Source: an uncultured bacterium (GTDB lineage: Bacteria; Caldisericota; Caldisericia; JAAYUI01). Taken from it: DNA of 64,000 nt. The stretch spans positions 3,477 to 67,476 of the forward strand of contig CBDUSO010000004.1 in NCBI GenBank assembly GCA_965370295.1, read 5' to 3'. The notes beneath the pieces are model-generated. The model was not told the origin of the DNA, did no database searches, and saw only the letters and a program-made list of their open reading frames with translations. The position numbers and the translations under genes are program-made. How positions within the stretch are numbered: position 1 is the stretch's first letter; each line of letters starts with the position of its first letter. This document shows, piece after piece, positions 1-64,000 of the stretch.

Positions 1-130
1 TCCCAGGGGTTTATAAAATCGCACTCAAAACAGGAAAACAACAAGTATCCAACCAGTCAAAATCATTGTTTCAGATAAATATTCACACGCCTTGACAGCA
101 CCCTGGATTCCGCATCAAGTGCGGAATGAC
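1..130 (+). repeat. Composite hairpin-bounded intergenic element, copy A (left end cut by window edge)
   Basis: The core tataaaatcgcactcaaaacaggaaaacaacaagtatccaaccagtcaaaatcatt...ttgacagc is followed by the hairpin ccctggattccGCAtcaagTGCggaatgac (101-130). It aligns in the same orientation with 15727-15876 and as a reverse complement with 10228-10379 and 34858-35009. Confidence 0.8.
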
Positions 131-262
131 AAAGGATATGCAAAACTGCTAACTATCAGTTAAGAATTGGATTCGGAATCTCAGTCCTTCAAACACCAAA
201 AATATTCACATCATACAGATTTTGGAGATTTCGTGCTTGACAAAGAATGAGGAAGAGGATGT

Positions 263-2098
263 TTAAAGATTCTCCTCAACAACTCTTGCAATCCCAGCAG
301 AATCCAAACCATATCTCTCCAACAACTCACGGCGTGTGCCAATCGGAGGAATCTCATCCTTCACGCCAATATTAACAACATTTGGAATTCCAAGACGGGC
401 TTTAATTCTCTGACCAATTCCGCCAGAAATTATGCCGTCTTCAACTGTAACTATCAAAGATTTGCCCTTGCTTGAAAATTCGATTGCTTCCCAGTCAAGG
501 GGCTTTGCAAATCTTAGATTCAAAATCTCGCACTCAATTCCCAGCTGGGAAAGTAGCAGAGAAGCCGCGTGAACCTGGTTGCTCAAGGCTCCGATATAGG
601 TTATCAAAACTGAATCCCCGTCTCGCTCTTTTCGAGCTTTTCCAAGCAGAACATTTTCAGGGTTTTCGGTTTCATTTGTCTGGTCTTTTGGGTAGCGGAT
701 GGCACAGGGTGAGTTCATGGAGAGTGCCAGTTTCAGCATCTCATCAAGTTCACCGGAGCTTGCAGGTGCCATGATTGTCATTCCTGGAATCATGGACAGA
801 TATGCCAGATCAAAAATTCCTTGGTGTGTCGGACCATCAGCAGGCACGACCCCAGCACGGTCAATCGCAAACACAACCGGTTGATTCATAAGGATTACAT
901 CATGGATTATCTGGTCAAAAGAACGCTGAAGAAATGTGCTGTAGAGTGAGACGATTGGTTTCATCCCGGCTTTTGCAAGACCGGTTGCCATTGAGACTGT
1001 GTGTTGCTCAGCGATTCCGACATCCAAAACCCTGTCCGGGAATTCTTTTTTTACGGAGGCAAGTCCAGAACCTTCAATCATTGCGGAACTTATGACAACA
1101 ATTTTTTCATCCCGCTTCATCAACTCTGTCAGACTTTTGCCAAAAACTGAAGAATAACTCTGACTGCTCTTTGCACGGTTTCCGTTTGCGGTTTCAAAGG
1201 GTGGGGTTCCGTGGAATTCTGTTGGACCATCCTCAGCATATTTGTAACCCTTACCTTTTTTGGTGAGGACATGCAAGAGGATTGGACCTTCCATCTTTTT
1301 TATTTTTTTCAGGAATGCAACCACTAGGCTGATGTTGTGTCCGTCGATTGGACCAAAATATCTGAATCCAAGCTGCTCAAAATATTGGCTTTTCAAAAGA
1401 ATATTTTTGAATGCAGACTTTATTCTCATTCCAGTGCCAATTATCCATTCGCCGAACCTGCCAAGTTTTGAGAGGAATGTTCCAAGAGAGCGACTTATCC
1501 CTCGGTATGTCAGCGATGCACGGAATTTATTTGTGAGCAGGGACAGAGCACCAACAGACGGAGAGATGGACATCTGGTTATCATTCAAGATGACGATAAT
1601 ATTTTCACCAAGGGAGCCAAGATGGTTGAGGGCTTCAAAGCTTTCGCCACCCGTCAGGCTTCCATCACCGACAATTCCGATGACATGATGGCTCTCACCC
1701 TTCAATTTCCTGGCAAGAATTTCACCCGTTGCAAGCGACAGGGCGGTTGAGGCATGACCGGTGTGATAGTGGTCGTGAGGGGATTCTGTGGGGTGTGGGT
1801 ATCCAGACATCCCACCAGATTTTCGGAGTGTGTCAAACATGTTCAATCTTCCCGTCAGCAACTTGTGGGGATAGCACTGGTGTCCGACATCAAAAATAAT
1901 CTTGTCAACAGGCGAGTCAAAAACCTTGTGGATGGCGATTGTAAGCTCGGTTATTCCAAGGTTTGATGCAAGGTGTCCACCATTTTCCGAGACGGTTTTT
2001 ATGATTTGTTCCCGAATCTCAGAGGCAAGGGAATCCAGCTCTCCATTTTTCAGGTTCTTAAGTTCCCGCGGTGATTCAAGTTTTTCGAGTCGACTCAT
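263..2098 (-). CDS. dxs: 1-deoxy-D-xylulose-5-phosphate synthase
   Basis: The 611-aa ORF carries the N-terminal GHQCYPHKLLTGR block, the ThDP-binding GDGSLTGG motif and transketolase-like middle and C-terminal regions. The ATG at 2096-2098 was verified. Confidence 0.96.
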   Translation of the reverse strand: MSRLEKLESPRELKNLKNGELDSLASEIREQIIKTVSENGGHLASNLGITELTIAIHKVFDSPVDKIIFDVGHQCYPHKLLTGRLNMFDTLRKSGGMSGYPHPTESPHDHYHTGHASTALSLATGEILARKLKGESHHVIGIVGDGSLTGGESFEALNHLGSLGENIIVILNDNQMSISPSVGALSLLTNKFRASLTYRGISRSLGTFLSKLGRFGEWIIGTGMRIKSAFKNILLKSQYFEQLGFRYFGPIDGHNISLVVAFLKKIKKMEGPILLHVLTKKGKGYKYAEDGPTEFHGTPPFETANGNRAKSSQSYSSVFGKSLTELMKRDEKIVVISSAMIEGSGLASVKKEFPDRVLDVGIAEQHTVSMATGLAKAGMKPIVSLYSTFLQRSFDQIIHDVILMNQPVVFAIDRAGVVPADGPTHQGIFDLAYLSMIPGMTIMAPASSGELDEMLKLALSMNSPCAIRYPKDQTNETENPENVLLGKARKERDGDSVLITYIGALSNQVHAASLLLSQLGIECEILNLRFAKPLDWEAIEFSSKGKSLIVTVEDGIISGGIGQRIKARLGIPNVVNIGVKDEIPPIGTRRELLERYGLDSAGIARVVEENL

Positions 2099-2195
2099 AT
2101 CAGCAAAGAATTATAATCCAAACAAATATTTTTCAAGGTTGCCTGGAATTTTTGTGTGGACGATTGTGGGATATTGATTTGAAGCGGTAGAACAT

Positions 2196-2240
2196 CATTG
2201 ACAAATATATTCAAGACTAACTGGAATATATTTGTCAATG
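2196..2240. promoter_or_regulatory. Perfect 17-bp inverted repeat (11-bp spacer) in the divergent dxs / CoA-binding-protein promoter region, with a TATAAT at 2244-2249
   Basis: cattgacaaatatattc (2196-2212) pairs perfectly with gaatatatttgtcaatg (2224-2240). Each arm contains TTGACA on one strand. A TATAAT lies 7 nt before the ATG at 2257. Confidence 0.5.
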
Positions 2241-2256
2241 CCCTATAATTTGACTC

Positions 2257-2664
2257 ATGAAAAACATGAAAGAAATTCTGGACACATCAAAAGTGATTGC
2301 CGTTTATGGAGCATCCATCAAGCCCGAACGCAGTAGCTGCCGAATCGCAAAATATTTGATGGCTAAGGGTTACACGGTTTACCCGGTGAACAAGATGTAT
2401 GCTGGACAAAAGCTGGCTGGAAAAGAGATTCTTGCGACAATTTCCGATGTTCCAGAAAAAATTGATATTCTGGATGTTTTCAGAAAGTCCGTTTTTCTGC
2501 CGGAAATTCTCCCGGAAACACTAAGAGTAAAACCAAAAACCGTCTGGCTTCAGCTTGAAATCAGAAATGAGGATGTTGAAAAACAGTTGAAAGACGCTGG
2601 AATTGAAGTGATAACAGACCACTGCATCTATACTGTTCACTCAGGGAAACCAGGAGAAATATAA
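2257..2664 (+). CDS. CoA-binding domain protein (YccU/YneT-like)
   Basis: The 135-aa ORF reads VIAVYGASIKPERSSCRIAKYLMAKGYTVYPVN near the N-terminus, which is typical of the CoA_binding_2 Rossmann fold. Confidence 0.75.
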   Translation: MKNMKEILDTSKVIAVYGASIKPERSSCRIAKYLMAKGYTVYPVNKMYAGQKLAGKEILATISDVPEKIDILDVFRKSVFLPEILPETLRVKPKTVWLQLEIRNEDVEKQLKDAGIEVITDHCIYTVHSGKPGEI

Positions 2665-2668
2665 TTCC

Positions 2669-3085
2669 ATGGAGAAAAAATTTGTTGGCTCTGATTCAAA
2701 CTGTTTTGCCTGTGGTGAAAATAACAAAGATGGGTTGCACCTGAAGTTTGCAAAGCTTGAGGATTCTGTCGAGGCATTTTTTGTGCCTGACAAAAAATAT
2801 GAGGGGTGGGATGATATAATCCACGGTGGAATTGTTTCCACGCTTCTTGACGAGGCAATGTCCCATGCCATCTTCAAATTCATGGATGTAACCGTGGTGA
2901 CAGCAGAGATGACTGTGAGATTTATTCGACCCTTGAGGGTTGGCAGAAATATTCGAATCACTGGGAAAATTGAAGCGGACAAGGGAAGAATTCTTGAGAC
3001 CGTTGCTACGATTTATGATCTCGATGACGGGGATAAAGTTGTCGCAAAGAGTACTGGGAGATTTGTGCGGGTGGAACTGGATTAG
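2669..3085 (+). CDS. Hotdog-fold acyl-CoA thioesterase (PaaI/YbgC-like)
   Basis: The 138-aa ORF carries the HGGIVSTLLDEAMSHA motif. It starts 5 nt after the previous stop, so the two genes are probably an operon. Confidence 0.8.
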   Translation: MEKKFVGSDSNCFACGENNKDGLHLKFAKLEDSVEAFFVPDKKYEGWDDIIHGGIVSTLLDEAMSHAIFKFMDVTVVTAEMTVRFIRPLRVGRNIRITGKIEADKGRILETVATIYDLDDGDKVVAKSTGRFVRVELD

Positions 3086-3114
3086 ATATTCAAGTCGTCA
3101 TTCCCATCCCTTTC

Positions 3115-6100
3115 TCACTTATACGGTAGCTTCGATAATTCCCGCACGAGTTTGACTGTTTTCAGAGACACTGTTACAATCTTTCCAATCAATTCAAAGA
3201 TATACTTTTCATTACCATCAAAGTTGTTTGGGTCTTGGGTGATGCCTGAGCGTTTGTCTGTTTTCACTCGGTATTGGTCTATTATCCATTCAAGTGCTGA
3301 GCGGTTTCCAAGTTTGTATTCAAATACTTCTTCTGGAATACCTTTTAATGTGATTGCATCGTTGTAGATAAGGTCTGTTTTGTCTTTGTTCAGCTTCATC
3401 TTTTCAACTCTGAACTTGGCAGATGGGAAAATATCTTTGTCAACTATTTCATCAAGCTCATAAATATCAGCATCTTCATAATTCAAATGAATATCTGCAA
3501 GTTTTTTACCAATCTTGCTAAACTTCCGGAAGTCTGGAGCAAACGGAATACGAGGTAGCGACCTTTTCAGATTTTCTTTGAAGTCTTCACGGTAGTCAGG
3601 ATGGTGGAGCATCGCATAGATATAGTAGAATATATCCCATTTGGTGATGGGTTTTCCAGCTGAAGTCTGCAACCCCCCAGATTTTCCTGTAGAAAATCTG
3701 ACCCCCTTGACAGGGGGTTCTTTAAGCCCCCTTTTTGAAGGGGGGATGTCCTGTGCAACAGGACTGGGGGGTTGTTGGTTTTTGTAATGATCTTGATACT
3801 TCACAAGAGTTTTGTCTGTGATATTCTCTTTTCTTCCTGTACCATCTTCGTTGTAGGTGTAGAATGGGAAAGATTGTGTTGGTCTTCCCCCAACATCTAA
3901 ACTTGGGATTATTTTGGATATTTGTGTTGAAAATGGAACCTGCGAATGATTGGTTACGCACAGTATTTTATTTTCTTTTTCAGATTCTGGTGTTGGGAAA
4001 ATATGATGTTGTTGGTAACGTCTTTGGTTTAAGAAATGGTCAAAGTATAAATATGATTCACAGAATGGTCTATATTTTGATTTTCTAATCTTGATACTAT
4101 CAAATTTTGTATATTTCTCATTCAAACAATGTTGTTTCAGTGAACTATTCCACTTTATCTTTCTTTCATCGTAAGTAACAAAATCATCGATGTTGATGCT
4201 ATCCTTCTTTTCCCTGTTCAAATATTCTGTTAGCCTATTTACTTCTGAGTTGTATGTACTAACAAATGATTCAACATTTTTAGCTAGTTCTTGTTTGTTG
4301 AAACTGTATACCCACTGGTCTCTACTTGTTGCAACACCTAAACTGAACATATTAAAAATCGTATCGCAATCTTCCTTGCCTTTCTGTTTTTTGTCTCCCA
4401 TCAAAAGATATTCTTCAAAATCGTCTGCCATCCCTTCGGTCAACCAGAGATGATTTTTATTTGGTGTGAGTTTTTTCCAATCAATTCCTTCTATGTTTGA
4501 TTTTTCTGTCAGAAACTCATATTTCTGTTCTTTTTTCCAGAATGTGTCAACGTCTGCAAAATTGAGTTCAAAGTCCTTGTTTCCATCCTTTTTCTTGATA
4601 AAAATATTAACTGAAACACCAACTTGAATCCCAAAAACATTGTGTGTTGTACCTGACAGCTTTGGGTTTTTCCTAACATTCCCACCAAGGTCTAGAACAT
4701 AAACCTTATCAAAGTCATTACTCAGATGTTTCCTCACTCCGTCAAAAGCGTATTGGTCAATAAACCCATTATTTGTGATCATGGCAACCACACCTTCGTC
4801 ACCAATGCGTTGTGATGCCCATTTGATGGCTTTTACATAAGGATCAGCAAGGTTTTTTGTATTTGTTGCCTTTGAATCTTTGCTGTATGTATCACTGATT
4901 GCTTGTTCCAGTTTCTTGTATTTCCTATTTTTGTTGTTATCCATCTCATTTGATTGATTTGAGTTATATGGAGGATTACTTATCACAACAAAGATTTCTT
5001 TCTCCCTCTGACTCCTTACTCTTTCTGAATTCTCCTCATTCATGTATTTGTTCAAAAGCTTTGGAATATTTTTTTCTTCCTTTTGTTTAGCTTCATCTTC
5101 AAACATTTGGAATGTATCTGCAAAGCATATTCCTGGGAATTCTTTTCTTTCACCCATGGCTTCAAAGTAGGCATGCTCGATGTTCATGTTTGCAATGTAG
5201 TATGGCATGAGCTGGATTTCATTGCAGTGGAGTTCACTCTCGTATTTCTGTTCCAGTTTTGTTGGGCTGATTTTGTCTATCACATTTACAATGAAGTTTC
5301 CAGTTCCCACAAAAGGGTCAATGATATGGACATTCTTGCTACCTAACCCGTGTTTTTTACCAAACTCACGTTTTAGAATTTCATCAACAGAATTCACCAT
5401 GAAATCAACCACGGATTGAGGAGTGTAAACAATACCCAGCCTGTCTGCAGATTTTATTGCCCAGCCCTGGAAAAACCTTTCAAAGATGTCATTTAGGAAA
5501 ACTTGTTTTGTTTTGAAGTCTTCCAGCTTGTCAGCGGCTTTTATTATTGCATCATAGAAATGGTCAAGAGTACCAAGGAAATCCACTCTGTTGAAATATT
5601 TTGAGGTCATCGAAGAGATGACTTTGTCGAGTTGACCTGCAACAGCATTATCTTGAGTAAACCTTTTCAAATCAAAGATGCTTTCAAGGATTCGCTCTGT
5701 CAGGAGGTGCTGAACTATCATCTCTTTGATTGCATCTTTATTGATGTTTGGGTTGATTGATGATTTGCAAAGGTTGTAGAATTTATCAAACTCTCCTACA
5801 AAGTTTTTGTTTTTCTTTTCTGATTCTTCAATTTTTTCAAGAAGACCTTTTGCAAGGATTGGCATTTGCTCATCAAAAGTTTTGATGGCTTCATTCCATG
5901 ACCCTCTGTCAAAGTGTTCATAGTTGAAAAAATTATTCAATATTGATACCAGATTGCCTTGGTTGTCTCTGATACTTTCATCTCTGACAATTTTTTTGTT
6001 TTGGATGAGCACAATTCTTTTGGGTTGCCAGAAAAGGATATTGAATCTTGGATAGCTCTTTTCGTTGAGTTTTATTTTTATCTCATCATCGAGAGTGTCA

Positions 6101-6423
6101 TCATCATCTTTTGATTCCATGTATCCCATTGCAAGAATGCCCGCTGGTTCAAGGAAGGTGCCATCTGGAATATTGCCATTTGGAAGAGCTTTTTTATTAA
6201 CAAGTTTCCAGCCCACTACTCTGGAGCAATGGTTTAGGAGCGTTATAAAATGAGGCTCAACCGCACTCTCTGGAGGGTTGCCTTTGTTATGAGTTTTGAA
6301 ATAAATGTCACATTCTTCTTTGATTTGCTCGAAGTACTTTTTTACTGCTTTGTCATCCGCTTCTAAGTTTAGATTGCTCAATTTGTATGTCCCCTGTTCT
6401 GGTGCATCTTGCTGGGGAGACAT
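3115..6423 (-). CDS. Single-polypeptide restriction-modification enzyme (Type IIG / Type ISP-like): PD-(D/E)xK-like N-terminus, gamma-class N6-adenine methyltransferase and C-terminal specificity domain
   Basis: The 1102-aa ORF has a nuclease-like motif IPDG...GYMESKD. Methyltransferase motif I (IIDPFVGTGNF) precedes motif IV (ISNPPYNS). The C-terminal block KWDIFYYIYAMLHHPDYREDFKENLKRSLPRIPF resembles the Type ISP C-terminal specificity domain. No helicase domain and no partner gene were seen. Confidence 0.85.
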   Translation of the reverse strand: MSPQQDAPEQGTYKLSNLNLEADDKAVKKYFEQIKEECDIYFKTHNKGNPPESAVEPHFITLLNHCSRVVGWKLVNKKALPNGNIPDGTFLEPAGILAMGYMESKDDDDTLDDEIKIKLNEKSYPRFNILFWQPKRIVLIQNKKIVRDESIRDNQGNLVSILNNFFNYEHFDRGSWNEAIKTFDEQMPILAKGLLEKIEESEKKNKNFVGEFDKFYNLCKSSINPNINKDAIKEMIVQHLLTERILESIFDLKRFTQDNAVAGQLDKVISSMTSKYFNRVDFLGTLDHFYDAIIKAADKLEDFKTKQVFLNDIFERFFQGWAIKSADRLGIVYTPQSVVDFMVNSVDEILKREFGKKHGLGSKNVHIIDPFVGTGNFIVNVIDKISPTKLEQKYESELHCNEIQLMPYYIANMNIEHAYFEAMGERKEFPGICFADTFQMFEDEAKQKEEKNIPKLLNKYMNEENSERVRSQREKEIFVVISNPPYNSNQSNEMDNNKNRKYKKLEQAISDTYSKDSKATNTKNLADPYVKAIKWASQRIGDEGVVAMITNNGFIDQYAFDGVRKHLSNDFDKVYVLDLGGNVRKNPKLSGTTHNVFGIQVGVSVNIFIKKKDGNKDFELNFADVDTFWKKEQKYEFLTEKSNIEGIDWKKLTPNKNHLWLTEGMADDFEEYLLMGDKKQKGKEDCDTIFNMFSLGVATSRDQWVYSFNKQELAKNVESFVSTYNSEVNRLTEYLNREKKDSINIDDFVTYDERKIKWNSSLKQHCLNEKYTKFDSIKIRKSKYRPFCESYLYFDHFLNQRRYQQHHIFPTPESEKENKILCVTNHSQVPFSTQISKIIPSLDVGGRPTQSFPFYTYNEDGTGRKENITDKTLVKYQDHYKNQQPPSPVAQDIPPSKRGLKEPPVKGVRFSTGKSGGLQTSAGKPITKWDIFYYIYAMLHHPDYREDFKENLKRSLPRIPFAPDFRKFSKIGKKLADIHLNYEDADIYELDEIVDKDIFPSAKFRVEKMKLNKDKTDLIYNDAITLKGIPEEVFEYKLGNRSALEWIIDQYRVKTDKRSGITQDPNNFDGNEKYIFELIGKIVTVSLKTVKLVRELSKLPYK
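3670..3774. mobile_element. 105-bp palindromic element inserted in frame in the methylase CDS (RPE-like)
   Basis: It is bounded by 11-bp terminal inverted repeats, caaccccccag (3670-3680) and ctggggggttg (3764-3774). Inside are four consecutive short hairpins. Its length is exactly 35 codons with no stop. A partial second copy lies at 35154-35206. Confidence 0.7.
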
Positions 6424-6535
6424 TGTATGCCAAAGCTGGTTTGTGGTCGAGAAAATTATTTTTCTTTACACCAAAACTTTGTTGTGGTTGCCTTCTGAAA
6501 ACATTTATTGTTAATTTTGATAAATAAAATAAAAC

Positions 6536-7033
6536 CTACTCCGTATCAACCACCACAATTGCCGGAAAATCCACAACCTCTAGCCTGTAAACAGCTTCCG
6601 GTCCAAGATGAGCAAACGCCACAACCTCTGCAGAAACAACCTTTGTGGCAAGCAAAGCACCAATCCCGCCAAGTGCAGAGAGATAGATGGCACCGTGTTT
6701 TTTGAAAGTTCTGGTGGTTTCTTCTGTGCGAGGACCTTTGCCAATTGCGATTGCCACACCCAACTGCAACATTCCCTCGGTATAAACGTCCATTCGGCTT
6801 GAAGTGGTTGGGCCAATCGAGCCAATCGGTCTGCCGGGAGGAGCGGGAGCAGGGCCTGCATAGTAGATGATTTTGTTATTCAAATCAAAAGGAATTTCAT
6901 TGTCTTCCACGATGAGTTTGTGAGCAGAATCCCGTGCGGTGAACATCTCGCCAGAAATTAAAACCAGGTCACCATTTTTCAGTTCCTTCAATTTTTTCCG
7001 GTCGACAGGAGTTGTGATTTTTACAGTTCTCAT
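6536..7033 (-). CDS. Class-I (Fe-S) fumarate hydratase / L(+)-tartrate dehydratase, beta subunit
   Basis: The protein starts MRTVKITTPV... and contains GPTTSSRMD and AIGKGPR motifs. The start was moved to the ATG at 7033, which has a GGAGG RBS. It overlaps the alpha-subunit stop as ATGA. Confidence 0.88.
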   Translation of the reverse strand: MRTVKITTPVDRKKLKELKNGDLVLISGEMFTARDSAHKLIVEDNEIPFDLNNKIIYYAGPAPAPPGRPIGSIGPTTSSRMDVYTEGMLQLGVAIAIGKGPRTEETTRTFKKHGAIYLSALGGIGALLATKVVSAEVVAFAHLGPEAVYRLEVVDFPAIVVVDTE

Positions 7034-7857
7034 AAAATTCCTCCTGCATGCCTTGCTGCGTGGCACTGAATATTTACGGCAACCGGGAGGGTCGCAATGT
7101 GGCAGGAATGGCTGAGAACATGGGTGGCAAGCACCGTGTTTGACCCGCCAAATCCACCAACACCAATTCCAAGTTTGTTGCATCTTTCCGTGATTTCAAT
7201 TTCAAGATCAGCAAATTCATCGCTTGGATTTTCTTCAAGCAGTGCAAACTTTGCGAGCCTTGCGACATGTTCGATTGTTCCACCAAGACCAACTCCGAGC
7301 GTGAGAGGCGGGCAAGCGGAAGCCCCCTTGAGACGGACTGACTCCACCACAAAATTTATGATGCCCTCTCTGCCGTCTGCGGGTGTCAGCATCGCGACTC
7401 TGCTGGCATTTTCCGAACCGCCACCCTTTGGTGCGATGATTATTTTAACATTCTCACCTGCCACAATTTCTGTGTGGATGATTGCTTTTGTGTTGTCTCC
7501 AGTGTTTCTTCTGTCGAGTGCTGAGACCAGCATTGAAGCTCGAAGATAGCCCTGCTCATAACCCCTGGCTACCCCTTCATTTATGGCAGATTCCAGGTCA
7601 AAATCCAGGTAACATTCCCTTCCAATTTTCAAAAAAACCACAGCCATCCCACAATCCTGGCAGATTGGCAATTTGGACTCCAGGGATAATTCTGCATTTT
7701 CTAAAATCTGTGAGAGTAGTTCTTTTCCCAACTTAGTAACTTCAGTTTCCTGAGCTTTTTTCAAAAGTTCAAGCTGATATTTTGGGAGTATGCGATTTGA
7801 TTTGATGCAGAGCGTTGCAACCAGTTCCACTAATTTTTCTCTATCTATATTTCTCAT
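7030..7857 (-). CDS. Class-I (Fe-S) fumarate hydratase / L(+)-tartrate dehydratase, alpha subunit
   Basis: The protein starts MRNIDREKLVEL... and contains CQDCGM, APKGGGSEN and ASACPP motifs typical of the Fe-S hydro-lyase alpha region. The ORF-track N-terminal extension runs into a repeat element and was trimmed. Confidence 0.88.
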   Translation of the reverse strand: MRNIDREKLVELVATLCIKSNRILPKYQLELLKKAQETEVTKLGKELLSQILENAELSLESKLPICQDCGMAVVFLKIGRECYLDFDLESAINEGVARGYEQGYLRASMLVSALDRRNTGDNTKAIIHTEIVAGENVKIIIAPKGGGSENASRVAMLTPADGREGIINFVVESVRLKGASACPPLTLGVGLGGTIEHVARLAKFALLEENPSDEFADLEIEITERCNKLGIGVGGFGGSNTVLATHVLSHSCHIATLPVAVNIQCHAARHAGGIL

Positions 7858-7984
7858 CCGACCTCTGTTATTTCTGAGTTTTTTCCAGTGTCTGCATTTT
7901 AAGATGTTTGGGTGGAAAAGCAAATAATCTATTCCCCCAGTTTCCCGTGTTATAATCCCTTTGAAAAGGGGGATCAAAAGTATT

Positions 7985-8080
7985 GTCATTCCGCACTTGA
8001 TGCGGAATCCAGGGTACTGTCAAAGCGTGTGGATACTTGGAAGAAACAGCTGTTTGTCAGGTTGATTGTTGGTGTTATCC
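7985..8080 (-). repeat. Composite hairpin-bounded element, copy B (partial, distal end missing)
   Basis: The hairpin gtcattccGCActtgaTGCggaatccagggt is followed by ctgtcaaagcgtgtggata...gttgattgttggtgttatcc, which aligns with the reverse complement of 1-130. Confidence 0.65.
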
Positions 8081-8096
8081 GACCTTCCCGTTTTTA

Positions 8097-10034
8097 TCAC
8101 TCTTCAGCTTCAAGTTCCGTATCTTTTGTATCAACTATCTTTTTGCAAACTAAATAGTATTTTTTATCAATCCCTCTTGAAATGTAGTACATCAATCCAT
8201 CACGGATTTCCAGGATAGGATCAAAAGTTTCACCATCTAATCCAACATTTATACCCAAAATCTCATATGTTTCTGGATCAAGCCAGAAATATTGTCGGAT
8301 TATATATCCATCAAAACTTTTCTTTCTGTGGTACTGATAACTGTCACTGTCATGCAAAAAATTCTCTATTTTAATTTCGGTTATTTCACTTGTTTTAATA
8401 TTGATAAATAGATGATATGTGCCAAAAAGTGTCTTTAGATTTTTTGTTGTTACCACAAAGTACCCATTTTCGATTCTAGAGTGCAAAAAATTTCCATATG
8501 TTGAAAAATCATCTAGTGTCCATACCTTTTCACCCGTTCTTATGTCTATTGTGTAAAATATATTATCTTCTTGGACAATAAAAAAGTCATCTTCTGTAAA
8601 TGTCCATGTATCATGATTTTTGGGTTGAGTCCATATGGTATTTAGAGTTTCATTGTCAATTCTGGAAATATCAATAATTGATATGAAATCATTACTTGTT
8701 ATTTGATTGATGTGATATGAAGCATGTGGTTCATAAAATTCAGGTTCAATGCAACCAGCCAACAGTACATATTCATTATGTTTTGCTATTCTTCCATTTG
8801 TAGGTATTTCTCTATTTGAAATCAATTCACCAGTGTGAGAATATTTATGCATATAGTATTCTACATCTAGCATGTTTGAATTATTTTCTTCTATAAGAAT
8901 TATGCTATCATGTAATACAACAAAATCCTTAATTCGCATAAATTCTTTAGTCCACATAATTTTGTTTGTTTCAATTTCAACAAGTGAATGGACTAGTATT
9001 GAGTTTTCACCACTGTAAGAGGATACAAATTTGTATTTCTTGCCAGTTTCTTCAGCTTTCATTCTGTCAATTCTGTTTTTAATGTCTTTTTCTGAGTCAT
9101 CCAGTACTTCACCGGTTTTTATGTCAACAGCGTAATAATATCTGTTAGCTTCAATCTTTGGATAATCATTTACATCATACTCACTTGGGAATTCAATGTA
9201 TAGGTAAGCTTTTTGATCTTCTATATAATAATTGCTTACACTTTTGAAATAATAACCCATGTAGTCTTTTTCTTTTAACCAGCTCCATAGTTTCTCACCT
9301 GTGTTTGTATCATACGCTATAAGATTAAAATAATTGTCACCCCCTTCACCTACAGGACTTCTTTGAAGTATTACATCATTATAGATATCTAATTTTGAAT
9401 CCCATACCTCGCCAGATGCTGTTTTCCAAACTATTGGGTAATCTGGTAAATCCGTTCTTTCTACTATTAAGTCTGGTAAATCTTTGTAATGATCTATATT
9501 TGCATTTCCACATATGTACCCAACAATATTTTCATCATCATCGGTGCATTTACATTGACCAATACTATCATAACAAACTTCTTTACGATCTACTTTCGAA
9601 CAGTACACCTTAAAATAAAATTCTTTGGTTTCGTTTGGTTTCAATGAAATGTAGTTTGGAAAAATATCCGGAGTTTCCAAAGAATTTTTTGGATGTCCTG
9701 GATCATATATTTCAACAGTTAGTGCTTGTTCAGAAATATTTGTAATTTCCAATGGTAAGTCTATTGTTTCATCTGCTTTCATGAATACATGTTTTGTTTC
9801 ATTATACTTGTCGCTTGATTTCCATCTGATGAATAGATATTTGTTCTTTCTTATTTCTTTTGGTTTTTGTGTTTTGTTTGTTGTTTCGGATGGTTCCACT
9901 GGTTTAATTGTTGTGATTTCCTCTATAGTTTCCTGATCTTCTGTAGCAATCGGTTCACCATTTTCACCGCAAGAAACAAAAGAAACCAACAACACAACAA
10001 CCAAAAACATCTGCATAAAACTACTTCTTTTCAT
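8097..10034 (-). CDS. Lipoprotein with PQQ-like/BamB-type beta-propeller repeats
   Basis: The start was trimmed to MKRSSFMQMFLVVVLLVSFVSCGENG, which has a lipobox Cys and a GGGGGTGG RBS upstream. Repeated blades read DTNTGEKLWSW, DIKTGEVL and DIRTGEKVWTL. Confidence 0.6.
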   Translation of the reverse strand: MKRSSFMQMFLVVVLLVSFVSCGENGEPIATEDQETIEEITTIKPVEPSETTNKTQKPKEIRKNKYLFIRWKSSDKYNETKHVFMKADETIDLPLEITNISEQALTVEIYDPGHPKNSLETPDIFPNYISLKPNETKEFYFKVYCSKVDRKEVCYDSIGQCKCTDDDENIVGYICGNANIDHYKDLPDLIVERTDLPDYPIVWKTASGEVWDSKLDIYNDVILQRSPVGEGGDNYFNLIAYDTNTGEKLWSWLKEKDYMGYYFKSVSNYYIEDQKAYLYIEFPSEYDVNDYPKIEANRYYYAVDIKTGEVLDDSEKDIKNRIDRMKAEETGKKYKFVSSYSGENSILVHSLVEIETNKIMWTKEFMRIKDFVVLHDSIILIEENNSNMLDVEYYMHKYSHTGELISNREIPTNGRIAKHNEYVLLAGCIEPEFYEPHASYHINQITSNDFISIIDISRIDNETLNTIWTQPKNHDTWTFTEDDFFIVQEDNIFYTIDIRTGEKVWTLDDFSTYGNFLHSRIENGYFVVTTKNLKTLFGTYHLFINIKTSEITEIKIENFLHDSDSYQYHRKKSFDGYIIRQYFWLDPETYEILGINVGLDGETFDPILEIRDGLMYYISRGIDKKYYLVCKKIVDTKDTELEAEE

Positions 10035-10160
10035 ACTACCACCCCCTGATAAAATAATCAAAACAAAGAATATCCAGACTGAACATCGATACTTTGACCT
10101 CTCTGTTGAAGTGTACTCAAAAAAACTATTCATGCAATATATCATTGTTCCTGTGATGTT

Positions 10161-10209
10161 GTCATTCCGTGTCTGATACTTTGACTAGCTCAGCAACCAT
10201 ACGGAATCC
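10161..10209 (-). repeat. Hairpin module with expanded loop
   Basis: The sequence is gtcattccGT[gtctgatactttgactagctcagcaaccat]ACggaatcc. It has the same conserved flanks as the other modules but a 30-nt loop. Confidence 0.55.
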
Positions 10210-10227
10210 ATTACTTTACCACCCTCC

Positions 10228-10379
10228 GTCATTCCGCACTTGATGCGGAATCCAGGGTACTAGAAATTCGTGAGAGTATCTGTGCAAAACAATGATTTTG
10301 ACTGATTGGATATTTGTTGTTTTTCTATTTTGAATGCGATTTTATAATCCCCTGGATTCCCAGTCAAGCTGGGAATGAC
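10228..10379 (-). repeat. Composite hairpin-bounded element, copy C (complete)
   Basis: The hairpin gtcattccGCActtgaTGCggaatccagggtac is followed by a ~90-bp core (...caatgattttgactgattggatatttgttgtttttctattttgaatgcgattttataatcc). It ends in a second hairpin, cctggattccCAGtcaagCTGggaatgac. Confidence 0.8.
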
Positions 10380-10436
10380 GAGGAGGGGGGTGGGGATAAT
10401 GGAGGGAAGCGGGAAAGACGTAGGTAGATTTTGTCC

Positions 10437-10462
10437 GTCATTCCGTGCTACGACACGGAATC
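10437..10462 (-). repeat. Hairpin module overlapping the smc stop codon
   Basis: The module gtcattccGTGctacgaCACggaatc encodes, on the minus strand, the last smc codons ...D S V S followed by the stop. Confidence 0.6.
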
Positions 10463-13400
10463 TAATTTTTTCTCTTTATCCTTCTCATCCAATTTCACAC
10501 CAACCACCATCGAAGTTCCCGATGAATCCAGCGTGATTCCATAGAGTGTGTCGCACCAACGCATGGTTTCTTTGTTGTGGGTAATCACCACAAATTGTGT
10601 GTCCTTGGCTTCTGTTCGAAGGAGTTTTGTGAATCGCTCCACGTTGTTGTCGTCAAGTGCAGCATCCACCTCATCAAGCACACAAAACGGAGAACTCTTT
10701 GTTCTAAAAAATGCAAACAAAAGTGCCAAAGCACCAAGGGTTTTTTCACCGCCGGAGAGTCCATGAAGATTTTTCATTCTTCTCCCTGGCAACATGAATT
10801 CCACTTGAACACCGATTGTTTCAGTGTTTTCATCCCTGATTCTTTTCAGATTTCCGACAGCACACGGAAACAAAACATCGGCAAGTCTTCTGAATTCTTT
10901 TTCAATTGTCTGGTAAACTCTCTCAAAATTTTCTCTGATTTTTGTTTCAAGCTCAGCAAGTGATGCTCGCAGGTTTGCATCAGTTTGGGCAAGGTCATTT
11001 AGTTGTCCCTCGATGAAATTCAGTCGCTCCCTTGCGGTTTCTGCTTCCTCGACAGCCCTCATGTTGACCGCTCCGTACTCTGCAAGCTGACGGCTCTTGT
11101 CGGAGAGTTCCACCCTCATGGCATCCACATCGGTGTCCTCGATGTACCCGTCTGGACTTCCACCCATCTCAGAAATATCGCTTACCTGTCGGTCTCTCTT
11201 TGTTCGCAGTTCAACCTGTTGAAGCTCGATTTTATGTTTTTCACTACCGTATCTTCCGAGCCTTGAACGGACTGTTTTGATTTTATTTTCCCGCTCAAAC
11301 TCGCTCTCTTGCAACTCTTCACGCTCACTGGCGAATTCTTTTTCAAGCCTCTCAGTCCTTACAACTGTCATGTTTGCAGTGTTTAATTCTCTCTCGGAAA
11401 CTATGATTTCCTCGGAAATTGTTTTTGATTCGGTTTCAAGTTTTTTGCTCCCCTCATCAAATTCGGTAACGGATTTCTTCAGAGACTTGTGTGCTGTTTT
11501 TTCTCGCTCAAGATTTTGGATGGTTTCTTTGAGGGCATTTTCTGCCTGGTCGACCGCTCTTCCCACGGTTGCGATTTTTCTCTCAAACTCTGCTCGGGAT
11601 TTTTCACGGGTCAGTCTCTCCTGGTCAAATTCCGCGAGCTTGTTCCCGGTATCTCGAACCAGAGAGATGGCTTCTCCGAGGTTCTTTTGCAATTCTTGCA
11701 ACTCTTCAGTTTTTCCTGTTTCAGAATTTCTGAACTGCTCGATTTCTTTTTGGAGTTTTTCTAAATCTTCTACTCTCTTTATTTTTCTGTGTTCCAGCTC
11801 TTCTCTTCGGGTGATGATTTGGGTTTGTTCTCTCTGAAGGCGTGATTGTTCTTTGGTTTTTTCGGAAATTTCAGAATTTAGATTGTTGAGTATCGAGTTT
11901 ATTTCTGCGAATTCTGTTCCAAGTTTTCTGGTTTCTTTTTCAAGATTTGTGATGATTGCAGAAATATTTTTGATGTCCTGAGAAATTGAGGTTTCACTGA
12001 CCTTACCCTCGGTCTGGAAGATATATTTCCCCTCGATTATCAGGTGCCCATTTTTTGTGAGCTGGATGGATTCCTTTCCTTCAAGTGCAGTTTTTATGTC
12101 GGGGGTCATGTTGAAACTTGGAACCCCAAGGACAATGGTTGCACCAGAATTTGATGGGATATTTTCCATTATTTCTTGAGCATCATCCTCTGCGATTATC
12201 CAGTCAAGTTTATTTTTTATGAGGGTTTTTTCATCTGTCGAAAAGCTGCTCAAATCAAGTGATTTGGCAAGAATTTGTTTCCCGATTTTTGACGGTAAAA
12301 ATTTTAGACCATCAAGTTGAGCTTTTTTTTGTTCAAGCTCTTTTCTGCCAGTTTTTATTTCTGCTTTCAACCCCGCAAGCTGGTTGCTGATGTCATCTTT
12401 TTTGCTTTGGGTCTTGGTTTGTTTGGATTTGAGATCTGCAATTTCTGACTCAATATTTTGAAGCTGTTCTTCTAGATTGTTTTCTTCCGGCTCTTCTTCC
12501 TTTATATTTTGAAGCTGTTCGATTGTTTTGCCGGTCTGTCTCAGTCTCTCCCGAAGTACTGTCAGTTCGGATTCACACGTTGCCAGTTTTGAGCGAATTT
12601 TGTTTGTTGATTGCTTTTGTTTGTCAAGCTCTCTTGTGAGTTCTCCCCGTTTTCTGTTCTCGTCTTTTTCGTTTGTGTCGGGTGCTTCAATTTTTGAGAG
12701 TTCTACTTTTGTTTTTTCGACTTCTTCTCTCTCTACTTCAACCTGCTCGGTTAATTTTCGAATCAGATTTTCTTTGGAGATTGCTTCCTTTTTTCCAGAT
12801 TCAACCGCAAGAATTGCTTTTTGGATTTCGTCTGAGATAGATTCCAAACGCTCTCTCTTGTGTTCCAACTCGGAACTTCTGCGGGTTTTGATAACCAGTG
12901 CTTCCTCCCGCTCCCTGTGAACGGTTTCCTTTTTTTTGTCGAGATCAACTATTTTGGATTTCATGGAAGAATCTGACTCAAGACTCGAAAGTTCATCCTC
13001 GCTTTCTTTTTGTTTGATGTTGATAACTCGGTAGCGAGACATGAAAGATTCAAGCTCATGCTCAATCTCTCGAATTCCAATCAGAAGAAGCTGGAGCTTG
13101 AGGTGAGTAGCCCGGTCGCTGATGGATTTGTATTTGTTCAGAATCTCACTTTGAATGCGGAGGCGTTCGTAGTTGTGTTTCTGCTCGTTGATGCTGGCAT
13201 TTATCCTGCCCATCTCAACATTTGCTTTTTCGAGTTTTCGCTCGACACTTCGTTTGGTGTTTCTGAGAATATCGACACCAGCGAGCTCTTCCATCGTACG
13301 GAGTCTCTCGCCGGGAGTTGCCGAAAGCACCAGGTCAACCTCACCTTGACCAACAACCGAGTAGGTTTGTTTGCCGAGACCAGTTCCTCTGAACAGGTCG

Positions 13401-13774
13401 CCGATGTCCTTCAAACGGCAGTTGTTGCCGTTTATTTCAAACTCGGTTTCACCATTTCGATAAATTCTTCGTTTTATTTCAAGTTCATTTTCGTCTGATG
13501 GATAGGCATTATTTTTGTTGTCAAGTTGGATTGAAACCTCTGCCATCGAGAGAGGCTTTCTGTCCCCGATTCCCGCAAAGATTATATCTGATGGCTTGTT
13601 TACACGCAGAAGATTTAGAGTTTTTTCACCAATCCCCCATCTGATAGCATCCACCAGATTGCTTTTTCCAGAACCGTTTGGGCCAACAACAGCTGTTAAA
13701 CGCTCAGAAAGTTTGAGCTTAACAGTTTTTGCAAACGTCTTGAAGCCTTTGATTGTGACTGTTTGGATTGACAC
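10448..13774 (-). CDS. smc: Chromosome partition protein Smc
   Basis: It has Walker A GPNGSGKS, long coiled coils, the signature LSGGEKTLGALALLFAFF and Walker B VLDEVDAALD. There is no ATG near the N-terminus. The GTG at 13774 gives VSIQTVTIKGFKTF, which places GFK at residues 10-12 as in canonical Smc. The ORF-track start at 13810 is a TTG. Confidence 0.93.
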   Translation of the reverse strand: MSIQTVTIKGFKTFAKTVKLKLSERLTAVVGPNGSGKSNLVDAIRWGIGEKTLNLLRVNKPSDIIFAGIGDRKPLSMAEVSIQLDNKNNAYPSDENELEIKRRIYRNGETEFEINGNNCRLKDIGDLFRGTGLGKQTYSVVGQGEVDLVLSATPGERLRTMEELAGVDILRNTKRSVERKLEKANVEMGRINASINEQKHNYERLRIQSEILNKYKSISDRATHLKLQLLLIGIREIEHELESFMSRYRVINIKQKESEDELSSLESDSSMKSKIVDLDKKKETVHREREEALVIKTRRSSELEHKRERLESISDEIQKAILAVESGKKEAISKENLIRKLTEQVEVEREEVEKTKVELSKIEAPDTNEKDENRKRGELTRELDKQKQSTNKIRSKLATCESELTVLRERLRQTGKTIEQLQNIKEEEPEENNLEEQLQNIESEIADLKSKQTKTQSKKDDISNQLAGLKAEIKTGRKELEQKKAQLDGLKFLPSKIGKQILAKSLDLSSFSTDEKTLIKNKLDWIIAEDDAQEIMENIPSNSGATIVLGVPSFNMTPDIKTALEGKESIQLTKNGHLIIEGKYIFQTEGKVSETSISQDIKNISAIITNLEKETRKLGTEFAEINSILNNLNSEISEKTKEQSRLQREQTQIITRREELEHRKIKRVEDLEKLQKEIEQFRNSETGKTEELQELQKNLGEAISLVRDTGNKLAEFDQERLTREKSRAEFERKIATVGRAVDQAENALKETIQNLEREKTAHKSLKKSVTEFDEGSKKLETESKTISEEIIVSERELNTANMTVVRTERLEKEFASEREELQESEFERENKIKTVRSRLGRYGSEKHKIELQQVELRTKRDRQVSDISEMGGSPDGYIEDTDVDAMRVELSDKSRQLAEYGAVNMRAVEEAETARERLNFIEGQLNDLAQTDANLRASLAELETKIRENFERVYQTIEKEFRRLADVLFPCAVGNLKRIRDENTETIGVQVEFMLPGRRMKNLHGLSGGEKTLGALALLFAFFRTKSSPFCVLDEVDAALDDNNVERFTKLLRTEAKDTQFVVITHNKETMRWCDTLYGITLDSSGTSMVVGVKLDEKDKEKKLDSVS

Positions 13775-13851
13775 GGCGATAAATGTTAATGCAAATGTAA
13801 AGTTTTTCAATAGTTGAAGATGAACAGTTATTATGTTAGATTAATGGGGTC

Positions 13852-14373
13852 ATGAAAAAAAGATTTGAACATATTCGATCAAACCAGTTAATTGCAGACC
13901 TGATATTGCTTGCTGTCACTGCATTTCTTTTGATAACTTCTATCTCAACTCTGGTGTTTACAATTCTGATTCCAGACTCCATGTTTCCGACAATTATCGG
14001 TGTAGTTTCGTTTATTGCGATTGCTCTCTACCTTCTGCCAAAAATAAAATCTGAAGAAACCGAAAGATTTGTTGAATTAAACACAGATACTGGCGGGTTG
14101 AATATCTCCGGAAGAATTGTAAAAAATCCTGGAATAATCAACATTATGAAGTATGGAACTGACGAAACCAATAAGTTCATAATAAAATTTCCGACAGGTG
14201 AATCGATTGATTCACGGGAATACAAAGACCCAAAAAGATTTCTGACTCTGTTACCGCGTGTTTTCCCGGAGGCAAAAATATTTACCCACCAGACAAAACC
14301 AATATCTGGCTCCCTGATTATTTTGGGATTGATCCTTGCTGTAACAATGTTTATTGTGAGTGCGGTGATATAG
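13852..14373 (+). CDS. Hypothetical membrane protein (about 3 TM segments)
   Basis: The 173-aa ORF has hydrophobic segments at the N- and C-termini. I recognise no motif in it. Confidence 0.5.
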   Translation: MKKRFEHIRSNQLIADLILLAVTAFLLITSISTLVFTILIPDSMFPTIIGVVSFIAIALYLLPKIKSEETERFVELNTDTGGLNISGRIVKNPGIINIMKYGTDETNKFIIKFPTGESIDSREYKDPKRFLTLLPRVFPEAKIFTHQTKPISGSLIILGLILAVTMFIVSAVI

Positions 14374-14378
14374 TCCAG

Positions 14379-15479
14379 ATGTCAATTTATCTGAATAACG
14401 GTTCATCAAGTTTTCCAAAATTACCAGCAACACACAGAGCTCTTTCAACTTTTGTCAAAGAGATTGGTGTTGTTCCGGTGGACTATGATTCAAACAGTCT
14501 GACCAAAAAAGCAAATGAGATTTTATTGAGTGCTAGAAATGGTTTGGCAAGCTTGCTGTCGGTTGATTCATCAAGCATTTTTTTTGCTCCAAATCTTTCG
14601 TTTGTTGTTGAAAAACTTACCGATAAAATCTTGAATGCCGGTGACAGAATCATCATGAGTGCAGGTGATGTTGCCTCAACCTCAGATGTCTCAGACAAAC
14701 TAAAATCCAGAGGAGTGGAGATTATAAAAATTCCACTGGATAAAAAATTTGGCGTGAAGCCAACCCAGCTTAAAAAAATTTCTGGAGCAAAGGCTCTTCT
14801 GTTTTCTCATGTCAACTCAATCACCGGAGCAACAATCCCGATTGATGAAATAATCAAACTGAGTAGAAAAAAAGATAACCCCATTTCGATTCTTGATATT
14901 TCAGATTCAATCGGAGCGATGCCGATAAACCTCTCCGAGCTTGATGTCGATATTGCAATATTTTCAACCCACAAACACCTGTTTGGTATCGGTGGCGTTG
15001 TTGGTCTGTATATCAAGCCGGATATTGTGAGCAGATTTCTCGATTTTGACAAGATGTATTTTGAAGTGGCTCAAGGCATGACCGGGATTGTTTCTTTGAA
15101 TGAGGGTGTAAACTTTGTACTCACCGAGGATGTGGGCAGGATTTGGAAACAGATCAAAAGTCTGAGGAATACGCTCCAAGGCGTTCTTGAGATGTGCAGG
15201 CGAGTAGAAATTATCGCTCCAAATCCAGCAGTACCCTCATCAATACTGTCGTTTACGATAAGTAAACACATGCCAAATACTGTTGCAAAAATGTTAGAGG
15301 AACAGTTCGGTTTAGTTGTTGGTCATGGAATGTGCAGAAATCTTGGTGCGTGCAAGTCTTTGGGAATTTATCCAGAGGGCGTGCTGAGGGTCGGACTTGG
15401 ATTTTTCAACACAATTTCAGATGTTGAATATCTTGGAACCTCTGTTGACAGAATTGCCACGGAGAGCAGAAAAAGATAA
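14379..15479 (+). CDS. Class-V aminotransferase (cysteine desulfurase / selenocysteine lyase-like)
   Basis: The 366-aa ORF carries the PLP-lysine motif IAIFSTHKHLFGIGG and has a class-V-like overall layout. Confidence 0.8.
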   Translation: MSIYLNNGSSSFPKLPATHRALSTFVKEIGVVPVDYDSNSLTKKANEILLSARNGLASLLSVDSSSIFFAPNLSFVVEKLTDKILNAGDRIIMSAGDVASTSDVSDKLKSRGVEIIKIPLDKKFGVKPTQLKKISGAKALLFSHVNSITGATIPIDEIIKLSRKKDNPISILDISDSIGAMPINLSELDVDIAIFSTHKHLFGIGGVVGLYIKPDIVSRFLDFDKMYFEVAQGMTGIVSLNEGVNFVLTEDVGRIWKQIKSLRNTLQGVLEMCRRVEIIAPNPAVPSSILSFTISKHMPNTVAKMLEEQFGLVVGHGMCRNLGACKSLGIYPEGVLRVGLGFFNTISDVEYLGTSVDRIATESRKR

Positions 15480-15495
15480 TTGGGTAGGGGAGTGC

Positions 15496-15603
15496 ATGAA
15501 AAAGAAAAATCTCACAAGAAAAGTAGGACTTATTTTGGCACTGGCACCGTTTGCAATCGCAATAATTATTGGGATATGCGTTGTTTTTGGTATTTTTTGG
15601 TAG
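15496..15603 (+). CDS. Possible small membrane protein (35 aa)
   Basis: The sequence is MKKKNLTRKVGLILALAPFAIAIIIGICVVFGIFW. A GGGGAG-type RBS lies upstream. It is predicted only from hydrophobicity and position. Confidence 0.3.
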   Translation: MKKKNLTRKVGLILALAPFAIAIIIGICVVFGIFW

Positions 15604-15726
15604 CCTCTTTTGTAATTCCCACATTCTTCTGAGCCTGCTGTTTTAAGTAGAATTTTCTCTCTGTCGTATCCGCTATTCCTCCGTCATTCCCTGCATCACT
15701 CTCCCGTCTTTCCCACCTTCCTTTAC

Positions 15727-15876
15727 GTCATTCCGCACTTGATGCGGAATCCGAGATAGTAAAAGATCGCACTCAAAATAAAAACAACAATTATACAACC
15801 TGTCAAGATTATTATTTCACACAAATATTCACTCGCTTTGACAGTACCCTGGATTCCTGGTCAAGCCAGGAATGAC
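15727..15876 (+). repeat. Composite hairpin-bounded element, copy D (complete)
   Basis: The hairpin gtcattccGCActtgaTGCggaatcc is followed by the core aaaagatcgcactcaaaataaaaacaacaattatacaacctgtcaagatt...tttgacagt. It ends in the hairpin accctggattccTGGtcaagCCAggaatgac. Confidence 0.8.
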
Positions 15877-16089
15877 AGAGATCGCTTGATAGGATGTCTG
15901 TTCAAAAAAGAATTCCACCGTCTCAAGAACCCTGGATTCCCACGCTTTTGTAGGGGCAGGTTCAATATCAAGCATGAAATGACAAATGGTAAACCGAGCC
16001 CTTCAATTTTTAGGAGTAATATCCAAAAAATATTGTATGATGTTTGACAGAAGAGATTACGATCCTTTCAAAGAGACGGAGAGGTTACT

Positions 16090-17310
16090 ATGAAAAAACT
16101 GACAATACTTGTGATTGTTTCAATGTTTATTATTGGAGCAACCGGATGCGGTGGAGAAAGCTTGGATATAAACACAGAGGATGGGACTGCCTCCTGGAAT
16201 TATCCACTTGGAACAATATATAATGCTGGTACTACTCAGTTTTCACCCGAGCCTCCCTTTGGTGTTGTGTGGGAAAAAAATCTGCCAAACACTACAAATT
16301 TTTCACCGGTTGCTGCAAGCTCCATTGTGATAATTTCTGATGACAAGGGGAATGTTTACTGCTTGAGCCAGAGAACAGGGGATGTTGTTTGGAGTAGAAA
16401 CCTTGGCAACACTGGGTTTCAACCGATAATCGGAATCAATGCGGTTTTTATCGGGAGTGATACAAATGAAATGATTGCACTTGATATCAACAATGGAAAA
16501 CCCAAGTGGAAGGCAAAGCTTGCCGGTGATGTTGTCGGGTGGGGTTTGGTCGATGCTGGCAAACTGTGGTTTACCACAACGCACGATGTTTACTGTCTCG
16601 AAGAGACAAAGGGCGGGGAAATATTTCACAAGAATTTTGGTGACATAACGTTCACACACGCTCCATCTCTTCAAAAATATCTGTATCTTGTCGCCGGGAA
16701 TCAGCTGATAGCCTTTAATGATCGCGATTATAAACAGGTTTGGAATCTGTATTTTGAGAGGGAATTGATTGGTCCGGTGGCTTGTCAAAGGAGTAACATC
16801 TATGCAGTCGACGGCAGATTGTTCAAGATAAACGATAAAAATGGTGATGTCATTGATTCCTACACCTACAATGCACCAACGCCAGGTGGTGAGATTATCG
16901 AGGGAGATGATGACTACAAGGCAGACTTAATCTCGACAGCATCAATTTTTGCAAATGTAATCTGTACAACAACCGAGCATGGAAATGTTATTGCACTCAC
17001 CGACAGCAACACCGGTATGAATTTCCTGTGGTCGCTTGGTGTGACATTCCCAACAACTGCCCCTGTGTTGGTTGGGAATGACTATGTATACTTCGGTGCC
17101 ACAGACGGAAGATTTTATCTTGGGAAAACTGCGGATGGCAGATGGGTTTGGCACAACCGCTTCGGTGAGAGAGAAGAGATGAAAGTTCACAATTTTGTGG
17201 CAAGTTCTGCGGTTCTGGTTGACAGAGTATTTGTGGTATCGCAGGGTGGGATGATTAAGAGACTCAATGTTGGTGGTAGACCGATGACACGGGATGAGAT
17301 GTCAGAATAG
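16090..17310 (+). CDS. Lipoprotein with PQQ-like/BamB-type beta-propeller repeats
   Basis: The 406-aa ORF has a lipobox (IIGATGC) and a GGAGAGG RBS. Its blades read TGDVVWSRNLG, NNGKPKWKAKL and GRFYLGKTADGRWVW. Confidence 0.65.
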   Translation: MKKLTILVIVSMFIIGATGCGGESLDINTEDGTASWNYPLGTIYNAGTTQFSPEPPFGVVWEKNLPNTTNFSPVAASSIVIISDDKGNVYCLSQRTGDVVWSRNLGNTGFQPIIGINAVFIGSDTNEMIALDINNGKPKWKAKLAGDVVGWGLVDAGKLWFTTTHDVYCLEETKGGEIFHKNFGDITFTHAPSLQKYLYLVAGNQLIAFNDRDYKQVWNLYFERELIGPVACQRSNIYAVDGRLFKINDKNGDVIDSYTYNAPTPGGEIIEGDDDYKADLISTASIFANVICTTTEHGNVIALTDSNTGMNFLWSLGVTFPTTAPVLVGNDYVYFGATDGRFYLGKTADGRWVWHNRFGEREEMKVHNFVASSAVLVDRVFVVSQGGMIKRLNVGGRPMTRDEMSE

Positions 17311-17366
17311 AAGAACTCGTTGCTTTCTCATGCTATCTAAGAAATATCCATGGGAACAATCCTAAA

Positions 17367-17397
17367 TGTAGGGGTGGGTTTCAAACCCGCCCCTACA
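17367..17397. repeat. GC-rich hairpin of the second family (GTAGGGG..GGGTTTCAAACCC..CCCCTAC)
   Basis: tgtaggggtgggtttcaaacccgcccctaca lies 57 nt downstream of the stop at 17310, so it could act as a terminator or insulator. Relatives lie at 24400-24428, 36277-36305 and 17645-17672. Confidence 0.6.
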
Positions 17398-17437
17398 GGT
17401 TATTATTGTGCGTCCTGTCAATTTCATGCAACCCCTT

Positions 17438-17588
17438 GTCATTCCGTACTTGATGCGGAATCCAGGGTACTTGAAGTTGAGTAAAAATTAGAGAAGAATA
17501 GAAATCTTATCAGGTTTGGCTGTTGTTTCTTTTGAAAAATCGGCACATTTCTATAATCCCCTGGATTCCCGTTTTCACGGGAAAGACG
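17438..17588 (-). repeat. Composite hairpin-bounded element, copy E (core diverged)
   Basis: The hairpin gtcattccGTActtgaTGCggaatccagggtac is followed by a diverged core ending ...tttctataatcc. It ends in cctggattccCGTtttcaCGGgaaagac. Confidence 0.6.
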
Positions 17589-17644
17589 GTGGAGAGAGTG
17601 AGAATGGGAAGATTCTTAAGTCAAGTTCTTAAATGGCGAATACC

Positions 17645-17672
17645 GTAGGGAACGCAGATCTGCGTTCCCTAC
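17645..17672. repeat. Perfect hairpin gtagggaacgcagatctgcgttccctac
   Basis: It is a 12-bp perfect stem. It shares the GTAGGG...CCCTAC ends of the second hairpin family. Confidence 0.55.
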
Positions 17673-17754
17673 AACCTAAATCAGACATGGCTGACCTCTA
17701 TGGACATCCCCTACAGTATTCATATCTGTTTGGTCGCTCTCTAAAAAAACTTAT

Positions 17755-20718
17755 TTACTTAGACAAAACGTGAACGTGTTTGTAGAGATTCACCAGCTTG
17801 CCAAATTCATCTGAAACAGATGCTCGGATGAGGTAATCACCAGGATTATTGAATGTGTGGGTCAGAGTATGAGACATGCTCTCACCAATCTCAAAATGAT
17901 CGGTTTTTGTGTTATCATCCCAAAAAATTTGGACATCAAATGGGTTGCAACCGCTGTGAATCAACATTTCACACTCAAATTCCTCACCTGCTCGGATGAT
18001 ATTTCCCTTGCCGATATTTTTGATCACAAGTTCAACTTCAGGCATCTCACAACCGGGTGTTGTGGTTTTTATTGTGATTGCCATGTTGGTTGAGAGTTCC
18101 TCTTCAAGACCGGTTACAGTTGCCTTATTTGTGATAACATCTCCAGCTTTGATGTGGTTGTTTTCCTTGATGCGACATGCGATTCTTATCTGGTATGTTG
18201 TTCCGGGTGGAATTTCATCAAAGTAGAAAACAACTGAGGTTCCAACCTGAACACCTGGAATATTGCTGTGCAGGAATTCAAGATCGTGGGGCATGATGTC
18301 GGTGACTTCAATTCCATAAGCAGAACCAGAACCTTTGTTCCCAACTGTTATTGTGTAGTGGACAATATCACCAACACTTGCCATTGAGGTGTTTGCTGTT
18401 TTTTTGGCAAATATTTTTGGTTTGCGTACGAGTAATTTTATTTCTTCGGTGTCATACACAGCATAAGTCGGAGATGCAACTAGTCTTAGGGTGGCTTTGA
18501 TTCTTGGAGTAAACCAGGTTGCAGGTGCGTCACAATCCGCTCTCACCGCAAACCAGGTATCAACCCTTCCCTCAATACTCTCTCCATTTCGATTCCGGAA
18601 ACGGTGTATCAAACCCGACATCTCATCCCAGTTATCAATTGAGAGTTCATATTCAAAATCGGAGGTACCCCATGGAGACTTGAGGACAATCTTGAAGAAA
18701 GTAAATTGTAGGTTGCAGGCATTCAGGTATGCAAAACTGGGATTCACAGTCAGATAGTCGTGATCATAAGGGACGTTTAGCCCGATGAAGTCATGTTGGG
18801 CGGTGGGATCAAAGATATTGCGATCCGCGTAGAGTTCATCTGGAGAGGAATCAAAACTTGTGAATGCTTCGGTGTAGTAGAATTGTGGCATTGCAGTTGG
18901 CATGTGTACACTTGAATACTGAACGTTGAAACCAACTTGAAAAACGTCAGGCGGAACAGTATACGGCACAAGTATCTTGATCCAGGTCAGTGGCGTTAGA
19001 ATGGGATGATATTGGAATGGACCGGTGTCTCCATTTCGAGATTCAATGTGATGAGGGTACAGGCTGGATGTCAGTTGTACCTCTGTATTAAATCGAATGT
19101 ACAGATATGGTTTGCTATCATCAGTGAGACGTACATGGTACGTCACAATCTGGTCGCCTGCAATCGGGAACCAGCCTCTGTTTAGCGGATATGTAGACCC
19201 ACCTGCAATTTTCCTTGCTCTTATCGTCAGTCTTTTGTCTCTATCATGACGGGTTACAAATCGTTGAAAGAAAATATCGGTCTGTCCACCCGTAAACCAT
19301 CGAACTGGAGGAGCAGTGACACCCATCACTACGATATCCTCAACGATTTGAACATTGGGAGGAATACCGACTTCTCTTGAAACAATGTAAGGTATACATT
19401 CGGTTGTACTGTTGAATGAGAATGGATGGATGAAGGAATAACCAACACTGCCATTGAGTTTGTTGAAATCGTGGGCATCTCGAACGGTGATCAAGCTGAC
19501 ATAAGAATTGTCATTTTTTACATGCTGGTACCATGTAACAACGGGATAATCATCTCTGGTCAGATCAAGCTTTGGCTCGGATGCATCTCCAATATCTGAG
19601 GTGTTTGCAACGCTTGAAAATCCAGGTTGACTGTTGTAATTCCACCAGCTTCCCCCACTCCATTTGGTGCATACAACCTCAAGCGTATTATTGAGTGTGT
19701 TCTCTTCACACCAGATGACAATGGGTCGGCTGAATCCGTCCAGCTTGAAATCAGGCTGAAGTGACTCTTTGGGTGTGTTTGAGGTATTTGTGAAAAAGAA
19801 AAAAGTATAGTCAACCTCTTCACCCTTCAGGTTGACCCAATTGGCAACGGATGGTGATGGTTCCCATTTGCCCATCATGACTTCGCCATCTTCTTCCCAG
19901 CAGATGTATGGTATCATGTCATAATTGGGATCGGCATGCTCGCCGATTTCAATTTTTGGTGAAAATTTATTGCCCTCGTTGAATGTCATTTGGGTGGAGG
20001 TGACACCTGGAATTTGTGTATCATTTTGAAGTGGCTCCCACCGTTTGTGTTCGTAGGAGTATCTGGAAGCAAAGATTTGATAATACCAGCGGTCATCATT
20101 TGGGTCTCCGGTGTACTCCAGCCAGGTGGCGTAAATATAGTCATTGCTGTAACAGACATCAAAGCTCGTTTTATTTTGCCATGAGTTGGGGGGTTGCGGG
20201 GAGACAGGCTTCCACTGAGGATAGGTGTCGTTAAGGTCGACATAAAAAAGATCCCTTCCCTTGAAATCTTCGTCATTGAATATCCACCCTGCAATCATGA
20301 CCGGGTGTTCATTCAAAACAGAGGGCTGAGAGGGTGGATGATACCGTGAAGGGGCAATCATCACTTTGGACACTGACTCTGCTTCGAATGTATTAAATAA
20401 CCATGGGTTTAGACTAACGGGGACAGAATGGGTGTCATCCCCGTACAGAGAATGCCAGGAAAATCCGTTGAACTTGGCGTATGCTGGTAAAAATAAACCC
20501 TTGTTGTATGTATCAATCCAGGCAACCTGCATATTGTGGAGACTGTTGAATATAAAATCAGGCTTTGAGGAGTATCCGGGGTTTCCAAAGATTTGCGTAC
20601 CGCCGAATTCTTCATACAATCCATGACCATGCCAGGTATCCCCGGCACTCACGGGCGGAACATAAAACAAGCTTGCAATAAGTATGCAAACCAATAGAAT
20701 ATTGATTCTCGACTTCAT
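17755..20718 (-). CDS. Large secreted protein with a DUF11-type repeat and a C-terminal PKD-like domain
   Basis: The 987-aa ORF has the signal peptide MKSRINILLVCILIASLFYVPPVSAG. It has a DUF11-like block VGDIVHYTITVGNKGSGSAYGIEVTDIMPHDLEF and a PKD-like block HTFNNPGDYLIRASVSDEFG. Confidence 0.7.
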   Translation of the reverse strand: MKSRINILLVCILIASLFYVPPVSAGDTWHGHGLYEEFGGTQIFGNPGYSSKPDFIFNSLHNMQVAWIDTYNKGLFLPAYAKFNGFSWHSLYGDDTHSVPVSLNPWLFNTFEAESVSKVMIAPSRYHPPSQPSVLNEHPVMIAGWIFNDEDFKGRDLFYVDLNDTYPQWKPVSPQPPNSWQNKTSFDVCYSNDYIYATWLEYTGDPNDDRWYYQIFASRYSYEHKRWEPLQNDTQIPGVTSTQMTFNEGNKFSPKIEIGEHADPNYDMIPYICWEEDGEVMMGKWEPSPSVANWVNLKGEEVDYTFFFFTNTSNTPKESLQPDFKLDGFSRPIVIWCEENTLNNTLEVVCTKWSGGSWWNYNSQPGFSSVANTSDIGDASEPKLDLTRDDYPVVTWYQHVKNDNSYVSLITVRDAHDFNKLNGSVGYSFIHPFSFNSTTECIPYIVSREVGIPPNVQIVEDIVVMGVTAPPVRWFTGGQTDIFFQRFVTRHDRDKRLTIRARKIAGGSTYPLNRGWFPIAGDQIVTYHVRLTDDSKPYLYIRFNTEVQLTSSLYPHHIESRNGDTGPFQYHPILTPLTWIKILVPYTVPPDVFQVGFNVQYSSVHMPTAMPQFYYTEAFTSFDSSPDELYADRNIFDPTAQHDFIGLNVPYDHDYLTVNPSFAYLNACNLQFTFFKIVLKSPWGTSDFEYELSIDNWDEMSGLIHRFRNRNGESIEGRVDTWFAVRADCDAPATWFTPRIKATLRLVASPTYAVYDTEEIKLLVRKPKIFAKKTANTSMASVGDIVHYTITVGNKGSGSAYGIEVTDIMPHDLEFLHSNIPGVQVGTSVVFYFDEIPPGTTYQIRIACRIKENNHIKAGDVITNKATVTGLEEELSTNMAITIKTTTPGCEMPEVELVIKNIGKGNIIRAGEEFECEMLIHSGCNPFDVQIFWDDNTKTDHFEIGESMSHTLTHTFNNPGDYLIRASVSDEFGKLVNLYKHVHVLSK

Positions 20719-20772
20719 AACGTCTTCAGCGTACTATGAAAACCAGCGTTAGTCAAGCAGGGAGGTAGATTC

Positions 20773-23058
20773 ATGACAATAATTCTTGTTTGCAGTTTGT
20801 TGCTTGTAATCTTCATTTGGATTTTTTTCTGGCCAAAATATTCTCGTTTTGAAACCACTAGTGATCCCGCAAACATCAGCACCCATTTGATTGTTGAGGG
20901 AATGATGTGTAGTGGATGTTCTGGAAGTGTGGAGAGAGTGCTTCAAAATATGGATGGCATAACAAATGTGAATGTTTCATATTCATCAGGGATTGCCAGC
21001 TTTGATTTTGATCCCAAAAAAAATACAATCAAGGCTTTGGTGAGTGTGATAAAGAGTGCTGGATACAGGGCTAAATCGGTATCATCCGGAGCAACCGCTC
21101 TAAAAAATGCCAGAGAATCAAAAATGCTGGATATGAAACAAACCGGGAAGAGATTGCTCATTGGTTTGATCCCCGCGGTTTTTGTTTTTGTGGTTTCCAT
21201 GGGGGGAATGTTGCCATTTTTTCCTGTTATGCCGGAATGGATTGACTGGGTGTTGTTTGGCCTTGCAATTTTCGTTTTATTTTCGGTTGGAGGACATTTT
21301 GTAAGAGATGCCTGGGGGCAAGCAAAAAATCGTCAAACAAACATGAGCACACTTGTTGTGCTTGGTGTGATTTCTTCGATTGGATATTCATTGTATTCGC
21401 TGATTTCTCCAGGTGCAACTGGTGGTGTTCCCTATATTGACGGTGCTATCATGATTGTGATGTTTGTTTCACTTGGTCATTTTGTCAGGACTCGCTCCGA
21501 ACTCTCAGCCATGAAAGATGTGTTTGATGTCGCAACCCTCTTGCCTGAAGTTGCACACATCGCAGTTGGTGAACTCACAAATGATGTCAATCCATCAGTG
21601 CTGAGAAATGGAAATGAAGTCATCGTAAGGGCAACCGAAAGAATCCCCGCAGATGGCGTTGTAATATCTGGAAAAACTGAAATTAACAATGCAAGCATCA
21701 CAGGTGAATCCATGCCTGTCCAGGTTGAAAAGGGTGACAGAGTTTTTGCAGGAGCGATAAACGGCTTTGGAAGCATCCGAGTAAGATGTGAAAAAACCGG
21801 CTCTGAAACTGTTGTGTCCAGGGTTGTTGAGATGATTTCTCAGGCTCTAACCTCCAAACCAAAAGTCCAGGAGCTTGTCGATAAAATTGCCTCAATTTTT
21901 GTACCGCTTTCAATCACAGCTGCAATCATCACATTCAACATCTGGATGTTGCTTGGAAACCCCGAGCTTGCCGTTTTGACATCAATCTCTGTACTTGTTA
22001 TTTCATGTCCTTGTGCTTTGGGTTTGGCAACTCCAACTGCACTTTCGGTTGCACTGGGGATTGCCTCAAGAAAAGGAATCCTGATAAAAGATGCAACCGC
22101 CCTCGAAACCCTCCTCCTTGCAAAAACTTTTGTGTTCGACAAAACAGGAACACTGACCCTCGGAAAACCCATGGTAAACAGTATTGTTGTTTGTGATGGA
22201 ACTGAGGAAGAATTGATCAGGCTGACAGTTTCAGCCGAAACCGGCTCCGAACATTCCCTCGCAGAATCAATCAGAGAATTTGCAAACCAGAAAAACATCA
22301 CCCCAAAAGAACCGGAAGAATTCACTGCACTCCCCGGACTTGGAGTGCGTGCAAAAATTGATGGAAAAATAATCCATGTTGGCGGTCCACGCCTGCTTGA
22401 AAAACTTGGAGTCGACCTTCCCATCTCGCTTGCCGGAGGATTTGAAACTCACGAAGCCGTTTTCTATGTCATCTCAGAAAACCAAGTTTTGGGTGGTTTT
22501 GGGTTGCTCGATCCAATCCGTGAAGGTGCAGTGGAATTGGTCAATTTTCTGAAAGAGCGTGGCATTCATCCCATTCTTCTGTCTGGAGACCGTAAACCTG
22601 CCTGCGAAGCAGTTGCCGAAAAGCTCGGTATTGACCAAGTTTATTCCCAAGTTTTGCCAGAAGAAAAGCTGAAGGTTGTTGAAATGTTGAGCGAGGACGG
22701 AATTACTGTGATGATGGGAGACGGCGTGAATGACGCTCCCGCACTCGCACTCGCCGATGTTTCCATCGCTCCAGGTGGCGGAACAGGGCTGGCTCTTGAT
22801 GTCGCCGGAATCACCCTGATGCGAGACGACCTCGACCTCGTGATTTCCGCATTCAAACTGGCAGAAGCCACAAAAAGAAATGTCCGCTGGAGTTTGTTTT
22901 GGGCATTCTTCTACAACGTGCTGACAATCCCGATTGCAGGCGGAGCCTTGTATTCCCTCGGAATCCTCCTGAATCCGATGATTGCATCCGCCGCCATGGC
23001 AATGTCTTCTGTTATGGTTGTGTTGAATGCGATTAGGTTGAGGCTTGTCCGGCTGTAG
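20773..23058 (+). CDS. copA: Copper-translocating P1B-type ATPase
   Basis: It has the HMA motif GMMCSGC, the CPC motif ISCPCALGLATP, the phosphorylation site DKTGTLT and the hinge GDGVNDAPAL. An AGGGAGG RBS lies upstream. Confidence 0.94.
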   Translation: MTIILVCSLLLVIFIWIFFWPKYSRFETTSDPANISTHLIVEGMMCSGCSGSVERVLQNMDGITNVNVSYSSGIASFDFDPKKNTIKALVSVIKSAGYRAKSVSSGATALKNARESKMLDMKQTGKRLLIGLIPAVFVFVVSMGGMLPFFPVMPEWIDWVLFGLAIFVLFSVGGHFVRDAWGQAKNRQTNMSTLVVLGVISSIGYSLYSLISPGATGGVPYIDGAIMIVMFVSLGHFVRTRSELSAMKDVFDVATLLPEVAHIAVGELTNDVNPSVLRNGNEVIVRATERIPADGVVISGKTEINNASITGESMPVQVEKGDRVFAGAINGFGSIRVRCEKTGSETVVSRVVEMISQALTSKPKVQELVDKIASIFVPLSITAAIITFNIWMLLGNPELAVLTSISVLVISCPCALGLATPTALSVALGIASRKGILIKDATALETLLLAKTFVFDKTGTLTLGKPMVNSIVVCDGTEEELIRLTVSAETGSEHSLAESIREFANQKNITPKEPEEFTALPGLGVRAKIDGKIIHVGGPRLLEKLGVDLPISLAGGFETHEAVFYVISENQVLGGFGLLDPIREGAVELVNFLKERGIHPILLSGDRKPACEAVAEKLGIDQVYSQVLPEEKLKVVEMLSEDGITVMMGDGVNDAPALALADVSIAPGGGTGLALDVAGITLMRDDLDLVISAFKLAEATKRNVRWSLFWAFFYNVLTIPIAGGALYSLGILLNPMIASAAMAMSSVMVVLNAIRLRLVRL

Positions 23059-23062
23059 AATG

Positions 23063-24154
23063 CTAATCACATGGTAACATTTTGTCTTCCTTATCTTTTA
23101 TACAGAACGTCTTTACGTCACTGTGTTTTTTGAGCAACGCAATCATATCTTTAATGTTATTCGAATATTTTTTTCTATGCGTGCAGATCACAACTTTGTT
23201 GGGTTGCATCCTGGCTATAGCATCAGTGATATGTTTGTCTTGTGGAGTTGCATCATACCCTATTATGCATAGATTAATACTCACTAATTGTTGTTTGTCT
23301 TTATCCAGCTTCTCTGATTCTACCCTGTAGTTTTCGAATGTACTGTATCGATCTTGAAGATAGACATTGTTGTTGATGTGAGTGAGTTTTTCTTTGCTGG
23401 TATTGTCAGTAACAATCAATGGTTTTTGCTTACCTTCGATATACTTGTTTTTTGCGATTCCCATCATTGCTTGTTGTCCATCAGGAGACTGTTTTATTTT
23501 TTCAAGTTTATCTGTGTCATTCATGGTTAGAAAAAAAGCACCATGGAGATAAGATATTTGGGTTTGATCTCTTTTACGAAAACCTATTTCAAACTCAGAT
23601 TCTCCTGGTTCATATAAGTTCCTTTTATTGAAGAAATCACCAAAACAAAACTCGTATTCCCTGTTATTTTTGACTGAAATTATTGATCTATAAATCAGAG
23701 GATCGTAATTTGTTGTGAACACCTGATCAAACCTCATCAAAAACTTTCCAATTCTATCTTTTTGATCTGGACATGGTTGAATTTCACATGCTTCAAGCAT
23801 TGCATGTAAAAAAACATTTTTTAGTGATTCAATATCACAATATTCCTCTGGTTGATCAGTGATGAATTTCTCAAAATTTAGCTGACTACCTGCCCCTAAG
23901 TCATCATCCATTAATTTGTATGTCTCTTTGTAACCATTGTTATGTTTTGCATGACACCATGCTCTCCACCATAGTGCAGAACGGGACCAGTTTTTATCGT
24001 ATCGTTCTGTAAAGCCTGCTCCAGTAAGCAAAATCGTCCTTGGTTTGCTTTTGTCTTTGATGTCTCTATTTTTCTTATCTTTGTTTATGTCCACTTCAGG
24101 GAATAAATTCTCCCATAATTCCTTCTCATCAATTCCACGATTTTCATTAGTCAT
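23063..24154 (-). CDS. SIR2-like (SIR2_2 / DUF4917-type) protein
   Basis: The Gly-rich loop ILLTGAGFT, the central VFTTNYDPLIYRS and the SYLHGAFF motif occur in the order typical of SIR2_2/DUF4917 proteins. The start was set at ATG 24154 (MTNENRG...), which follows an AAAGGAGG RBS. Confidence 0.65.
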   Translation of the reverse strand: MTNENRGIDEKELWENLFPEVDINKDKKNRDIKDKSKPRTILLTGAGFTERYDKNWSRSALWWRAWCHAKHNNGYKETYKLMDDDLGAGSQLNFEKFITDQPEEYCDIESLKNVFLHAMLEACEIQPCPDQKDRIGKFLMRFDQVFTTNYDPLIYRSIISVKNNREYEFCFGDFFNKRNLYEPGESEFEIGFRKRDQTQISYLHGAFFLTMNDTDKLEKIKQSPDGQQAMMGIAKNKYIEGKQKPLIVTDNTSKEKLTHINNNVYLQDRYSTFENYRVESEKLDKDKQQLVSINLCIIGYDATPQDKHITDAIARMQPNKVVICTHRKKYSNNIKDMIALLKKHSDVKTFCIKDKEDKMLPCD

Positions 24155-24295
24155 ACACAATCCTCCTTTATTAACGAATTCTTTTGAATCCATGTTTAAT
24201 TTTATTCAAATGATTGACAAGGTCAAATGTCAATAAAAAATCAATTTTCATGGCTTGATAGATGTTTGTCCCCGGATACTTAGGCAACAGAAAGT

Positions 24296-24326
24296 ACCCT
24301 GGATTCCGCATCAAGTGCGGAATGAC
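24296..24326 (+). repeat. Solo hairpin module
   Basis: accctggattccGCAtcaagTGCggaatgac is identical to the module at 101-130. Confidence 0.75.
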
Positions 24327-24399
24327 AGAGCGGACGCGAGAAAAATGAGGGAGGGTAGTGCGGGAGAAGTACAGGGAATAATACAAGTTGTACATCTCC

Positions 24400-24428
24400 G
24401 TAGTGGCAGGTTTCAAACCCGCCCCTAC
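24400..24428. repeat. Second-family hairpin (imperfect)
   Basis: gtagtggcaggtttcaaacccgcccctac has two mismatches in the stem relative to 17367-17397. Confidence 0.5.
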
Positions 24429-24613
24429 AAGCTCCTTCAATTGACAATAAAATACGGGTAATCCCAGGATTGTCCCTATAAACATCACCCACAATCAAAA
24501 TATTCAAATCCCAAACCCAACCCCACTTTACCAAACCGAAATTCCACGGTATAATCCAAACCAAAGATGAACCAGTATCAAAAACAAGAACACAGAGGCA
24601 GAGGGAACAGGAA

Positions 24614-24697
24614 ATGCTGACAACCCTATACACCTTTTTGTTATTGTCTGTTATCCAATATTTTGTAATAGTTAAATACACAGTAAATACAACTTGA
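24614..24697 (+). pseudogene. 27-codon remnant resembling the 5' end of the GT2 gene that starts at 27906
   Basis: atgctgacaaccctatacacc (24614-24634) is identical to 27906-27926. The translations MLTTLYTFLLLSVIQYFVIV... and MLTTLYTLAIIAYIYSFVLFV... are similar. A purine-rich RBS-like gagggaacaggaa lies upstream. The ORF ends in the TGA inside TTGACA. Confidence 0.35.
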
Positions 24698-24724
24698 CAT
24701 CGTTTTTTTTTTTTTTGATATAAT
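24694..24724 (+). promoter_or_regulatory. Sigma70-like promoter TTGACA-19 nt-TATAAT whose spacer is dominated by a T14 homopolymer
   Basis: TTGACA lies at 24694-24699, the T14 run at 24703-24716 and TATAAT at 24719-24724. The CAGGAGG RBS at 24741-24747 and the ATG at 24754 follow. Confidence 0.5.
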
Positions 24725-24753
24725 AACCATATAATTCAAACAGGAGGCAAGAA

Positions 24754-26049
24754 ATGAAGAGGAGAACACTTGGGATTTTGACCCTGGTTGTGGTCGTCGC
24801 GGTTGTGGGGATTGTTGCTGTAACCATTGCGAATACGGCACCAGACTTAAAACTAAGAACTGTAAACGGACACATCGTCTGGGAGTGGGCACAGAAAGGC
24901 GTAGAAACATTCCCACACCTTTTCTCTGATAATTCGCACATGGCAACAATAAAGGAATTTAACTCAGCAAAGAATGGTGGTTGGATTGGCGTACTTTTTG
25001 ACATTGACAGCTTTGATCTGCTAAACCCCGACCCGCAAAATGCGGAGCTACTCGAAACAGATGCCACACTTGGGATGAGTTCAAAATTCAGAACAGACGA
25101 AGAATGTGTTGTATGGGAAGAACTCCATGACCAACCAGACGGAGAAAAAAGATTTGATACAATCAAATTGTTTGACATAGCAGCCTCAACAACAGAAACC
25201 ATTATTGAATTCCCATATCCAAGTCCTGTCAGCGTAATGAGTCCTGATGTATCTGGGAATATTGTAGTGTTTGAACGAAAAACACAGCCCAACAATGTCC
25301 ACACAATCTATTCATTTGATAGAACTACAGAGGTTACAACTCCAATATCCCCAACTGAAACATCACAGGCTTACCCTCAGATTGAAGGAAATTATGTGTG
25401 CTGGCTTGATTGGAGAAACGAAGAAACAACAGGTATCGATATCCTTGGTTACAATCTTTCAACAAATCAGGAATTCATTGTAAACATATTGCCTGGAGAT
25501 ATTCACTATTTTCATATGAATAGCAGATATGTTTTATACAAGGGTATCCTAACCGAAGACTACAACAACCTGGGGCTTTACCTTTACGACCTTCAAACCC
25601 AGAGTACAATCACAATAACTGAAAACGAAATTAATGAAGGATACATCTCGGTGGGAACAAACTCTGATGACACATATGTTTGTTGGGATGAGCAGATTAC
25701 AAATGATAACGGAACTTTCTGGGCCGTGAAGTACAAAAAAGTAAGCGACAACAATTCAACTTTTGTAACTGGCACAACCACAATTGAGAACCATCAGGTA
25801 CCAAGTTCTGCATTTCAAACTCATATCGGGTGGGTCGAAGGCTTTGAAAAAAACTCCACCGGCATTCCTTTCCTCTACAAAATTGCAACAGGCAATAATT
25901 TCCAACTTGACGATGGAGAGCCTGACTGTGGCGGGATCACAATGGATGACACATTTGTGATGTGGTACAAATGTTCAACATATGAAACTGAAAACGGAAC
26001 AGCACTTGACGAAAACATATGTGGTTGCATGCTAGATGACCTAAACTAA
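24754..26049 (+). CDS. Membrane-anchored beta-propeller-repeat surface protein
   Basis: The 431-aa ORF has an N-terminal TM anchor (LGILTLVVVVAVVGIVAV). Recurring blades read GHIVWEW, GNIVVFER, GNYVCWLDWRNEETTGIDILGYNLSTNQEF, DTYVCWDEQ and DTFVMWYK. Confidence 0.6.
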   Translation: MKRRTLGILTLVVVVAVVGIVAVTIANTAPDLKLRTVNGHIVWEWAQKGVETFPHLFSDNSHMATIKEFNSAKNGGWIGVLFDIDSFDLLNPDPQNAELLETDATLGMSSKFRTDEECVVWEELHDQPDGEKRFDTIKLFDIAASTTETIIEFPYPSPVSVMSPDVSGNIVVFERKTQPNNVHTIYSFDRTTEVTTPISPTETSQAYPQIEGNYVCWLDWRNEETTGIDILGYNLSTNQEFIVNILPGDIHYFHMNSRYVLYKGILTEDYNNLGLYLYDLQTQSTITITENEINEGYISVGTNSDDTYVCWDEQITNDNGTFWAVKYKKVSDNNSTFVTGTTTIENHQVPSSAFQTHIGWVEGFEKNSTGIPFLYKIATGNNFQLDDGEPDCGGITMDDTFVMWYKCSTYETENGTALDENICGCMLDDLN

Positions 26050-26097
26050 AGTTGCATATCTGTATTAGTAACCCTGAGAAAAAGGAGAATTTAATAA

Positions 26098-26304
26098 ATG
26101 AGATTAGATCATATTTTGAGTCCGATGTTTGTGTTTTTGCAAGGTAACGAGTTTATGGCAAATCAGAACCCCAACGGAGATATATTGTTCCATGCACTGC
26201 AGGAAATGATCCACCACCAGACTGCGAACCATTGCAAACCGTTCATCCAGATGGAGGAGAAGGTGTCTGCAATCATTACGTGTGTATGGACAACGTGCAA
26301 GTAA
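26098..26304 (+). CDS. Candidate RiPP precursor peptide (68 aa; an internal start at MANQ... would give 49 aa)
   Basis: An AGGAG RBS lies 10 nt upstream of the ATG. The C-terminal region ...TANHCKPFIQMEEKVSAIITCVWTTCK has 3 Cys. It lies 150 nt upstream of a radical SAM/SPASM maturase on the same strand. Confidence 0.35.
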   Translation: MRLDHILSPMFVFLQGNEFMANQNPNGDILFHALQEMIHHQTANHCKPFIQMEEKVSAIITCVWTTCK

Positions 26305-26312
26305 AACCGGGT

Positions 26313-26393
26313 ATGATAAAAAACTGTGTTGGGCAGGTTTGCGAAGCCAGTACACAGAAATACTCAGCAGGTTGTTCAGACGGGTTACGCTAA
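26313..26393 (+). CDS. Second small Cys-containing ORF (26 aa), an alternative or extra precursor candidate
   Basis: The sequence is MIKNCVGQVCEASTQKYSAGCSDGLR. It starts 8 nt after the stop of the previous small ORF and has no clear RBS. Confidence 0.2.
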   Translation: MIKNCVGQVCEASTQKYSAGCSDGLR

Positions 26394-26453
26394 ATACAAA
26401 CTTGCTATTGTGTCATAATACACGACAAACATAATTTGACTAAATAGAGTTCT

Positions 26454-27791
26454 ATGAAATCGAAATATATAACACATACATTTTTTGAAGGAAAACATTA
26501 CCTGCACAGTGCTCTCTCTGGAGCACTATGTGGTTTTGATAATGAATCATACAAAAAAGTGACACAGATTATAGATGCTGATAACAGGACACTTGATCCT
26601 GAGCTTTACGATGACCTGGTAAAAAGTGAATTTATTGTCGAAAGTAATAATGCAGAATTAGAGTTCATCAAGCAGAGAAGAAGAACAATACTAAATGATA
26701 ATATTGGTTCCACCTTGTTTATTTCTATTGCCCCTACTCTCGACTGCAACTTCAGATGTAATTACTGTTACCAAACATTTGAGGAGACGATTGAACGTGA
26801 TAAAACGTATATGACCAGAGAGACGCAAGACTCCATCATAAACTTTGCGAAGAATAACAAAGACAAATTTGACAAAGTTTCACTGAGCTGGTATGGAGGT
26901 GAACCTCTGCTCTCTATAGGTGTAATCAAATATATTTCTAACTCTCTTAGAGACGAATTCGGTGATGGTTTCTTTGGTGGCGGCATTGTAACAAATGGCA
27001 GTTTGCTAACCCCAGAAGTCGTTGAAACACTGTTTTCCTGCAGAATAAAAGGTGCACAAGTTACAATCGATGGGAATAGAGAAACACACAATAAAAGTAG
27101 ACCCTTTTCAAATGGAGCTGGGAGTTACGATTTGATAATGAATAACATCCAGAAGGCAGTAGAAAAGGGATTTAGTATTCATGTCAGAGTTAATTACAAC
27201 ATAGATAGCCACAAAGTATTTTACGATGTATTGAATGACCTGAAAGAGAAAGGATTAGACAAGAATAATGTATCTGTATCAATTGCTTTGATCAGAGAAA
27301 ATTCCTGTGAAAGGGTTAATTGCTCTGAGTGTAGCACAGAAGATAACAATGAAACAGAAATACAATCAAAGCAAATTATTGAATTTTACAAAGCTTGTCT
27401 GGATTATGGGTTTCTTTCTTCAATAAAAGCACCAAAACCATTTGCAGGTTACTGCATGTTTATTCAAAACAATGATTTCAATATTACACCGTCTGGTCTT
27501 GTGGCCCCCTGTCTTGAAGATATAGGAGATCCAAGCATCAAAACTAGTGTTGGTAATATTAACACTGACTTGGAAAATATTCTTGAACTCAGGAAAGTAT
27601 TTTCTGCAAAGTATTCTGAACTTGTCGATATCCCACCCTCTTGCACTGATTGCCATGTTCTTCCACTTTGTCTCTGTGAATGCCCAAAAGACAGAATCGG
27701 TCATTCAAGCTTCAAAAAAGCATCTCGATGTGTTTATTACAAGTATAACTTGCATGAGCTAACAAAGATACTAGTCAGGAAACATAAATAA
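26454..27791 (+). CDS. Radical SAM / SPASM-domain peptide-modifying maturase
   Basis: The CxxxCxxC motif is at residues 98-105 (DCNFRCNYC), after a ~95-aa N-terminal extension that could be an RRE. The C-terminal motif CTDCHVLPLCLCEC fits the SPASM pattern CX2CX5CX3C, and further Cys are present (CERVNCSEC, APC). Confidence 0.88.
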   Translation: MKSKYITHTFFEGKHYLHSALSGALCGFDNESYKKVTQIIDADNRTLDPELYDDLVKSEFIVESNNAELEFIKQRRRTILNDNIGSTLFISIAPTLDCNFRCNYCYQTFEETIERDKTYMTRETQDSIINFAKNNKDKFDKVSLSWYGGEPLLSIGVIKYISNSLRDEFGDGFFGGGIVTNGSLLTPEVVETLFSCRIKGAQVTIDGNRETHNKSRPFSNGAGSYDLIMNNIQKAVEKGFSIHVRVNYNIDSHKVFYDVLNDLKEKGLDKNNVSVSIALIRENSCERVNCSECSTEDNNETEIQSKQIIEFYKACLDYGFLSSIKAPKPFAGYCMFIQNNDFNITPSGLVAPCLEDIGDPSIKTSVGNINTDLENILELRKVFSAKYSELVDIPPSCTDCHVLPLCLCECPKDRIGHSSFKKASRCVYYKYNLHELTKILVRKHK

Positions 27792-27837
27792 TTAGAAACT
27801 AATTCTATAATTATTTAGAATAAAAATATCAAACAAC

Positions 27838-27866
27838 TTTACTATCCCAACAAAAGACTATATAAT
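27838..27866 (+). promoter_or_regulatory. Possible promoter TTTACT-17 nt-TATAAT upstream of the GT2 gene
   Basis: TTTACT lies at 27838-27843 and TATAAT at 27861-27866, about 40 nt before the ATG at 27906. Confidence 0.3.
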
Positions 27867-27905
27867 AGAACACAAATGACAAAAATAATCGGTGAAAAAT
27901 AATCG

Positions 27906-29864
27906 ATGCTGACAACCCTATACACCCTTGCAATCATCGCATACATCTACTCCTTTGTGCTGTTTGTCAGGTTTTTTGTATGGAGAAGAATTTCCTGGGC
28001 AAAGCATTGGCGAAGAAAAGTAAAAATCTCACTTGACCAGATAAGGTCAATTGCCAGAAGCCAGGGCAGGTCGCTCCCATTTTTCACAGTGCTTGTTCCA
28101 GCAAGAGATGAATCCAAAGTCATCAAAAGAACAATCGAAAACCTTCTCAAGCTGGATTACCCAAGAGGGCTGTTCCAAATAATTATTGTGACGGACGAAA
28201 AAGAAAGAATTTCAAGAAACGAAAATAAATCCTCGATAATCTCTGAACTCAAAAATCTGCTAGGCGGAAAACTGGAGACACACCCATCAAAAGATGGGAG
28301 AGAGCTTCTGCTTGCCTGGCTTGTTGAAATCCTCCCAATCGGAAAACTCCTGCATCTTGCCATCTCGCTTGACACAAGAATCCAAAGAAACACCTTCAGC
28401 ACCGAGATGAGGCAGTTTCTTTTCGGGTTCATGACAACCCTCGCGGAGGGCAAACCAGCCGATGTCAGCAACATTCTTTATTTTCTCAGACGAAGTATTC
28501 CAGACAGCACCGACCGCGAGCTTGAAGAAATCATTATCGAAATAACCATGCTCACAAGGCTAATTGCTCGTGGAGTTGGCAGGATTTCCGACGGTCAGGA
28601 AAACGCTCTTCAAAAGAGAACCCACCATATCAGCACCCAGATAAGGCGTTTCCCAAAGCGACACATCGTAAGTCGCATTTCCGAATTTGACACAGAGGTG
28701 GTCTCAAAAAGACGAAACAGAGCAAATCTGGATTATCTGTTCGACCGATATTTCCTCACAACCCAACAGGTTGTGGAGGAATGCAAAAACCGATTTGAGG
28801 GTGAAGGATTCCAGATCACACACGCCGAAGTTCCCTACGATTTTGACGGAAAAATGGGAGGAAAATGTACCGGCTCAAGTGTCCGCTCAACCAAAGGAAG
28901 AGCCTTAAACTACGCCTTCGGTCTGGTAAATCCGCAATGCGACATGGTCTCATTCTTTGACGCAGAGTCCCACCCCGACCACGACATAATGCTCCACCTG
29001 GCAAGATGGTTGCTTCGAGATACCCCGCCAGACATTCTCCAGGGTCCACTCTTCCAAGTCAGAAATTATTACCGAATGGGAATTCTCTCTCGAATCGGCG
29101 GACTCTACAAAGCAATCTCCCACGACTGGTATCTCCCGCTCATGTTTTCCAACCTGCCTTTTGTTGGCGGAACAAATCTGCACATCAGCTGGGATTTACT
29201 CGGGAAAATGAAGGGTTTTGACGACACCTCCCTGACCGAAGACCTGGAATTCGGATGCCGTGCATTCCTCTACTTCGGCATAAAACTGGATTTTCTGACT
29301 GTCAAATCCACCGAACAGACCCCGCCAACAATGGGGCAGTATTTTCGACAGAGGCTCCGCTGGGCTTCCGGTCATCTTCAGGTTATCAGAAGAATCCGAG
29401 AATACCCAAGAATAAAAAACGCTGTCGGAGATGTTTCAGATTTCAAGCACCGTGCAAACCACCTCTGGCGAAACCTAATCCTGGTTGGTCCTCTCGAATG
29501 GATCGTTTACCAGCTCTCCACCATCATAGTTTTAATGATGGGCATCATCCTGATTGCAAATCTTTTTGGAGCCCTCATCCCCGGATCATTTTTTGCCAAC
29601 AATCCAATCCTCCGCTGGTTTCTCATCGGTCTGAACGTCCCATATCTATTATTTACTTTTTATTGTTACCTGAGGTATGATGAGGTCTTCGACAACACAT
29701 TCCGCCCGCTGTCCGTATTTGCCGGACTGCTGGACATTGCAAAGCTCTTCATTGCTAGCTTTATTGTGTTTTTGTTGCCTGCTCCATACACATGGTCGGT
29801 TATTTTGGCACTCATCGGGAAGGCTCCTAAAACTTGGGTAAAAACTCCTAGGACTTCCGAGTGA
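27906..29864 (+). CDS. Membrane-bound family-2 glycosyltransferase (processive, QxxRW type) with a large internal insertion
   Basis: It has FFTVLVPARDESKVIKRTIENLLKLDYP, FFDAESHPDHD and FRQRLRWASG motifs. There is one N-terminal TM segment and several C-terminal ones. About 230 aa separate IIIVTDEKE from TKGRALNYAF. Confidence 0.82.
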   Translation: MLTTLYTLAIIAYIYSFVLFVRFFVWRRISWAKHWRRKVKISLDQIRSIARSQGRSLPFFTVLVPARDESKVIKRTIENLLKLDYPRGLFQIIIVTDEKERISRNENKSSIISELKNLLGGKLETHPSKDGRELLLAWLVEILPIGKLLHLAISLDTRIQRNTFSTEMRQFLFGFMTTLAEGKPADVSNILYFLRRSIPDSTDRELEEIIIEITMLTRLIARGVGRISDGQENALQKRTHHISTQIRRFPKRHIVSRISEFDTEVVSKRRNRANLDYLFDRYFLTTQQVVEECKNRFEGEGFQITHAEVPYDFDGKMGGKCTGSSVRSTKGRALNYAFGLVNPQCDMVSFFDAESHPDHDIMLHLARWLLRDTPPDILQGPLFQVRNYYRMGILSRIGGLYKAISHDWYLPLMFSNLPFVGGTNLHISWDLLGKMKGFDDTSLTEDLEFGCRAFLYFGIKLDFLTVKSTEQTPPTMGQYFRQRLRWASGHLQVIRRIREYPRIKNAVGDVSDFKHRANHLWRNLILVGPLEWIVYQLSTIIVLMMGIILIANLFGALIPGSFFANNPILRWFLIGLNVPYLLFTFYCYLRYDEVFDNTFRPLSVFAGLLDIAKLFIASFIVFLLPAPYTWSVILALIGKAPKTWVKTPRTSE

Positions 29865-29904
29865 GTTCATTGCAATACTGTACAGGATACGATAGAATTA
29901 GGGC

Positions 29905-31518
29905 ATGATCGATATAGAAAAGCTTAAAGAACTAATAGATTGTGAAGAATCTGAAAACCTTGAATTCAAGGAAGCTAAAAATAATTTCAGCACAAGTGAA
30001 GTCAGGAAATATTGTTGTGTTCTTGCAAACATGAAGGGAGGTTACCTAATTCTAGGCGTCAAAGAAAAACCTAGAGAAATAATTGGTTCTCAAGTCTTCA
30101 ATGGGGTAAAGAGTTTTGGAGATTTAAAACGAGATATTCTCAACGAAATGCAAATTAGAATTGAGATTGGAGAGTATTTTCTCAATTCTAAAAGACTAGT
30201 TGTATTCGAAGTACCTTCACGCCCAAAGGGGATAATAATTAGGGCTGGTGGCAAATATTTATGGAGAGTAGGAGATTCAATTCAAGCAATGCCACTCGAC
30301 ATTATAAAAGAAATAATATTCAAAGAATCAATAACTGATTTTTCAGCTGAAATAATCGAGAATGCCAGCATGGATGATTTGGATAAAGACTCTTTTTTAA
30401 AGTTTATGTCACACTCCGAAATTGAAGATAAGCTCTGGAGACCAGGTAATGTTTCTTTTCAGGATTACCTTAAAAGCATCGATCTGATAACATCGAACAA
30501 CAAAATAACAATTGCTGTACTTACAATGTTTGGGTGCAAAGATTCAATAAGACGATTTCTACCACAAGCTGAAACCATAGTAGAGTACCGTAGGGATTCC
30601 AAATCAATAGGATCCGATAATAGAATTGAGTACCACTACGGTTTCATGGGCTATCTTGATATAATAAACGATGGGATATCAAGTTTCACCGGTAGTATCT
30701 CGTATAGCTCTGGATTGTTTAGAAGAACGCTTGATGTCTTCAATAAAGTTGTGCTAAGAGAAGCGTTGCTGAACGCTTTTTGCCATAGGGACTATTCAGA
30801 TGGTAGATCAATAGATATCAAAGTTTCTACAAAAGAATTGACAATTGACAGCCCAGGTGGCTTCCCCAATGGAATAACAGCTGATAATATTATTATCCGA
30901 CACAACTCCAGAAATAGACTTATTGCAGAGTCCCTACAGAGGTGGGGGTTAGTTGAAAGAGCAGGACAAGGTTTTGACAAGATGTGGAAGAGTTCAATTC
31001 TAGAAGCAAAATATGGTCCAGATGTTTCAAATACGACTGATAATTTATTTTCCCTCAAACTGAATGGATCAATTATTGATGAATCATTGCTCAAATATAT
31101 GGAAAAGAAGAGTGGCACTCTGCAAAGTATCTCTTTGCAACAATTGATTGCAATTCATAGTATAGCAATTGGAGCGAAACCTCGTATCCAAACAAGGGAG
31201 CTCAATGAGCTTTTGAAAAACAACTTGATCGAAAAAAAAGGTGTTGGTAGAGGTACAAAATACCATCTTCCAAAACAATTCTTTGCAAGCAATAACAATA
31301 GAGGTACTTACACCAGGCTAAAGGGTCTATCCGATAGAACCAATAAAGAATTAATCCTAAAACATATCGACAATTTTAGAAAAGCAAACATTCAAGAACT
31401 GGAAGATGCTTTAGGGATTAAAAGAAGAAGAATCCATACGCTTTTAAATTCATTAAGAGCTGACGGATTGATCAAGTTCGAAGGATCCAAAAGAAGCGGA
31501 GTGTGGATAAAATGTTAA
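29905..31518 (+). CDS. AlbA_2 (Schlafen-type) domain protein with a HATPase_c_4-like domain and a C-terminal wHTH-like region
   Basis: The N-terminus reads ESENLEFKEAKNNFS...ANMKGGYLILGV. The middle region reads REALLNAFCHRDY...NRLIAESLQRWGLVERAGQGFDKM. Such proteins are often mis-annotated as RecG-like. Confidence 0.72.
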   Translation: MIDIEKLKELIDCEESENLEFKEAKNNFSTSEVRKYCCVLANMKGGYLILGVKEKPREIIGSQVFNGVKSFGDLKRDILNEMQIRIEIGEYFLNSKRLVVFEVPSRPKGIIIRAGGKYLWRVGDSIQAMPLDIIKEIIFKESITDFSAEIIENASMDDLDKDSFLKFMSHSEIEDKLWRPGNVSFQDYLKSIDLITSNNKITIAVLTMFGCKDSIRRFLPQAETIVEYRRDSKSIGSDNRIEYHYGFMGYLDIINDGISSFTGSISYSSGLFRRTLDVFNKVVLREALLNAFCHRDYSDGRSIDIKVSTKELTIDSPGGFPNGITADNIIIRHNSRNRLIAESLQRWGLVERAGQGFDKMWKSSILEAKYGPDVSNTTDNLFSLKLNGSIIDESLLKYMEKKSGTLQSISLQQLIAIHSIAIGAKPRIQTRELNELLKNNLIEKKGVGRGTKYHLPKQFFASNNNRGTYTRLKGLSDRTNKELILKHIDNFRKANIQELEDALGIKRRRIHTLLNSLRADGLIKFEGSKRSGVWIKC

Positions 31519-31621
31519 TAACCAGTATAAACTTTATACTTATATAGATGCTATAAACACCGCTCTGACCAGCAATAATTGACTTTATACACAAATTTCA
31601 TCCAAAAGTTTATACATTTAC

Positions 31622-33232
31622 CTATTTACCTGGGTAGGTGATAGTAAAATTACCATTCTCAAATTCAATATCAGCACCCATCACATCTGCCAGGGAGCGG
31701 GCAGAGACCATCATGTGGTCACTTGTAATTTTTGAATTGCGGTAGAGGGTTTCAGAAAATCCGTTCACGAGGGTATCTCTTGAGTTTGCGGTGAAGGTGG
31801 CGGTTCTTCCGGGGAGGTCGATTGTGGCGGTTTTTGTGGTGGGGTTCCAGAGGACTTTTCCATCGCAGGATTCCACAATGAAACGAAGTGGAACCATGAG
31901 GCGGTCGCCTTCGAGCCTTGGGGTTATGGGCATCACAGCGGATTTTATGTTTCCGTTGTCGTCTTCAACCGTGCAGGAGGTCTCACCAACTCTTCCTCGG
32001 ATTATTGGGCAGGGGAGGTAATAAACGTAGAGCGTGAGGCGGGAAGCGTGGGTGGTGCCGGGGATGTAGTACCTGATACTGACTCGTTTGAGCTCGCGTT
32101 TTCCGGATTTTGAAACTGGGATATTTATTTTGACATTGATAGAGCCACCGGGCTGAAGATATTCGATTGGACTTCCAAGTCTGCCGTGGGATGTTGTGGC
32201 ATAAACCTTGACAGATTCAGAACCATTCCAGTGGAGCTTGGTAGTGAGTGTTTTCCCACCAGTTTTGCAGATTACAGAATATCCGGATTTGCCCCTCATT
32301 GGTCTGGAATTTGCTGGTATGTCGAGTGTGAGCAATCTTTCTTTTGAAACGATGAGTTGTCCGTCTCGTGCTGAATTCTTTGAAACCTGAGCATCCCAGG
32401 TGGATTTATCGGAAATATTGCCGGTGGGGTCGCTTGGATTTTCTGCTGTCCAGCTGGTGTTATCAAAATCTGTGCCTATTTTTGTTTTGCCAGCCTTGCC
32501 TGGGGGGTTGCCATCTCCACCACTTCCAGCGGTTACTGAGCCTGTTCCAGTAAAAGTCTGGCAGGCGATCAGAACATCTCCACCAGTAGAATTTGCTTTG
32601 CCATTTCCAGCCTGGATTGTTCCGTCATTGTTTATTTCCATGTTTGAGAAAATTGCCACGTTTGAAGTTTTACTATTTATGTTCCCGGTGTTGTCCATCT
32701 CGTGGCATCTAATCATCAAGATTCCTGAAGCCGAAATTTCACCACTATTTGTGAACCCATCCATGGACATTATATTCAGTTTTTTTTCAGAGATTATTTT
32801 TCCTGTGTTTTCAATTTTTTGCACAAATAAATTTAGAGGGATGTCGCTTGTAAAAGTTCCCTTGTTTGTGAATTTTCCAACACATCTGATTTTTGAGTTT
32901 GCTTTGAAACTTCCACCCATTGAAATTGTCATCGAGTTCACGCGGAGTTCTTCGGTTCCAGTCAAGATTTTTCCCTCAACAGTCAGCGTTGCAATTGAAC
33001 AAAAATCAGGCATCTGAGCGGTATATCCCACAGGGATTACAACATTATCATCATCCCCCGGGCCACCATCTGCGGGAAGGTTTGGATTCCATGAGGTAGC
33101 TTTGTCCCAACTGCCACCCGTGAATGTGTAGGTGATTCCCTCTGGGGCTTTGTCACCTGCAAATGCAGTGTTTACACCAGCCGTTGTCGCAACCATCAGC
33201 ACACATAAAATAATCAGAATCCAGTTTCTCAT
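31622..33232 (-). CDS. Secreted beta-helix-like repeat protein with a C-terminal copper-amine-oxidase-N-terminal-like (CAO-N) domain
   Basis: The start was trimmed to MRNWILIILCVLMVATTAGVNTAFAG, a signal peptide. NxG-rich repeats read FTNKGTF, IENTGKI, FTNSGEI, MDNTGNI and INNDGTI. The C-terminus reads MVPLRFIVESCDGKVLWNPTTKTATI ... MVSARSLADVMGADIEFENGNFTI. Confidence 0.6.
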   Translation of the reverse strand: MRNWILIILCVLMVATTAGVNTAFAGDKAPEGITYTFTGGSWDKATSWNPNLPADGGPGDDDNVVIPVGYTAQMPDFCSIATLTVEGKILTGTEELRVNSMTISMGGSFKANSKIRCVGKFTNKGTFTSDIPLNLFVQKIENTGKIISEKKLNIMSMDGFTNSGEISASGILMIRCHEMDNTGNINSKTSNVAIFSNMEINNDGTIQAGNGKANSTGGDVLIACQTFTGTGSVTAGSGGDGNPPGKAGKTKIGTDFDNTSWTAENPSDPTGNISDKSTWDAQVSKNSARDGQLIVSKERLLTLDIPANSRPMRGKSGYSVICKTGGKTLTTKLHWNGSESVKVYATTSHGRLGSPIEYLQPGGSINVKINIPVSKSGKRELKRVSIRYYIPGTTHASRLTLYVYYLPCPIIRGRVGETSCTVEDDNGNIKSAVMPITPRLEGDRLMVPLRFIVESCDGKVLWNPTTKTATIDLPGRTATFTANSRDTLVNGFSETLYRNSKITSDHMMVSARSLADVMGADIEFENGNFTITYPGK

Positions 33233-33336
33233 ACCGGGAGTCCATTGTACTGAAAAGTTTTTGAAAATCCAGTCCTTGGGTTTTATCTTAGGAACATCAA
33301 GTTGCTTTATGGTTACACTTGTGTATACTTCCATTT

Positions 33337-34839
33337 ATGAAAACAACAATGGAAAACATTGAACAACACTTTGATAAAATCCGAAAGAAAATTGGGAAAG
33401 ATGAATGGGATAATGTTCTTTTTTCTAAACCAATGAACCATGAACAACACAATGATATACTGAAGGAATTTTATCAAAATGAACAATATCTTCTGGCTCT
33501 TGAAAATATTTCAAATTCACCAGATATTAGCTTTGCTTCAAAAGAAGCAGGTATTCGATGGAAAAATAATTTCCTGACAAAAAAGGTTGATTTTACAAAA
33601 GAAATAAACGAATTTGAAAAATACATCAATGAGTTCGAAGAAAAAGCCAAGTTTAAAATCTTGGATGAAGAAATAAAAATTCGAAAACTCTATAGCTATT
33701 ATTATAATCAAAATCCAAATAAACCAGAGAGAAATAAAATCGCTGAAAAGCTGATGGAGAAGCATTTTAACGTGATGACAAAATACCGTGAAAAGCTCCA
33801 TCGAATGAAACGGGATACTGGAAATACTCAAGGCATAAATTATTTTGAATTGAAGTGTGGAATCACTGGTTTTTCTTCAAAAACAATACTGGAATTCATC
33901 AGAATTGCAATCGAAGAAAGCAAACAGGAAGCTCTAGAATATGAGAGCTGGATGAAAGCAAACTACAACCATAGTCAAAATGGAGGATCATGCAAAAAGC
34001 TTGATTCCGAAGTAAATCCCATATTTAAGCCAATTGATTGTGTAAGCTCTATGAGAGATGTTTTTTCTGACATTGGATTATTGAAAGGCTTCAACAAAAT
34101 CAATTTTTTCAAAAAAGAGGATTACAAAAATAGTGCTGGTTATTGCACATACGAAACGTATGAAGCACCAGAGAATGTGAAAATGTTTATTCCACAAATG
34201 TCGCCAAGTGGAATGTTTGACACACTTTATCACGAAGTTGGACATGCCGTTCAGAATACTGCATATTCAAATCCATACTGGATATTTTCTGAAAACATGG
34301 TTACAGATGATGAAATTTGCTCATCACTTGTGCAGTTAATTTATCTCCAGCCTGAATGGATAAAAAGATTTATTGGAACTTCTGATAAAAAAATAATCGA
34401 GAAAATCAAATACAGCTCGATTATTTCAAATATTCCCTGGATTGTGATAAATTCCTGTCTCGGATTCCAGGCTTTGGATTTGTGTTACAACTCAAATTCC
34501 GATATAATTTCTGAGTACAACAAGATTCATAACTCTGCATATTCCTACAAAAATTCAACAAATGAAACAGTTTCATTTGTGACATCTCTTGCATTTGGTG
34601 GGAGTGGTTTCAAGGGTGTGAACTATGCGACCGGATATGTCATTGCAAACTTTTTGATGAAACTTCTGAGGGCAAATTGTGATTCGATTTTTGACAAAAC
34701 GATGGGGGAATACATCAAGGAATTTGCTCGTAGTGGGAATCTTTATCCTACCTCAGAAATTCTTGGAAGAATTATTGAAAAAACAGATAACAAAATAAAG
34801 ATTCCAGAATCGATAGAGGTGCTATTGGCTGATTGTTAG
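33337..34839 (+). CDS. Putative zinc metallopeptidase (HExxH; possibly M3-like)
   Basis: The only clear motif is LYHEVGHAVQ. The ORF-track start at 33319 is a TTG. ATGs at 33337 and 33349 are alternative starts. Confidence 0.5.
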   Translation: MKTTMENIEQHFDKIRKKIGKDEWDNVLFSKPMNHEQHNDILKEFYQNEQYLLALENISNSPDISFASKEAGIRWKNNFLTKKVDFTKEINEFEKYINEFEEKAKFKILDEEIKIRKLYSYYYNQNPNKPERNKIAEKLMEKHFNVMTKYREKLHRMKRDTGNTQGINYFELKCGITGFSSKTILEFIRIAIEESKQEALEYESWMKANYNHSQNGGSCKKLDSEVNPIFKPIDCVSSMRDVFSDIGLLKGFNKINFFKKEDYKNSAGYCTYETYEAPENVKMFIPQMSPSGMFDTLYHEVGHAVQNTAYSNPYWIFSENMVTDDEICSSLVQLIYLQPEWIKRFIGTSDKKIIEKIKYSSIISNIPWIVINSCLGFQALDLCYNSNSDIISEYNKIHNSAYSYKNSTNETVSFVTSLAFGGSGFKGVNYATGYVIANFLMKLLRANCDSIFDKTMGEYIKEFARSGNLYPTSEILGRIIEKTDNKIKIPESIEVLLADC

Positions 34840-34857
34840 TGTATAGGTAAAACCACT

Positions 34858-35009
34858 GTCATTCCTGGCTTGACCAGGAATCCAGGATACTATAAAAGCG
34901 TGTGAACATCGGTGAAAGACGATAATTTTGACTGGTTGGATAATTGTTGTTTTCCTGTTTTATGTGTGATTTTATAAATCCCCTGGATTCCCGATTTCTC
35001 GGGAATGAC
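34858..35009 (-). repeat. Composite hairpin-bounded element, copy F (complete)
   Basis: The hairpin gtcattccTGGcttgaCCAggaatccaggatac is followed by the core ...gataattttgactggttggataattgttgttttcctgttttatgtgtgattttataaatcc. It ends in the hairpin cctggattccCGAtttctCGGgaatgac. Confidence 0.8.
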
Positions 35010-35086
35010 AAGAGGAGAATGTCAGCCATAGCTGACATCTACAACTACGATACAAAATCTACGGAAACAAGAAAAGGAGGTTTGAT

Positions 35087-35117
35087 CCCCTGGATTCCGC
35101 ATCAAGTGCGGAATGAC
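35087..35117 (+). repeat. Solo hairpin module
   Basis: cccctggattccGCAtcaagTGCggaatgac. Confidence 0.75.
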
Positions 35118-35153
35118 AGAGGAAGTAGTATGAGATAACGGAGCTGGAGCTCT

Positions 35154-35206
35154 CAACCCCCCAGATTTTCTTGACAGAAAATCTGACCCCCTTCACAAAA
35201 GGGGGT
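35154..35206. repeat. Partial copy (left inverted repeat plus the first two hairpins) of the 105-bp element found inside the methylase gene
   Basis: caaccccccagattttcttgacagaaaatctgacccccttcacaaaagggggt matches 3670-3719 apart from loop differences. It lies just downstream of the minus-strand membrane gene, where its GC hairpin followed by AUUUUCU could act as a terminator. Confidence 0.6.
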
Positions 35207-35233
35207 CTTTTGACCATCATTTGGCTAGCTCAA

Positions 35234-36091
35234 TTATTCTATTTCAAAAACTTCCACATCACTATCTGGTTCTCTTGCTATCTCAATCCTCGAGGCCATT
35301 GACATCATCATGAACGTATACATAAAAAATCCAAGCACTGTTGCTATAGGAATTGATATTACTCTCAAGGCTTCCAAAAATGCAGGTGTTGGATAACCAA
35401 AAAAATTATGCAACATGCCAAGAGCCATAAACGCAAACATTAAAAGATACGAGAGCACGCTAATCGTCATGAGTGAAACTGGTATTCTGAGTTTGTCTTT
35501 TGGAATATTTCTGAGTAGCACAATCACAAGCGGAATCAACATTGAAATAAATAGCCCGTAACCGAAGTAGACCCATTCGAGCACCATGTCTGTTTTGAAC
35601 GCTACCCTATAGGTAACAAGGCAACCAACAACAATGGAAGCAAGTACAATGCTGATCCATTTCAGAATATTCATCTCTGCCTTTTTGGATGTTATTCCAA
35701 GATGTTTTACCAGCTTGAACAATCCAAAAATCAACAGGAATAAAATAACAAAATTGAACACATTGAAAAATATGGACTTCCAGGAATATATATATTCCAT
35801 TATGCTTGCGTTATCGCTCAAGTTTGGCACAACAAAGTACCAGGCAATTTTTTGAAGTAAATCCAGAGAAATATACCCTGCAATTATCACCCAGAAAATT
35901 CTCTCAGTATTTTCCCTTGGAATCGATTTGATGGTGATGACTGCATATACTAGCGTCACCAGCAAAACAACATTAATCGGCATGTTTCGCAGAAGATAAA
36001 TGCTGTGATCACCAAAGTAGAAAAACTGTGCGATTATCGCAACAATTGGCAACAAAACCGGCAAGATGTATTTATTGATTCTTGTATTCAT
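35234..36091 (-). CDS. Hypothetical polytopic membrane protein
   Basis: The ~285-aa ORF is highly hydrophobic with multiple TM segments. The start was set at ATG 36091 (MNTRINKY...), which follows a GGAGGGG RBS. Confidence 0.5.
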   Translation of the reverse strand: MNTRINKYILPVLLPIVAIIAQFFYFGDHSIYLLRNMPINVVLLVTLVYAVITIKSIPRENTERIFWVIIAGYISLDLLQKIAWYFVVPNLSDNASIMEYIYSWKSIFFNVFNFVILFLLIFGLFKLVKHLGITSKKAEMNILKWISIVLASIVVGCLVTYRVAFKTDMVLEWVYFGYGLFISMLIPLVIVLLRNIPKDKLRIPVSLMTISVLSYLLMFAFMALGMLHNFFGYPTPAFLEALRVISIPIATVLGFFMYTFMMMSMASRIEIAREPDSDVEVFEIE

Positions 36092-36276
36092 ATTCCCCTC
36101 CGGAATTTGTAAATATATTTTCAAACATTCAAATAATAAGTCATTGCATTTTGTTTAGTACTATATTCGGGTTATGCTTACGTAATATATTGATAACAAA
36201 ATAAGTTGCGTATCGGCAGGGGAGGATTGTGTATCTGGATTCCGGAAGCGACAATGAGCGAAGGTTGGAGATAAGG

Positions 36277-36305
36277 GTAGGGACAAGTTTGAAACTTGTC
36301 CCTAC
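36277..36305. repeat. Second-family hairpin gtagggacaagtttgaaacttgtccctac
   Basis: It is a perfect 12-bp stem located 13 nt downstream of the stop of the 36318-38024 gene. Confidence 0.6.
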
Positions 36306-36317
36306 AAAAATATAACG

Positions 36318-38024
36318 CTACTTCTCTTCCAACTTTATTTTGGTATCCTTAGAAACTTTTGCTGTCCAAATAACCGCTCGCTCTTCCGCATTCCAGCCAA
36401 CATCTAAACCAAGTGCTTCTGAAAATAGTCTGATTGCCACATACATAATTCCATCTTCCATCACTGGAGCCTCAATCATCTCAAAAGTTTCATCACCGAC
36501 AGCGTATTCTTTTTCCCCTGCCTGCACAGCAACTCTTATTGATGCAATAGCATTGTCAGCATCAACACGGGACATTTCAATTACCATCTGTTCTTCGTTT
36601 TCATTCCAGGAAACATCAGCACCAAACACAAGTGCCACGGTTTTTACCGGAGCAAAGGTTCTTCCGTTTATGATAGTTATATCTCCAGCAGCAACATAAT
36701 CTTTCCCATCAACTCTGATTATCTTTGACTTGTCTGTATTATGTTCTTCGGAAACATACCACATTTCAGCTTTTCGGGTAAATATGCTTGGATTCTTTAG
36801 ATCAACCATCGCATCTTCTGGAACAGGCATGGTGAAAATTATTGTTTTTGTGGCACCAACCCATGCAAGACTTGCACCAATTTGGTCTAAGATATTTAGC
36901 GAAGTAAACATGTTCGATTCGACCATTTTCGCAGGATATTCTAAATTATATTTTTCACCGTCAAGAAAAAATTGATTGCTTCCAACCACAATAATTCCTG
37001 CTAGTTCAACCTTTTTTTCCTTATCTTCATAATTCCACCTGGAGAAATGTAATTCATTTTCGTTTTCCCACTTTGTCAGGAATCCAAATGCCTTCAATAC
37101 CTGTTCGGTTGGGATATTGGTTTTTCCATCAATAATTTTTGTGGAAACTCCGACATCATATTCAATTTCATCAACCTTTATGATGTTGTTACCCACCACC
37201 ATCTCGACAACACGATCGTAAAAAACATCAGGCTCTACATACTTTTCCGGGCAGTTGAAATCCATCTCAATTGTTTTTTCAACCGGGTCAATTTTTACGT
37301 TCTTTGCCCCCATATGTTTTGCCAGGAAAAGAAGGGGACAGTGTAAGTAGCCATTGACTATTCTTGATACAACCCTGTCATCATATGGATCAATTTCAAT
37401 TTGTTCTCCGTCTACAATCGCAGTACTCTTTGCCACCCACATTTCTATTGTTTTGTGGCTGTTATTTATTGTTACTTTTCTTTCTTTCCCATTCCAGACC
37501 AGTTTGTACTCCAGCTCCTCCGGCAAAGCTCTGAACGGGACATACAACTTTCCATCAATTACAGAAACTTCTCCACCAATTAAATCGACTATTTCACGAT
37601 TCCTCAGGTATGTTTTTTCACCAACCGTAAACGCCAGATTCAGGATACAACCAGTGTCTTCTTTGCTGATTTCAACAGGTTTGCTTTTGGCTATCACCTC
37701 AAGTTCTCTGTTCAAGGCTACTACGACATATGCAAATTTATCGGTTTTTTCAAAGTTGCCAAAATCACTGAAGCTGGTTTCTATTATTGGAAAATCTGTC
37801 AAGGTATTCCTGGATATTTTTTTTATTGAATCCCCACGATAAATGCTGTAAAAATCCGCGCCCTCTACCGCCTCCCAGGCTAGATTGACGCACCCTTCAC
37901 CAAACTCAACACTCACCAGAAACCCCTCGCTTGTCCCCGCCCTTGAAACACCCACTCCAAAAATACCCACAACCATCACAACCGCCAGCAATACTGACAA
38001 GAACCCAATTCTCGACTTCCTCAT
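36318..38024 (-). CDS. Secreted protein with an Fn3-like N-terminal domain and multiple CAO-N-like repeats
   Basis: The start was set at ATG 38024 (MRKSRIGFLSVLLAVVMVV...), which follows an AAGGAGG RBS. An Fn3-like block reads VNLAWEAVEGADFYSIYRG. Repeated CAO-N-like units read LYVPFRALPEELEYKLVWNGKERKVTI, FAPVKTVALVFGADVSWNENEEQMVI and MYVAIRLFSEALGLDVGWNAEERAVIW. Confidence 0.7.
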   Translation of the reverse strand: MRKSRIGFLSVLLAVVMVVGIFGVGVSRAGTSEGFLVSVEFGEGCVNLAWEAVEGADFYSIYRGDSIKKISRNTLTDFPIIETSFSDFGNFEKTDKFAYVVVALNRELEVIAKSKPVEISKEDTGCILNLAFTVGEKTYLRNREIVDLIGGEVSVIDGKLYVPFRALPEELEYKLVWNGKERKVTINNSHKTIEMWVAKSTAIVDGEQIEIDPYDDRVVSRIVNGYLHCPLLFLAKHMGAKNVKIDPVEKTIEMDFNCPEKYVEPDVFYDRVVEMVVGNNIIKVDEIEYDVGVSTKIIDGKTNIPTEQVLKAFGFLTKWENENELHFSRWNYEDKEKKVELAGIIVVGSNQFFLDGEKYNLEYPAKMVESNMFTSLNILDQIGASLAWVGATKTIIFTMPVPEDAMVDLKNPSIFTRKAEMWYVSEEHNTDKSKIIRVDGKDYVAAGDITIINGRTFAPVKTVALVFGADVSWNENEEQMVIEMSRVDADNAIASIRVAVQAGEKEYAVGDETFEMIEAPVMEDGIMYVAIRLFSEALGLDVGWNAEERAVIWTAKVSKDTKIKLEEK

Positions 38025-38160
38025 TTCAAACCTCCTTTGCATTTGTCCTCAACCCTTTTACGAATAACTCCACTGATTAGTTCATTAATACATTCTAGCA
38101 CGAATATTCTTCTTATCAAAAAATTTATGCAAAATATTTGTTAAGCCTGTGGCTATTCCA

Positions 38161-38203
38161 ATCACATAACAAAACCCCCAAGAACCGAAGCCCTTGGGGG
38201 TTT
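38161..38203 (-). terminator. Rho-independent terminator downstream of giant gene A
   Basis: On the minus strand it reads AAACCCCCAAG-ggcttcggtt-CTTGGGGGTTT followed by TGTTATG. It is an 11-bp GC-rich stem ending in a T-run, 40 nt after the stop at 38243. Confidence 0.7.
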
Positions 38204-38242
38204 GAAAATTCTTACCTAAAAAACTCTAGTGCCTAATGGTTA

Positions 38243-41200
38243 TTACTTCCAGAGTCTTGTGATTGTCATTCTGTTTGCGGCTGGATTCCAGTCAATGTCG
38301 AGGATTCCGTCAGTCATTGCGTTGATGTACTGGAGAATGTTTGCGGCTGGGATCATGACCTGGTTGGTAGTTATGTCACGTGCTGGTGCTTCAGAAAGAG
38401 TTTTTGGTCCATCAATTGTTACCATATCTGAACCAATTGTGAACGTTCCTGTTCCTTTTTTACCAAGAACGATTTCATAACCCGTTCCCTTTGGAATGAT
38501 TGAACAACCATCACCGAGTTTTGAGAACAAGAAGTCAGCAGAGACCATGAGTGTGCCAGAATTATTTGTCACACTTGGTGCTGCCTGCATACTCACTGCT
38601 CTTCCGTCTACGTATGCTGTTTTGTTGCCGACAACAAGCTCTATCACAACTTTGTTGTAGTTTATGATTGTAATAGATTCTTTGGCTACGTTTCCAACAG
38701 AGTCAACAGCTATTACCTCAATTGTGTTCTCACCTGGGACAAGATTGACTTTTGCTGTCCAGACATCGAATACAACCTTGGCTTTTGCACCGTTCACAGT
38801 TACTTCTGAGCCTGGCTCGACTCTTCCTGTGAGTACATATACGGTTGCTCCAGCAATAACTCCAGTTGGTTCAGTGATAATGAGTTGTGGTGGTGTGAGG
38901 TCACGGATCACTGTAACAAACCTTATTGTTGTGGCACCTGATGGCGATACCGATTTCAGCATGAGAGTGTTGGAGCCTTCATTTGGAAGGTTTGCTGTGT
39001 ACTTGAAATCACCCTTCAGGTCGACTGCGACTTTGTTTCCGTTGATTGTAAGTGTTGAACCTGGTCTTGTTTTGCCTTCGACATCAACACTCTTGCGTGC
39101 GATTGTTTCAAAGTTTGTTGGTTTCTCAATCGACAGTGGTGGTGGTTGAATATCCGCACCGACAACAATTCTGCCTATACCGTCTGCAAACTCTGCAAGT
39201 GATGCTTTTACGGTGATAATACCAGTTTCGGTTGGTGTGATTACAATTGATGCTTCACCCTTGTCATTACATCTCTTGGATGGGATTGAAACTCCGGCAC
39301 CCTCGATTGTAAGTTCTGCCTGGCTGGCTGGGTATTTTGTACCATACTCACGAACCGTGATATTGATGGTTCCAGTTGTCTGTGTGGTAAGTAGCGATTC
39401 AGAATCAACGAGTACTTCAAGTCCTCGGACTGAGTCAAATCCTGGGAAGATACCATACATATCAAGGTCTCTGGATATTATAAATTCGTACGGGAAGGTG
39501 AATCTGTTGTTTGACTGATAGTAAGTGATACCAAGTATGCCCGTACCAACACCAGTTGGTCTCACTAACGATATGCACTCGGTTGCCTTTGGATCTGTCA
39601 GGGAGCGATCTGTTCGTGCGTATGAATTTCTTGGTGCTGCTCCACCAGAAATATACGGTTTCAACTGAATCCGTGCACCAGTTTCAAGAGCAATGTCACG
39701 CTCATCAGCAGGCCAGAATCTCATCAGGATATGATTATTTTTGGAATAGATCAGATCGTAGTTTGATTCTTTGAGCAACGCTTTACCAAATAGTTCACGG
39801 GTTTCAGCAGAGTATACCTCAATTTTTGGGGCCTTGACCTGGACATAATTCTCATCATCTGGCCATGCTTCCCAATCAAGCCTGAATGTACCATCTTTTG
39901 CTGGAATATAGGCAGCTGGATTTGACATGTGTACGAGTCTGAAACCATATCTGCGTTTCATTGTTCTTGGGGCATATGGATCTGGTTTGAAGTCATGTGT
40001 GAATGCAGAGTTGTAGTATCCACTTGCACCAAACGATGATATACCTGTCAAGTATGGTGAGTTACCACCATACACGTCACCCCACTTGGTGTTGGACCAT
40101 GGGTTGTCTCCAACTAATCCACCAAACCTAAAGATGTCTTCAGCAGAGATGTACATTTCTGTCTGCCCACGATCATCAAGTGATAGTGAATCGTTGTAAG
40201 ATAATGCTTCATCCTTATTGAAGTCAGCAAAGAGGTAACCTGCATGGTGTGCACTGTTATAGATTGCACCAGGACCCCATGCCAACTCAACGTCCTTATG
40301 TGGATAGATATCACCAAAGTAGTATGAGTTGTAGTGCCACTTGCCGTCGAACTGATCTTTGTATGCGTAGTTGGATGTGTTGTAGTAGAAGGCAATTGGG
40401 AGTCCACCTGCACCATAGTTAAAGGTGTATCTGATGAATGAGAATCTGCTGTACCATGGTGTGTTGTAGCTGTAGACTCGGAATGTTGGGAATTCCATTG
40501 CACCGCATCTAAAGAGTTCTTTGTTGCTTTCTTCTATATTGCCGTCTCTATCAAAGTCCACGCCTATCCTTGGCTCCATACGTGGTCGGAATAGTTGATC
40601 CATGTCCAATGGATGATGATCAAACGTCAGGATATCACCACGTGTAAAGAATCCATACCAACCACCGCCACCGGTATAGGTCATTGGAGTGGTGAATGCA
40701 GGTGTAAATCTCGCAACATCCTGGTCTGAACCAGAGCATACACTCACACCCTTGGCGGTTCCTCTGAGGAGTTTTTCACCATCATGAGTTCTACAGGTAA
40801 CCTTGACTCTGTAGATGTTGTTGTTTGCGGCCGTCAGGAGGAAGTCTGTGTCGCCTGCTTCGGCAGGAACTGTGAACACCTTGAGATCTGGATCTTCGAC
40901 GTTCGTTATCTCGTATGTTACCTGCGGTGATCTTACTTTAACGTTAGCCACGGCGTGGTGTTTTCTGTTTGGTGAGTAGATGTATACCGGGAAGCTTCCC
41001 TCGTCATTTGCGACAAAGTCACCGAATACATACTTACCTTCTTCATGCCCGCTGAAGTCATACTTGATAAAGTTCACAGCTTCAATAACTGATGAGAAGA
41101 TACGGTGGTTGTCACAACCCTGACTCTGTGATGTTGGATCGTTGTTGTGAAGGTCGAGTCTCAACCAGTAGTATCTGGTAAGCTCTGCATCATATCCATT

Positions 41201-44200
41201 GTAGTAGGTGTTGTCTGGCCTTGGGTCAACAAAGATATTGTTTGCAATGTTGTTCCAATTCTCAATACGATATGCACCGGTGTAGTCTGGCACACCCTCT
41301 TCAACAAAGTCGAATGGTGTTACTGCATCTTCATGATATACCTGGAATGTGAATGGTTCGTCCGGATCAACATACTCTGGGGTTACACCAGCAGTGAGTA
41401 CTGTTGGGGTAATCTCAACAATGAGATCGTTTTCGCCAACAACTGTCATTGCTTTTGTTGCTGCCAGATAAACTTCGTGTGAGAAGCCAGGGACTCCGAA
41501 CTCAGATCTTGGTGGAATCTCATAGTAGGGCTGGAAGCTTCTGTCATTGTTGTCATCACCATATTTGTAGGCTGTGATCCAGACTGGGAGTTCTTCATTC
41601 TGTGAGATGATATGATCTGGTACTGTGAATCTTCCGCCTGACTGTTGTCCGCCACCGAAGTCGAATCCGACTTCGTCAATACGGCAACCATGCTCTTCTG
41701 TAAGTTCGAAGCGATACTTACCATCATTACGTTGGTATGTTCTTGCATCAATGATACCAGCACTCCAGGTGTTGGTCACCATGTCGTATGTTCCAAGGAT
41801 CTCTGTTTCGAAATCATTGAATGATATTTTGCTGTCACCGTTCAAGTCATCAGCTGGAAGATACTGCCAGCCAACGCTTCTCTTGTTACTGTTTCTTGGT
41901 GGGTTTGTAATCCAGCCATCACCGATACCATATCTCATCTCGGCACCGAGTTGCTTGATTCCTCTATCCTGCCAGCAGAATACAAATGCGTTGTTACATT
42001 CCTGGACAACCTGAATGTCTTCGTACTCACGGAGTTCGATTTCAACTACATTGTCTTGGTCAACCTGGAGCTCCAGAGGAGCACCCTTGATATCAAGACC
42101 ATGGACATCGATTCCGTCAACTGGAGGTTTCTCACAGCAGTCCTGATAAATCTTTCTTGTTCCGTCCTGCAACTCAACTGTGATTGAGATGTTTCCATAG
42201 TTGATTGGAATGATTTCGTCAATCACGAAGAGATCGTTTGCTCCACCTGGCATTCCACCAATGTTTGCCCAATGGTTTGCAGTGAAATCGAGTGAACGGT
42301 CAAGAAGTCTCAGATAATCGTTCTCAGGAATGTTGGTGTCATCCGGATATACCAATTGGTTTCTTACCGGATTAGCTTTTGTCATGTATGGATTTGTGGT
42401 ATTTGCAAAGTCGCCACCATGGAAGGCAAGTGGATTCTTCACAAATGTTGCCGCAGTGTCTTCGGTTATTTCAATACGACCACTGTAGTCATAAGCGATT
42501 GGAAGATACTCTGTTCCATTGTAATAATTGTTGGAAAGGAAGTTTGTGTAATCAGCATCCATAAACTTCGGACGCATAAATGGACCTTCGATGAGGACTC
42601 TCTTGATCTGAAGGTCATATCTTATTGGATAGGCACCCGTCTCATCCTGAATCCAATGGTGTATTGGGCTGAATGAAAGGTGTTCACCTCTCTGGTTTTT
42701 GATGACAAAGAAGAGACCGTAATCGGTTAGTGGGAAGAACTCTGTACCAAGCTTCACAAATTGTGATTCGTCGGTTCCATTATAGTTCTTACTGTGGATT
42801 GCAGGGTATGCGTTCCAACCGGATCTTCTCTTTGAACTTGGACCATCAAGTCTGAATGGATGTGTTTGTCCACCGGGATAACAGATTACCTCTTCGGTAA
42901 GGTCTTTTATCATCGGGTTGTATGGTACCTGAATCTGTGGAGCAGGCATTCCGAGTGGTGAGATTGGGTTTGTGTGATAGCCGTCTTCGTCTGATCCTGC
43001 CGTGTAGTTTGTCTGTGAATACTGAAGTGCATGGTCGACCATATTCAGCTCAGCAAAGTTTACACTTGGATCTGGTGTGGTTACGTCAAATCTTATGAGT
43101 CCACAGTAGTCAACACCACCGGTGTAATCGTTGAGGAACGATGGACCATTTGGAGGCCAAAGTTGTCCGTCAACACTGTTGAAGTTGAAAATTGTCTGCT
43201 CAGCAGTTATTCGAATCCAGAGTGGAGTTTCTGCGTTTCTTGGGAGGACAGCAACCAACATCTGTCCACCAGGATCAGTTGTTGAGAGGTATCCATAATC
43301 GGTGACCATTGCAGGAACACCGAAGGTCTGGATGATAAACTGAATATAGCTGTTGCCGTATGTATCATTTAATGTAATTGAGCCAGTTGGGATAAAGTCT
43401 TCTGTCTCACCGCCACCGATTCCGCAGAGGTCGCAGGTTGCCTGTTTTCCTGAGCAGTCAATATCGGTCACAGTACATTTTTCTGCCTCTGATTCTGGTT
43501 CTGCGTCAACCGGAAGCCTTGGGGCCTGTGTTAGTGTACCCCTACCAAAACGTGGATCAGGTGTTACAGCATTACCGAATGATGTTGGTACACCATAGGC
43601 TGGTGCGTAGGTCTGGTTGGGCACAATGTCTCTAAACATAAGAATATCAAGTGGAGAGAGCATGTTGAGTGGCTCATAGTCATCCCATTCCCAGCAGATG
43701 AAGGTGTCATCATCATTGACCTGGACAATATATTTCTTCGTGAAATCAATATTGTTTGCTGTGAAGAGGAATTTGACACCGGCACCGCGACAGTTGTAGT
43801 TGACACGATGTGGGCGGTCAGCGATTGACTGGGTTGCAAATCTCATACCAGCTGGATCGTTGATATCGTTGGGGTTATCCCAGTTCTCAAGTGTTAGGAC
43901 AATATTTGGGAATCTCTGCTCAAGAATGGTCAAGCATTTTCTGTTTGCAGTGACTACAAGTTTCTCTGGTTCTACAGTAAATGATTCTCTACCATAGCAG
44001 TCATATGAGTTTGACAATTCTTTGTAGTGTATTCCATAGAGTTCATAACGTGGATCGGTGACTGGGTCAAAGACATACCTTGCATAGTTTGCATACGCAC
44101 GATGTTCTGGATCACGATATACTGTACTCCAGTAGGGGTCGTAGTATTCGCCATCACGAGGCAACATCAGGAGTCCGCTGTATGCAGAGAGATCTGATTC

Positions 44201-47200
44201 TTCTTTGATGACATGGACATAAATCTTTCTGTCCTGGACAAATCCTGTCAGGTCACAAGAACCTCTGTATGGTGTGATTTCAAAGTTGACTGTTTTGTGG
44301 TTGATATCGATTGTTCTAATGGTTTCTGCAATATTGTTGAAGGATGATCTTGGGATATTTTCAAGTAACACATGATACTTGTCATCTGGATCGTTTGGTG
44401 CTGGAGTAACAGTGATTTCGACATTTGAGGTCTGCTCAACCATGAATGGCTGGTCGACAACCACTTTAACTTTGATGTCGCCAGGAAGAACTTCCATGTC
44501 CATGAAACTTGCTAAACCATTGTGACCCATTGAGATCATGTTGACTTCGTTCTCAACATAGAGAGCCTGAGAGAGAGCAACCGGGGTACCACAGGCATAA
44601 ACTCTACCCTGTATCTCTACCTCAGTCGCACGCACTGAACGATAGTCAACCTCTTTGATGTAGCTACCTGCACCATCAGTTGGTTGAAGGTAAATATCTT
44701 CACCTGGGTCATACTCGTAGTTACGAGCTAAACCAGAGGCTGGATGTGCAACATCGTAGAAACAGAATACTTCGGGAGCAGATATTGCTGGGAACGCTGT
44801 TAAGATTTCACCAACATCAAGATCACCAGCAGCAACAATGGAACCAGCAAGATACTGAATCATTGCTCCTGCAGTATTTCCACCCTGATTTCTGAAGGTG
44901 GTTACGTTTGTGAGTCTTATGTCGCCAGCGGTAATAGTGCCGGTCGGATTTCCAACAGCACCATCCATATCACGATAGATATGTTCGTTGCAACCAAAGA
45001 TTCCCTCTCCACCTGTGTCAAAGAACATGTATGGAGGACCAGCCTGTATGCTTGTAGGAATACTTGTGACCTTTGGATCGGTAAATGCAACCAGCTCACC
45101 AAAATCATCTCGAGGGGATCCACGACCATAATCAAAGTCCCAACGGTCGAGAGATTCGCCACCGACAAGCTGCTCAATGAAATACTTGTCATTGAGATCG
45201 TGATCAAGGTTGAGAGAAGATGCGGGTATTATATCACGAACAGGCATATTTGGATTTGCAAGGGCATTGTATTCGTAGCTACCAACATTGTTGTCAACAC
45301 CGTCATCAAGCCAGATTGTCCAACCGAGGAACTGACGTTCTTCTAGTTTGACATCATGGAATACGGTTGATGGTACGAAGAATCCTTCACTCCTTGGTGA
45401 AAGCATTGCATTCTTCTGGACACGGTTGAAATGGTTTATTGTGGTATCAAATTGAGAGCGAATACCGGCTGCTGTGTAACCAATTTCAACTGGCATCCAG
45501 TAACCATTGTCTCTCCAACCAATCCAGGCGTCTGTCTGAATTGCAATATCATAATCTGGGGATAGGCAACCACCGTTTATAACCTCAGCCATGAGGAGTA
45601 GATCACCATCAATGATACCGGCACGTGTTAGTCCATCGGTGTCAAATATCAGATATGGTCTGCCAGCGTTGTGCTGACGGGTATCATCAGTCTGCCATCC
45701 GCGAACGTTTGTAAGTCTGAAATCACCGCGTAATTCAATAATGTCTGGGTCTGGGTTTATATCAAGAACTTCTACCTGACGACCTGTTCGACCTGGATAT
45801 TTACGATAGATGAATTCACCTGGGTCATAGCTTGCAGTTATGATTGGCGGTGTTGGTGTTGCTGTTCCTGCAATTTGCTGGTTGTGATAATACTCACATT
45901 CAGTAAAGTTTGCAAATGGGTTTGCGACATCAGCGAACGCCCAGAGGGAGGTTCCAACATCATAGTCATCACCAGGATCCCACATTCCGAGGACACCAGT
46001 ATCATATACTGCTGTTCCTTCTGGATATGTCTGGATGTAACCATTTCTGGTGACTACGACATCAGAGAGTCTAACATCACCCATATCGACAAAGTGAGAT
46101 GGTGCAAGTGAGTAGTCCATTGGAGGTATGGGGTTGTTTGGTGCGGGGAGTGTGTATGGAACCATAGTTCCGTCTTTTCTGTAGATGAACTCAGCGAAGT
46201 TGTATGCAACCTCTACTTGACCGTTGAATGTCTGTCTGTCGTCTGGATAGCTGACAGCATCAGTTACATTCTCGGCATGGAGTACGGAGCCATTAGCTGC
46301 CCCTCCAGTCTCAAAATCGAGAGAGAATGGGAATCCCTCAAGGACAAGTTCATTGTCCCAATCTTCATACTGTTTGTAATGGTTGTCGGAGGTTGGTGCA
46401 CTTAGATATACTTCACCGGAACAAACCGCACCGGCTGGACCCATTGCATTTTCTGCAAGGTAATCAGTCATGTCGGTGTAGCCAAGTTTCCAGAGTCTCT
46501 TTGTGTTGTAACCTGTTTTATCAGCATCCCAGAAATATATGCGTGAATTGTAGACTGGGGCAGCCTGGTTACTCATACCATAACTCTCACTGTAGAACTG
46601 GAAGCTGAAATCGTTTGCATCTGAGTTGACGAATGGGTTGTAGTCTGGGTCAAGGATATATGGTCCCTGTGTGTTGTTTGAGACGATCGGGTCAACAAGT
46701 GCTCTTGGGTTGTCTGTGCAGTTGTCATGAGTGTAGCCATGTGGGTCAATCTGGTAGTTTACATCATAGGGGTCTGCATATCCATAGTATCTACAATCGT
46801 TGAATCTGCCATCAGTATCAAACCAAAGCTGACCGTGTTCATCGAGGATTACATACCAGTGATGCTTGTAGTGTGTCTGTCCGTTTCCTTCTGATACATC
46901 TACCGTCAGCCATACTTCAGACCAGAGCCCGAAATCCTGGACCCGTGCGACTGAGGATGGTAAACCGTCTACGGCGACATTGTTCCCCGAACCATCGTCC
47001 CCATTTGTCATCGCTATTGTTGCGTACGCAGCAGTTGCTGGTGGCAATGGTATAGCGTTTGGTGGCTCATCCACTGCTCTAATGGCAAATGGCATTGGGA
47101 AACCGGTTCTTCCCCACCAATTTTCTCCAACCTTCTGCCATGGCACCTGTTTTGCGTCTGGCAATTCACGACCATAACGATCGAAGCCGATTCGATGGAA

Positions 47201-47329
47201 TCTGTTTGCGACCATTGTTGCAGGCTTGTTGCCAGCATTTGCATCTGTTTTGGGTGTTAGTAATGGAATACCTACTATCATTCCCATAACTAGTGCCAAA
47301 CTAAGCAGAGTAGTTATTACTTTTCTCAT
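38243..47329 (-). CDS. Giant secreted surface protein, paralogue A (3028 aa), with C-terminal Ig-like domains and a CAO-N-like domain
   Basis: It has the signal peptide MRKVITTLLSLALVMGMIVG...DANA and a GAAGGAGAG RBS. It is collinear with paralogues B and C along its length. Shared blocks include RFPNIVLTLENWDNPNDINDPAGMRF, YIVQVNDDDTFICWEW, YQDCCEKPPVDGIDVHGL, AYKYGDDNNDRSF and FSHEVYLAA. Confidence 0.85.
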   Translation of the reverse strand: MRKVITTLLSLALVMGMIVGIPLLTPKTDANAGNKPATMVANRFHRIGFDRYGRELPDAKQVPWQKVGENWWGRTGFPMPFAIRAVDEPPNAIPLPPATAAYATIAMTNGDDGSGNNVAVDGLPSSVARVQDFGLWSEVWLTVDVSEGNGQTHYKHHWYVILDEHGQLWFDTDGRFNDCRYYGYADPYDVNYQIDPHGYTHDNCTDNPRALVDPIVSNNTQGPYILDPDYNPFVNSDANDFSFQFYSESYGMSNQAAPVYNSRIYFWDADKTGYNTKRLWKLGYTDMTDYLAENAMGPAGAVCSGEVYLSAPTSDNHYKQYEDWDNELVLEGFPFSLDFETGGAANGSVLHAENVTDAVSYPDDRQTFNGQVEVAYNFAEFIYRKDGTMVPYTLPAPNNPIPPMDYSLAPSHFVDMGDVRLSDVVVTRNGYIQTYPEGTAVYDTGVLGMWDPGDDYDVGTSLWAFADVANPFANFTECEYYHNQQIAGTATPTPPIITASYDPGEFIYRKYPGRTGRQVEVLDINPDPDIIELRGDFRLTNVRGWQTDDTRQHNAGRPYLIFDTDGLTRAGIIDGDLLLMAEVINGGCLSPDYDIAIQTDAWIGWRDNGYWMPVEIGYTAAGIRSQFDTTINHFNRVQKNAMLSPRSEGFFVPSTVFHDVKLEERQFLGWTIWLDDGVDNNVGSYEYNALANPNMPVRDIIPASSLNLDHDLNDKYFIEQLVGGESLDRWDFDYGRGSPRDDFGELVAFTDPKVTSIPTSIQAGPPYMFFDTGGEGIFGCNEHIYRDMDGAVGNPTGTITAGDIRLTNVTTFRNQGGNTAGAMIQYLAGSIVAAGDLDVGEILTAFPAISAPEVFCFYDVAHPASGLARNYEYDPGEDIYLQPTDGAGSYIKEVDYRSVRATEVEIQGRVYACGTPVALSQALYVENEVNMISMGHNGLASFMDMEVLPGDIKVKVVVDQPFMVEQTSNVEITVTPAPNDPDDKYHVLLENIPRSSFNNIAETIRTIDINHKTVNFEITPYRGSCDLTGFVQDRKIYVHVIKEESDLSAYSGLLMLPRDGEYYDPYWSTVYRDPEHRAYANYARYVFDPVTDPRYELYGIHYKELSNSYDCYGRESFTVEPEKLVVTANRKCLTILEQRFPNIVLTLENWDNPNDINDPAGMRFATQSIADRPHRVNYNCRGAGVKFLFTANNIDFTKKYIVQVNDDDTFICWEWDDYEPLNMLSPLDILMFRDIVPNQTYAPAYGVPTSFGNAVTPDPRFGRGTLTQAPRLPVDAEPESEAEKCTVTDIDCSGKQATCDLCGIGGGETEDFIPTGSITLNDTYGNSYIQFIIQTFGVPAMVTDYGYLSTTDPGGQMLVAVLPRNAETPLWIRITAEQTIFNFNSVDGQLWPPNGPSFLNDYTGGVDYCGLIRFDVTTPDPSVNFAELNMVDHALQYSQTNYTAGSDEDGYHTNPISPLGMPAPQIQVPYNPMIKDLTEEVICYPGGQTHPFRLDGPSSKRRSGWNAYPAIHSKNYNGTDESQFVKLGTEFFPLTDYGLFFVIKNQRGEHLSFSPIHHWIQDETGAYPIRYDLQIKRVLIEGPFMRPKFMDADYTNFLSNNYYNGTEYLPIAYDYSGRIEITEDTAATFVKNPLAFHGGDFANTTNPYMTKANPVRNQLVYPDDTNIPENDYLRLLDRSLDFTANHWANIGGMPGGANDLFVIDEIIPINYGNISITVELQDGTRKIYQDCCEKPPVDGIDVHGLDIKGAPLELQVDQDNVVEIELREYEDIQVVQECNNAFVFCWQDRGIKQLGAEMRYGIGDGWITNPPRNSNKRSVGWQYLPADDLNGDSKISFNDFETEILGTYDMVTNTWSAGIIDARTYQRNDGKYRFELTEEHGCRIDEVGFDFGGGQQSGGRFTVPDHIISQNEELPVWITAYKYGDDNNDRSFQPYYEIPPRSEFGVPGFSHEVYLAATKAMTVVGENDLIVEITPTVLTAGVTPEYVDPDEPFTFQVYHEDAVTPFDFVEEGVPDYTGAYRIENWNNIANNIFVDPRPDNTYYNGYDAELTRYYWLRLDLHNNDPTSQSQGCDNHRIFSSVIEAVNFIKYDFSGHEEGKYVFGDFVANDEGSFPVYIYSPNRKHHAVANVKVRSPQVTYEITNVEDPDLKVFTVPAEAGDTDFLLTAANNNIYRVKVTCRTHDGEKLLRGTAKGVSVCSGSDQDVARFTPAFTTPMTYTGGGGWYGFFTRGDILTFDHHPLDMDQLFRPRMEPRIGVDFDRDGNIEESNKELFRCGAMEFPTFRVYSYNTPWYSRFSFIRYTFNYGAGGLPIAFYYNTSNYAYKDQFDGKWHYNSYYFGDIYPHKDVELAWGPGAIYNSAHHAGYLFADFNKDEALSYNDSLSLDDRGQTEMYISAEDIFRFGGLVGDNPWSNTKWGDVYGGNSPYLTGISSFGASGYYNSAFTHDFKPDPYAPRTMKRRYGFRLVHMSNPAAYIPAKDGTFRLDWEAWPDDENYVQVKAPKIEVYSAETRELFGKALLKESNYDLIYSKNNHILMRFWPADERDIALETGARIQLKPYISGGAAPRNSYARTDRSLTDPKATECISLVRPTGVGTGILGITYYQSNNRFTFPYEFIISRDLDMYGIFPGFDSVRGLEVLVDSESLLTTQTTGTINITVREYGTKYPASQAELTIEGAGVSIPSKRCNDKGEASIVITPTETGIITVKASLAEFADGIGRIVVGADIQPPPLSIEKPTNFETIARKSVDVEGKTRPGSTLTINGNKVAVDLKGDFKYTANLPNEGSNTLMLKSVSPSGATTIRFVTVIRDLTPPQLIITEPTGVIAGATVYVLTGRVEPGSEVTVNGAKAKVVFDVWTAKVNLVPGENTIEVIAVDSVGNVAKESITIINYNKVVIELVVGNKTAYVDGRAVSMQAAPSVTNNSGTLMVSADFLFSKLGDGCSIIPKGTGYEIVLGKKGTGTFTIGSDMVTIDGPKTLSEAPARDITTNQVMIPAANILQYINAMTDGILDIDWNPAANRMTITRLWK

Positions 47330-47550
47330 TTGCTCTCTCCTTCACCTAATTGAAGGTTCACGATTCTCCTGCCAGGGAGCGATCGTAACCGCGATCTATC
47401 ATTAAAGCTAGCTTCGCGTAACCAATCATAACCATTCATGTATAAATCAATCCTTTTTTTCTCGTACCTCGACCCCCCACCGTATGAAGGGAGGGACCGA
47501 GGCAATACCATACATACTATCTGTCCTTATGTCTATATTTTCTAACGCAT

Positions 47551-50500
47551 CTAGCCTTCGATGGTGATTGTAAACATTCTATCGCCACTGGTTTTTATTG
47601 TCACCTTGTTGCCTGTAAGTTCGATTACCTTCTGTATGAAGGCTATTGGGACCATCAGCTTGTTGGTGCCAATCATGTATGGAGCGACATCCAATGTCAG
47701 CTGAACCCCATTTACAGTTGCATTCTTGCTTCCAACGGTACAGGTTGCGGTCTTTCCGTTCACAGCGACTGTCATGGTGTTGCCACCAACATTTACACTT
47801 AATCCATTGATCAAGCCTTCGATGTCTTTGAGAGGTACCATAATGATACCATTCTTGAGCTCTGGCGGCTGGATCTGATTCTGTGGTTGTCCATTCTTGG
47901 TTGGGATTGGATCACCGATAGAAAGCACTATGATTGTGACTTTTTTGATCGTGTAGCTTTCGGTAGCCGGGGTTGTGTTTCCGGCAACATCTGTTGCCTT
48001 AACTCCGACTGTGAATTCTTCACCAGTATTGATTGTGAAGCGTTCAGTTTTCCATACATCGTTTGCTACGGTTACGGTAACCTGACGTGCATTTCCACCC
48101 TGGCTAATTGTTACTTCAACATTTGAGAGTGGGGTCACGCGACCGGTCAACCAGATTTCACCACTGTTGCCACCGATACCGAATGCATCGATGTCAGACT
48201 GCTGTGGCATGAGTATTCCAGGTGCGGTTGTATCAAGTGTTATCTTGACGGTTACCGCTGACTCAACACCGTTTGCACCAACTGCGTGCAATGTGATGAG
48301 GTTTTCACCCTCTTGGAGTGTTACCTGTGATTGCCATTTTCCATCTGCTGCAACCTTGGCTTTTTTCTTGCCTACATCAAGCTCTGCACCAGTTGATACA
48401 ACACCGGAGAGATTGATTGTGCCACGGTTGGTAATTCCTTCAAATTCGTCAATGTCAATTGATGGTGGAGTGAGGTCTAGATCAACATAGAGGACGGAGT
48501 TTCCTGGTGTGTAGCCCTCGTAAGTTGCACCTATGATAATCTTAGCTCTTGTTTCGGGTTTGACATTTTCAAATCTTGCTTCACCGATTGCGTCAGTCGT
48601 CTGTTCCATCTCAATTGTGCCATCTTCCGAGCGGAATGTTACAACTGCACCCTCGATTGCATATCCCGAGCCTGCTTCTTTTACAACAACTGATACTGTA
48701 TCTGGCTGACCTAGTTTGAGTATCTCGTTGTATGGTGTTGCGGTAATTTCAAGTCCAGTGGTTACGTCAAGGAGATTGGTAGCATAGAGTGAGAACCATG
48801 AATCATATTCAAATCCATCCATACCCTTGATATTGTTTGCTCTCATGTTCCAGTTGTATTCTCTTGTGAAGTATAGTGCAGCCACATTTTCACCGGTACC
48901 TGTTGGTGTCCAGTACATGATGGTTTCCATTGCCTTTGGATCAGTTTTTGACTCGGTAAGCTTGCCCTTGATGTTATTTTCATAGCTGTTTTCAAGATAC
49001 CAAGCCCAATTTGTATAATTCCCGGCTTGGATTTCTGAGTCTGCTTTAAGTTTTGCATCTCTTGAGTCAGCTGGGTATGCACGAACTATGAAGTGATTTC
49101 TCACAGCATAGGTGAAGTCGTATGCACCTGGGTCAAGAATGTCTTTTGACATTTCATCACCAGTAACTGGGTCGAACAGTTTCAACTCAGGAGCTTTGGC
49201 ACCTGTGTTTCTGTTTGGAATTGCTTCCCAGTCAAGCTTGAATGTATGGTCCATGGTTCCATAGTAGAATCCACGATACGATCTTCTTGCGACATATCTG
49301 TAGTACATGTAGTTTGGATCGAACTTGTCGTACCAACCTGGGAATCCAACAACATCAGCGTGATCTTTGTGATTACTCAGTAGGTTGTTACCTATCAGTC
49401 CACCGACTTCGTTTACGTCATCTGCCCAGTAGTAGAAGCTTACCTGTCCATTTTCATTGAAGGAGAGTGAGTCAGCGAATGTCAGTATTCCATCGAGATC
49501 AAGGTCTGGGAAGATGTATGCACCAGCATATGGATTGTTGTAGATTGCTCCCCAACCCCAGCCAATATTATTGATCGGTGGAACATCCCATGAATCTGTT
49601 GTCTCATAGCTGTAGTCGTCATAGCGATAGTTGGTTGTGTTGTAGTGTACGACCGGACTCGACCAGTTACCATATCTCCAGGTATCGTAGAGTGAATAGT
49701 AAGTCTGCATGTATGGTTTCATTGAGGTGAAGCGATGAATCTCGGAGTTTGCTGTGTAGACTGGGTCAATCTTGCCATCATTTGTGATGTCGATAGCCAG
49801 GAATGGGTAGAACCTGTTTCCTTCGCTACAGAGGAACATTTTGTCATTGTTACCTCTGATTGGATCATAACCAAGTCCGTATCCACCAACACCATAATGT
49901 GAATATCCACGAGCTGGGTTTTGTCCACGTGTATAGTTAAAGTTCTGTGGTCTTGTTATGTATGGTGTGAATCTGGCGGTGTCTGCACCAGTTCCGGAAC
50001 ATACTGAAACTTCTTTTGCGATTCCTTTGATTAGAGAACCCTGTGCATCCCAGCATGTTGCTGTTATTTCATAGAGTCTGTCATCATTTGCAGTCATCAC
50101 AAAGTCAACATCATCAAATGATTCGTCGGTTTCAGTGTTTCTGATTGTGTACTTAACATCGGGCTGGGCAACCTTAACAGTTACCATTGCTCTATGTTTG
50201 CGATCAGGGGTGTAGGCATAAACCTCGAACTCACCCTGGTCGTTTGCGGTGAATCCACGGAAGTCATAACGACCCGTTGTCTCATCATCATCACCACGGT
50301 CAACCTCAAATGTAATTGGTCTGAATGGGTCATTTGGCTGTGAGTAAAGCATTGAGTTACAAATTGGTGTTCCATCGAAGTTGTGAAGGTCAGTTCTTGT
50401 CCAGTAGTACTGTGGAAGCACTGAACCCATACCGTAGTAATAGTCGTTATCTGGATGTGGGTCGACAAAACAATGCATTGCAATGTCGCGGTCTACAACT

Positions 50501-53500
50501 GCTGTGTTGCCCCATGCATCTGAGATACCTTTTCTGAAGTCAACAGGGTTGCCGTTGTCATCTGTGAAAGTGAAATGGAGTGGTGTATCTGGATTCTGAA
50601 GCTCTGGAGTCATACCAGCTGTGAGTGGTTCTGGTCCGTATGTCATGTTGAGGTCTTCCTGTGGGAATACCTCAAATTTTCTTGTTCCTGCGAGATAAAC
50701 CTCGTGACTCATTGAACCGATTGAATCTGGTATTGAGTCATAGAGTGGTCTGAATGAGTTACCAACATCATCATCACCATACTTGTATGCAACGATCCAC
50801 ATTGGAAGGGTTTCATCAAATCCAATGACGTGATCCCTGTATCCAGGTGGTAATGGTTCACCGGTTGCACCGAATCCACCGAAGTCGAATCCGACCATGT
50901 CTGGTGCGACTGTGAGTTTGTAGAGCCCATCGTTTCTGTGATATGTTCTTGCGTCAATGAATGCACCTGTCCAGGAGTTTGTTGCAAGATCGTAGCTACC
51001 CATTATCTCGGTTTCGTGAGAGGCAAAGCTAACTTTTCCATCATCATCATAATCATCATCAATGAGATACTGGATACCCTGCTGGTAAACAACTGAGTTC
51101 TTTGGTGGTTTGGTTACCCAACCGTCACCTGCTCCGACCCAAACGTTCTGCTGTGGGTCAAATATTCCGCAATCCTGCCATGCAAATACCTGGGCATCAT
51201 TGCACTGAGCATTTTGCCATTCGTTATAGTCAGGAATATCTGCTTTTTCGTTTTCGGTGACTCTTACATTGAGTGTAATCTCGTCATCGACGAATATTCC
51301 ACCACGCTCTTCAACATCTTCGTTGTCAAGTTCGATGCCGAGGGCATGAACGTCAACACCGTCTGTGATCGGTTTCTGGCAACAATCCTGGAATATTTTC
51401 ACTGTGCCATCTGTTAGTGTTACCTTGATTTCGATATTTCCAGGCTGGATTGGGATAATTTCGTCAACTGCGAACACGTAGCCGTTTTCAATTCCATAAC
51501 TGTGTACGATGTTTGGATCTGAGCTACGATACACCAATGCTCTGGATTTTCGGAGTGCTGCATTTGCTGGTAATCCCTCACCGAGTGCTATATGCATGTC
51601 ATCTCTGAATCCAGGACTGACGATTGATGTAAAGTCACCAGCGTTAACTTCGTAATACTGTGAATTCCTACGATCAATCTTCAAGTATCCAGATGTGTCA
51701 TATCTGATTGGAACGTTTTCAACACCATTGAACTGATATTCACTAACAAGACGCTGTTCGACATAACCAGATCCATTGTATCCGGCACCAATGATATTTG
51801 GTCTGTGATACCTTGCTGGGACCATGAATGGTCCGGTGAATTCAATTGTTTCAATCAATCTAAAATTGAGTCCCGGGTAGTTTCTTGTTATTGTAGCATA
51901 TGGATCAAATGTGTACTGATCCCAATCTGTGTAACTCTGGGTATTACCTCTTCCACCATCACCAACACTGGTTGGTGAAACTAGTGTGAAGAAGAATCCA
52001 TAGTCGGTTAGTGGATAGAACTCTGTTCCGAGTTTGTTGTAGAGTTCGTGCTGGATTGCTGGATATGCATTGAATCCGCCACCACGCTCTGAACCGATTG
52101 CACGAGCTGTATGTGACTGTCCACCAGGATAAACACGGCAGTCTTCCTTGTAGTTCTTGCATACTGGGTCGTACCAGTGTCTAAGCTGTGGTGATGGTCT
52201 GTCCATTGCAGAGAGTGGGTTATCACCGGATGTGTAGTCAGCTGCTGAGAACTGCTTACCATGGTCAATCATGTTGAATTCACCAAAGTTGAGCATGTCT
52301 GCTGCCTGAACATCAACTGTGAATGTTCCGCAATAATCGATTCCAGGTGAGTCATCGTATACGAAGTATGGTGGATGGAATGTTGGGTTGGAGTCATCGA
52401 ATGACCAGCCTGCAATCACTGAGTTGTAGTCATATATGGTATGTGCCATATAAACACGGATTTCAAGAGGAGTGCTTGTATTTTTTGGCTGTAATGGAAT
52501 GAAGATTTCTCCGCCATCGGAGCTATCATCCCAGTTTGTAACCATTGTTGGGATACCGTAGGTTGCGATAGAACCAAATCTTGCACCCTGCCAACCCTGG
52601 AAGAATGGAGGTTCACGATCACTAAACACATTGTTGAATCTTCCGAGCAGATCGCCGGCACTCACATCACCAAGACGTGGGAATCCTGCACCAAGCTGAC
52701 AAACATCACAGATACCAGTGTCAAATGAACAATCTCGATCATCGAGTTCTGTTGTTATATTACCATCACGAGTTATCGCCTGCAACCAACCATCTGTGTC
52801 TGTCCATGGCTGTCTGGAGGCAGTCCAGCCGGCTTCACCCGTGTCACCATAGATACCATTGAGGTAGCGTCTTGCTGAGTATAACCAGTCAGTCGGGTCT
52901 AAGGCACCCTTTGCTGCTCCTGGTCTGTCTTCAGCTGCTTCGTACCAACGCCAGAATGTGTATGAACCATCATCGTTGACTTGGATGATATATCTCTCGT
53001 TTGGTTCGTCTGGACTCTGTGCTGTACACAAATATTTGATACCAGCACCATGAGCGTTTACGTTACAAATCATCTTGCCACGAACACCAGCCTGGAGTGC
53101 AACTGTTGAGAAGAGCATCCCGGCGGGATCATTCACATCAATTGGATTGTCTGCATCCCAGAGTCTCAGAACCAAGTTCGGGAATCTCTGGTCAACAGGT
53201 GAAATACATGCTTTTCCACTTGCTGAATAATCAATCTCAATATCTTCTGGCCCAACTATCATGTCAAATTGACCATAACAGTCATACTGGTTGTCAAGTT
53301 GGCAAGAGGAACTGAGCATTCCGGATGTTGAAGTAATTGGTCTTGGGGTATGGTCACCAATATAGCGACCATCATACATCTTGATTGTCCAAGGTCTCAC
53401 AACCCAGAACGGATCATAGATGTTGTATTCATACAGGTTGTAGTCTTCTTCCTCGTAATCTTCGATTGGACGTTCTTCACGCACACCTGAAAGTACCGAA

Positions 53501-56500
53501 TCTACAGGGGTTGGGAAGGCAACTCCGCCACGCTCGAGGAATACTTCGATGCGAAGTGGATCACATGAACCATCTTCCTGGACTGAACCTCTGTATGGGG
53601 TGTACTGAATATGCTCGACTGGATTTTCCGGGGTGAGTTCAACAGTGCTGTAGTAGGCGTTTCCAATCTCATTGCTGTGAACGGTTTCTCTATTTTCACC
53701 GATGAAATAATTGTCATCAATTGTTCCACCACCGGCACGTCCTGGGTCTGCTGGGAATTCAAAGCGTGTGAAGAGGAGATCGTCCTGGTAGTCAAAGGTT
53801 GGTGCAGACAATCCATGATAGTAACCTTCCTGGAATTCGTCATGTCTTGGTGAACCTGATATGTTTCCTGATAGACCAACAACACCCTGACGATATCTGT
53901 ATGCACCAGCACAGTCACCATAACTGAATCTGACTGATCCATCGCTGTAAAGGGTGGCTGAGAAATTGAGGTCAGCAGGGGAGTTACTGTTCATTGGATA
54001 CTGTGTCTGCGACATCCATCTGACTTTAAGCTCTGTTGCTGTCGGTTGACAGTAGAATATCTGAAGATTGTCGTTTGGAACTCGACCAGAGCGTGGAGCA
54101 TAGTATTGAACCTGATAGGTACCAAGCGGACATATAGTATAGTCTCTGTAGTCTCTTCCATATCTCCAACTAAACCAGTAATAGGTATACGGAGTATCTC
54201 TCATTGAAACATAGGTATTTGGATTTCTATTGTTGAATCCAAGGTAACCAGCGGACGAAACATACAACGGGGAGCCCATCGGGAACACACGATTGTAGAG
54301 TGGGAAGTCAAATGGTAATGAGAGTTCATCTGTGAATGCATACGACAAGTAAGTTGAAGAGAACTGATCTTTATCAAGTTCATACTCATCGACTACACCA
54401 GTACAGAACTCTGTGAATGTGTTTGCTTCTCTTGTCTGGATGTAATCTGTGTAGGCTTCCTTTGCAGGAATTCCTTCCTGGAAAACACCATTCAATTTGA
54501 CTGTATATTTTTCACCAGGTTTTGGTGGTGGGTCGACAGAAACCTGAATGTCTGCGGTCTGTTCAACCTTGAGATGGAATTCCTGATCTTTTGTGATAGG
54601 TACTCCATCAATTGTGACTTTGAGGTCAACATCACCTGGGAGTACTGGAATATCCATAAATCTTGGATCGCCACATCTGCCCATTGAGATCATGGAGACC
54701 TTTGATTTGACATCATAGAGCTCGCCTGCGGCAAGTTTTGTTCCACATGGATAGTAGTAGCTGAATGGTCTGAGGTTTGATGCAGATGTTGATGATGTGG
54801 AATATTCTTCGCTGTCGTCTGAGCTTCCATCAAGTCTGTAAACATGCTTGTTCATGCCAACGTGGTGTCCACCCTGGAGAAGTCTTCTTCTGTCTCCAGC
54901 TGATGGAATTACATCAATGTGGTATGCCTGAGCATTATCAAAATATGCATCAACTGCGTATGTTGAGTTGTAGTAGTTCTGGTACTGACCATGGTTGAAA
55001 CCGATTGAGCCAAAACCATTTGGTGTGCCTGTAAGATTGATTTCAATGTCTACCGGCCAGAAATCGGTGACTATTGTCCAATAACCAGCGAACACTGTAG
55101 TTTCAATTTCATGCACTGTATTGTTTGCCATGAGGTCACCACTATTTGGAGCATTGTAACGGGCAATATGATGTGCTCTTGAATATGGTCCACCATTTTC
55201 TGGATGGGTGGCTGCTTCCCAGCGAAGGAAATGCATTGCAGACCAATAACCAGAGTTATGCCAGCCATAGTATGAACGGTTGTATCCACTGTAGAAGTAC
55301 ATCTGCCCATAACCATTACCAGCATAGTCCATGTAAACACAGCCCATACCAACACGTTTTTCATAATTTGAGTAGTTTCTGTCATCTCTACACATTACGT
55401 CGTAGTTGAACTGGTAGTTGTCCCACATACCACCGGCATTTGTACAGACATCATCACCGTTTGAGTCAACACCACGATACCAGACAAGGGCGGATGAATA
55501 CTGTGAATAATAGTATTGGTAATAATAAATCGAACCCCAAGTCCCCTGTCCACATGAGGTTGGCCCATAATAGTACTGATATGTATAAGGGCGGGTGTAT
55601 GTATCTTCATACAACCTTAGACGCCAGTCACCAAGGAAGTTTGTATTCTGAAGCGCGAGAAGATCTCCGCAACGGTCGTAGTAGTTGTAGAATCTTTCAT
55701 AGGTATATCTCCACCACGGGTAGTTATAATATCTACAATAGCTGTAATCATAATGAACAGTAGCATTATGCACACGTGGAGAACCGGAGCTTGGATACTG
55801 ACCGCTTATTCCGCCATTTTGGTGATAATACCAATCCATTCCGCCACCAGGTATGACACCACCCATTTGACCAGATTGACCGAATGCACCAGCACCGATT
55901 GTGTTTGTTCCTGGGTTATAGATGCCCTGGGTGTTACCACCGTGACGTGCAGTATCCCATCTCTGTCCACCAGCAAATGCTGTTGGGTCAAAGTCTTCGA
56001 TACCATATGAGTGGGTACCAACATTGTCCCATGCAACCATCTGGGTTGCACGCAAACCAGCGGCAAGTGCGGGATCCCAATAGATGAGTTCGCCGACATC
56101 ATACATTCCGTTTGGTCCATAACAACCGATTGGCTCGTCATAGAATGTGAGTCCTGGATCCATTTCGACAAGAACACGACCGACATCAAGGTCGCCAGCT
56201 ACTACAAATGAACCGGCTGGGTATTTGATCATTGTTCCTGCATCACCAAGGGCTACGTTTACATTTGAGTAAATTTCCATATCGATCATTCTCTGATCGC
56301 CTTCGTTTACGGTAGCGGGGTTGAAGGTTGCAGAATATGGGTCGGGGTCAAGTGGTAAGCCAGGTATGAATGGGAGCTTTCTGATGTCTCTATAGAAGGG
56401 TTCTCCACAACCATATTTGACTCCGTCAAGCATTCCTGGTGGATTTGTCATATCAAATGATGTTTCGAAGTACAGGAATTCATCATTGAACTCAGTTAAG

Positions 56501-58422
56501 ATGAGGTCGTAATCCATTGCAGTTTCAACATCCTGGCAACCGATAAACATCTCGCCTGCTTTGAAGTTTGTGTGGTCATCAGCAAGTGAGAGTTGGAAGC
56601 ACTGTCCACCCTCGGCACGGTTGTTGTCTACACCGTTGTCAAGGAAGAGCTGGAGTCCGATATATTCTCTGTATTCAAGAGCAACATTGAAAAATGAGGT
56701 TGCCGGCATGTAGAATGTGTTGCCGTCTGTGTCAAGAGTGGTTGCTTTGTTTACAAGTTGTGCCATGGCAACAATGTCGCCATTTGGTGAGGTGAACTGG
56801 GCTGCGGTCATTGATGGATACATTTCAACTATTTCGTGTGTATCCTTCTGCATTACTTGCCACAGGTCTGACTCAACGTGGATGTTGTACTTGTATGAGC
56901 AACTTGTTTTAAGTGTCTCAAACATGAGGAAAGCATCATCCATGAAGAATCCACCGGAGCTTGCACCCATACCAGTTACACGACCGTTGATGTGTGTGAG
57001 TCTTATATCATTTATTGATACTACATTATCACCATCAGCGTCATTGTATACCTGGTCATAGAAACTGATTCCACCGGTTGCACTGTGTTTCACGTTTAGA
57101 AGTGTATTCAAAGGAATTACCGGATATGCGTTTGCAAGTTGCCACAGATAATCTTCATCGGTCAACCCAACAAGTGTTCCTTTACGGAAGTTGAAGGATT
57201 GTCCGCCCCAGGTAATTGTCCAACCTGTTAGTCTGAGGTCGAGATCATTGAAGTCTCCACTGCCGTCAACATCAGAGAAGATTGGCTCGCCGTATGTGTA
57301 TGTGCTGTCGCCGTCAATATCGATCAGATATTCGCCGACTGCAAAGTTTGTTAGGGTGAGTCCAACATCCCAGTCATTACCAAGGATGTTTGTGTCATTT
57401 GGATTCCATCTGGTCTGGTTAGAGTCAGATAACTGAGTGTTCCATATGACTGGTTTTCCTGGATAATATGCACCTGGAGTTGTTCCACTTGGACCACCGA
57501 CTCTACCGGTTGAGGTATGATAACCATCAGCACATGTGGCACCTTCTCTCAAGTAGTCAGTTTGATCTGACATACCGAGCTGCCATACACGGTCAACATA
57601 GTCCTCACTGATGTCATCATTGTACCACCAGTAGTGAACTCTCTCGTGATATTTTGGAACTGGGTAATCAAGATCGCCTGCGTTGTAGTTTGGATTTACG
57701 ATATATGGTCCCTGAGTGTTGTTGTCACCAGAAGGGTCAACAATCATTCGAGGGTTGTTATCGCAATCATTCCACTGAGTGGATCCGTCTCCAGAAAAGA
57801 CATTGTTACTTCTATAGTATACGGAGGTCGGATTTGCAGGTTCCCAATATCTACAGTCATGGAATCTTCCGTCCGGGTCAATCCAGACCTGACCGAGTTC
57901 ATCCATTACTATATATCTCTTGTCATACAGCTGGGATTCTCCACCCTCTGCTTTGATTGTGAGATACACTTCGCAATAGAGATAGGGGAGTACTGACCAA
58001 TCTTCATCTGCGTATTGATTGACACCGGCGTTTATAGGACCACTTCCAGGGTTTTCAATCGCCTCTACACAGTTTGGCATGTTGTACTGAGTGCTACCCC
58101 AGAGGTCCTCTCCCTCATTCTGCCACGGGAAGAAAACACCATCTAATGCGTCGTATGTTGGATGTCCAGAAAATGCCGGGTCAAGAGAAAATCTACCGGT
58201 ATTCTCATTGATCAAAACACCCTCGTAATTGGTATCTCTACCATTTTTCAGCGGTCTGCCGTAGCGGTCATAACCACACCCGTGCCATCTGGATGCGATC
58301 ATTGTGACATCACGAACTTCACTATCGTCAACTGCTTTTACAGACTGTACACCAATGAATGAACCTACTAACATACCCATTATCATCATTGTTGCAACGA
58401 GCAAACTTATTACTCTCTTCAT
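47551..58422 (-). CDS. Giant secreted surface protein, paralogue B (~3623 aa), with extra Tyr-rich and NIDO-like insertions
   Basis: The start was set at ATG 58422 (MKRVISLLVATMMIMGMLVG...), which follows an AAGGAGAGG RBS. It has the same block order as A and C: RFPNLVLRLWDADNPIDVNDPAGMLF, YIIQVNDDGSYTFWRW, FQDCCQKPITDGVDVHAL, AYKYGDDDVGNSF and MSHEVYLAG. Confidence 0.85.
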   Translation of the reverse strand: MKRVISLLVATMMIMGMLVGSFIGVQSVKAVDDSEVRDVTMIASRWHGCGYDRYGRPLKNGRDTNYEGVLINENTGRFSLDPAFSGHPTYDALDGVFFPWQNEGEDLWGSTQYNMPNCVEAIENPGSGPINAGVNQYADEDWSVLPYLYCEVYLTIKAEGGESQLYDKRYIVMDELGQVWIDPDGRFHDCRYWEPANPTSVYYRSNNVFSGDGSTQWNDCDNNPRMIVDPSGDNNTQGPYIVNPNYNAGDLDYPVPKYHERVHYWWYNDDISEDYVDRVWQLGMSDQTDYLREGATCADGYHTSTGRVGGPSGTTPGAYYPGKPVIWNTQLSDSNQTRWNPNDTNILGNDWDVGLTLTNFAVGEYLIDIDGDSTYTYGEPIFSDVDGSGDFNDLDLRLTGWTITWGGQSFNFRKGTLVGLTDEDYLWQLANAYPVIPLNTLLNVKHSATGGISFYDQVYNDADGDNVVSINDIRLTHINGRVTGMGASSGGFFMDDAFLMFETLKTSCSYKYNIHVESDLWQVMQKDTHEIVEMYPSMTAAQFTSPNGDIVAMAQLVNKATTLDTDGNTFYMPATSFFNVALEYREYIGLQLFLDNGVDNNRAEGGQCFQLSLADDHTNFKAGEMFIGCQDVETAMDYDLILTEFNDEFLYFETSFDMTNPPGMLDGVKYGCGEPFYRDIRKLPFIPGLPLDPDPYSATFNPATVNEGDQRMIDMEIYSNVNVALGDAGTMIKYPAGSFVVAGDLDVGRVLVEMDPGLTFYDEPIGCYGPNGMYDVGELIYWDPALAAGLRATQMVAWDNVGTHSYGIEDFDPTAFAGGQRWDTARHGGNTQGIYNPGTNTIGAGAFGQSGQMGGVIPGGGMDWYYHQNGGISGQYPSSGSPRVHNATVHYDYSYCRYYNYPWWRYTYERFYNYYDRCGDLLALQNTNFLGDWRLRLYEDTYTRPYTYQYYYGPTSCGQGTWGSIYYYQYYYSQYSSALVWYRGVDSNGDDVCTNAGGMWDNYQFNYDVMCRDDRNYSNYEKRVGMGCVYMDYAGNGYGQMYFYSGYNRSYYGWHNSGYWSAMHFLRWEAATHPENGGPYSRAHHIARYNAPNSGDLMANNTVHEIETTVFAGYWTIVTDFWPVDIEINLTGTPNGFGSIGFNHGQYQNYYNSTYAVDAYFDNAQAYHIDVIPSAGDRRRLLQGGHHVGMNKHVYRLDGSSDDSEEYSTSSTSASNLRPFSYYYPCGTKLAAGELYDVKSKVSMISMGRCGDPRFMDIPVLPGDVDLKVTIDGVPITKDQEFHLKVEQTADIQVSVDPPPKPGEKYTVKLNGVFQEGIPAKEAYTDYIQTREANTFTEFCTGVVDEYELDKDQFSSTYLSYAFTDELSLPFDFPLYNRVFPMGSPLYVSSAGYLGFNNRNPNTYVSMRDTPYTYYWFSWRYGRDYRDYTICPLGTYQVQYYAPRSGRVPNDNLQIFYCQPTATELKVRWMSQTQYPMNSNSPADLNFSATLYSDGSVRFSYGDCAGAYRYRQGVVGLSGNISGSPRHDEFQEGYYHGLSAPTFDYQDDLLFTRFEFPADPGRAGGGTIDDNYFIGENRETVHSNEIGNAYYSTVELTPENPVEHIQYTPYRGSVQEDGSCDPLRIEVFLERGGVAFPTPVDSVLSGVREERPIEDYEEEDYNLYEYNIYDPFWVVRPWTIKMYDGRYIGDHTPRPITSTSGMLSSSCQLDNQYDCYGQFDMIVGPEDIEIDYSASGKACISPVDQRFPNLVLRLWDADNPIDVNDPAGMLFSTVALQAGVRGKMICNVNAHGAGIKYLCTAQSPDEPNERYIIQVNDDGSYTFWRWYEAAEDRPGAAKGALDPTDWLYSARRYLNGIYGDTGEAGWTASRQPWTDTDGWLQAITRDGNITTELDDRDCSFDTGICDVCQLGAGFPRLGDVSAGDLLGRFNNVFSDREPPFFQGWQGARFGSIATYGIPTMVTNWDDSSDGGEIFIPLQPKNTSTPLEIRVYMAHTIYDYNSVIAGWSFDDSNPTFHPPYFVYDDSPGIDYCGTFTVDVQAADMLNFGEFNMIDHGKQFSAADYTSGDNPLSAMDRPSPQLRHWYDPVCKNYKEDCRVYPGGQSHTARAIGSERGGGFNAYPAIQHELYNKLGTEFYPLTDYGFFFTLVSPTSVGDGGRGNTQSYTDWDQYTFDPYATITRNYPGLNFRLIETIEFTGPFMVPARYHRPNIIGAGYNGSGYVEQRLVSEYQFNGVENVPIRYDTSGYLKIDRRNSQYYEVNAGDFTSIVSPGFRDDMHIALGEGLPANAALRKSRALVYRSSDPNIVHSYGIENGYVFAVDEIIPIQPGNIEIKVTLTDGTVKIFQDCCQKPITDGVDVHALGIELDNEDVEERGGIFVDDEITLNVRVTENEKADIPDYNEWQNAQCNDAQVFAWQDCGIFDPQQNVWVGAGDGWVTKPPKNSVVYQQGIQYLIDDDYDDDGKVSFASHETEIMGSYDLATNSWTGAFIDARTYHRNDGLYKLTVAPDMVGFDFGGFGATGEPLPPGYRDHVIGFDETLPMWIVAYKYGDDDVGNSFRPLYDSIPDSIGSMSHEVYLAGTRKFEVFPQEDLNMTYGPEPLTAGMTPELQNPDTPLHFTFTDDNGNPVDFRKGISDAWGNTAVVDRDIAMHCFVDPHPDNDYYYGMGSVLPQYYWTRTDLHNFDGTPICNSMLYSQPNDPFRPITFEVDRGDDDETTGRYDFRGFTANDQGEFEVYAYTPDRKHRAMVTVKVAQPDVKYTIRNTETDESFDDVDFVMTANDDRLYEITATCWDAQGSLIKGIAKEVSVCSGTGADTARFTPYITRPQNFNYTRGQNPARGYSHYGVGGYGLGYDPIRGNNDKMFLCSEGNRFYPFLAIDITNDGKIDPVYTANSEIHRFTSMKPYMQTYYSLYDTWRYGNWSSPVVHYNTTNYRYDDYSYETTDSWDVPPINNIGWGWGAIYNNPYAGAYIFPDLDLDGILTFADSLSFNENGQVSFYYWADDVNEVGGLIGNNLLSNHKDHADVVGFPGWYDKFDPNYMYYRYVARRSYRGFYYGTMDHTFKLDWEAIPNRNTGAKAPELKLFDPVTGDEMSKDILDPGAYDFTYAVRNHFIVRAYPADSRDAKLKADSEIQAGNYTNWAWYLENSYENNIKGKLTESKTDPKAMETIMYWTPTGTGENVAALYFTREYNWNMRANNIKGMDGFEYDSWFSLYATNLLDVTTGLEITATPYNEILKLGQPDTVSVVVKEAGSGYAIEGAVVTFRSEDGTIEMEQTTDAIGEARFENVKPETRAKIIIGATYEGYTPGNSVLYVDLDLTPPSIDIDEFEGITNRGTINLSGVVSTGAELDVGKKKAKVAADGKWQSQVTLQEGENLITLHAVGANGVESAVTVKITLDTTAPGILMPQQSDIDAFGIGGNSGEIWLTGRVTPLSNVEVTISQGGNARQVTVTVANDVWKTERFTINTGEEFTVGVKATDVAGNTTPATESYTIKKVTIIVLSIGDPIPTKNGQPQNQIQPPELKNGIIMVPLKDIEGLINGLSVNVGGNTMTVAVNGKTATCTVGSKNATVNGVQLTLDVAPYMIGTNKLMVPIAFIQKVIELTGNKVTIKTSGDRMFTITIEG

Positions 58423-58684
58423 CTGACCTCTCCTTTTAGACATAAGCCACTAAGGGGCCAATCTTGGGCCACTTCAACCTTTAGTTCAATCGCTATGAAT
58501 CTATTCATCGAGCTTCTTTTCTTATTTCCTTTATCGCTATAAATCAAATCTTCATCTCTCGCCTCTTAGGAGATGTCCGCATCAAACACGGACACCCCCG
58601 AGAGGATAATTAACTTCTCTTACTTCCAGCTATAGCTTGTAACTCCAACTATCTTAAATGGAGTTACGTTGCTGTATGAATTCC

Positions 58685-61600
58685 TTATTCAACCTTTGTC
58701 AAAACCATCTTGTTGCTTGCTTTGTCCCAATCTGTGTCTATCTCAAGAATCTGGGCAAAGAACTGGACATCAACAAACTTAATGCCCATGTCATCGATTG
58801 GTGGATTTGGCATTGACATATCTTCGCCATCGAGTGTGAATGCATTGGTACCGGCGGTCATCACGAATGCTTTACCGTTGATTGTGACATCGATCTTACC
58901 GGAGATGTCAGATGCACCTGTATCGCCAAAGAACTGTGTGAGTGCACTGATTGGTGCATAGAAGACACCAGAAACAACCTTGGGAGCACGATTCAGTGGG
59001 GTCACCTTGCTGTCATTGATGGTTACGTTCAGTGATCCAACCTGTAGCACCATCACCGTTCTTCCAACAACAGTTACCTCAAAGTCTTTTGAGTTTTCAT
59101 TGCCCGCTGGGTCAACAGCTTCGATTGTAACTTCGAGTTTACCAGTAGCAACATTATTGAGTTCAATTCTCCAGGTGTCATAAACGACATCTGCAGGTTG
59201 ACCGTTAACGGTGACTGTTGAGTAAGGCTCTACCTTACCTGTTAGTACGACGTTTGGTCCAAACACTGTTACGTTTGGATCATCCTGGTCGAGAATAATT
59301 TCTGGTGCAATTGAGTCACGTGTTATGCTGACTGTGAGTGAGGTGGACATGCCGGCTGTGTTGCTTGCGGTTACTTCGATGGAGTTGTACCCATCAACAA
59401 GACTGACTTCGTGTTCGAATGAGCCATCTGCTTTGACTTTGACTTTGTCGGCCCCAATCTTAATGAGGGCACCAATTGTGGTCTTACCGGCCACCTTAAT
59501 CGTACTATCTTTTGTGGTTGATGGTAAGGAATTGACAATGAGCATTGGTGGGACAACTTCTATCTCAACACCAACACCGGCAACTGCCGTTCCGTACTCT
59601 TCAGATTTTGCACGGATTATTATTTTGCCAGGTTTGGTTGGGGTCACCTTGAATTCGACTACACCCTTATCGTTTGTGGTTGCAGATTTACCTTCAACTA
59701 TGCCATTTTCGCCATCAAGCGTGACTTTAATTCCGGCAACAGGTTCATCTGCTCCACCTGCAACTACAACCTTGACGGTTAGGGTTGATTCAACTCCAAC
59801 CTTGAGAGCTCCTGCAATCTCTGGAATTATATGGATTCCTTTAACTACATCAAACGCCACAATTGCCATATTATGTGAGAACACTGGAAGTCCCATCGGG
59901 TTGTACGTTACTGTCATCTCTTCGCTTATAAGTAATCCAGCGGTAGATTCACCAGTTCCTGTTGGGTCAACATAGATGTGTGTTTCTCTTGCATTTGGAT
60001 CTTCTTCGCTCTCAACAAGTCTTCCAACAACCATTGTCTCAAACTTAGGTGCTGATTCGTTGCTATCTTTGTCAGGTGATGCATATTGGATTATAGCATC
60101 CAATTTTATAGGAAGGTCACGTCTGTCGGCAGGGTAAACTCTAACCAACATGTGATTTTTTACTGCGTATGTGAGGTCATAGTTATCCGAGTTTAACAAG
60201 TCTTTTTTCCAAGGTTCACCGGTTAACGGTTCAATTATCTCAATATCTGGAGGTGAGATGGAAAGTTCGGTATCTGCCCATGCTTCCCAGTCAAGTTTGA
60301 AGATTTCATCTGGTGAATTTCTTGTAAATCTGTACCTTGAGTAGTTTGGATCCATTGCTGTGTAATACCCAGGAGATCCAGCAACATCAGCGAACTGACC
60401 CACGTTACAATACTCATTGTAACCAACCAGTCCGGTCAAAATACAACCGTCATTTGCTGCCAGGTAGAACGTGGTTCTTCCCTGTTCATCCAATGAGAAT
60501 GAGTCTCTGAAGCTGAGTACGCTATCGGAGTTATAGTCTGGGAACAGATAAGTGCCATGGTATAGGTCGTTGTAAATACATCCTCTTCCCCATCCTCTGG
60601 CATGGGACATAAACTGTGATATTCCTCGTCTAAGTTCGAAGAACTGGTAGCCCTGTGTATCCGGATACCAAGAACCCCATCCAATCCATGGGATTGTTTC
60701 ATAACTTCCATCTGAGTACTTCGTATTGAAGGTATTGTAATAGACAGGAGTGGAGCCACTCTTCATGTATCTTATTTCAGCGTATTCGGATTGCGTCATT
60801 GACAGCTGTGTGAGGACATTATCACCATTTATATCGATTCCTGCAAAGTTGTGATAGTAGGTCTCAGTATATCCATTATCAGTTAGCGTAACGTCACCAT
60901 ACCAGTAGTTGTGCGGAATAGTGGTTGCCAGTGTGAATCTTGCAATATCTTCGCCCTCACCAGAGCAGACACTTACACCCTTGGCGACACCCTTCAAGAG
61001 TGCATCCTGGGCATTTCTACATGTTGCTGTAATGAGATATGTTCTGTTATCGCCACCGGTCATAACAAAGTCCGGGTCATCATTTGTAGACGGTACATCA
61101 AATATGTCACCTGTAGCATCGTTGTTTGCGATTTCATATGAAACCTTTGGAGATACTACCTTGACGGTTACAACACCGGAGTGTCTTCTGTCTGGGGTGT
61201 AGATGTAGACTTCAAATTCACCCTTATCATTTGCAATGAATCCCTTGAAGCTATAATTACCATTTTCGGAATCATCGGATATGAAATCGATTGGGAGGAA
61301 TGCAGAATTGTACATCGCTGGGTTATAGTTGAATGATCCTTCTTCGTCCTGGTAGTTATGAATATCGGTTCTGAGCCAGTAGTACTGAGGCATAATTGAA
61401 CCACGACCATAGTAGTAGTCATTGTCTGGGAGTGGATCTTTGAACAGGTTCTGCCACACGGCTCTGTCGAGAATATCAGTTTCACCATGAGCATCGGAGA
61501 TACCCAAAGTGAACAGGTCAACACTCTCACCGTTGTAGTCTGTGACATGGAATGTGAGTGGATCGCCAAGTTTTTCAGGGATTACACCGGCTGTGAGTGG

Positions 61601-64000
61601 TTCTGGACTATAGGTTATGTTCAAGTCACGTCTTGGTTCAACACCAATTGAAACCTGACCAGCCAGATACACTTCGTGTGAGAAGCCAGTTGACCAATCT
61701 TCATCATAGAATGGTGAGAATCCACGATCTTGATTGTCATCGCCATATTTGTAAGCGGTTATGTTGAACGGGCAAGTCTCTGTGTTGTCAATAATATGGT
61801 CAACGTGGTTTCTAAGCAATGGTCTGCCATTTTCATCGCGACCACCAATATCGATACCGACCTGGTCAATACGACAACCAAGCTCTTCAGTGAGTTCGAT
61901 TGTGTATTTTCCATTTTCACGCTGGTATGTTCGGGCATCTATCATTCCGCCCTCCCAGGTGTTTGTGGCCATGTTATATCTTCCAACAATCTCTGTTTCC
62001 CAGTCATTGAATGTGACGTATCCATCATTATTTCTGTCAAACACTGGGTCAAATGCTGTTTCAACATTGGTAAGTTCGGATGACATTGGTGGCCAGATTA
62101 TCTGTCCATCAAGTGCTCCAAACCAATAGTTTGAATCTGGGTCAACAACGCCTCTATCCTGCCATGCAAACAGAACTGCATTGTTGCATTCGATATTGAG
62201 CCATTCACCGTTGTTGAGCATTCCTTTGCCGGAATCTTCGGTCAAAGTCAGATCGAATACATTGTCTTCGAGTACGGTTACAAACTGTGGTGCTCCTTCA
62301 ATCTTGAGACCATGTACCGGAATTCCATCTTTGGTTCCGGTAAGGTCAGACTGACAGCAATCCTGATATACCTTTTTCACATCATTGTAGAGTTCAAGTT
62401 CAATTTCAATGTCGCCAGGTCCGGTTGGAATGATTTCATCGATCACCCAGACATATGGATAACATGGAGTTACAGGGTCAGCGACAGAGTTGTAGTTTGT
62501 TCTTGTTGATCTCCAGAACCCACCATAGTAGAGGTCTTTCCATTTTCCAAGCCAGTTGTTGTTGTAGTCATATGGAACAGAATCAGCCTGTGACATTGGC
62601 TCACCGATTCGACTGTAGTCATTACCAATAACATCGCAGTAGGCTCCAAAGTTGGATGGATTAATGTCAATTATTCCTGAGTAATCGTAGGAGATTGGAA
62701 GACCAATTATGTTGTTGTACTCGTAGTATGGGCTGTCCATTCCACCGAGTATGCAGTTGAGTGATGGTTCATCGTACCAAAGTGGTCTCATGAACGGACC
62801 TTTGATCGTCATATAGCGTAGTGCAAGGTCTGGTTCCTGGGTTGGGCTTCTGCCGTAACCAAGATGGTTTCCTTCACCATTTGCAAGTATGAAATACATT
62901 CCATAGTCGGTAAGTGGGTAATATTCTGTACCCATTTTGACAAACTGGTTTTCCCAGATTGCCGGATATGCATTCCAGAGATGTCCTCTACTGCCCTGCA
63001 ATCTACCGGTATGAGTCTGTCCACCTGGGTAACATCTTACCTGAGTGTTGTAGTTATAAACAATTGGGTTGTATGGTGCCTGGATGCGTGGAGCTGGTGG
63101 TAACATTGGGTAGAGTGGGTTGACACCTGTTGTGTAGTTGAGTTGAGAATTCTGAAGTGCGTGGTCTGCTATTCTGAATTCAATGAAGTTTACGTCAGAA
63201 TCTGGCTCGAGTACTTTGATGGTTGTGTAACCACAGTAGTCAACACCCATTGATGTGTCCTGAGCAAAGTATGGTCCTGGCCAGTGAATGTTGGAGGAGT
63301 TGTAATCAAACACTGCCTGGTATGTGTAGACTCTTACATCAAGAGTTCCTGACTGGAGTGGTTTGACTGGGAACATTATCTGTCCACCATCTGAACCAAG
63401 TTCCCATCTGTCGATTGCACAAGGTACACCAAAGTTTTCGATTGATGGGTATGGAGCTGGAAGTGGCTGTGGGTTTGGATAGAGTGAAAAGGGGTCAGCC
63501 ACTGTACCCATGAATAAACCATAGGCATCAGCCAGCGTAACATCACCAAAGCACGGAAGTTTTGACCCTTCATTACATGAATCACACACACCGCCACCAA
63601 GTGAACAATCATTATCTGTTAATCTGAGATCATACTGATTGTCGCGTACTGGTAATGGGGTTCTTGTTGGTGGAGGAATTAATGCTGGTGACTGACTGTC
63701 GTCAAGCCATGTGTATAACCAATCGTTTGGATCGAGTGCACCAAATATCTGTGTTGGGGCAAGTGGTTCATACCATCTCCACCACCAGTATGTGCCATCA
63801 TCATTAACCTGGACAATGAATCTATTTGGACTTGCTGTTCCACAGGTTATGAGATAATCAACACCGCAACCTGACACGTTTACATTTGCAATGATTGTCT
63901 GGTCAACACCACTTATCCCTGCTGGACAAGATATTGGAATATCTGCTGGGTCGTTGACATCATTGGGGTTATCAGCGTCAATTAGTGTAAGGAGCACATT
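58685..64000 (-). CDS. Giant secreted surface protein, paralogue C (>1770 aa; the 5' end lies beyond the window)
   Basis: The ORF is open to the window edge. Its blocks LLTLIDADNPNDVNDPADI, FIVQVNDDGTYWWWRW, YQDCCQSDLTGTKDGIPVHGL, AYKYGDDNQDRGF and FSHEVYLAG match A and B. It ends in C-terminal Ig-like domains and a CAO-N-like domain. Confidence 0.85.
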   Translation of the reverse strand, partial: NVLLTLIDADNPNDVNDPADIPISCPAGISGVDQTIIANVNVSGCGVDYLITCGTASPNRFIVQVNDDGTYWWWRWYEPLAPTQIFGALDPNDWLYTWLDDSQSPALIPPPTRTPLPVRDNQYDLRLTDNDCSLGGGVCDSCNEGSKLPCFGDVTLADAYGLFMGTVADPFSLYPNPQPLPAPYPSIENFGVPCAIDRWELGSDGGQIMFPVKPLQSGTLDVRVYTYQAVFDYNSSNIHWPGPYFAQDTSMGVDYCGYTTIKVLEPDSDVNFIEFRIADHALQNSQLNYTTGVNPLYPMLPPAPRIQAPYNPIVYNYNTQVRCYPGGQTHTGRLQGSRGHLWNAYPAIWENQFVKMGTEYYPLTDYGMYFILANGEGNHLGYGRSPTQEPDLALRYMTIKGPFMRPLWYDEPSLNCILGGMDSPYYEYNNIIGLPISYDYSGIIDINPSNFGAYCDVIGNDYSRIGEPMSQADSVPYDYNNNWLGKWKDLYYGGFWRSTRTNYNSVADPVTPCYPYVWVIDEIIPTGPGDIEIELELYNDVKKVYQDCCQSDLTGTKDGIPVHGLKIEGAPQFVTVLEDNVFDLTLTEDSGKGMLNNGEWLNIECNNAVLFAWQDRGVVDPDSNYWFGALDGQIIWPPMSSELTNVETAFDPVFDRNNDGYVTFNDWETEIVGRYNMATNTWEGGMIDARTYQRENGKYTIELTEELGCRIDQVGIDIGGRDENGRPLLRNHVDHIIDNTETCPFNITAYKYGDDNQDRGFSPFYDEDWSTGFSHEVYLAGQVSIGVEPRRDLNITYSPEPLTAGVIPEKLGDPLTFHVTDYNGESVDLFTLGISDAHGETDILDRAVWQNLFKDPLPDNDYYYGRGSIMPQYYWLRTDIHNYQDEEGSFNYNPAMYNSAFLPIDFISDDSENGNYSFKGFIANDKGEFEVYIYTPDRRHSGVVTVKVVSPKVSYEIANNDATGDIFDVPSTNDDPDFVMTGGDNRTYLITATCRNAQDALLKGVAKGVSVCSGEGEDIARFTLATTIPHNYWYGDVTLTDNGYTETYYHNFAGIDINGDNVLTQLSMTQSEYAEIRYMKSGSTPVYYNTFNTKYSDGSYETIPWIGWGSWYPDTQGYQFFELRRGISQFMSHARGWGRGCIYNDLYHGTYLFPDYNSDSVLSFRDSFSLDEQGRTTFYLAANDGCILTGLVGYNEYCNVGQFADVAGSPGYYTAMDPNYSRYRFTRNSPDEIFKLDWEAWADTELSISPPDIEIIEPLTGEPWKKDLLNSDNYDLTYAVKNHMLVRVYPADRRDLPIKLDAIIQYASPDKDSNESAPKFETMVVGRLVESEEDPNARETHIYVDPTGTGESTAGLLISEEMTVTYNPMGLPVFSHNMAIVAFDVVKGIHIIPEIAGALKVGVESTLTVKVVVAGGADEPVAGIKVTLDGENGIVEGKSATTNDKGVVEFKVTPTKPGKIIIRAKSEEYGTAVAGVGVEIEVVPPMLIVNSLPSTTKDSTIKVAGKTTIGALIKIGADKVKVKADGSFEHEVSLVDGYNSIEVTASNTAGMSTSLTVSITRDSIAPEIILDQDDPNVTVFGPNVVLTGKVEPYSTVTVNGQPADVVYDTWRIELNNVATGKLEVTIEAVDPAGNENSKDFEVTVVGRTVMVLQVGSLNVTINDSKVTPLNRAPKVVSGVFYAPISALTQFFGDTGASDISGKIDVTINGKAFVMTAGTNAFTLDGEDMSMPNPPIDDMGIKFVDVQFFAQILEIDTDWDKASNKMVLTKVE

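Follow-up and report, generated by a model that had tools for sequence, protein, structure and literature searches.

A compound-hairpin repeat inserted in frame in a Type IIL restriction-modification gene of a Caldisericia bacterium

Introduction

Palindromic repeats that lie in frame in genes have been a curiosity since the Rickettsia palindromic elements (RPEs), and both their route of spread and the reason why proteins tolerate them are still unsettled. We know of no partner enzyme for RPEs. They are palindromes of about 100 to 150 bp that are found between genes and in frame in unrelated genes, where they are translated into surface segments compatible with function (Ogata et al. 2000, reviewed in PMC10969869). 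Repeats of the REP/REPIN type, which are associated with RAYT, are short GC-rich hairpins that occur as singlets or inverted doublets, and the partner gene is flanked by cognate, lineage-specific repeats (PMC3116915; PMC3733652). REPs are occasionally located inside ORFs, and clusters of them can encode 43 to 82 aa (PMC3733652). Bacterial MITEs (Correia, ERIC, Nezha, QMITE) are small, multicopy elements of non-coding origin with terminal inverted repeats, and in-frame fusions are possible (PMC10969869, PMC5896051). Vsr-like ORFs have also been reported to stand alone as inserts within coding regions, with neither intron nor intein (PMC2677866).

Here, we analyze a 64,000-nucleotide stretch of DNA from an uncultured Caldisericia bacterium (hereafter, the window), in which a reading made from the sequence alone (the sequence-only reading) had proposed an RPE-like palindromic element inside a restriction-modification gene. 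We describe the element, its host protein and its relatives, and compare them with the systems above.

Results

The host gene (3115..6423, minus strand) encodes an intact restriction-modification enzyme of Type IIL (DrdV-like), a single chain of 1,102 aa that combines a nuclease, a coupler, an N6-adenine methyltransferase, and a Type_ISP_C target-recognition domain (TRD). Pfam identified Type_ISP_C, ISP_coupler, and N6_Mtase domains, and DrdV (PDB 7lo5) matched the protein with an E value of 2e-181 in an alignment spanning residues 48-1096. In line with a Type IIL assignment, the protein has an N-terminal PD-(D/E)XK nuclease, a gamma-class N6-adenine methyltransferase (NPPY), and a C-terminal Type_ISP_C domain, and no helicase-like ATPase domain of the Type ISP enzymes was found in it. 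The solved enzymes DrdV, LlaGI, and LlaBIII (PDB 7lo5, 5ffj, and 4xqk) have the same domain order and can be aligned with it over almost the full length. Residues D87/E103/K105, DPFVGTGNF (369-377), and NPPY (483-486) occupy invariant alignment columns; the ORF is complete, with intact catalytic and SAM-binding motifs, and the enzyme, insert included, is predicted most likely to work still. The gene is a strain-variable island and has been recently acquired; the true synteny of the window is with a relative, locus L221, which is without the restriction gene. A synteny with the P0002 locus was rejected, as the 611-aa neighbor in the window is Dxs by Pfam and not the Na/H exchanger that adjoins P0002.

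The position of the insert within this protein was determined by alignment with its homologues. Host residues 48-882 and 925-1096 align with DrdV with nothing between them, and about 60 homologues from many phyla, the solved DrdV included, have a single codon where the host gene has 43, in support of the proposed lineage-specific in-frame insertion. Of 71 genomic loci, about 60 have a 3-nt gap at the insert position. The insert is missing from most of the 40 closest proteins, and related enzymes have segments of variable length at this position. An empty site within the Caldisericia is provided by L126, which reads HYKD-TK-ITKW where the window gene reads HYKN-Q[41 aa]P-ITKW. DrdV, LlaGI, and LlaBIII all lack a segment here; DrdV passes directly from residue 840 to 842, downstream of all base-contacting TRD residues (N673-K807). 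In an AlphaFold model of moderate quality (mean pLDDT of 71.8, with a conserved neighboring segment also of low confidence), residues 882-922 have a pLDDT below 50 and lie between helices 870-881 and 928-939; the model predicts that the insert forms a disordered loop in a helix-loop-helix turn of the TRD. The site is in the TRD, as the sequence-only reading had it, but outside the part of this domain that reads DNA. The reading had also raised the possibility of an altered or lost enzyme specificity, and nothing at the level of sequence appears to point to such a change.

At 3670..3774 (unstranded), the 105-bp palindromic core has the sequence given in that reading. Its outer inverted repeats, CAACCCCCCAG (3670-3680) and CTGGGGGGTTG (3764-3774), are 100% complementary over 11 nt, as claimed, and the core supplies 35 in-frame codons of the intact ORF (residues 884-918, peptide QPPSPVAQDIPPSKRGLKEPPVKGVRFSTGKSGGL). 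All four of the hairpins described are also present, although the left arm of the third has five C rather than six. Two points required correction. The core does not stand immediately before the conserved block, as five residues, QTSAG, separate it from KPITKW. Furthermore, the proposed 105-bp limits are too narrow: an 18-nt tail (3652-3669) accompanies the element at other sites and in intergenic copies, and because the two recur together, the full inserted unit E is 123 bp (3652..3774, minus strand), or 41 codons (Q884-K924) that are read through in frame.

Unit E is a doublet of a roughly 70-bp unit T, in the arrangement T-spacer-T', with the arms closed by an outer stem. In each arm, a C/G run on the outside is combined with a small variable hairpin and a C5-loop-G5 hairpin. 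Arm T (3652..3720, plus strand) consists of the tail, the outer C-run CAACCCCCC (3670-3678), a variable AT-rich hairpin (3678-3700, arms CAGATTTTC/GAAAATCTG), and the hairpin ACCCCC-loop-GGGGGT (3701-3718, arms ACCCCCT/AGGGGGT). Arm T' (3727..3774, plus strand) is approximately the reverse complement of T minus the tail, with the hairpin CCCCC-loop-GGGGGG (3727-3745, arms CCCCCTT/AAGGGGG), a small hairpin (3748-3764, arms GTCCTGT/ACAGGAC), and the outer G-run (3764-3774); the same order of hairpin, small hairpin, and G-run is found in L139 and L039. The two strands of the element fold with -65.5 and -61.7 kcal/mol (z = -5.7 and -6.3), and 0 of 200 shuffles folded equally well. When four copies are folded to a consensus, the outer stem and three hairpins are retained, the GTCCTGT/ACAGGAC hairpin being confined to the window copy, and 6 of the 9 pairs of the variable hairpin are preserved through changes on both sides (covariation). 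In these copies, the hairpin structure has been maintained. No consistent direct repeat that could represent a target-site duplication was found at the junctions in the window, L001, L002, and L005, which show short A-rich microhomologies only.

Copies of unit T are also found outside genes. An intergenic singlet (35140..35207, plus strand) lies between convergent ORFs, nested among other hairpin repeats; a partial copy had been claimed at 35154-35206, and this copy is real and additionally possesses the tail (35140-35153), followed by CAACCCCCC and two hairpins. A truncated, degenerate unit T lies at 7930..7975 (unstranded), and its orthologue in L221 (7196-7249) is intact. Arm T is 88-92% identical to the intergenic copies at window 35140-35207, L221 7196-7249, and L221 12217-12274, and an additional degenerate copy in the L221 repeat nest gives three copies in L221 overall. 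These intergenic copies confirm the earlier suggestion that the element is a repeat and not native coding sequence. Within the window, the 17-mer CAACCCCCCAGATTTTC occurs exactly twice (0.26 matches with up to 3 mismatches expected by chance) and C5-loop-G5 hairpins occur three times (0.13 expected), while there is one doublet only. The full unit, tail included, was found at site 1 of L001 and at the non-homologous site 2 of L002, which are paralogues on the same contig; these near-identical units share 84% identity over 117 nt, with the inner hairpin swapped whole. Such comparisons show that the repeat has spread by duplication. The flanks of the insert share only 69-76% identity with the nearest homologues. 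Between the window and the L001/L002 copies, the element is 76% and the flanking gene DNA 69-73% identical; element and flanks are therefore about equally diverged, and the insert could be old and vertically inherited in the gene family rather than recently transposed.

Exact-pattern scans with CCCCCCAGATTTTC-N(3-9)-GAAAATCTG gave no match in the genome contig or metagenome contig collections, and the window lineage itself is evidently outside these collections. The core motif was absent from the viral contigs searched. Of its metagenomic copies, 24/51 are located in open stretches of at least 200 aa, and the in-frame hosts of repeats with the same grammar include cyanobacterial NRPS, CobN/Mg-chelatase, and WD40 genes as well as GH38 and STAND proteins. 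In general, the repeat family is compatible with coding. We also considered whether C5/G5 hairpins are almost confined to Caldisericia restriction genes (25 in 24 kb versus 13 in 151 kb). This was rejected, as L221 shows that unit T is an ordinary intergenic repeat; among the loci counted, the enrichment holds but is partly due to shared gene-family ancestry and to the strict hairpin criterion.

The loop that holds the insert is also occupied in other lineages. Inserts were found there at 11 homologue loci, from Caldisericia, cyanobacteria (Synechococcales), Ignavibacteria, an Ectothiorhodospiraceae MAG, and a Kapaibacterium MAG. Their lengths (129, 129, 201, 132, 498, 735, 462, 33, 33, 24, and 27 nt) are all multiples of three, and no frameshifted allele was present among the homologues compared. 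Between lineages, the junctions differ in position by a few nucleotides, the inserts of orthologues differ in content, and the number of tandem hairpin units differs between close relatives (P0009 versus P0010; L093 versus L105). A second insertion hot spot, again with inserts whose lengths are multiples of three, follows aa 613. Judging from these alignments, both loops are recurrent insertion hot spots across phyla, and the insert in the window is no one-off.

In three Caldisericia relatives, an intact DUF559 (Vsr-like) domain bracketed by hairpin elements is located at the host-insert loop (L003/L004, L023, and L039). Hairpin-bracketed DUF559 domains are also in frame at another site in L059 and in the MnmA gene P0163, and none of the residues invariant among free-standing DUF559 proteins has been lost from the in-frame domains. 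Among 12 cellular DUF559 loci, 8 of which were picked irrespective of hairpins, a flank-alignment test revealed repeat-bearing flanks at 11; at the twelfth, L023, a flanking direct repeat was read from the sequence. The repeat sequence is specific to each nuclease lineage. On viral contigs, 4 of 39 DUF559 loci have flanking repeats, and the nuclease-repeat link is therefore limited to a subset of the DUF559 family and is an association only. The roughly 110 kb sampled, comprising the window, L221, and five other Caldisericia loci (of which L001 and L002 are from the metagenome of L221), yielded no DUF559 gene. Proteins identical to the DUF559 proteins P0126 and P0162 were in either case found in one genomic context only, so no mobility was seen directly. 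No transposase gene adjoins the copies examined in the window or the fetched loci, and no RAYT (Y1 transposase) was found beside the copies of the repeat family examined; related repeats flank free-standing DUF559 genes instead. A full-text literature search returned no prior description of DUF559 with in-frame repeats or of the characteristic peptides (its scope did not include the Synechococcus miniature-element paper of Nelson et al. 2012). Collectively, the sequences hint at a pairing of DUF559 with hairpin repeats that is so far undescribed.

Discussion

The element resembles RPEs in its behavior: it is a small palindromic repeat that has both intergenic and translated, in-frame genic copies. 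Insertion in frame in an intact gene, together with the intergenic copies, supports the RPE-like behavior that had been claimed. It is not filed as an RPE because the organism is a Caldisericia bacterium. Moreover, the relatives of this repeat family are mainly cyanobacterial, and the element differs from RPEs in being GC-rich within an AT-rich gene, in being a multi-hairpin doublet, and in the association with DUF559 seen in its relatives. Its architecture is closer to that of REPINs, with a GC-rich hairpin unit that occurs both singly (35140-35207) and as an inverted doublet able to fold into one long hairpin. However, it carries no GTAG or CGTC tag, and a large fraction of the related copies is intragenic and in frame (the 24 of 51 noted above) rather than predominantly extragenic; the candidate partner, for which a partnership is inferred, is a DUF559/Vsr-like nuclease with a PD-(D/E)XK fold and not a Y1 (IS200/IS605-type) enzyme. 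Terminal inverted repeats and multiple dispersed copies (T at 3652-3720, 35140-35207, 7930-7975, and in L221, and the full unit in L001 and L002) are shared with MITEs. In contrast to MITEs, the element lacks a target-site duplication, none of the copies examined adjoins a parent insertion sequence with the same ends, and the element's own ends are plain C/G runs that enclose a set of internal hairpins. The relatives with a Vsr-fold nuclease at a fixed site of a conserved host gene recall the Vsr-like nuclease inserts, but there is no splicing element, and the nuclease is read through within the host protein, to which hairpin-encoded Pro/Gly linkers tether it. The window copy is nuclease-free, and insertion points shift slightly, by a few nucleotides, from one lineage to another, unlike in precise homing.

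Taken together, we consider it probable that a dispersed compound-hairpin repeat, resident in this Caldisericia lineage, gave rise to the element, which is a translated copy in frame with the host gene and behaves as an RPE-like passenger. A repeat doublet with the architecture of REPIN-type REPs would have been placed in the two-codon turn between two TRD helices. Survival of the element can be ascribed to a length divisible by three, a stop-free frame, and a flexible loop rich in Pro, Gly, Lys, and Ser at a permissive surface position; with these three conditions in place, it would be a selfish or neutral passenger. Repeats of the same grammar bracket DUF559 genes, and an E-DUF559-E composite occupies the host-insert loop in three Caldisericia homologues, and for this reason we propose that DUF559 nucleases, or recombination between copies, may spread the repeats. 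The lone element in the window could then be either an independent non-autonomous copy or the remnant left after recombination between flanking elements deleted a nuclease. More tentatively, and with the odds somewhat against it, a subset of DUF559 proteins and their cognate multi-hairpin doublets may form a mobile partnership analogous to RAYT/REPIN with a different nuclease fold, extending across several phyla, with Caldisericota, Cyanobacteria, Latescibacterota, and Chloroflexota among them. Hairpin-encoded Pro/Gly linkers would accommodate the repeats, and the nuclease as well, in frame in proteins without splicing, and the window element would be a solo unit at a recurrent landing or recombination loop.

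A rival account, in line with the sequence-only reading, is that a small palindromic transposable element of the MITE or RPE type landed in frame, was tolerated, and has no relation to DUF559, the recurrence at the loop reflecting survivors of selection. The inverted repeats, the small size, and the intergenic copies are consistent with this, as are junctions that differ between lineages in the manner of independent hits in a permissive loop, the lack of a DUF559 gene in the DNA sampled from the window lineage, and the lack of flanking repeats at most viral DUF559 genes. We nonetheless regard it as rather unlikely, given that neither a target-site duplication nor a related insertion sequence with the same ends adjoins the copies examined, that the grammar is that of a REPIN-like doublet of hairpin units and not a transposase-binding terminal repeat design, and that this same grammar brackets DUF559 genes at all cellular loci examined and at the host-insert loop of three homologues. 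Still less probable is a device that benefits the host, whether an intragenic attenuator or terminator in an AT-rich toxic gene, a C6/G6 slippage switch (phase variation), or a loop that alters the properties of the enzyme. The hairpin at 3701-3718 does match a terminator-like pattern on both strands, including the sense orientation of the host gene, as does the intergenic copy at 35140-35207; the element contains three runs of 6 C or G, and the number of tandem hairpin units is variable. However, C/G runs of 5-6 nt are below the typical length of phase-variable tracts, 11 of 11 inserts are in frame and none of the alleles is frameshifted, and the same repeats are found in unrelated housekeeping genes and in intergenic DNA; the content of the inserts is unconserved between orthologues, and the site is beyond the DNA-contacting residues.

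Two further readings are very improbable. The segment is rich in Pro, Gly, and Lys and predicted to be disordered, and related enzymes have segments of variable length here, as would be expected of a fast-evolving, low-complexity linker that is native to the enzyme and only incidentally palindromic. Such a linker is already contradicted by the intergenic copies and the empty sites: a linker is entirely missing from about 60 homologues, intergenic repeats match half of the element at 88-92% identity, and the same unit is found at a non-homologous site, while the DNA folds far better than shuffles and its stems covary. Equally hard to credit is a self-removing intervening sequence, an intein or intron, that would leave the mature enzyme without the segment, even though in-frame insertion in a conserved gene and an endonuclease domain at the same site in relatives are reminiscent of homing elements. 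Intein, intron, and known-RNA identities were rejected on the basis of Pfam, the junction residues, and Rfam scores. The segment (QPPSPV...SAGK) has Q first and K last, followed by P, and carries no Hint/intein motifs or junction residues and no Pfam Hint/intein domain. No match in the window reached the Rfam gathering score, and two sub-threshold scores of 26.1 and 21.6 bits (cut-offs, 50 and 49.5) are at chance level. A spliced-out RNA, moreover, needs no stop-free length that is a multiple of three, yet 11/11 inserts have one.

For the restriction enzyme, the practical message is modest: the insert is no evidence for a new specificity, and the enzyme is predicted to be probably active. Of wider use is the natural series at one codon position, which runs from an empty site through a single hairpin and a doublet to a doublet-nuclease-doublet composite. 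As the host protein has a solved homologue, the tolerated positions are defined, namely a two-residue turn between helices and a second loop, each of which has received inserts repeatedly in several phyla. With DUF559 as a candidate partner enzyme, the question of mobilization also becomes testable. If the proposed partnership is true, it would provide a function for a widespread domain of unknown function and would explain the many Pro-Pro...Lys-Gly-Gly segments that are scattered through cyanobacterial proteins.

Anatomy and extent of the inserted repeat

The 105-bp palindromic element proposed by the sequence-only reading was recovered exactly at 3670-3774, and its 11-nt terminal inverted repeats (CAACCCCCCAG and CTGGGGGGTTG) are perfectly complementary. 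All four internal hairpins that had been listed are present (3678-3700, 3701-3718, 3727-3745, and 3748-3764), but the third stem contains five C residues, not six. Either strand is predicted to fold into an outer stem closing the internal hairpins (-65.5 and -61.7 kcal/mol; z-scores, -5.7 and -6.3); no fold as good was seen among 200 dinucleotide shuffles. The element is in frame and free of stops, as had been claimed, forming residues 884 to 918 of a 1,102-residue minus-strand ORF (3115-6423); stops are absent from three of its six frames. It had also been placed immediately before the conserved KPITKW block, from which it is in fact separated by five residues (QTSAG).

The inserted unit was also found in two homologous genes on one JGI contig, in the same loop in L001 and in a different, nonhomologous loop (after residue 613) in L002. 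All three copies continue past the right inverted repeat (coding strand) into a common 18-nt tail (...GGGGGGTTG CAGACTTCAGCTGGAAAA), which makes the inserted unit 123 bp (3652-3774) rather than 105 bp. On the plus strand of the window, its first arm (T) consists of the tail, an outer C-run, a small AT-rich hairpin, and an ACCCCC-loop-GGGGGT hairpin; after an 8-nt spacer, the second arm (T') consists of a CCCCC-loop-GGGGGG hairpin, a small hairpin, and an outer G-run. T' approximates T in reverse complement, which makes the whole element an inverted doublet built from one compound-hairpin unit, here called unit T. When four copies are folded to a consensus, the outer stem and three hairpins persist; the GTCCTGT/ACAGGAC hairpin occurs in the window copy only. 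Six of the nine pairs of the small AT-rich hairpin are maintained by changes on both sides, and this hairpin is exchanged whole between copies (CAGATTTTC/GAAAATCTG; CGCATCCGAT/ATCGGATGCG; CAAATCCGTTG/CAACGGATTTG; CGACTTTGC/GCAAAGTCG). Such whole-hairpin exchange could reflect selection on structure, or it could result from template-switch repair restoring perfect palindromes.

The insert lies in a predicted surface loop of a DrdV-like enzyme

The host protein aligns with DrdV (PDB 7lo5; E = 2e-181), and LlaGI and LlaBIII align with it over the methyltransferase and recognition domains. It contains the Pfam domains ISP_coupler, N6_Mtase, and Type_ISP_C, and invariant alignment columns hold its nuclease triad (D87/E103/K105), SAM motif (DPFVGTGNF), and NPPY motif. 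The ORF is uninterrupted, and the gene therefore looks functional.

Alignment with homologues bore out the insertion. DrdV aligns to host residues 48 to 882 and 925 to 1096 while itself running directly from residue 840 to 842, and HYKD-xx-ITKWDIF occurs without an insert in most of the 40 closest database proteins. The two flanking blocks are spaced by 3 nt in about 60 of 71 genomic loci from many phyla. Relative to an empty Caldisericia site (L126; CAC TAC AAA GAC ACA AAA ATC ACA AAG TGG), the window gene has 41 extra codons between two loop codons.

The recognition domain of DrdV comprises residues 636 to 1029, with base contacts at N673, R721, Y764, D803, and K807, and the insertion point (DrdV 840/842) lies past all of these. 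AlphaFold modeling of the window protein (mean pLDDT, 71.8) placed residues 882 to 922 in a coil with pLDDT below 50 between helices 870-881 and 928-939. This moderately confident model fits an insert that would loop out flexibly at the surface from a tight turn between helices. Inspection of the motifs, the DrdV contacts, and the predicted structure revealed no evidence for changed specificity or an inactivated enzyme.

The same loop is used repeatedly across phyla

Inserts at this loop were sought by locating the two flanks independently of the reading frame. Caldisericia genes carry inserts of 129, 129, 201, and 132 nt, together with two DUF559-bearing inserts of 498 and 735 nt. Two paralogues of a Synechococcales cyanobacterium have 33 nt each, consisting of a single CCCCC-loop-GGGGG hairpin, and an Ectothiorhodospiraceae MAG and a Kapaibacterium MAG have 24 and 27 nt. 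An Ignavibacteria MAG (L070, 5499-5962) has a 462-nt in-frame insert with G-rich/C-rich inverted ends; its hydrophilic, low-complexity sequence contains neither DUF559 nor another recognizable domain. All 11 insert lengths are multiples of three, a pattern that favors translation over RNA splicing. Junctions vary by a few nucleotides among lineages; the lineages share the insertion loop but not the phosphodiester bond.

Similar inserts were found at a second hot spot, after residue 613, in five proteins (P0002, P0003, P0009, P0010, and P0014). In a rough neighbor-joining tree, the Caldisericia proteins form one clade, with P0014 outside it, and all clade members except P0006, P0008, and P0011 carry inserts. 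In a restriction-gene paralogue (L039, 11770-12232), a hairpin and DUF559 block joins residue ~612 straight to ISKWDIF; the stretch from one hot spot to the other (~270 residues) is deleted, presumably via recombination between repeats. The reuse of one loop across phyla is out of the ordinary, as is the graded series at one codon position, from an empty site to a nuclease-bearing composite.

A candidate nuclease partner

Also unusual is a candidate nuclease partner. Hairpin-bracketed, in-frame DUF559 domains (PF04480, Vsr-like) occupy the same loop in the Caldisericia loci L003/L004, L023 (whose gene is also carried by L097), and L039; others occur at another site in an Anaerolineae homologue (L059) and in a metagenomic MnmA fragment (P0163). 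The in-frame domains retain all residues invariant among free-standing DUF559 proteins and so are not decayed. Related free-standing DUF559 genes are bracketed by elements of the same grammar but lineage-specific sequence: a C6 type (L078, L100, L116, L118, and L127), a C4 type (L132), a Latescibacter element (L139), and a Caenarcaniphalles-type element (L140, Caenarcaniphilales) of 105-nt direct repeats with 85% identity. The L139 element has the four-hairpin order of the window element, down to a TGTCC...GGACA hairpin next to the outer G-run. In L127 (2292-2950), the hairpin-flanked gene is part of a CRISPR-Cas operon (Cas6-Cas4-Cas1-DUF559-Cas2), in which it lies between cas1 and cas2, and it is identical in several samples. 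Two DUF559 proteins compared across samples, one of them encoded between cas1 and cas2, had one context each.

As a control, DUF559 loci in viral contigs were inspected; only 4 of 39 had repeat flanks, again of the same grammar, so the link between nuclease and repeats applies to part of the family. The window, the syntenic relative L221, and five other loci from Caldisericia yielded no DUF559 gene. Among the known homing endonucleases are Vsr-like nucleases, which also occur in coding regions as stand-alone inserts (PMC2677866). DUF559 genes bracketed by hairpin repeats resemble RAYT genes flanked by their own REPs. The association tentatively suggests a partnership between DUF559 and the hairpin repeats, although we would not yet favor it. 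No earlier account of a pairing between DUF559 genes and cognate hairpin repeats, or of in-frame read-through of such genes, turned up in the literature; as literature coverage was incomplete, this is absence of evidence only.

Dispersal and nature of the element

The claimed second copy of the element's left end and first two hairpins was found at 35154-35206, within an intergenic unit T singlet with tail (35140-35207). Further intergenic singlets occur in L221 (7196-7249 and 12217-12274). The L221 7196 copy has an orthologue in the window (7930-7975) from which the small hairpin, outer run, and tail are gone; unit T copies thus turn over between close relatives. Intergenic copies are 88 to 92% identical to the T arm in the host gene, and the coding DNA on either side of the insert reaches only 69 to 76% identity with its nearest homologues. 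The copies at L001 site 1 and L002 site 2, nonhomologous sites in one genome, share 84% identity overall and differ very little outside the exchanged hairpin, a likeness that provides the best evidence here for what would be duplicative spread.

With its in-frame insert and intergenic copies, the element behaves as Rickettsia palindromic elements do (PMC10969869), as had been proposed, and also as intragenic REP clusters (PMC3733652), while its architecture is closest to REPIN doublets (PMC3116915). A canonical MITE was rejected, because no target-site duplication is visible at the insert junctions and no parent IS lies beside copies in the window or the fetched loci. An intein or intron was likewise rejected, because splicing motifs and Rfam matches are lacking. 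On balance, we consider the element to be a real, well-defined, RPE-like in-frame repeat, probably a passenger that is tolerated because it sits in a permissive loop of a putatively active, recently acquired restriction gene.

Genomic setting and neighboring repeats

The host gene (35% G+C, versus ~44% on both sides) stands alone: fumarase borders it on one side, and dxs, a CoA-binding protein, and a thioesterase lie on the opposite side. The window Dxs falls in a cluster of at least 90% identity with a Caldisericia MAG protein. The L221 contig is collinear with window 1-12000 (86 to 92% nucleotide identity), but window 3091-6527 is replaced there by a 410-bp nest (reverse complement of 12754-13163) of three hairpin-repeat families, including a degenerate, reversed unit T. 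The restriction gene thus forms a single-gene island that varies between strains, and repeat nests may serve as landing pads for such islands. Homologous restriction genes in L125 and L126 adjoin Abi_2 abortive-infection genes; L125 also encodes ParA/ParB, which suggests a plasmid-like element.

Unit T copies often adjoin a commoner intergenic hairpin repeat, GTCATTCC-GCACTTGATGC-GGAATCC, with seven near-exact copies in the window (105-130, 7985-8010, 10228-10253, 15727-15752, 17438-17463, 24301-24326, and 35092-35117). Its variants (10343, 15840, 17555, 34858, and 34977) have entirely different stems with complementarity kept. GTAG-tagged palindromes such as GTAGGGGTGGGTTTCAAACCCGCCCCTAC (17368-17397, 24400-24429, 36277-36306, and 17645-17672) resemble the GTAG REP superfamily, which is linked to RAYT transposases (PMC3733652). 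Four different hairpin units lie at 34858-35207 between convergent ORFs (33319-34839, plus strand; 35234-36124, minus strand), where the unit T copy fits a terminator-like pattern on both strands. Separately, a large coding block is present at ~39000-64000 in three diverged tandem copies, 9.2 to 11 kb apart, with 67 to 84% identity in the reported repeat segments (families D3, D6, D7, D13, and D14).

Coding-compatible repeats in other genes

Scanning metagenome contigs for CCCCCCNACCCCCCTTCANAAGGGG gave 50 loci, most of them cyanobacterial-looking and five of them at the 3' end of DUF559 genes. Nearly half of the distinct copies (24 of 51) lie, in either orientation, within open stretches of at least 200 residues; hosts include an NRPS adenylation domain, GH38 mannosidase, CobN/Mg-chelatase, WD40 repeats, and STAND NTPases. 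Three tandem 39-nt in-frame hairpin copies occur in the linker of a Pyr_redox-SelD fusion (L104, 1239-1360), and two closely related CobN/Mg-chelatase genes (L093 and L105) differ by one sub-repeat unit; both are cases of hairpin units amplified in tandem and in frame.
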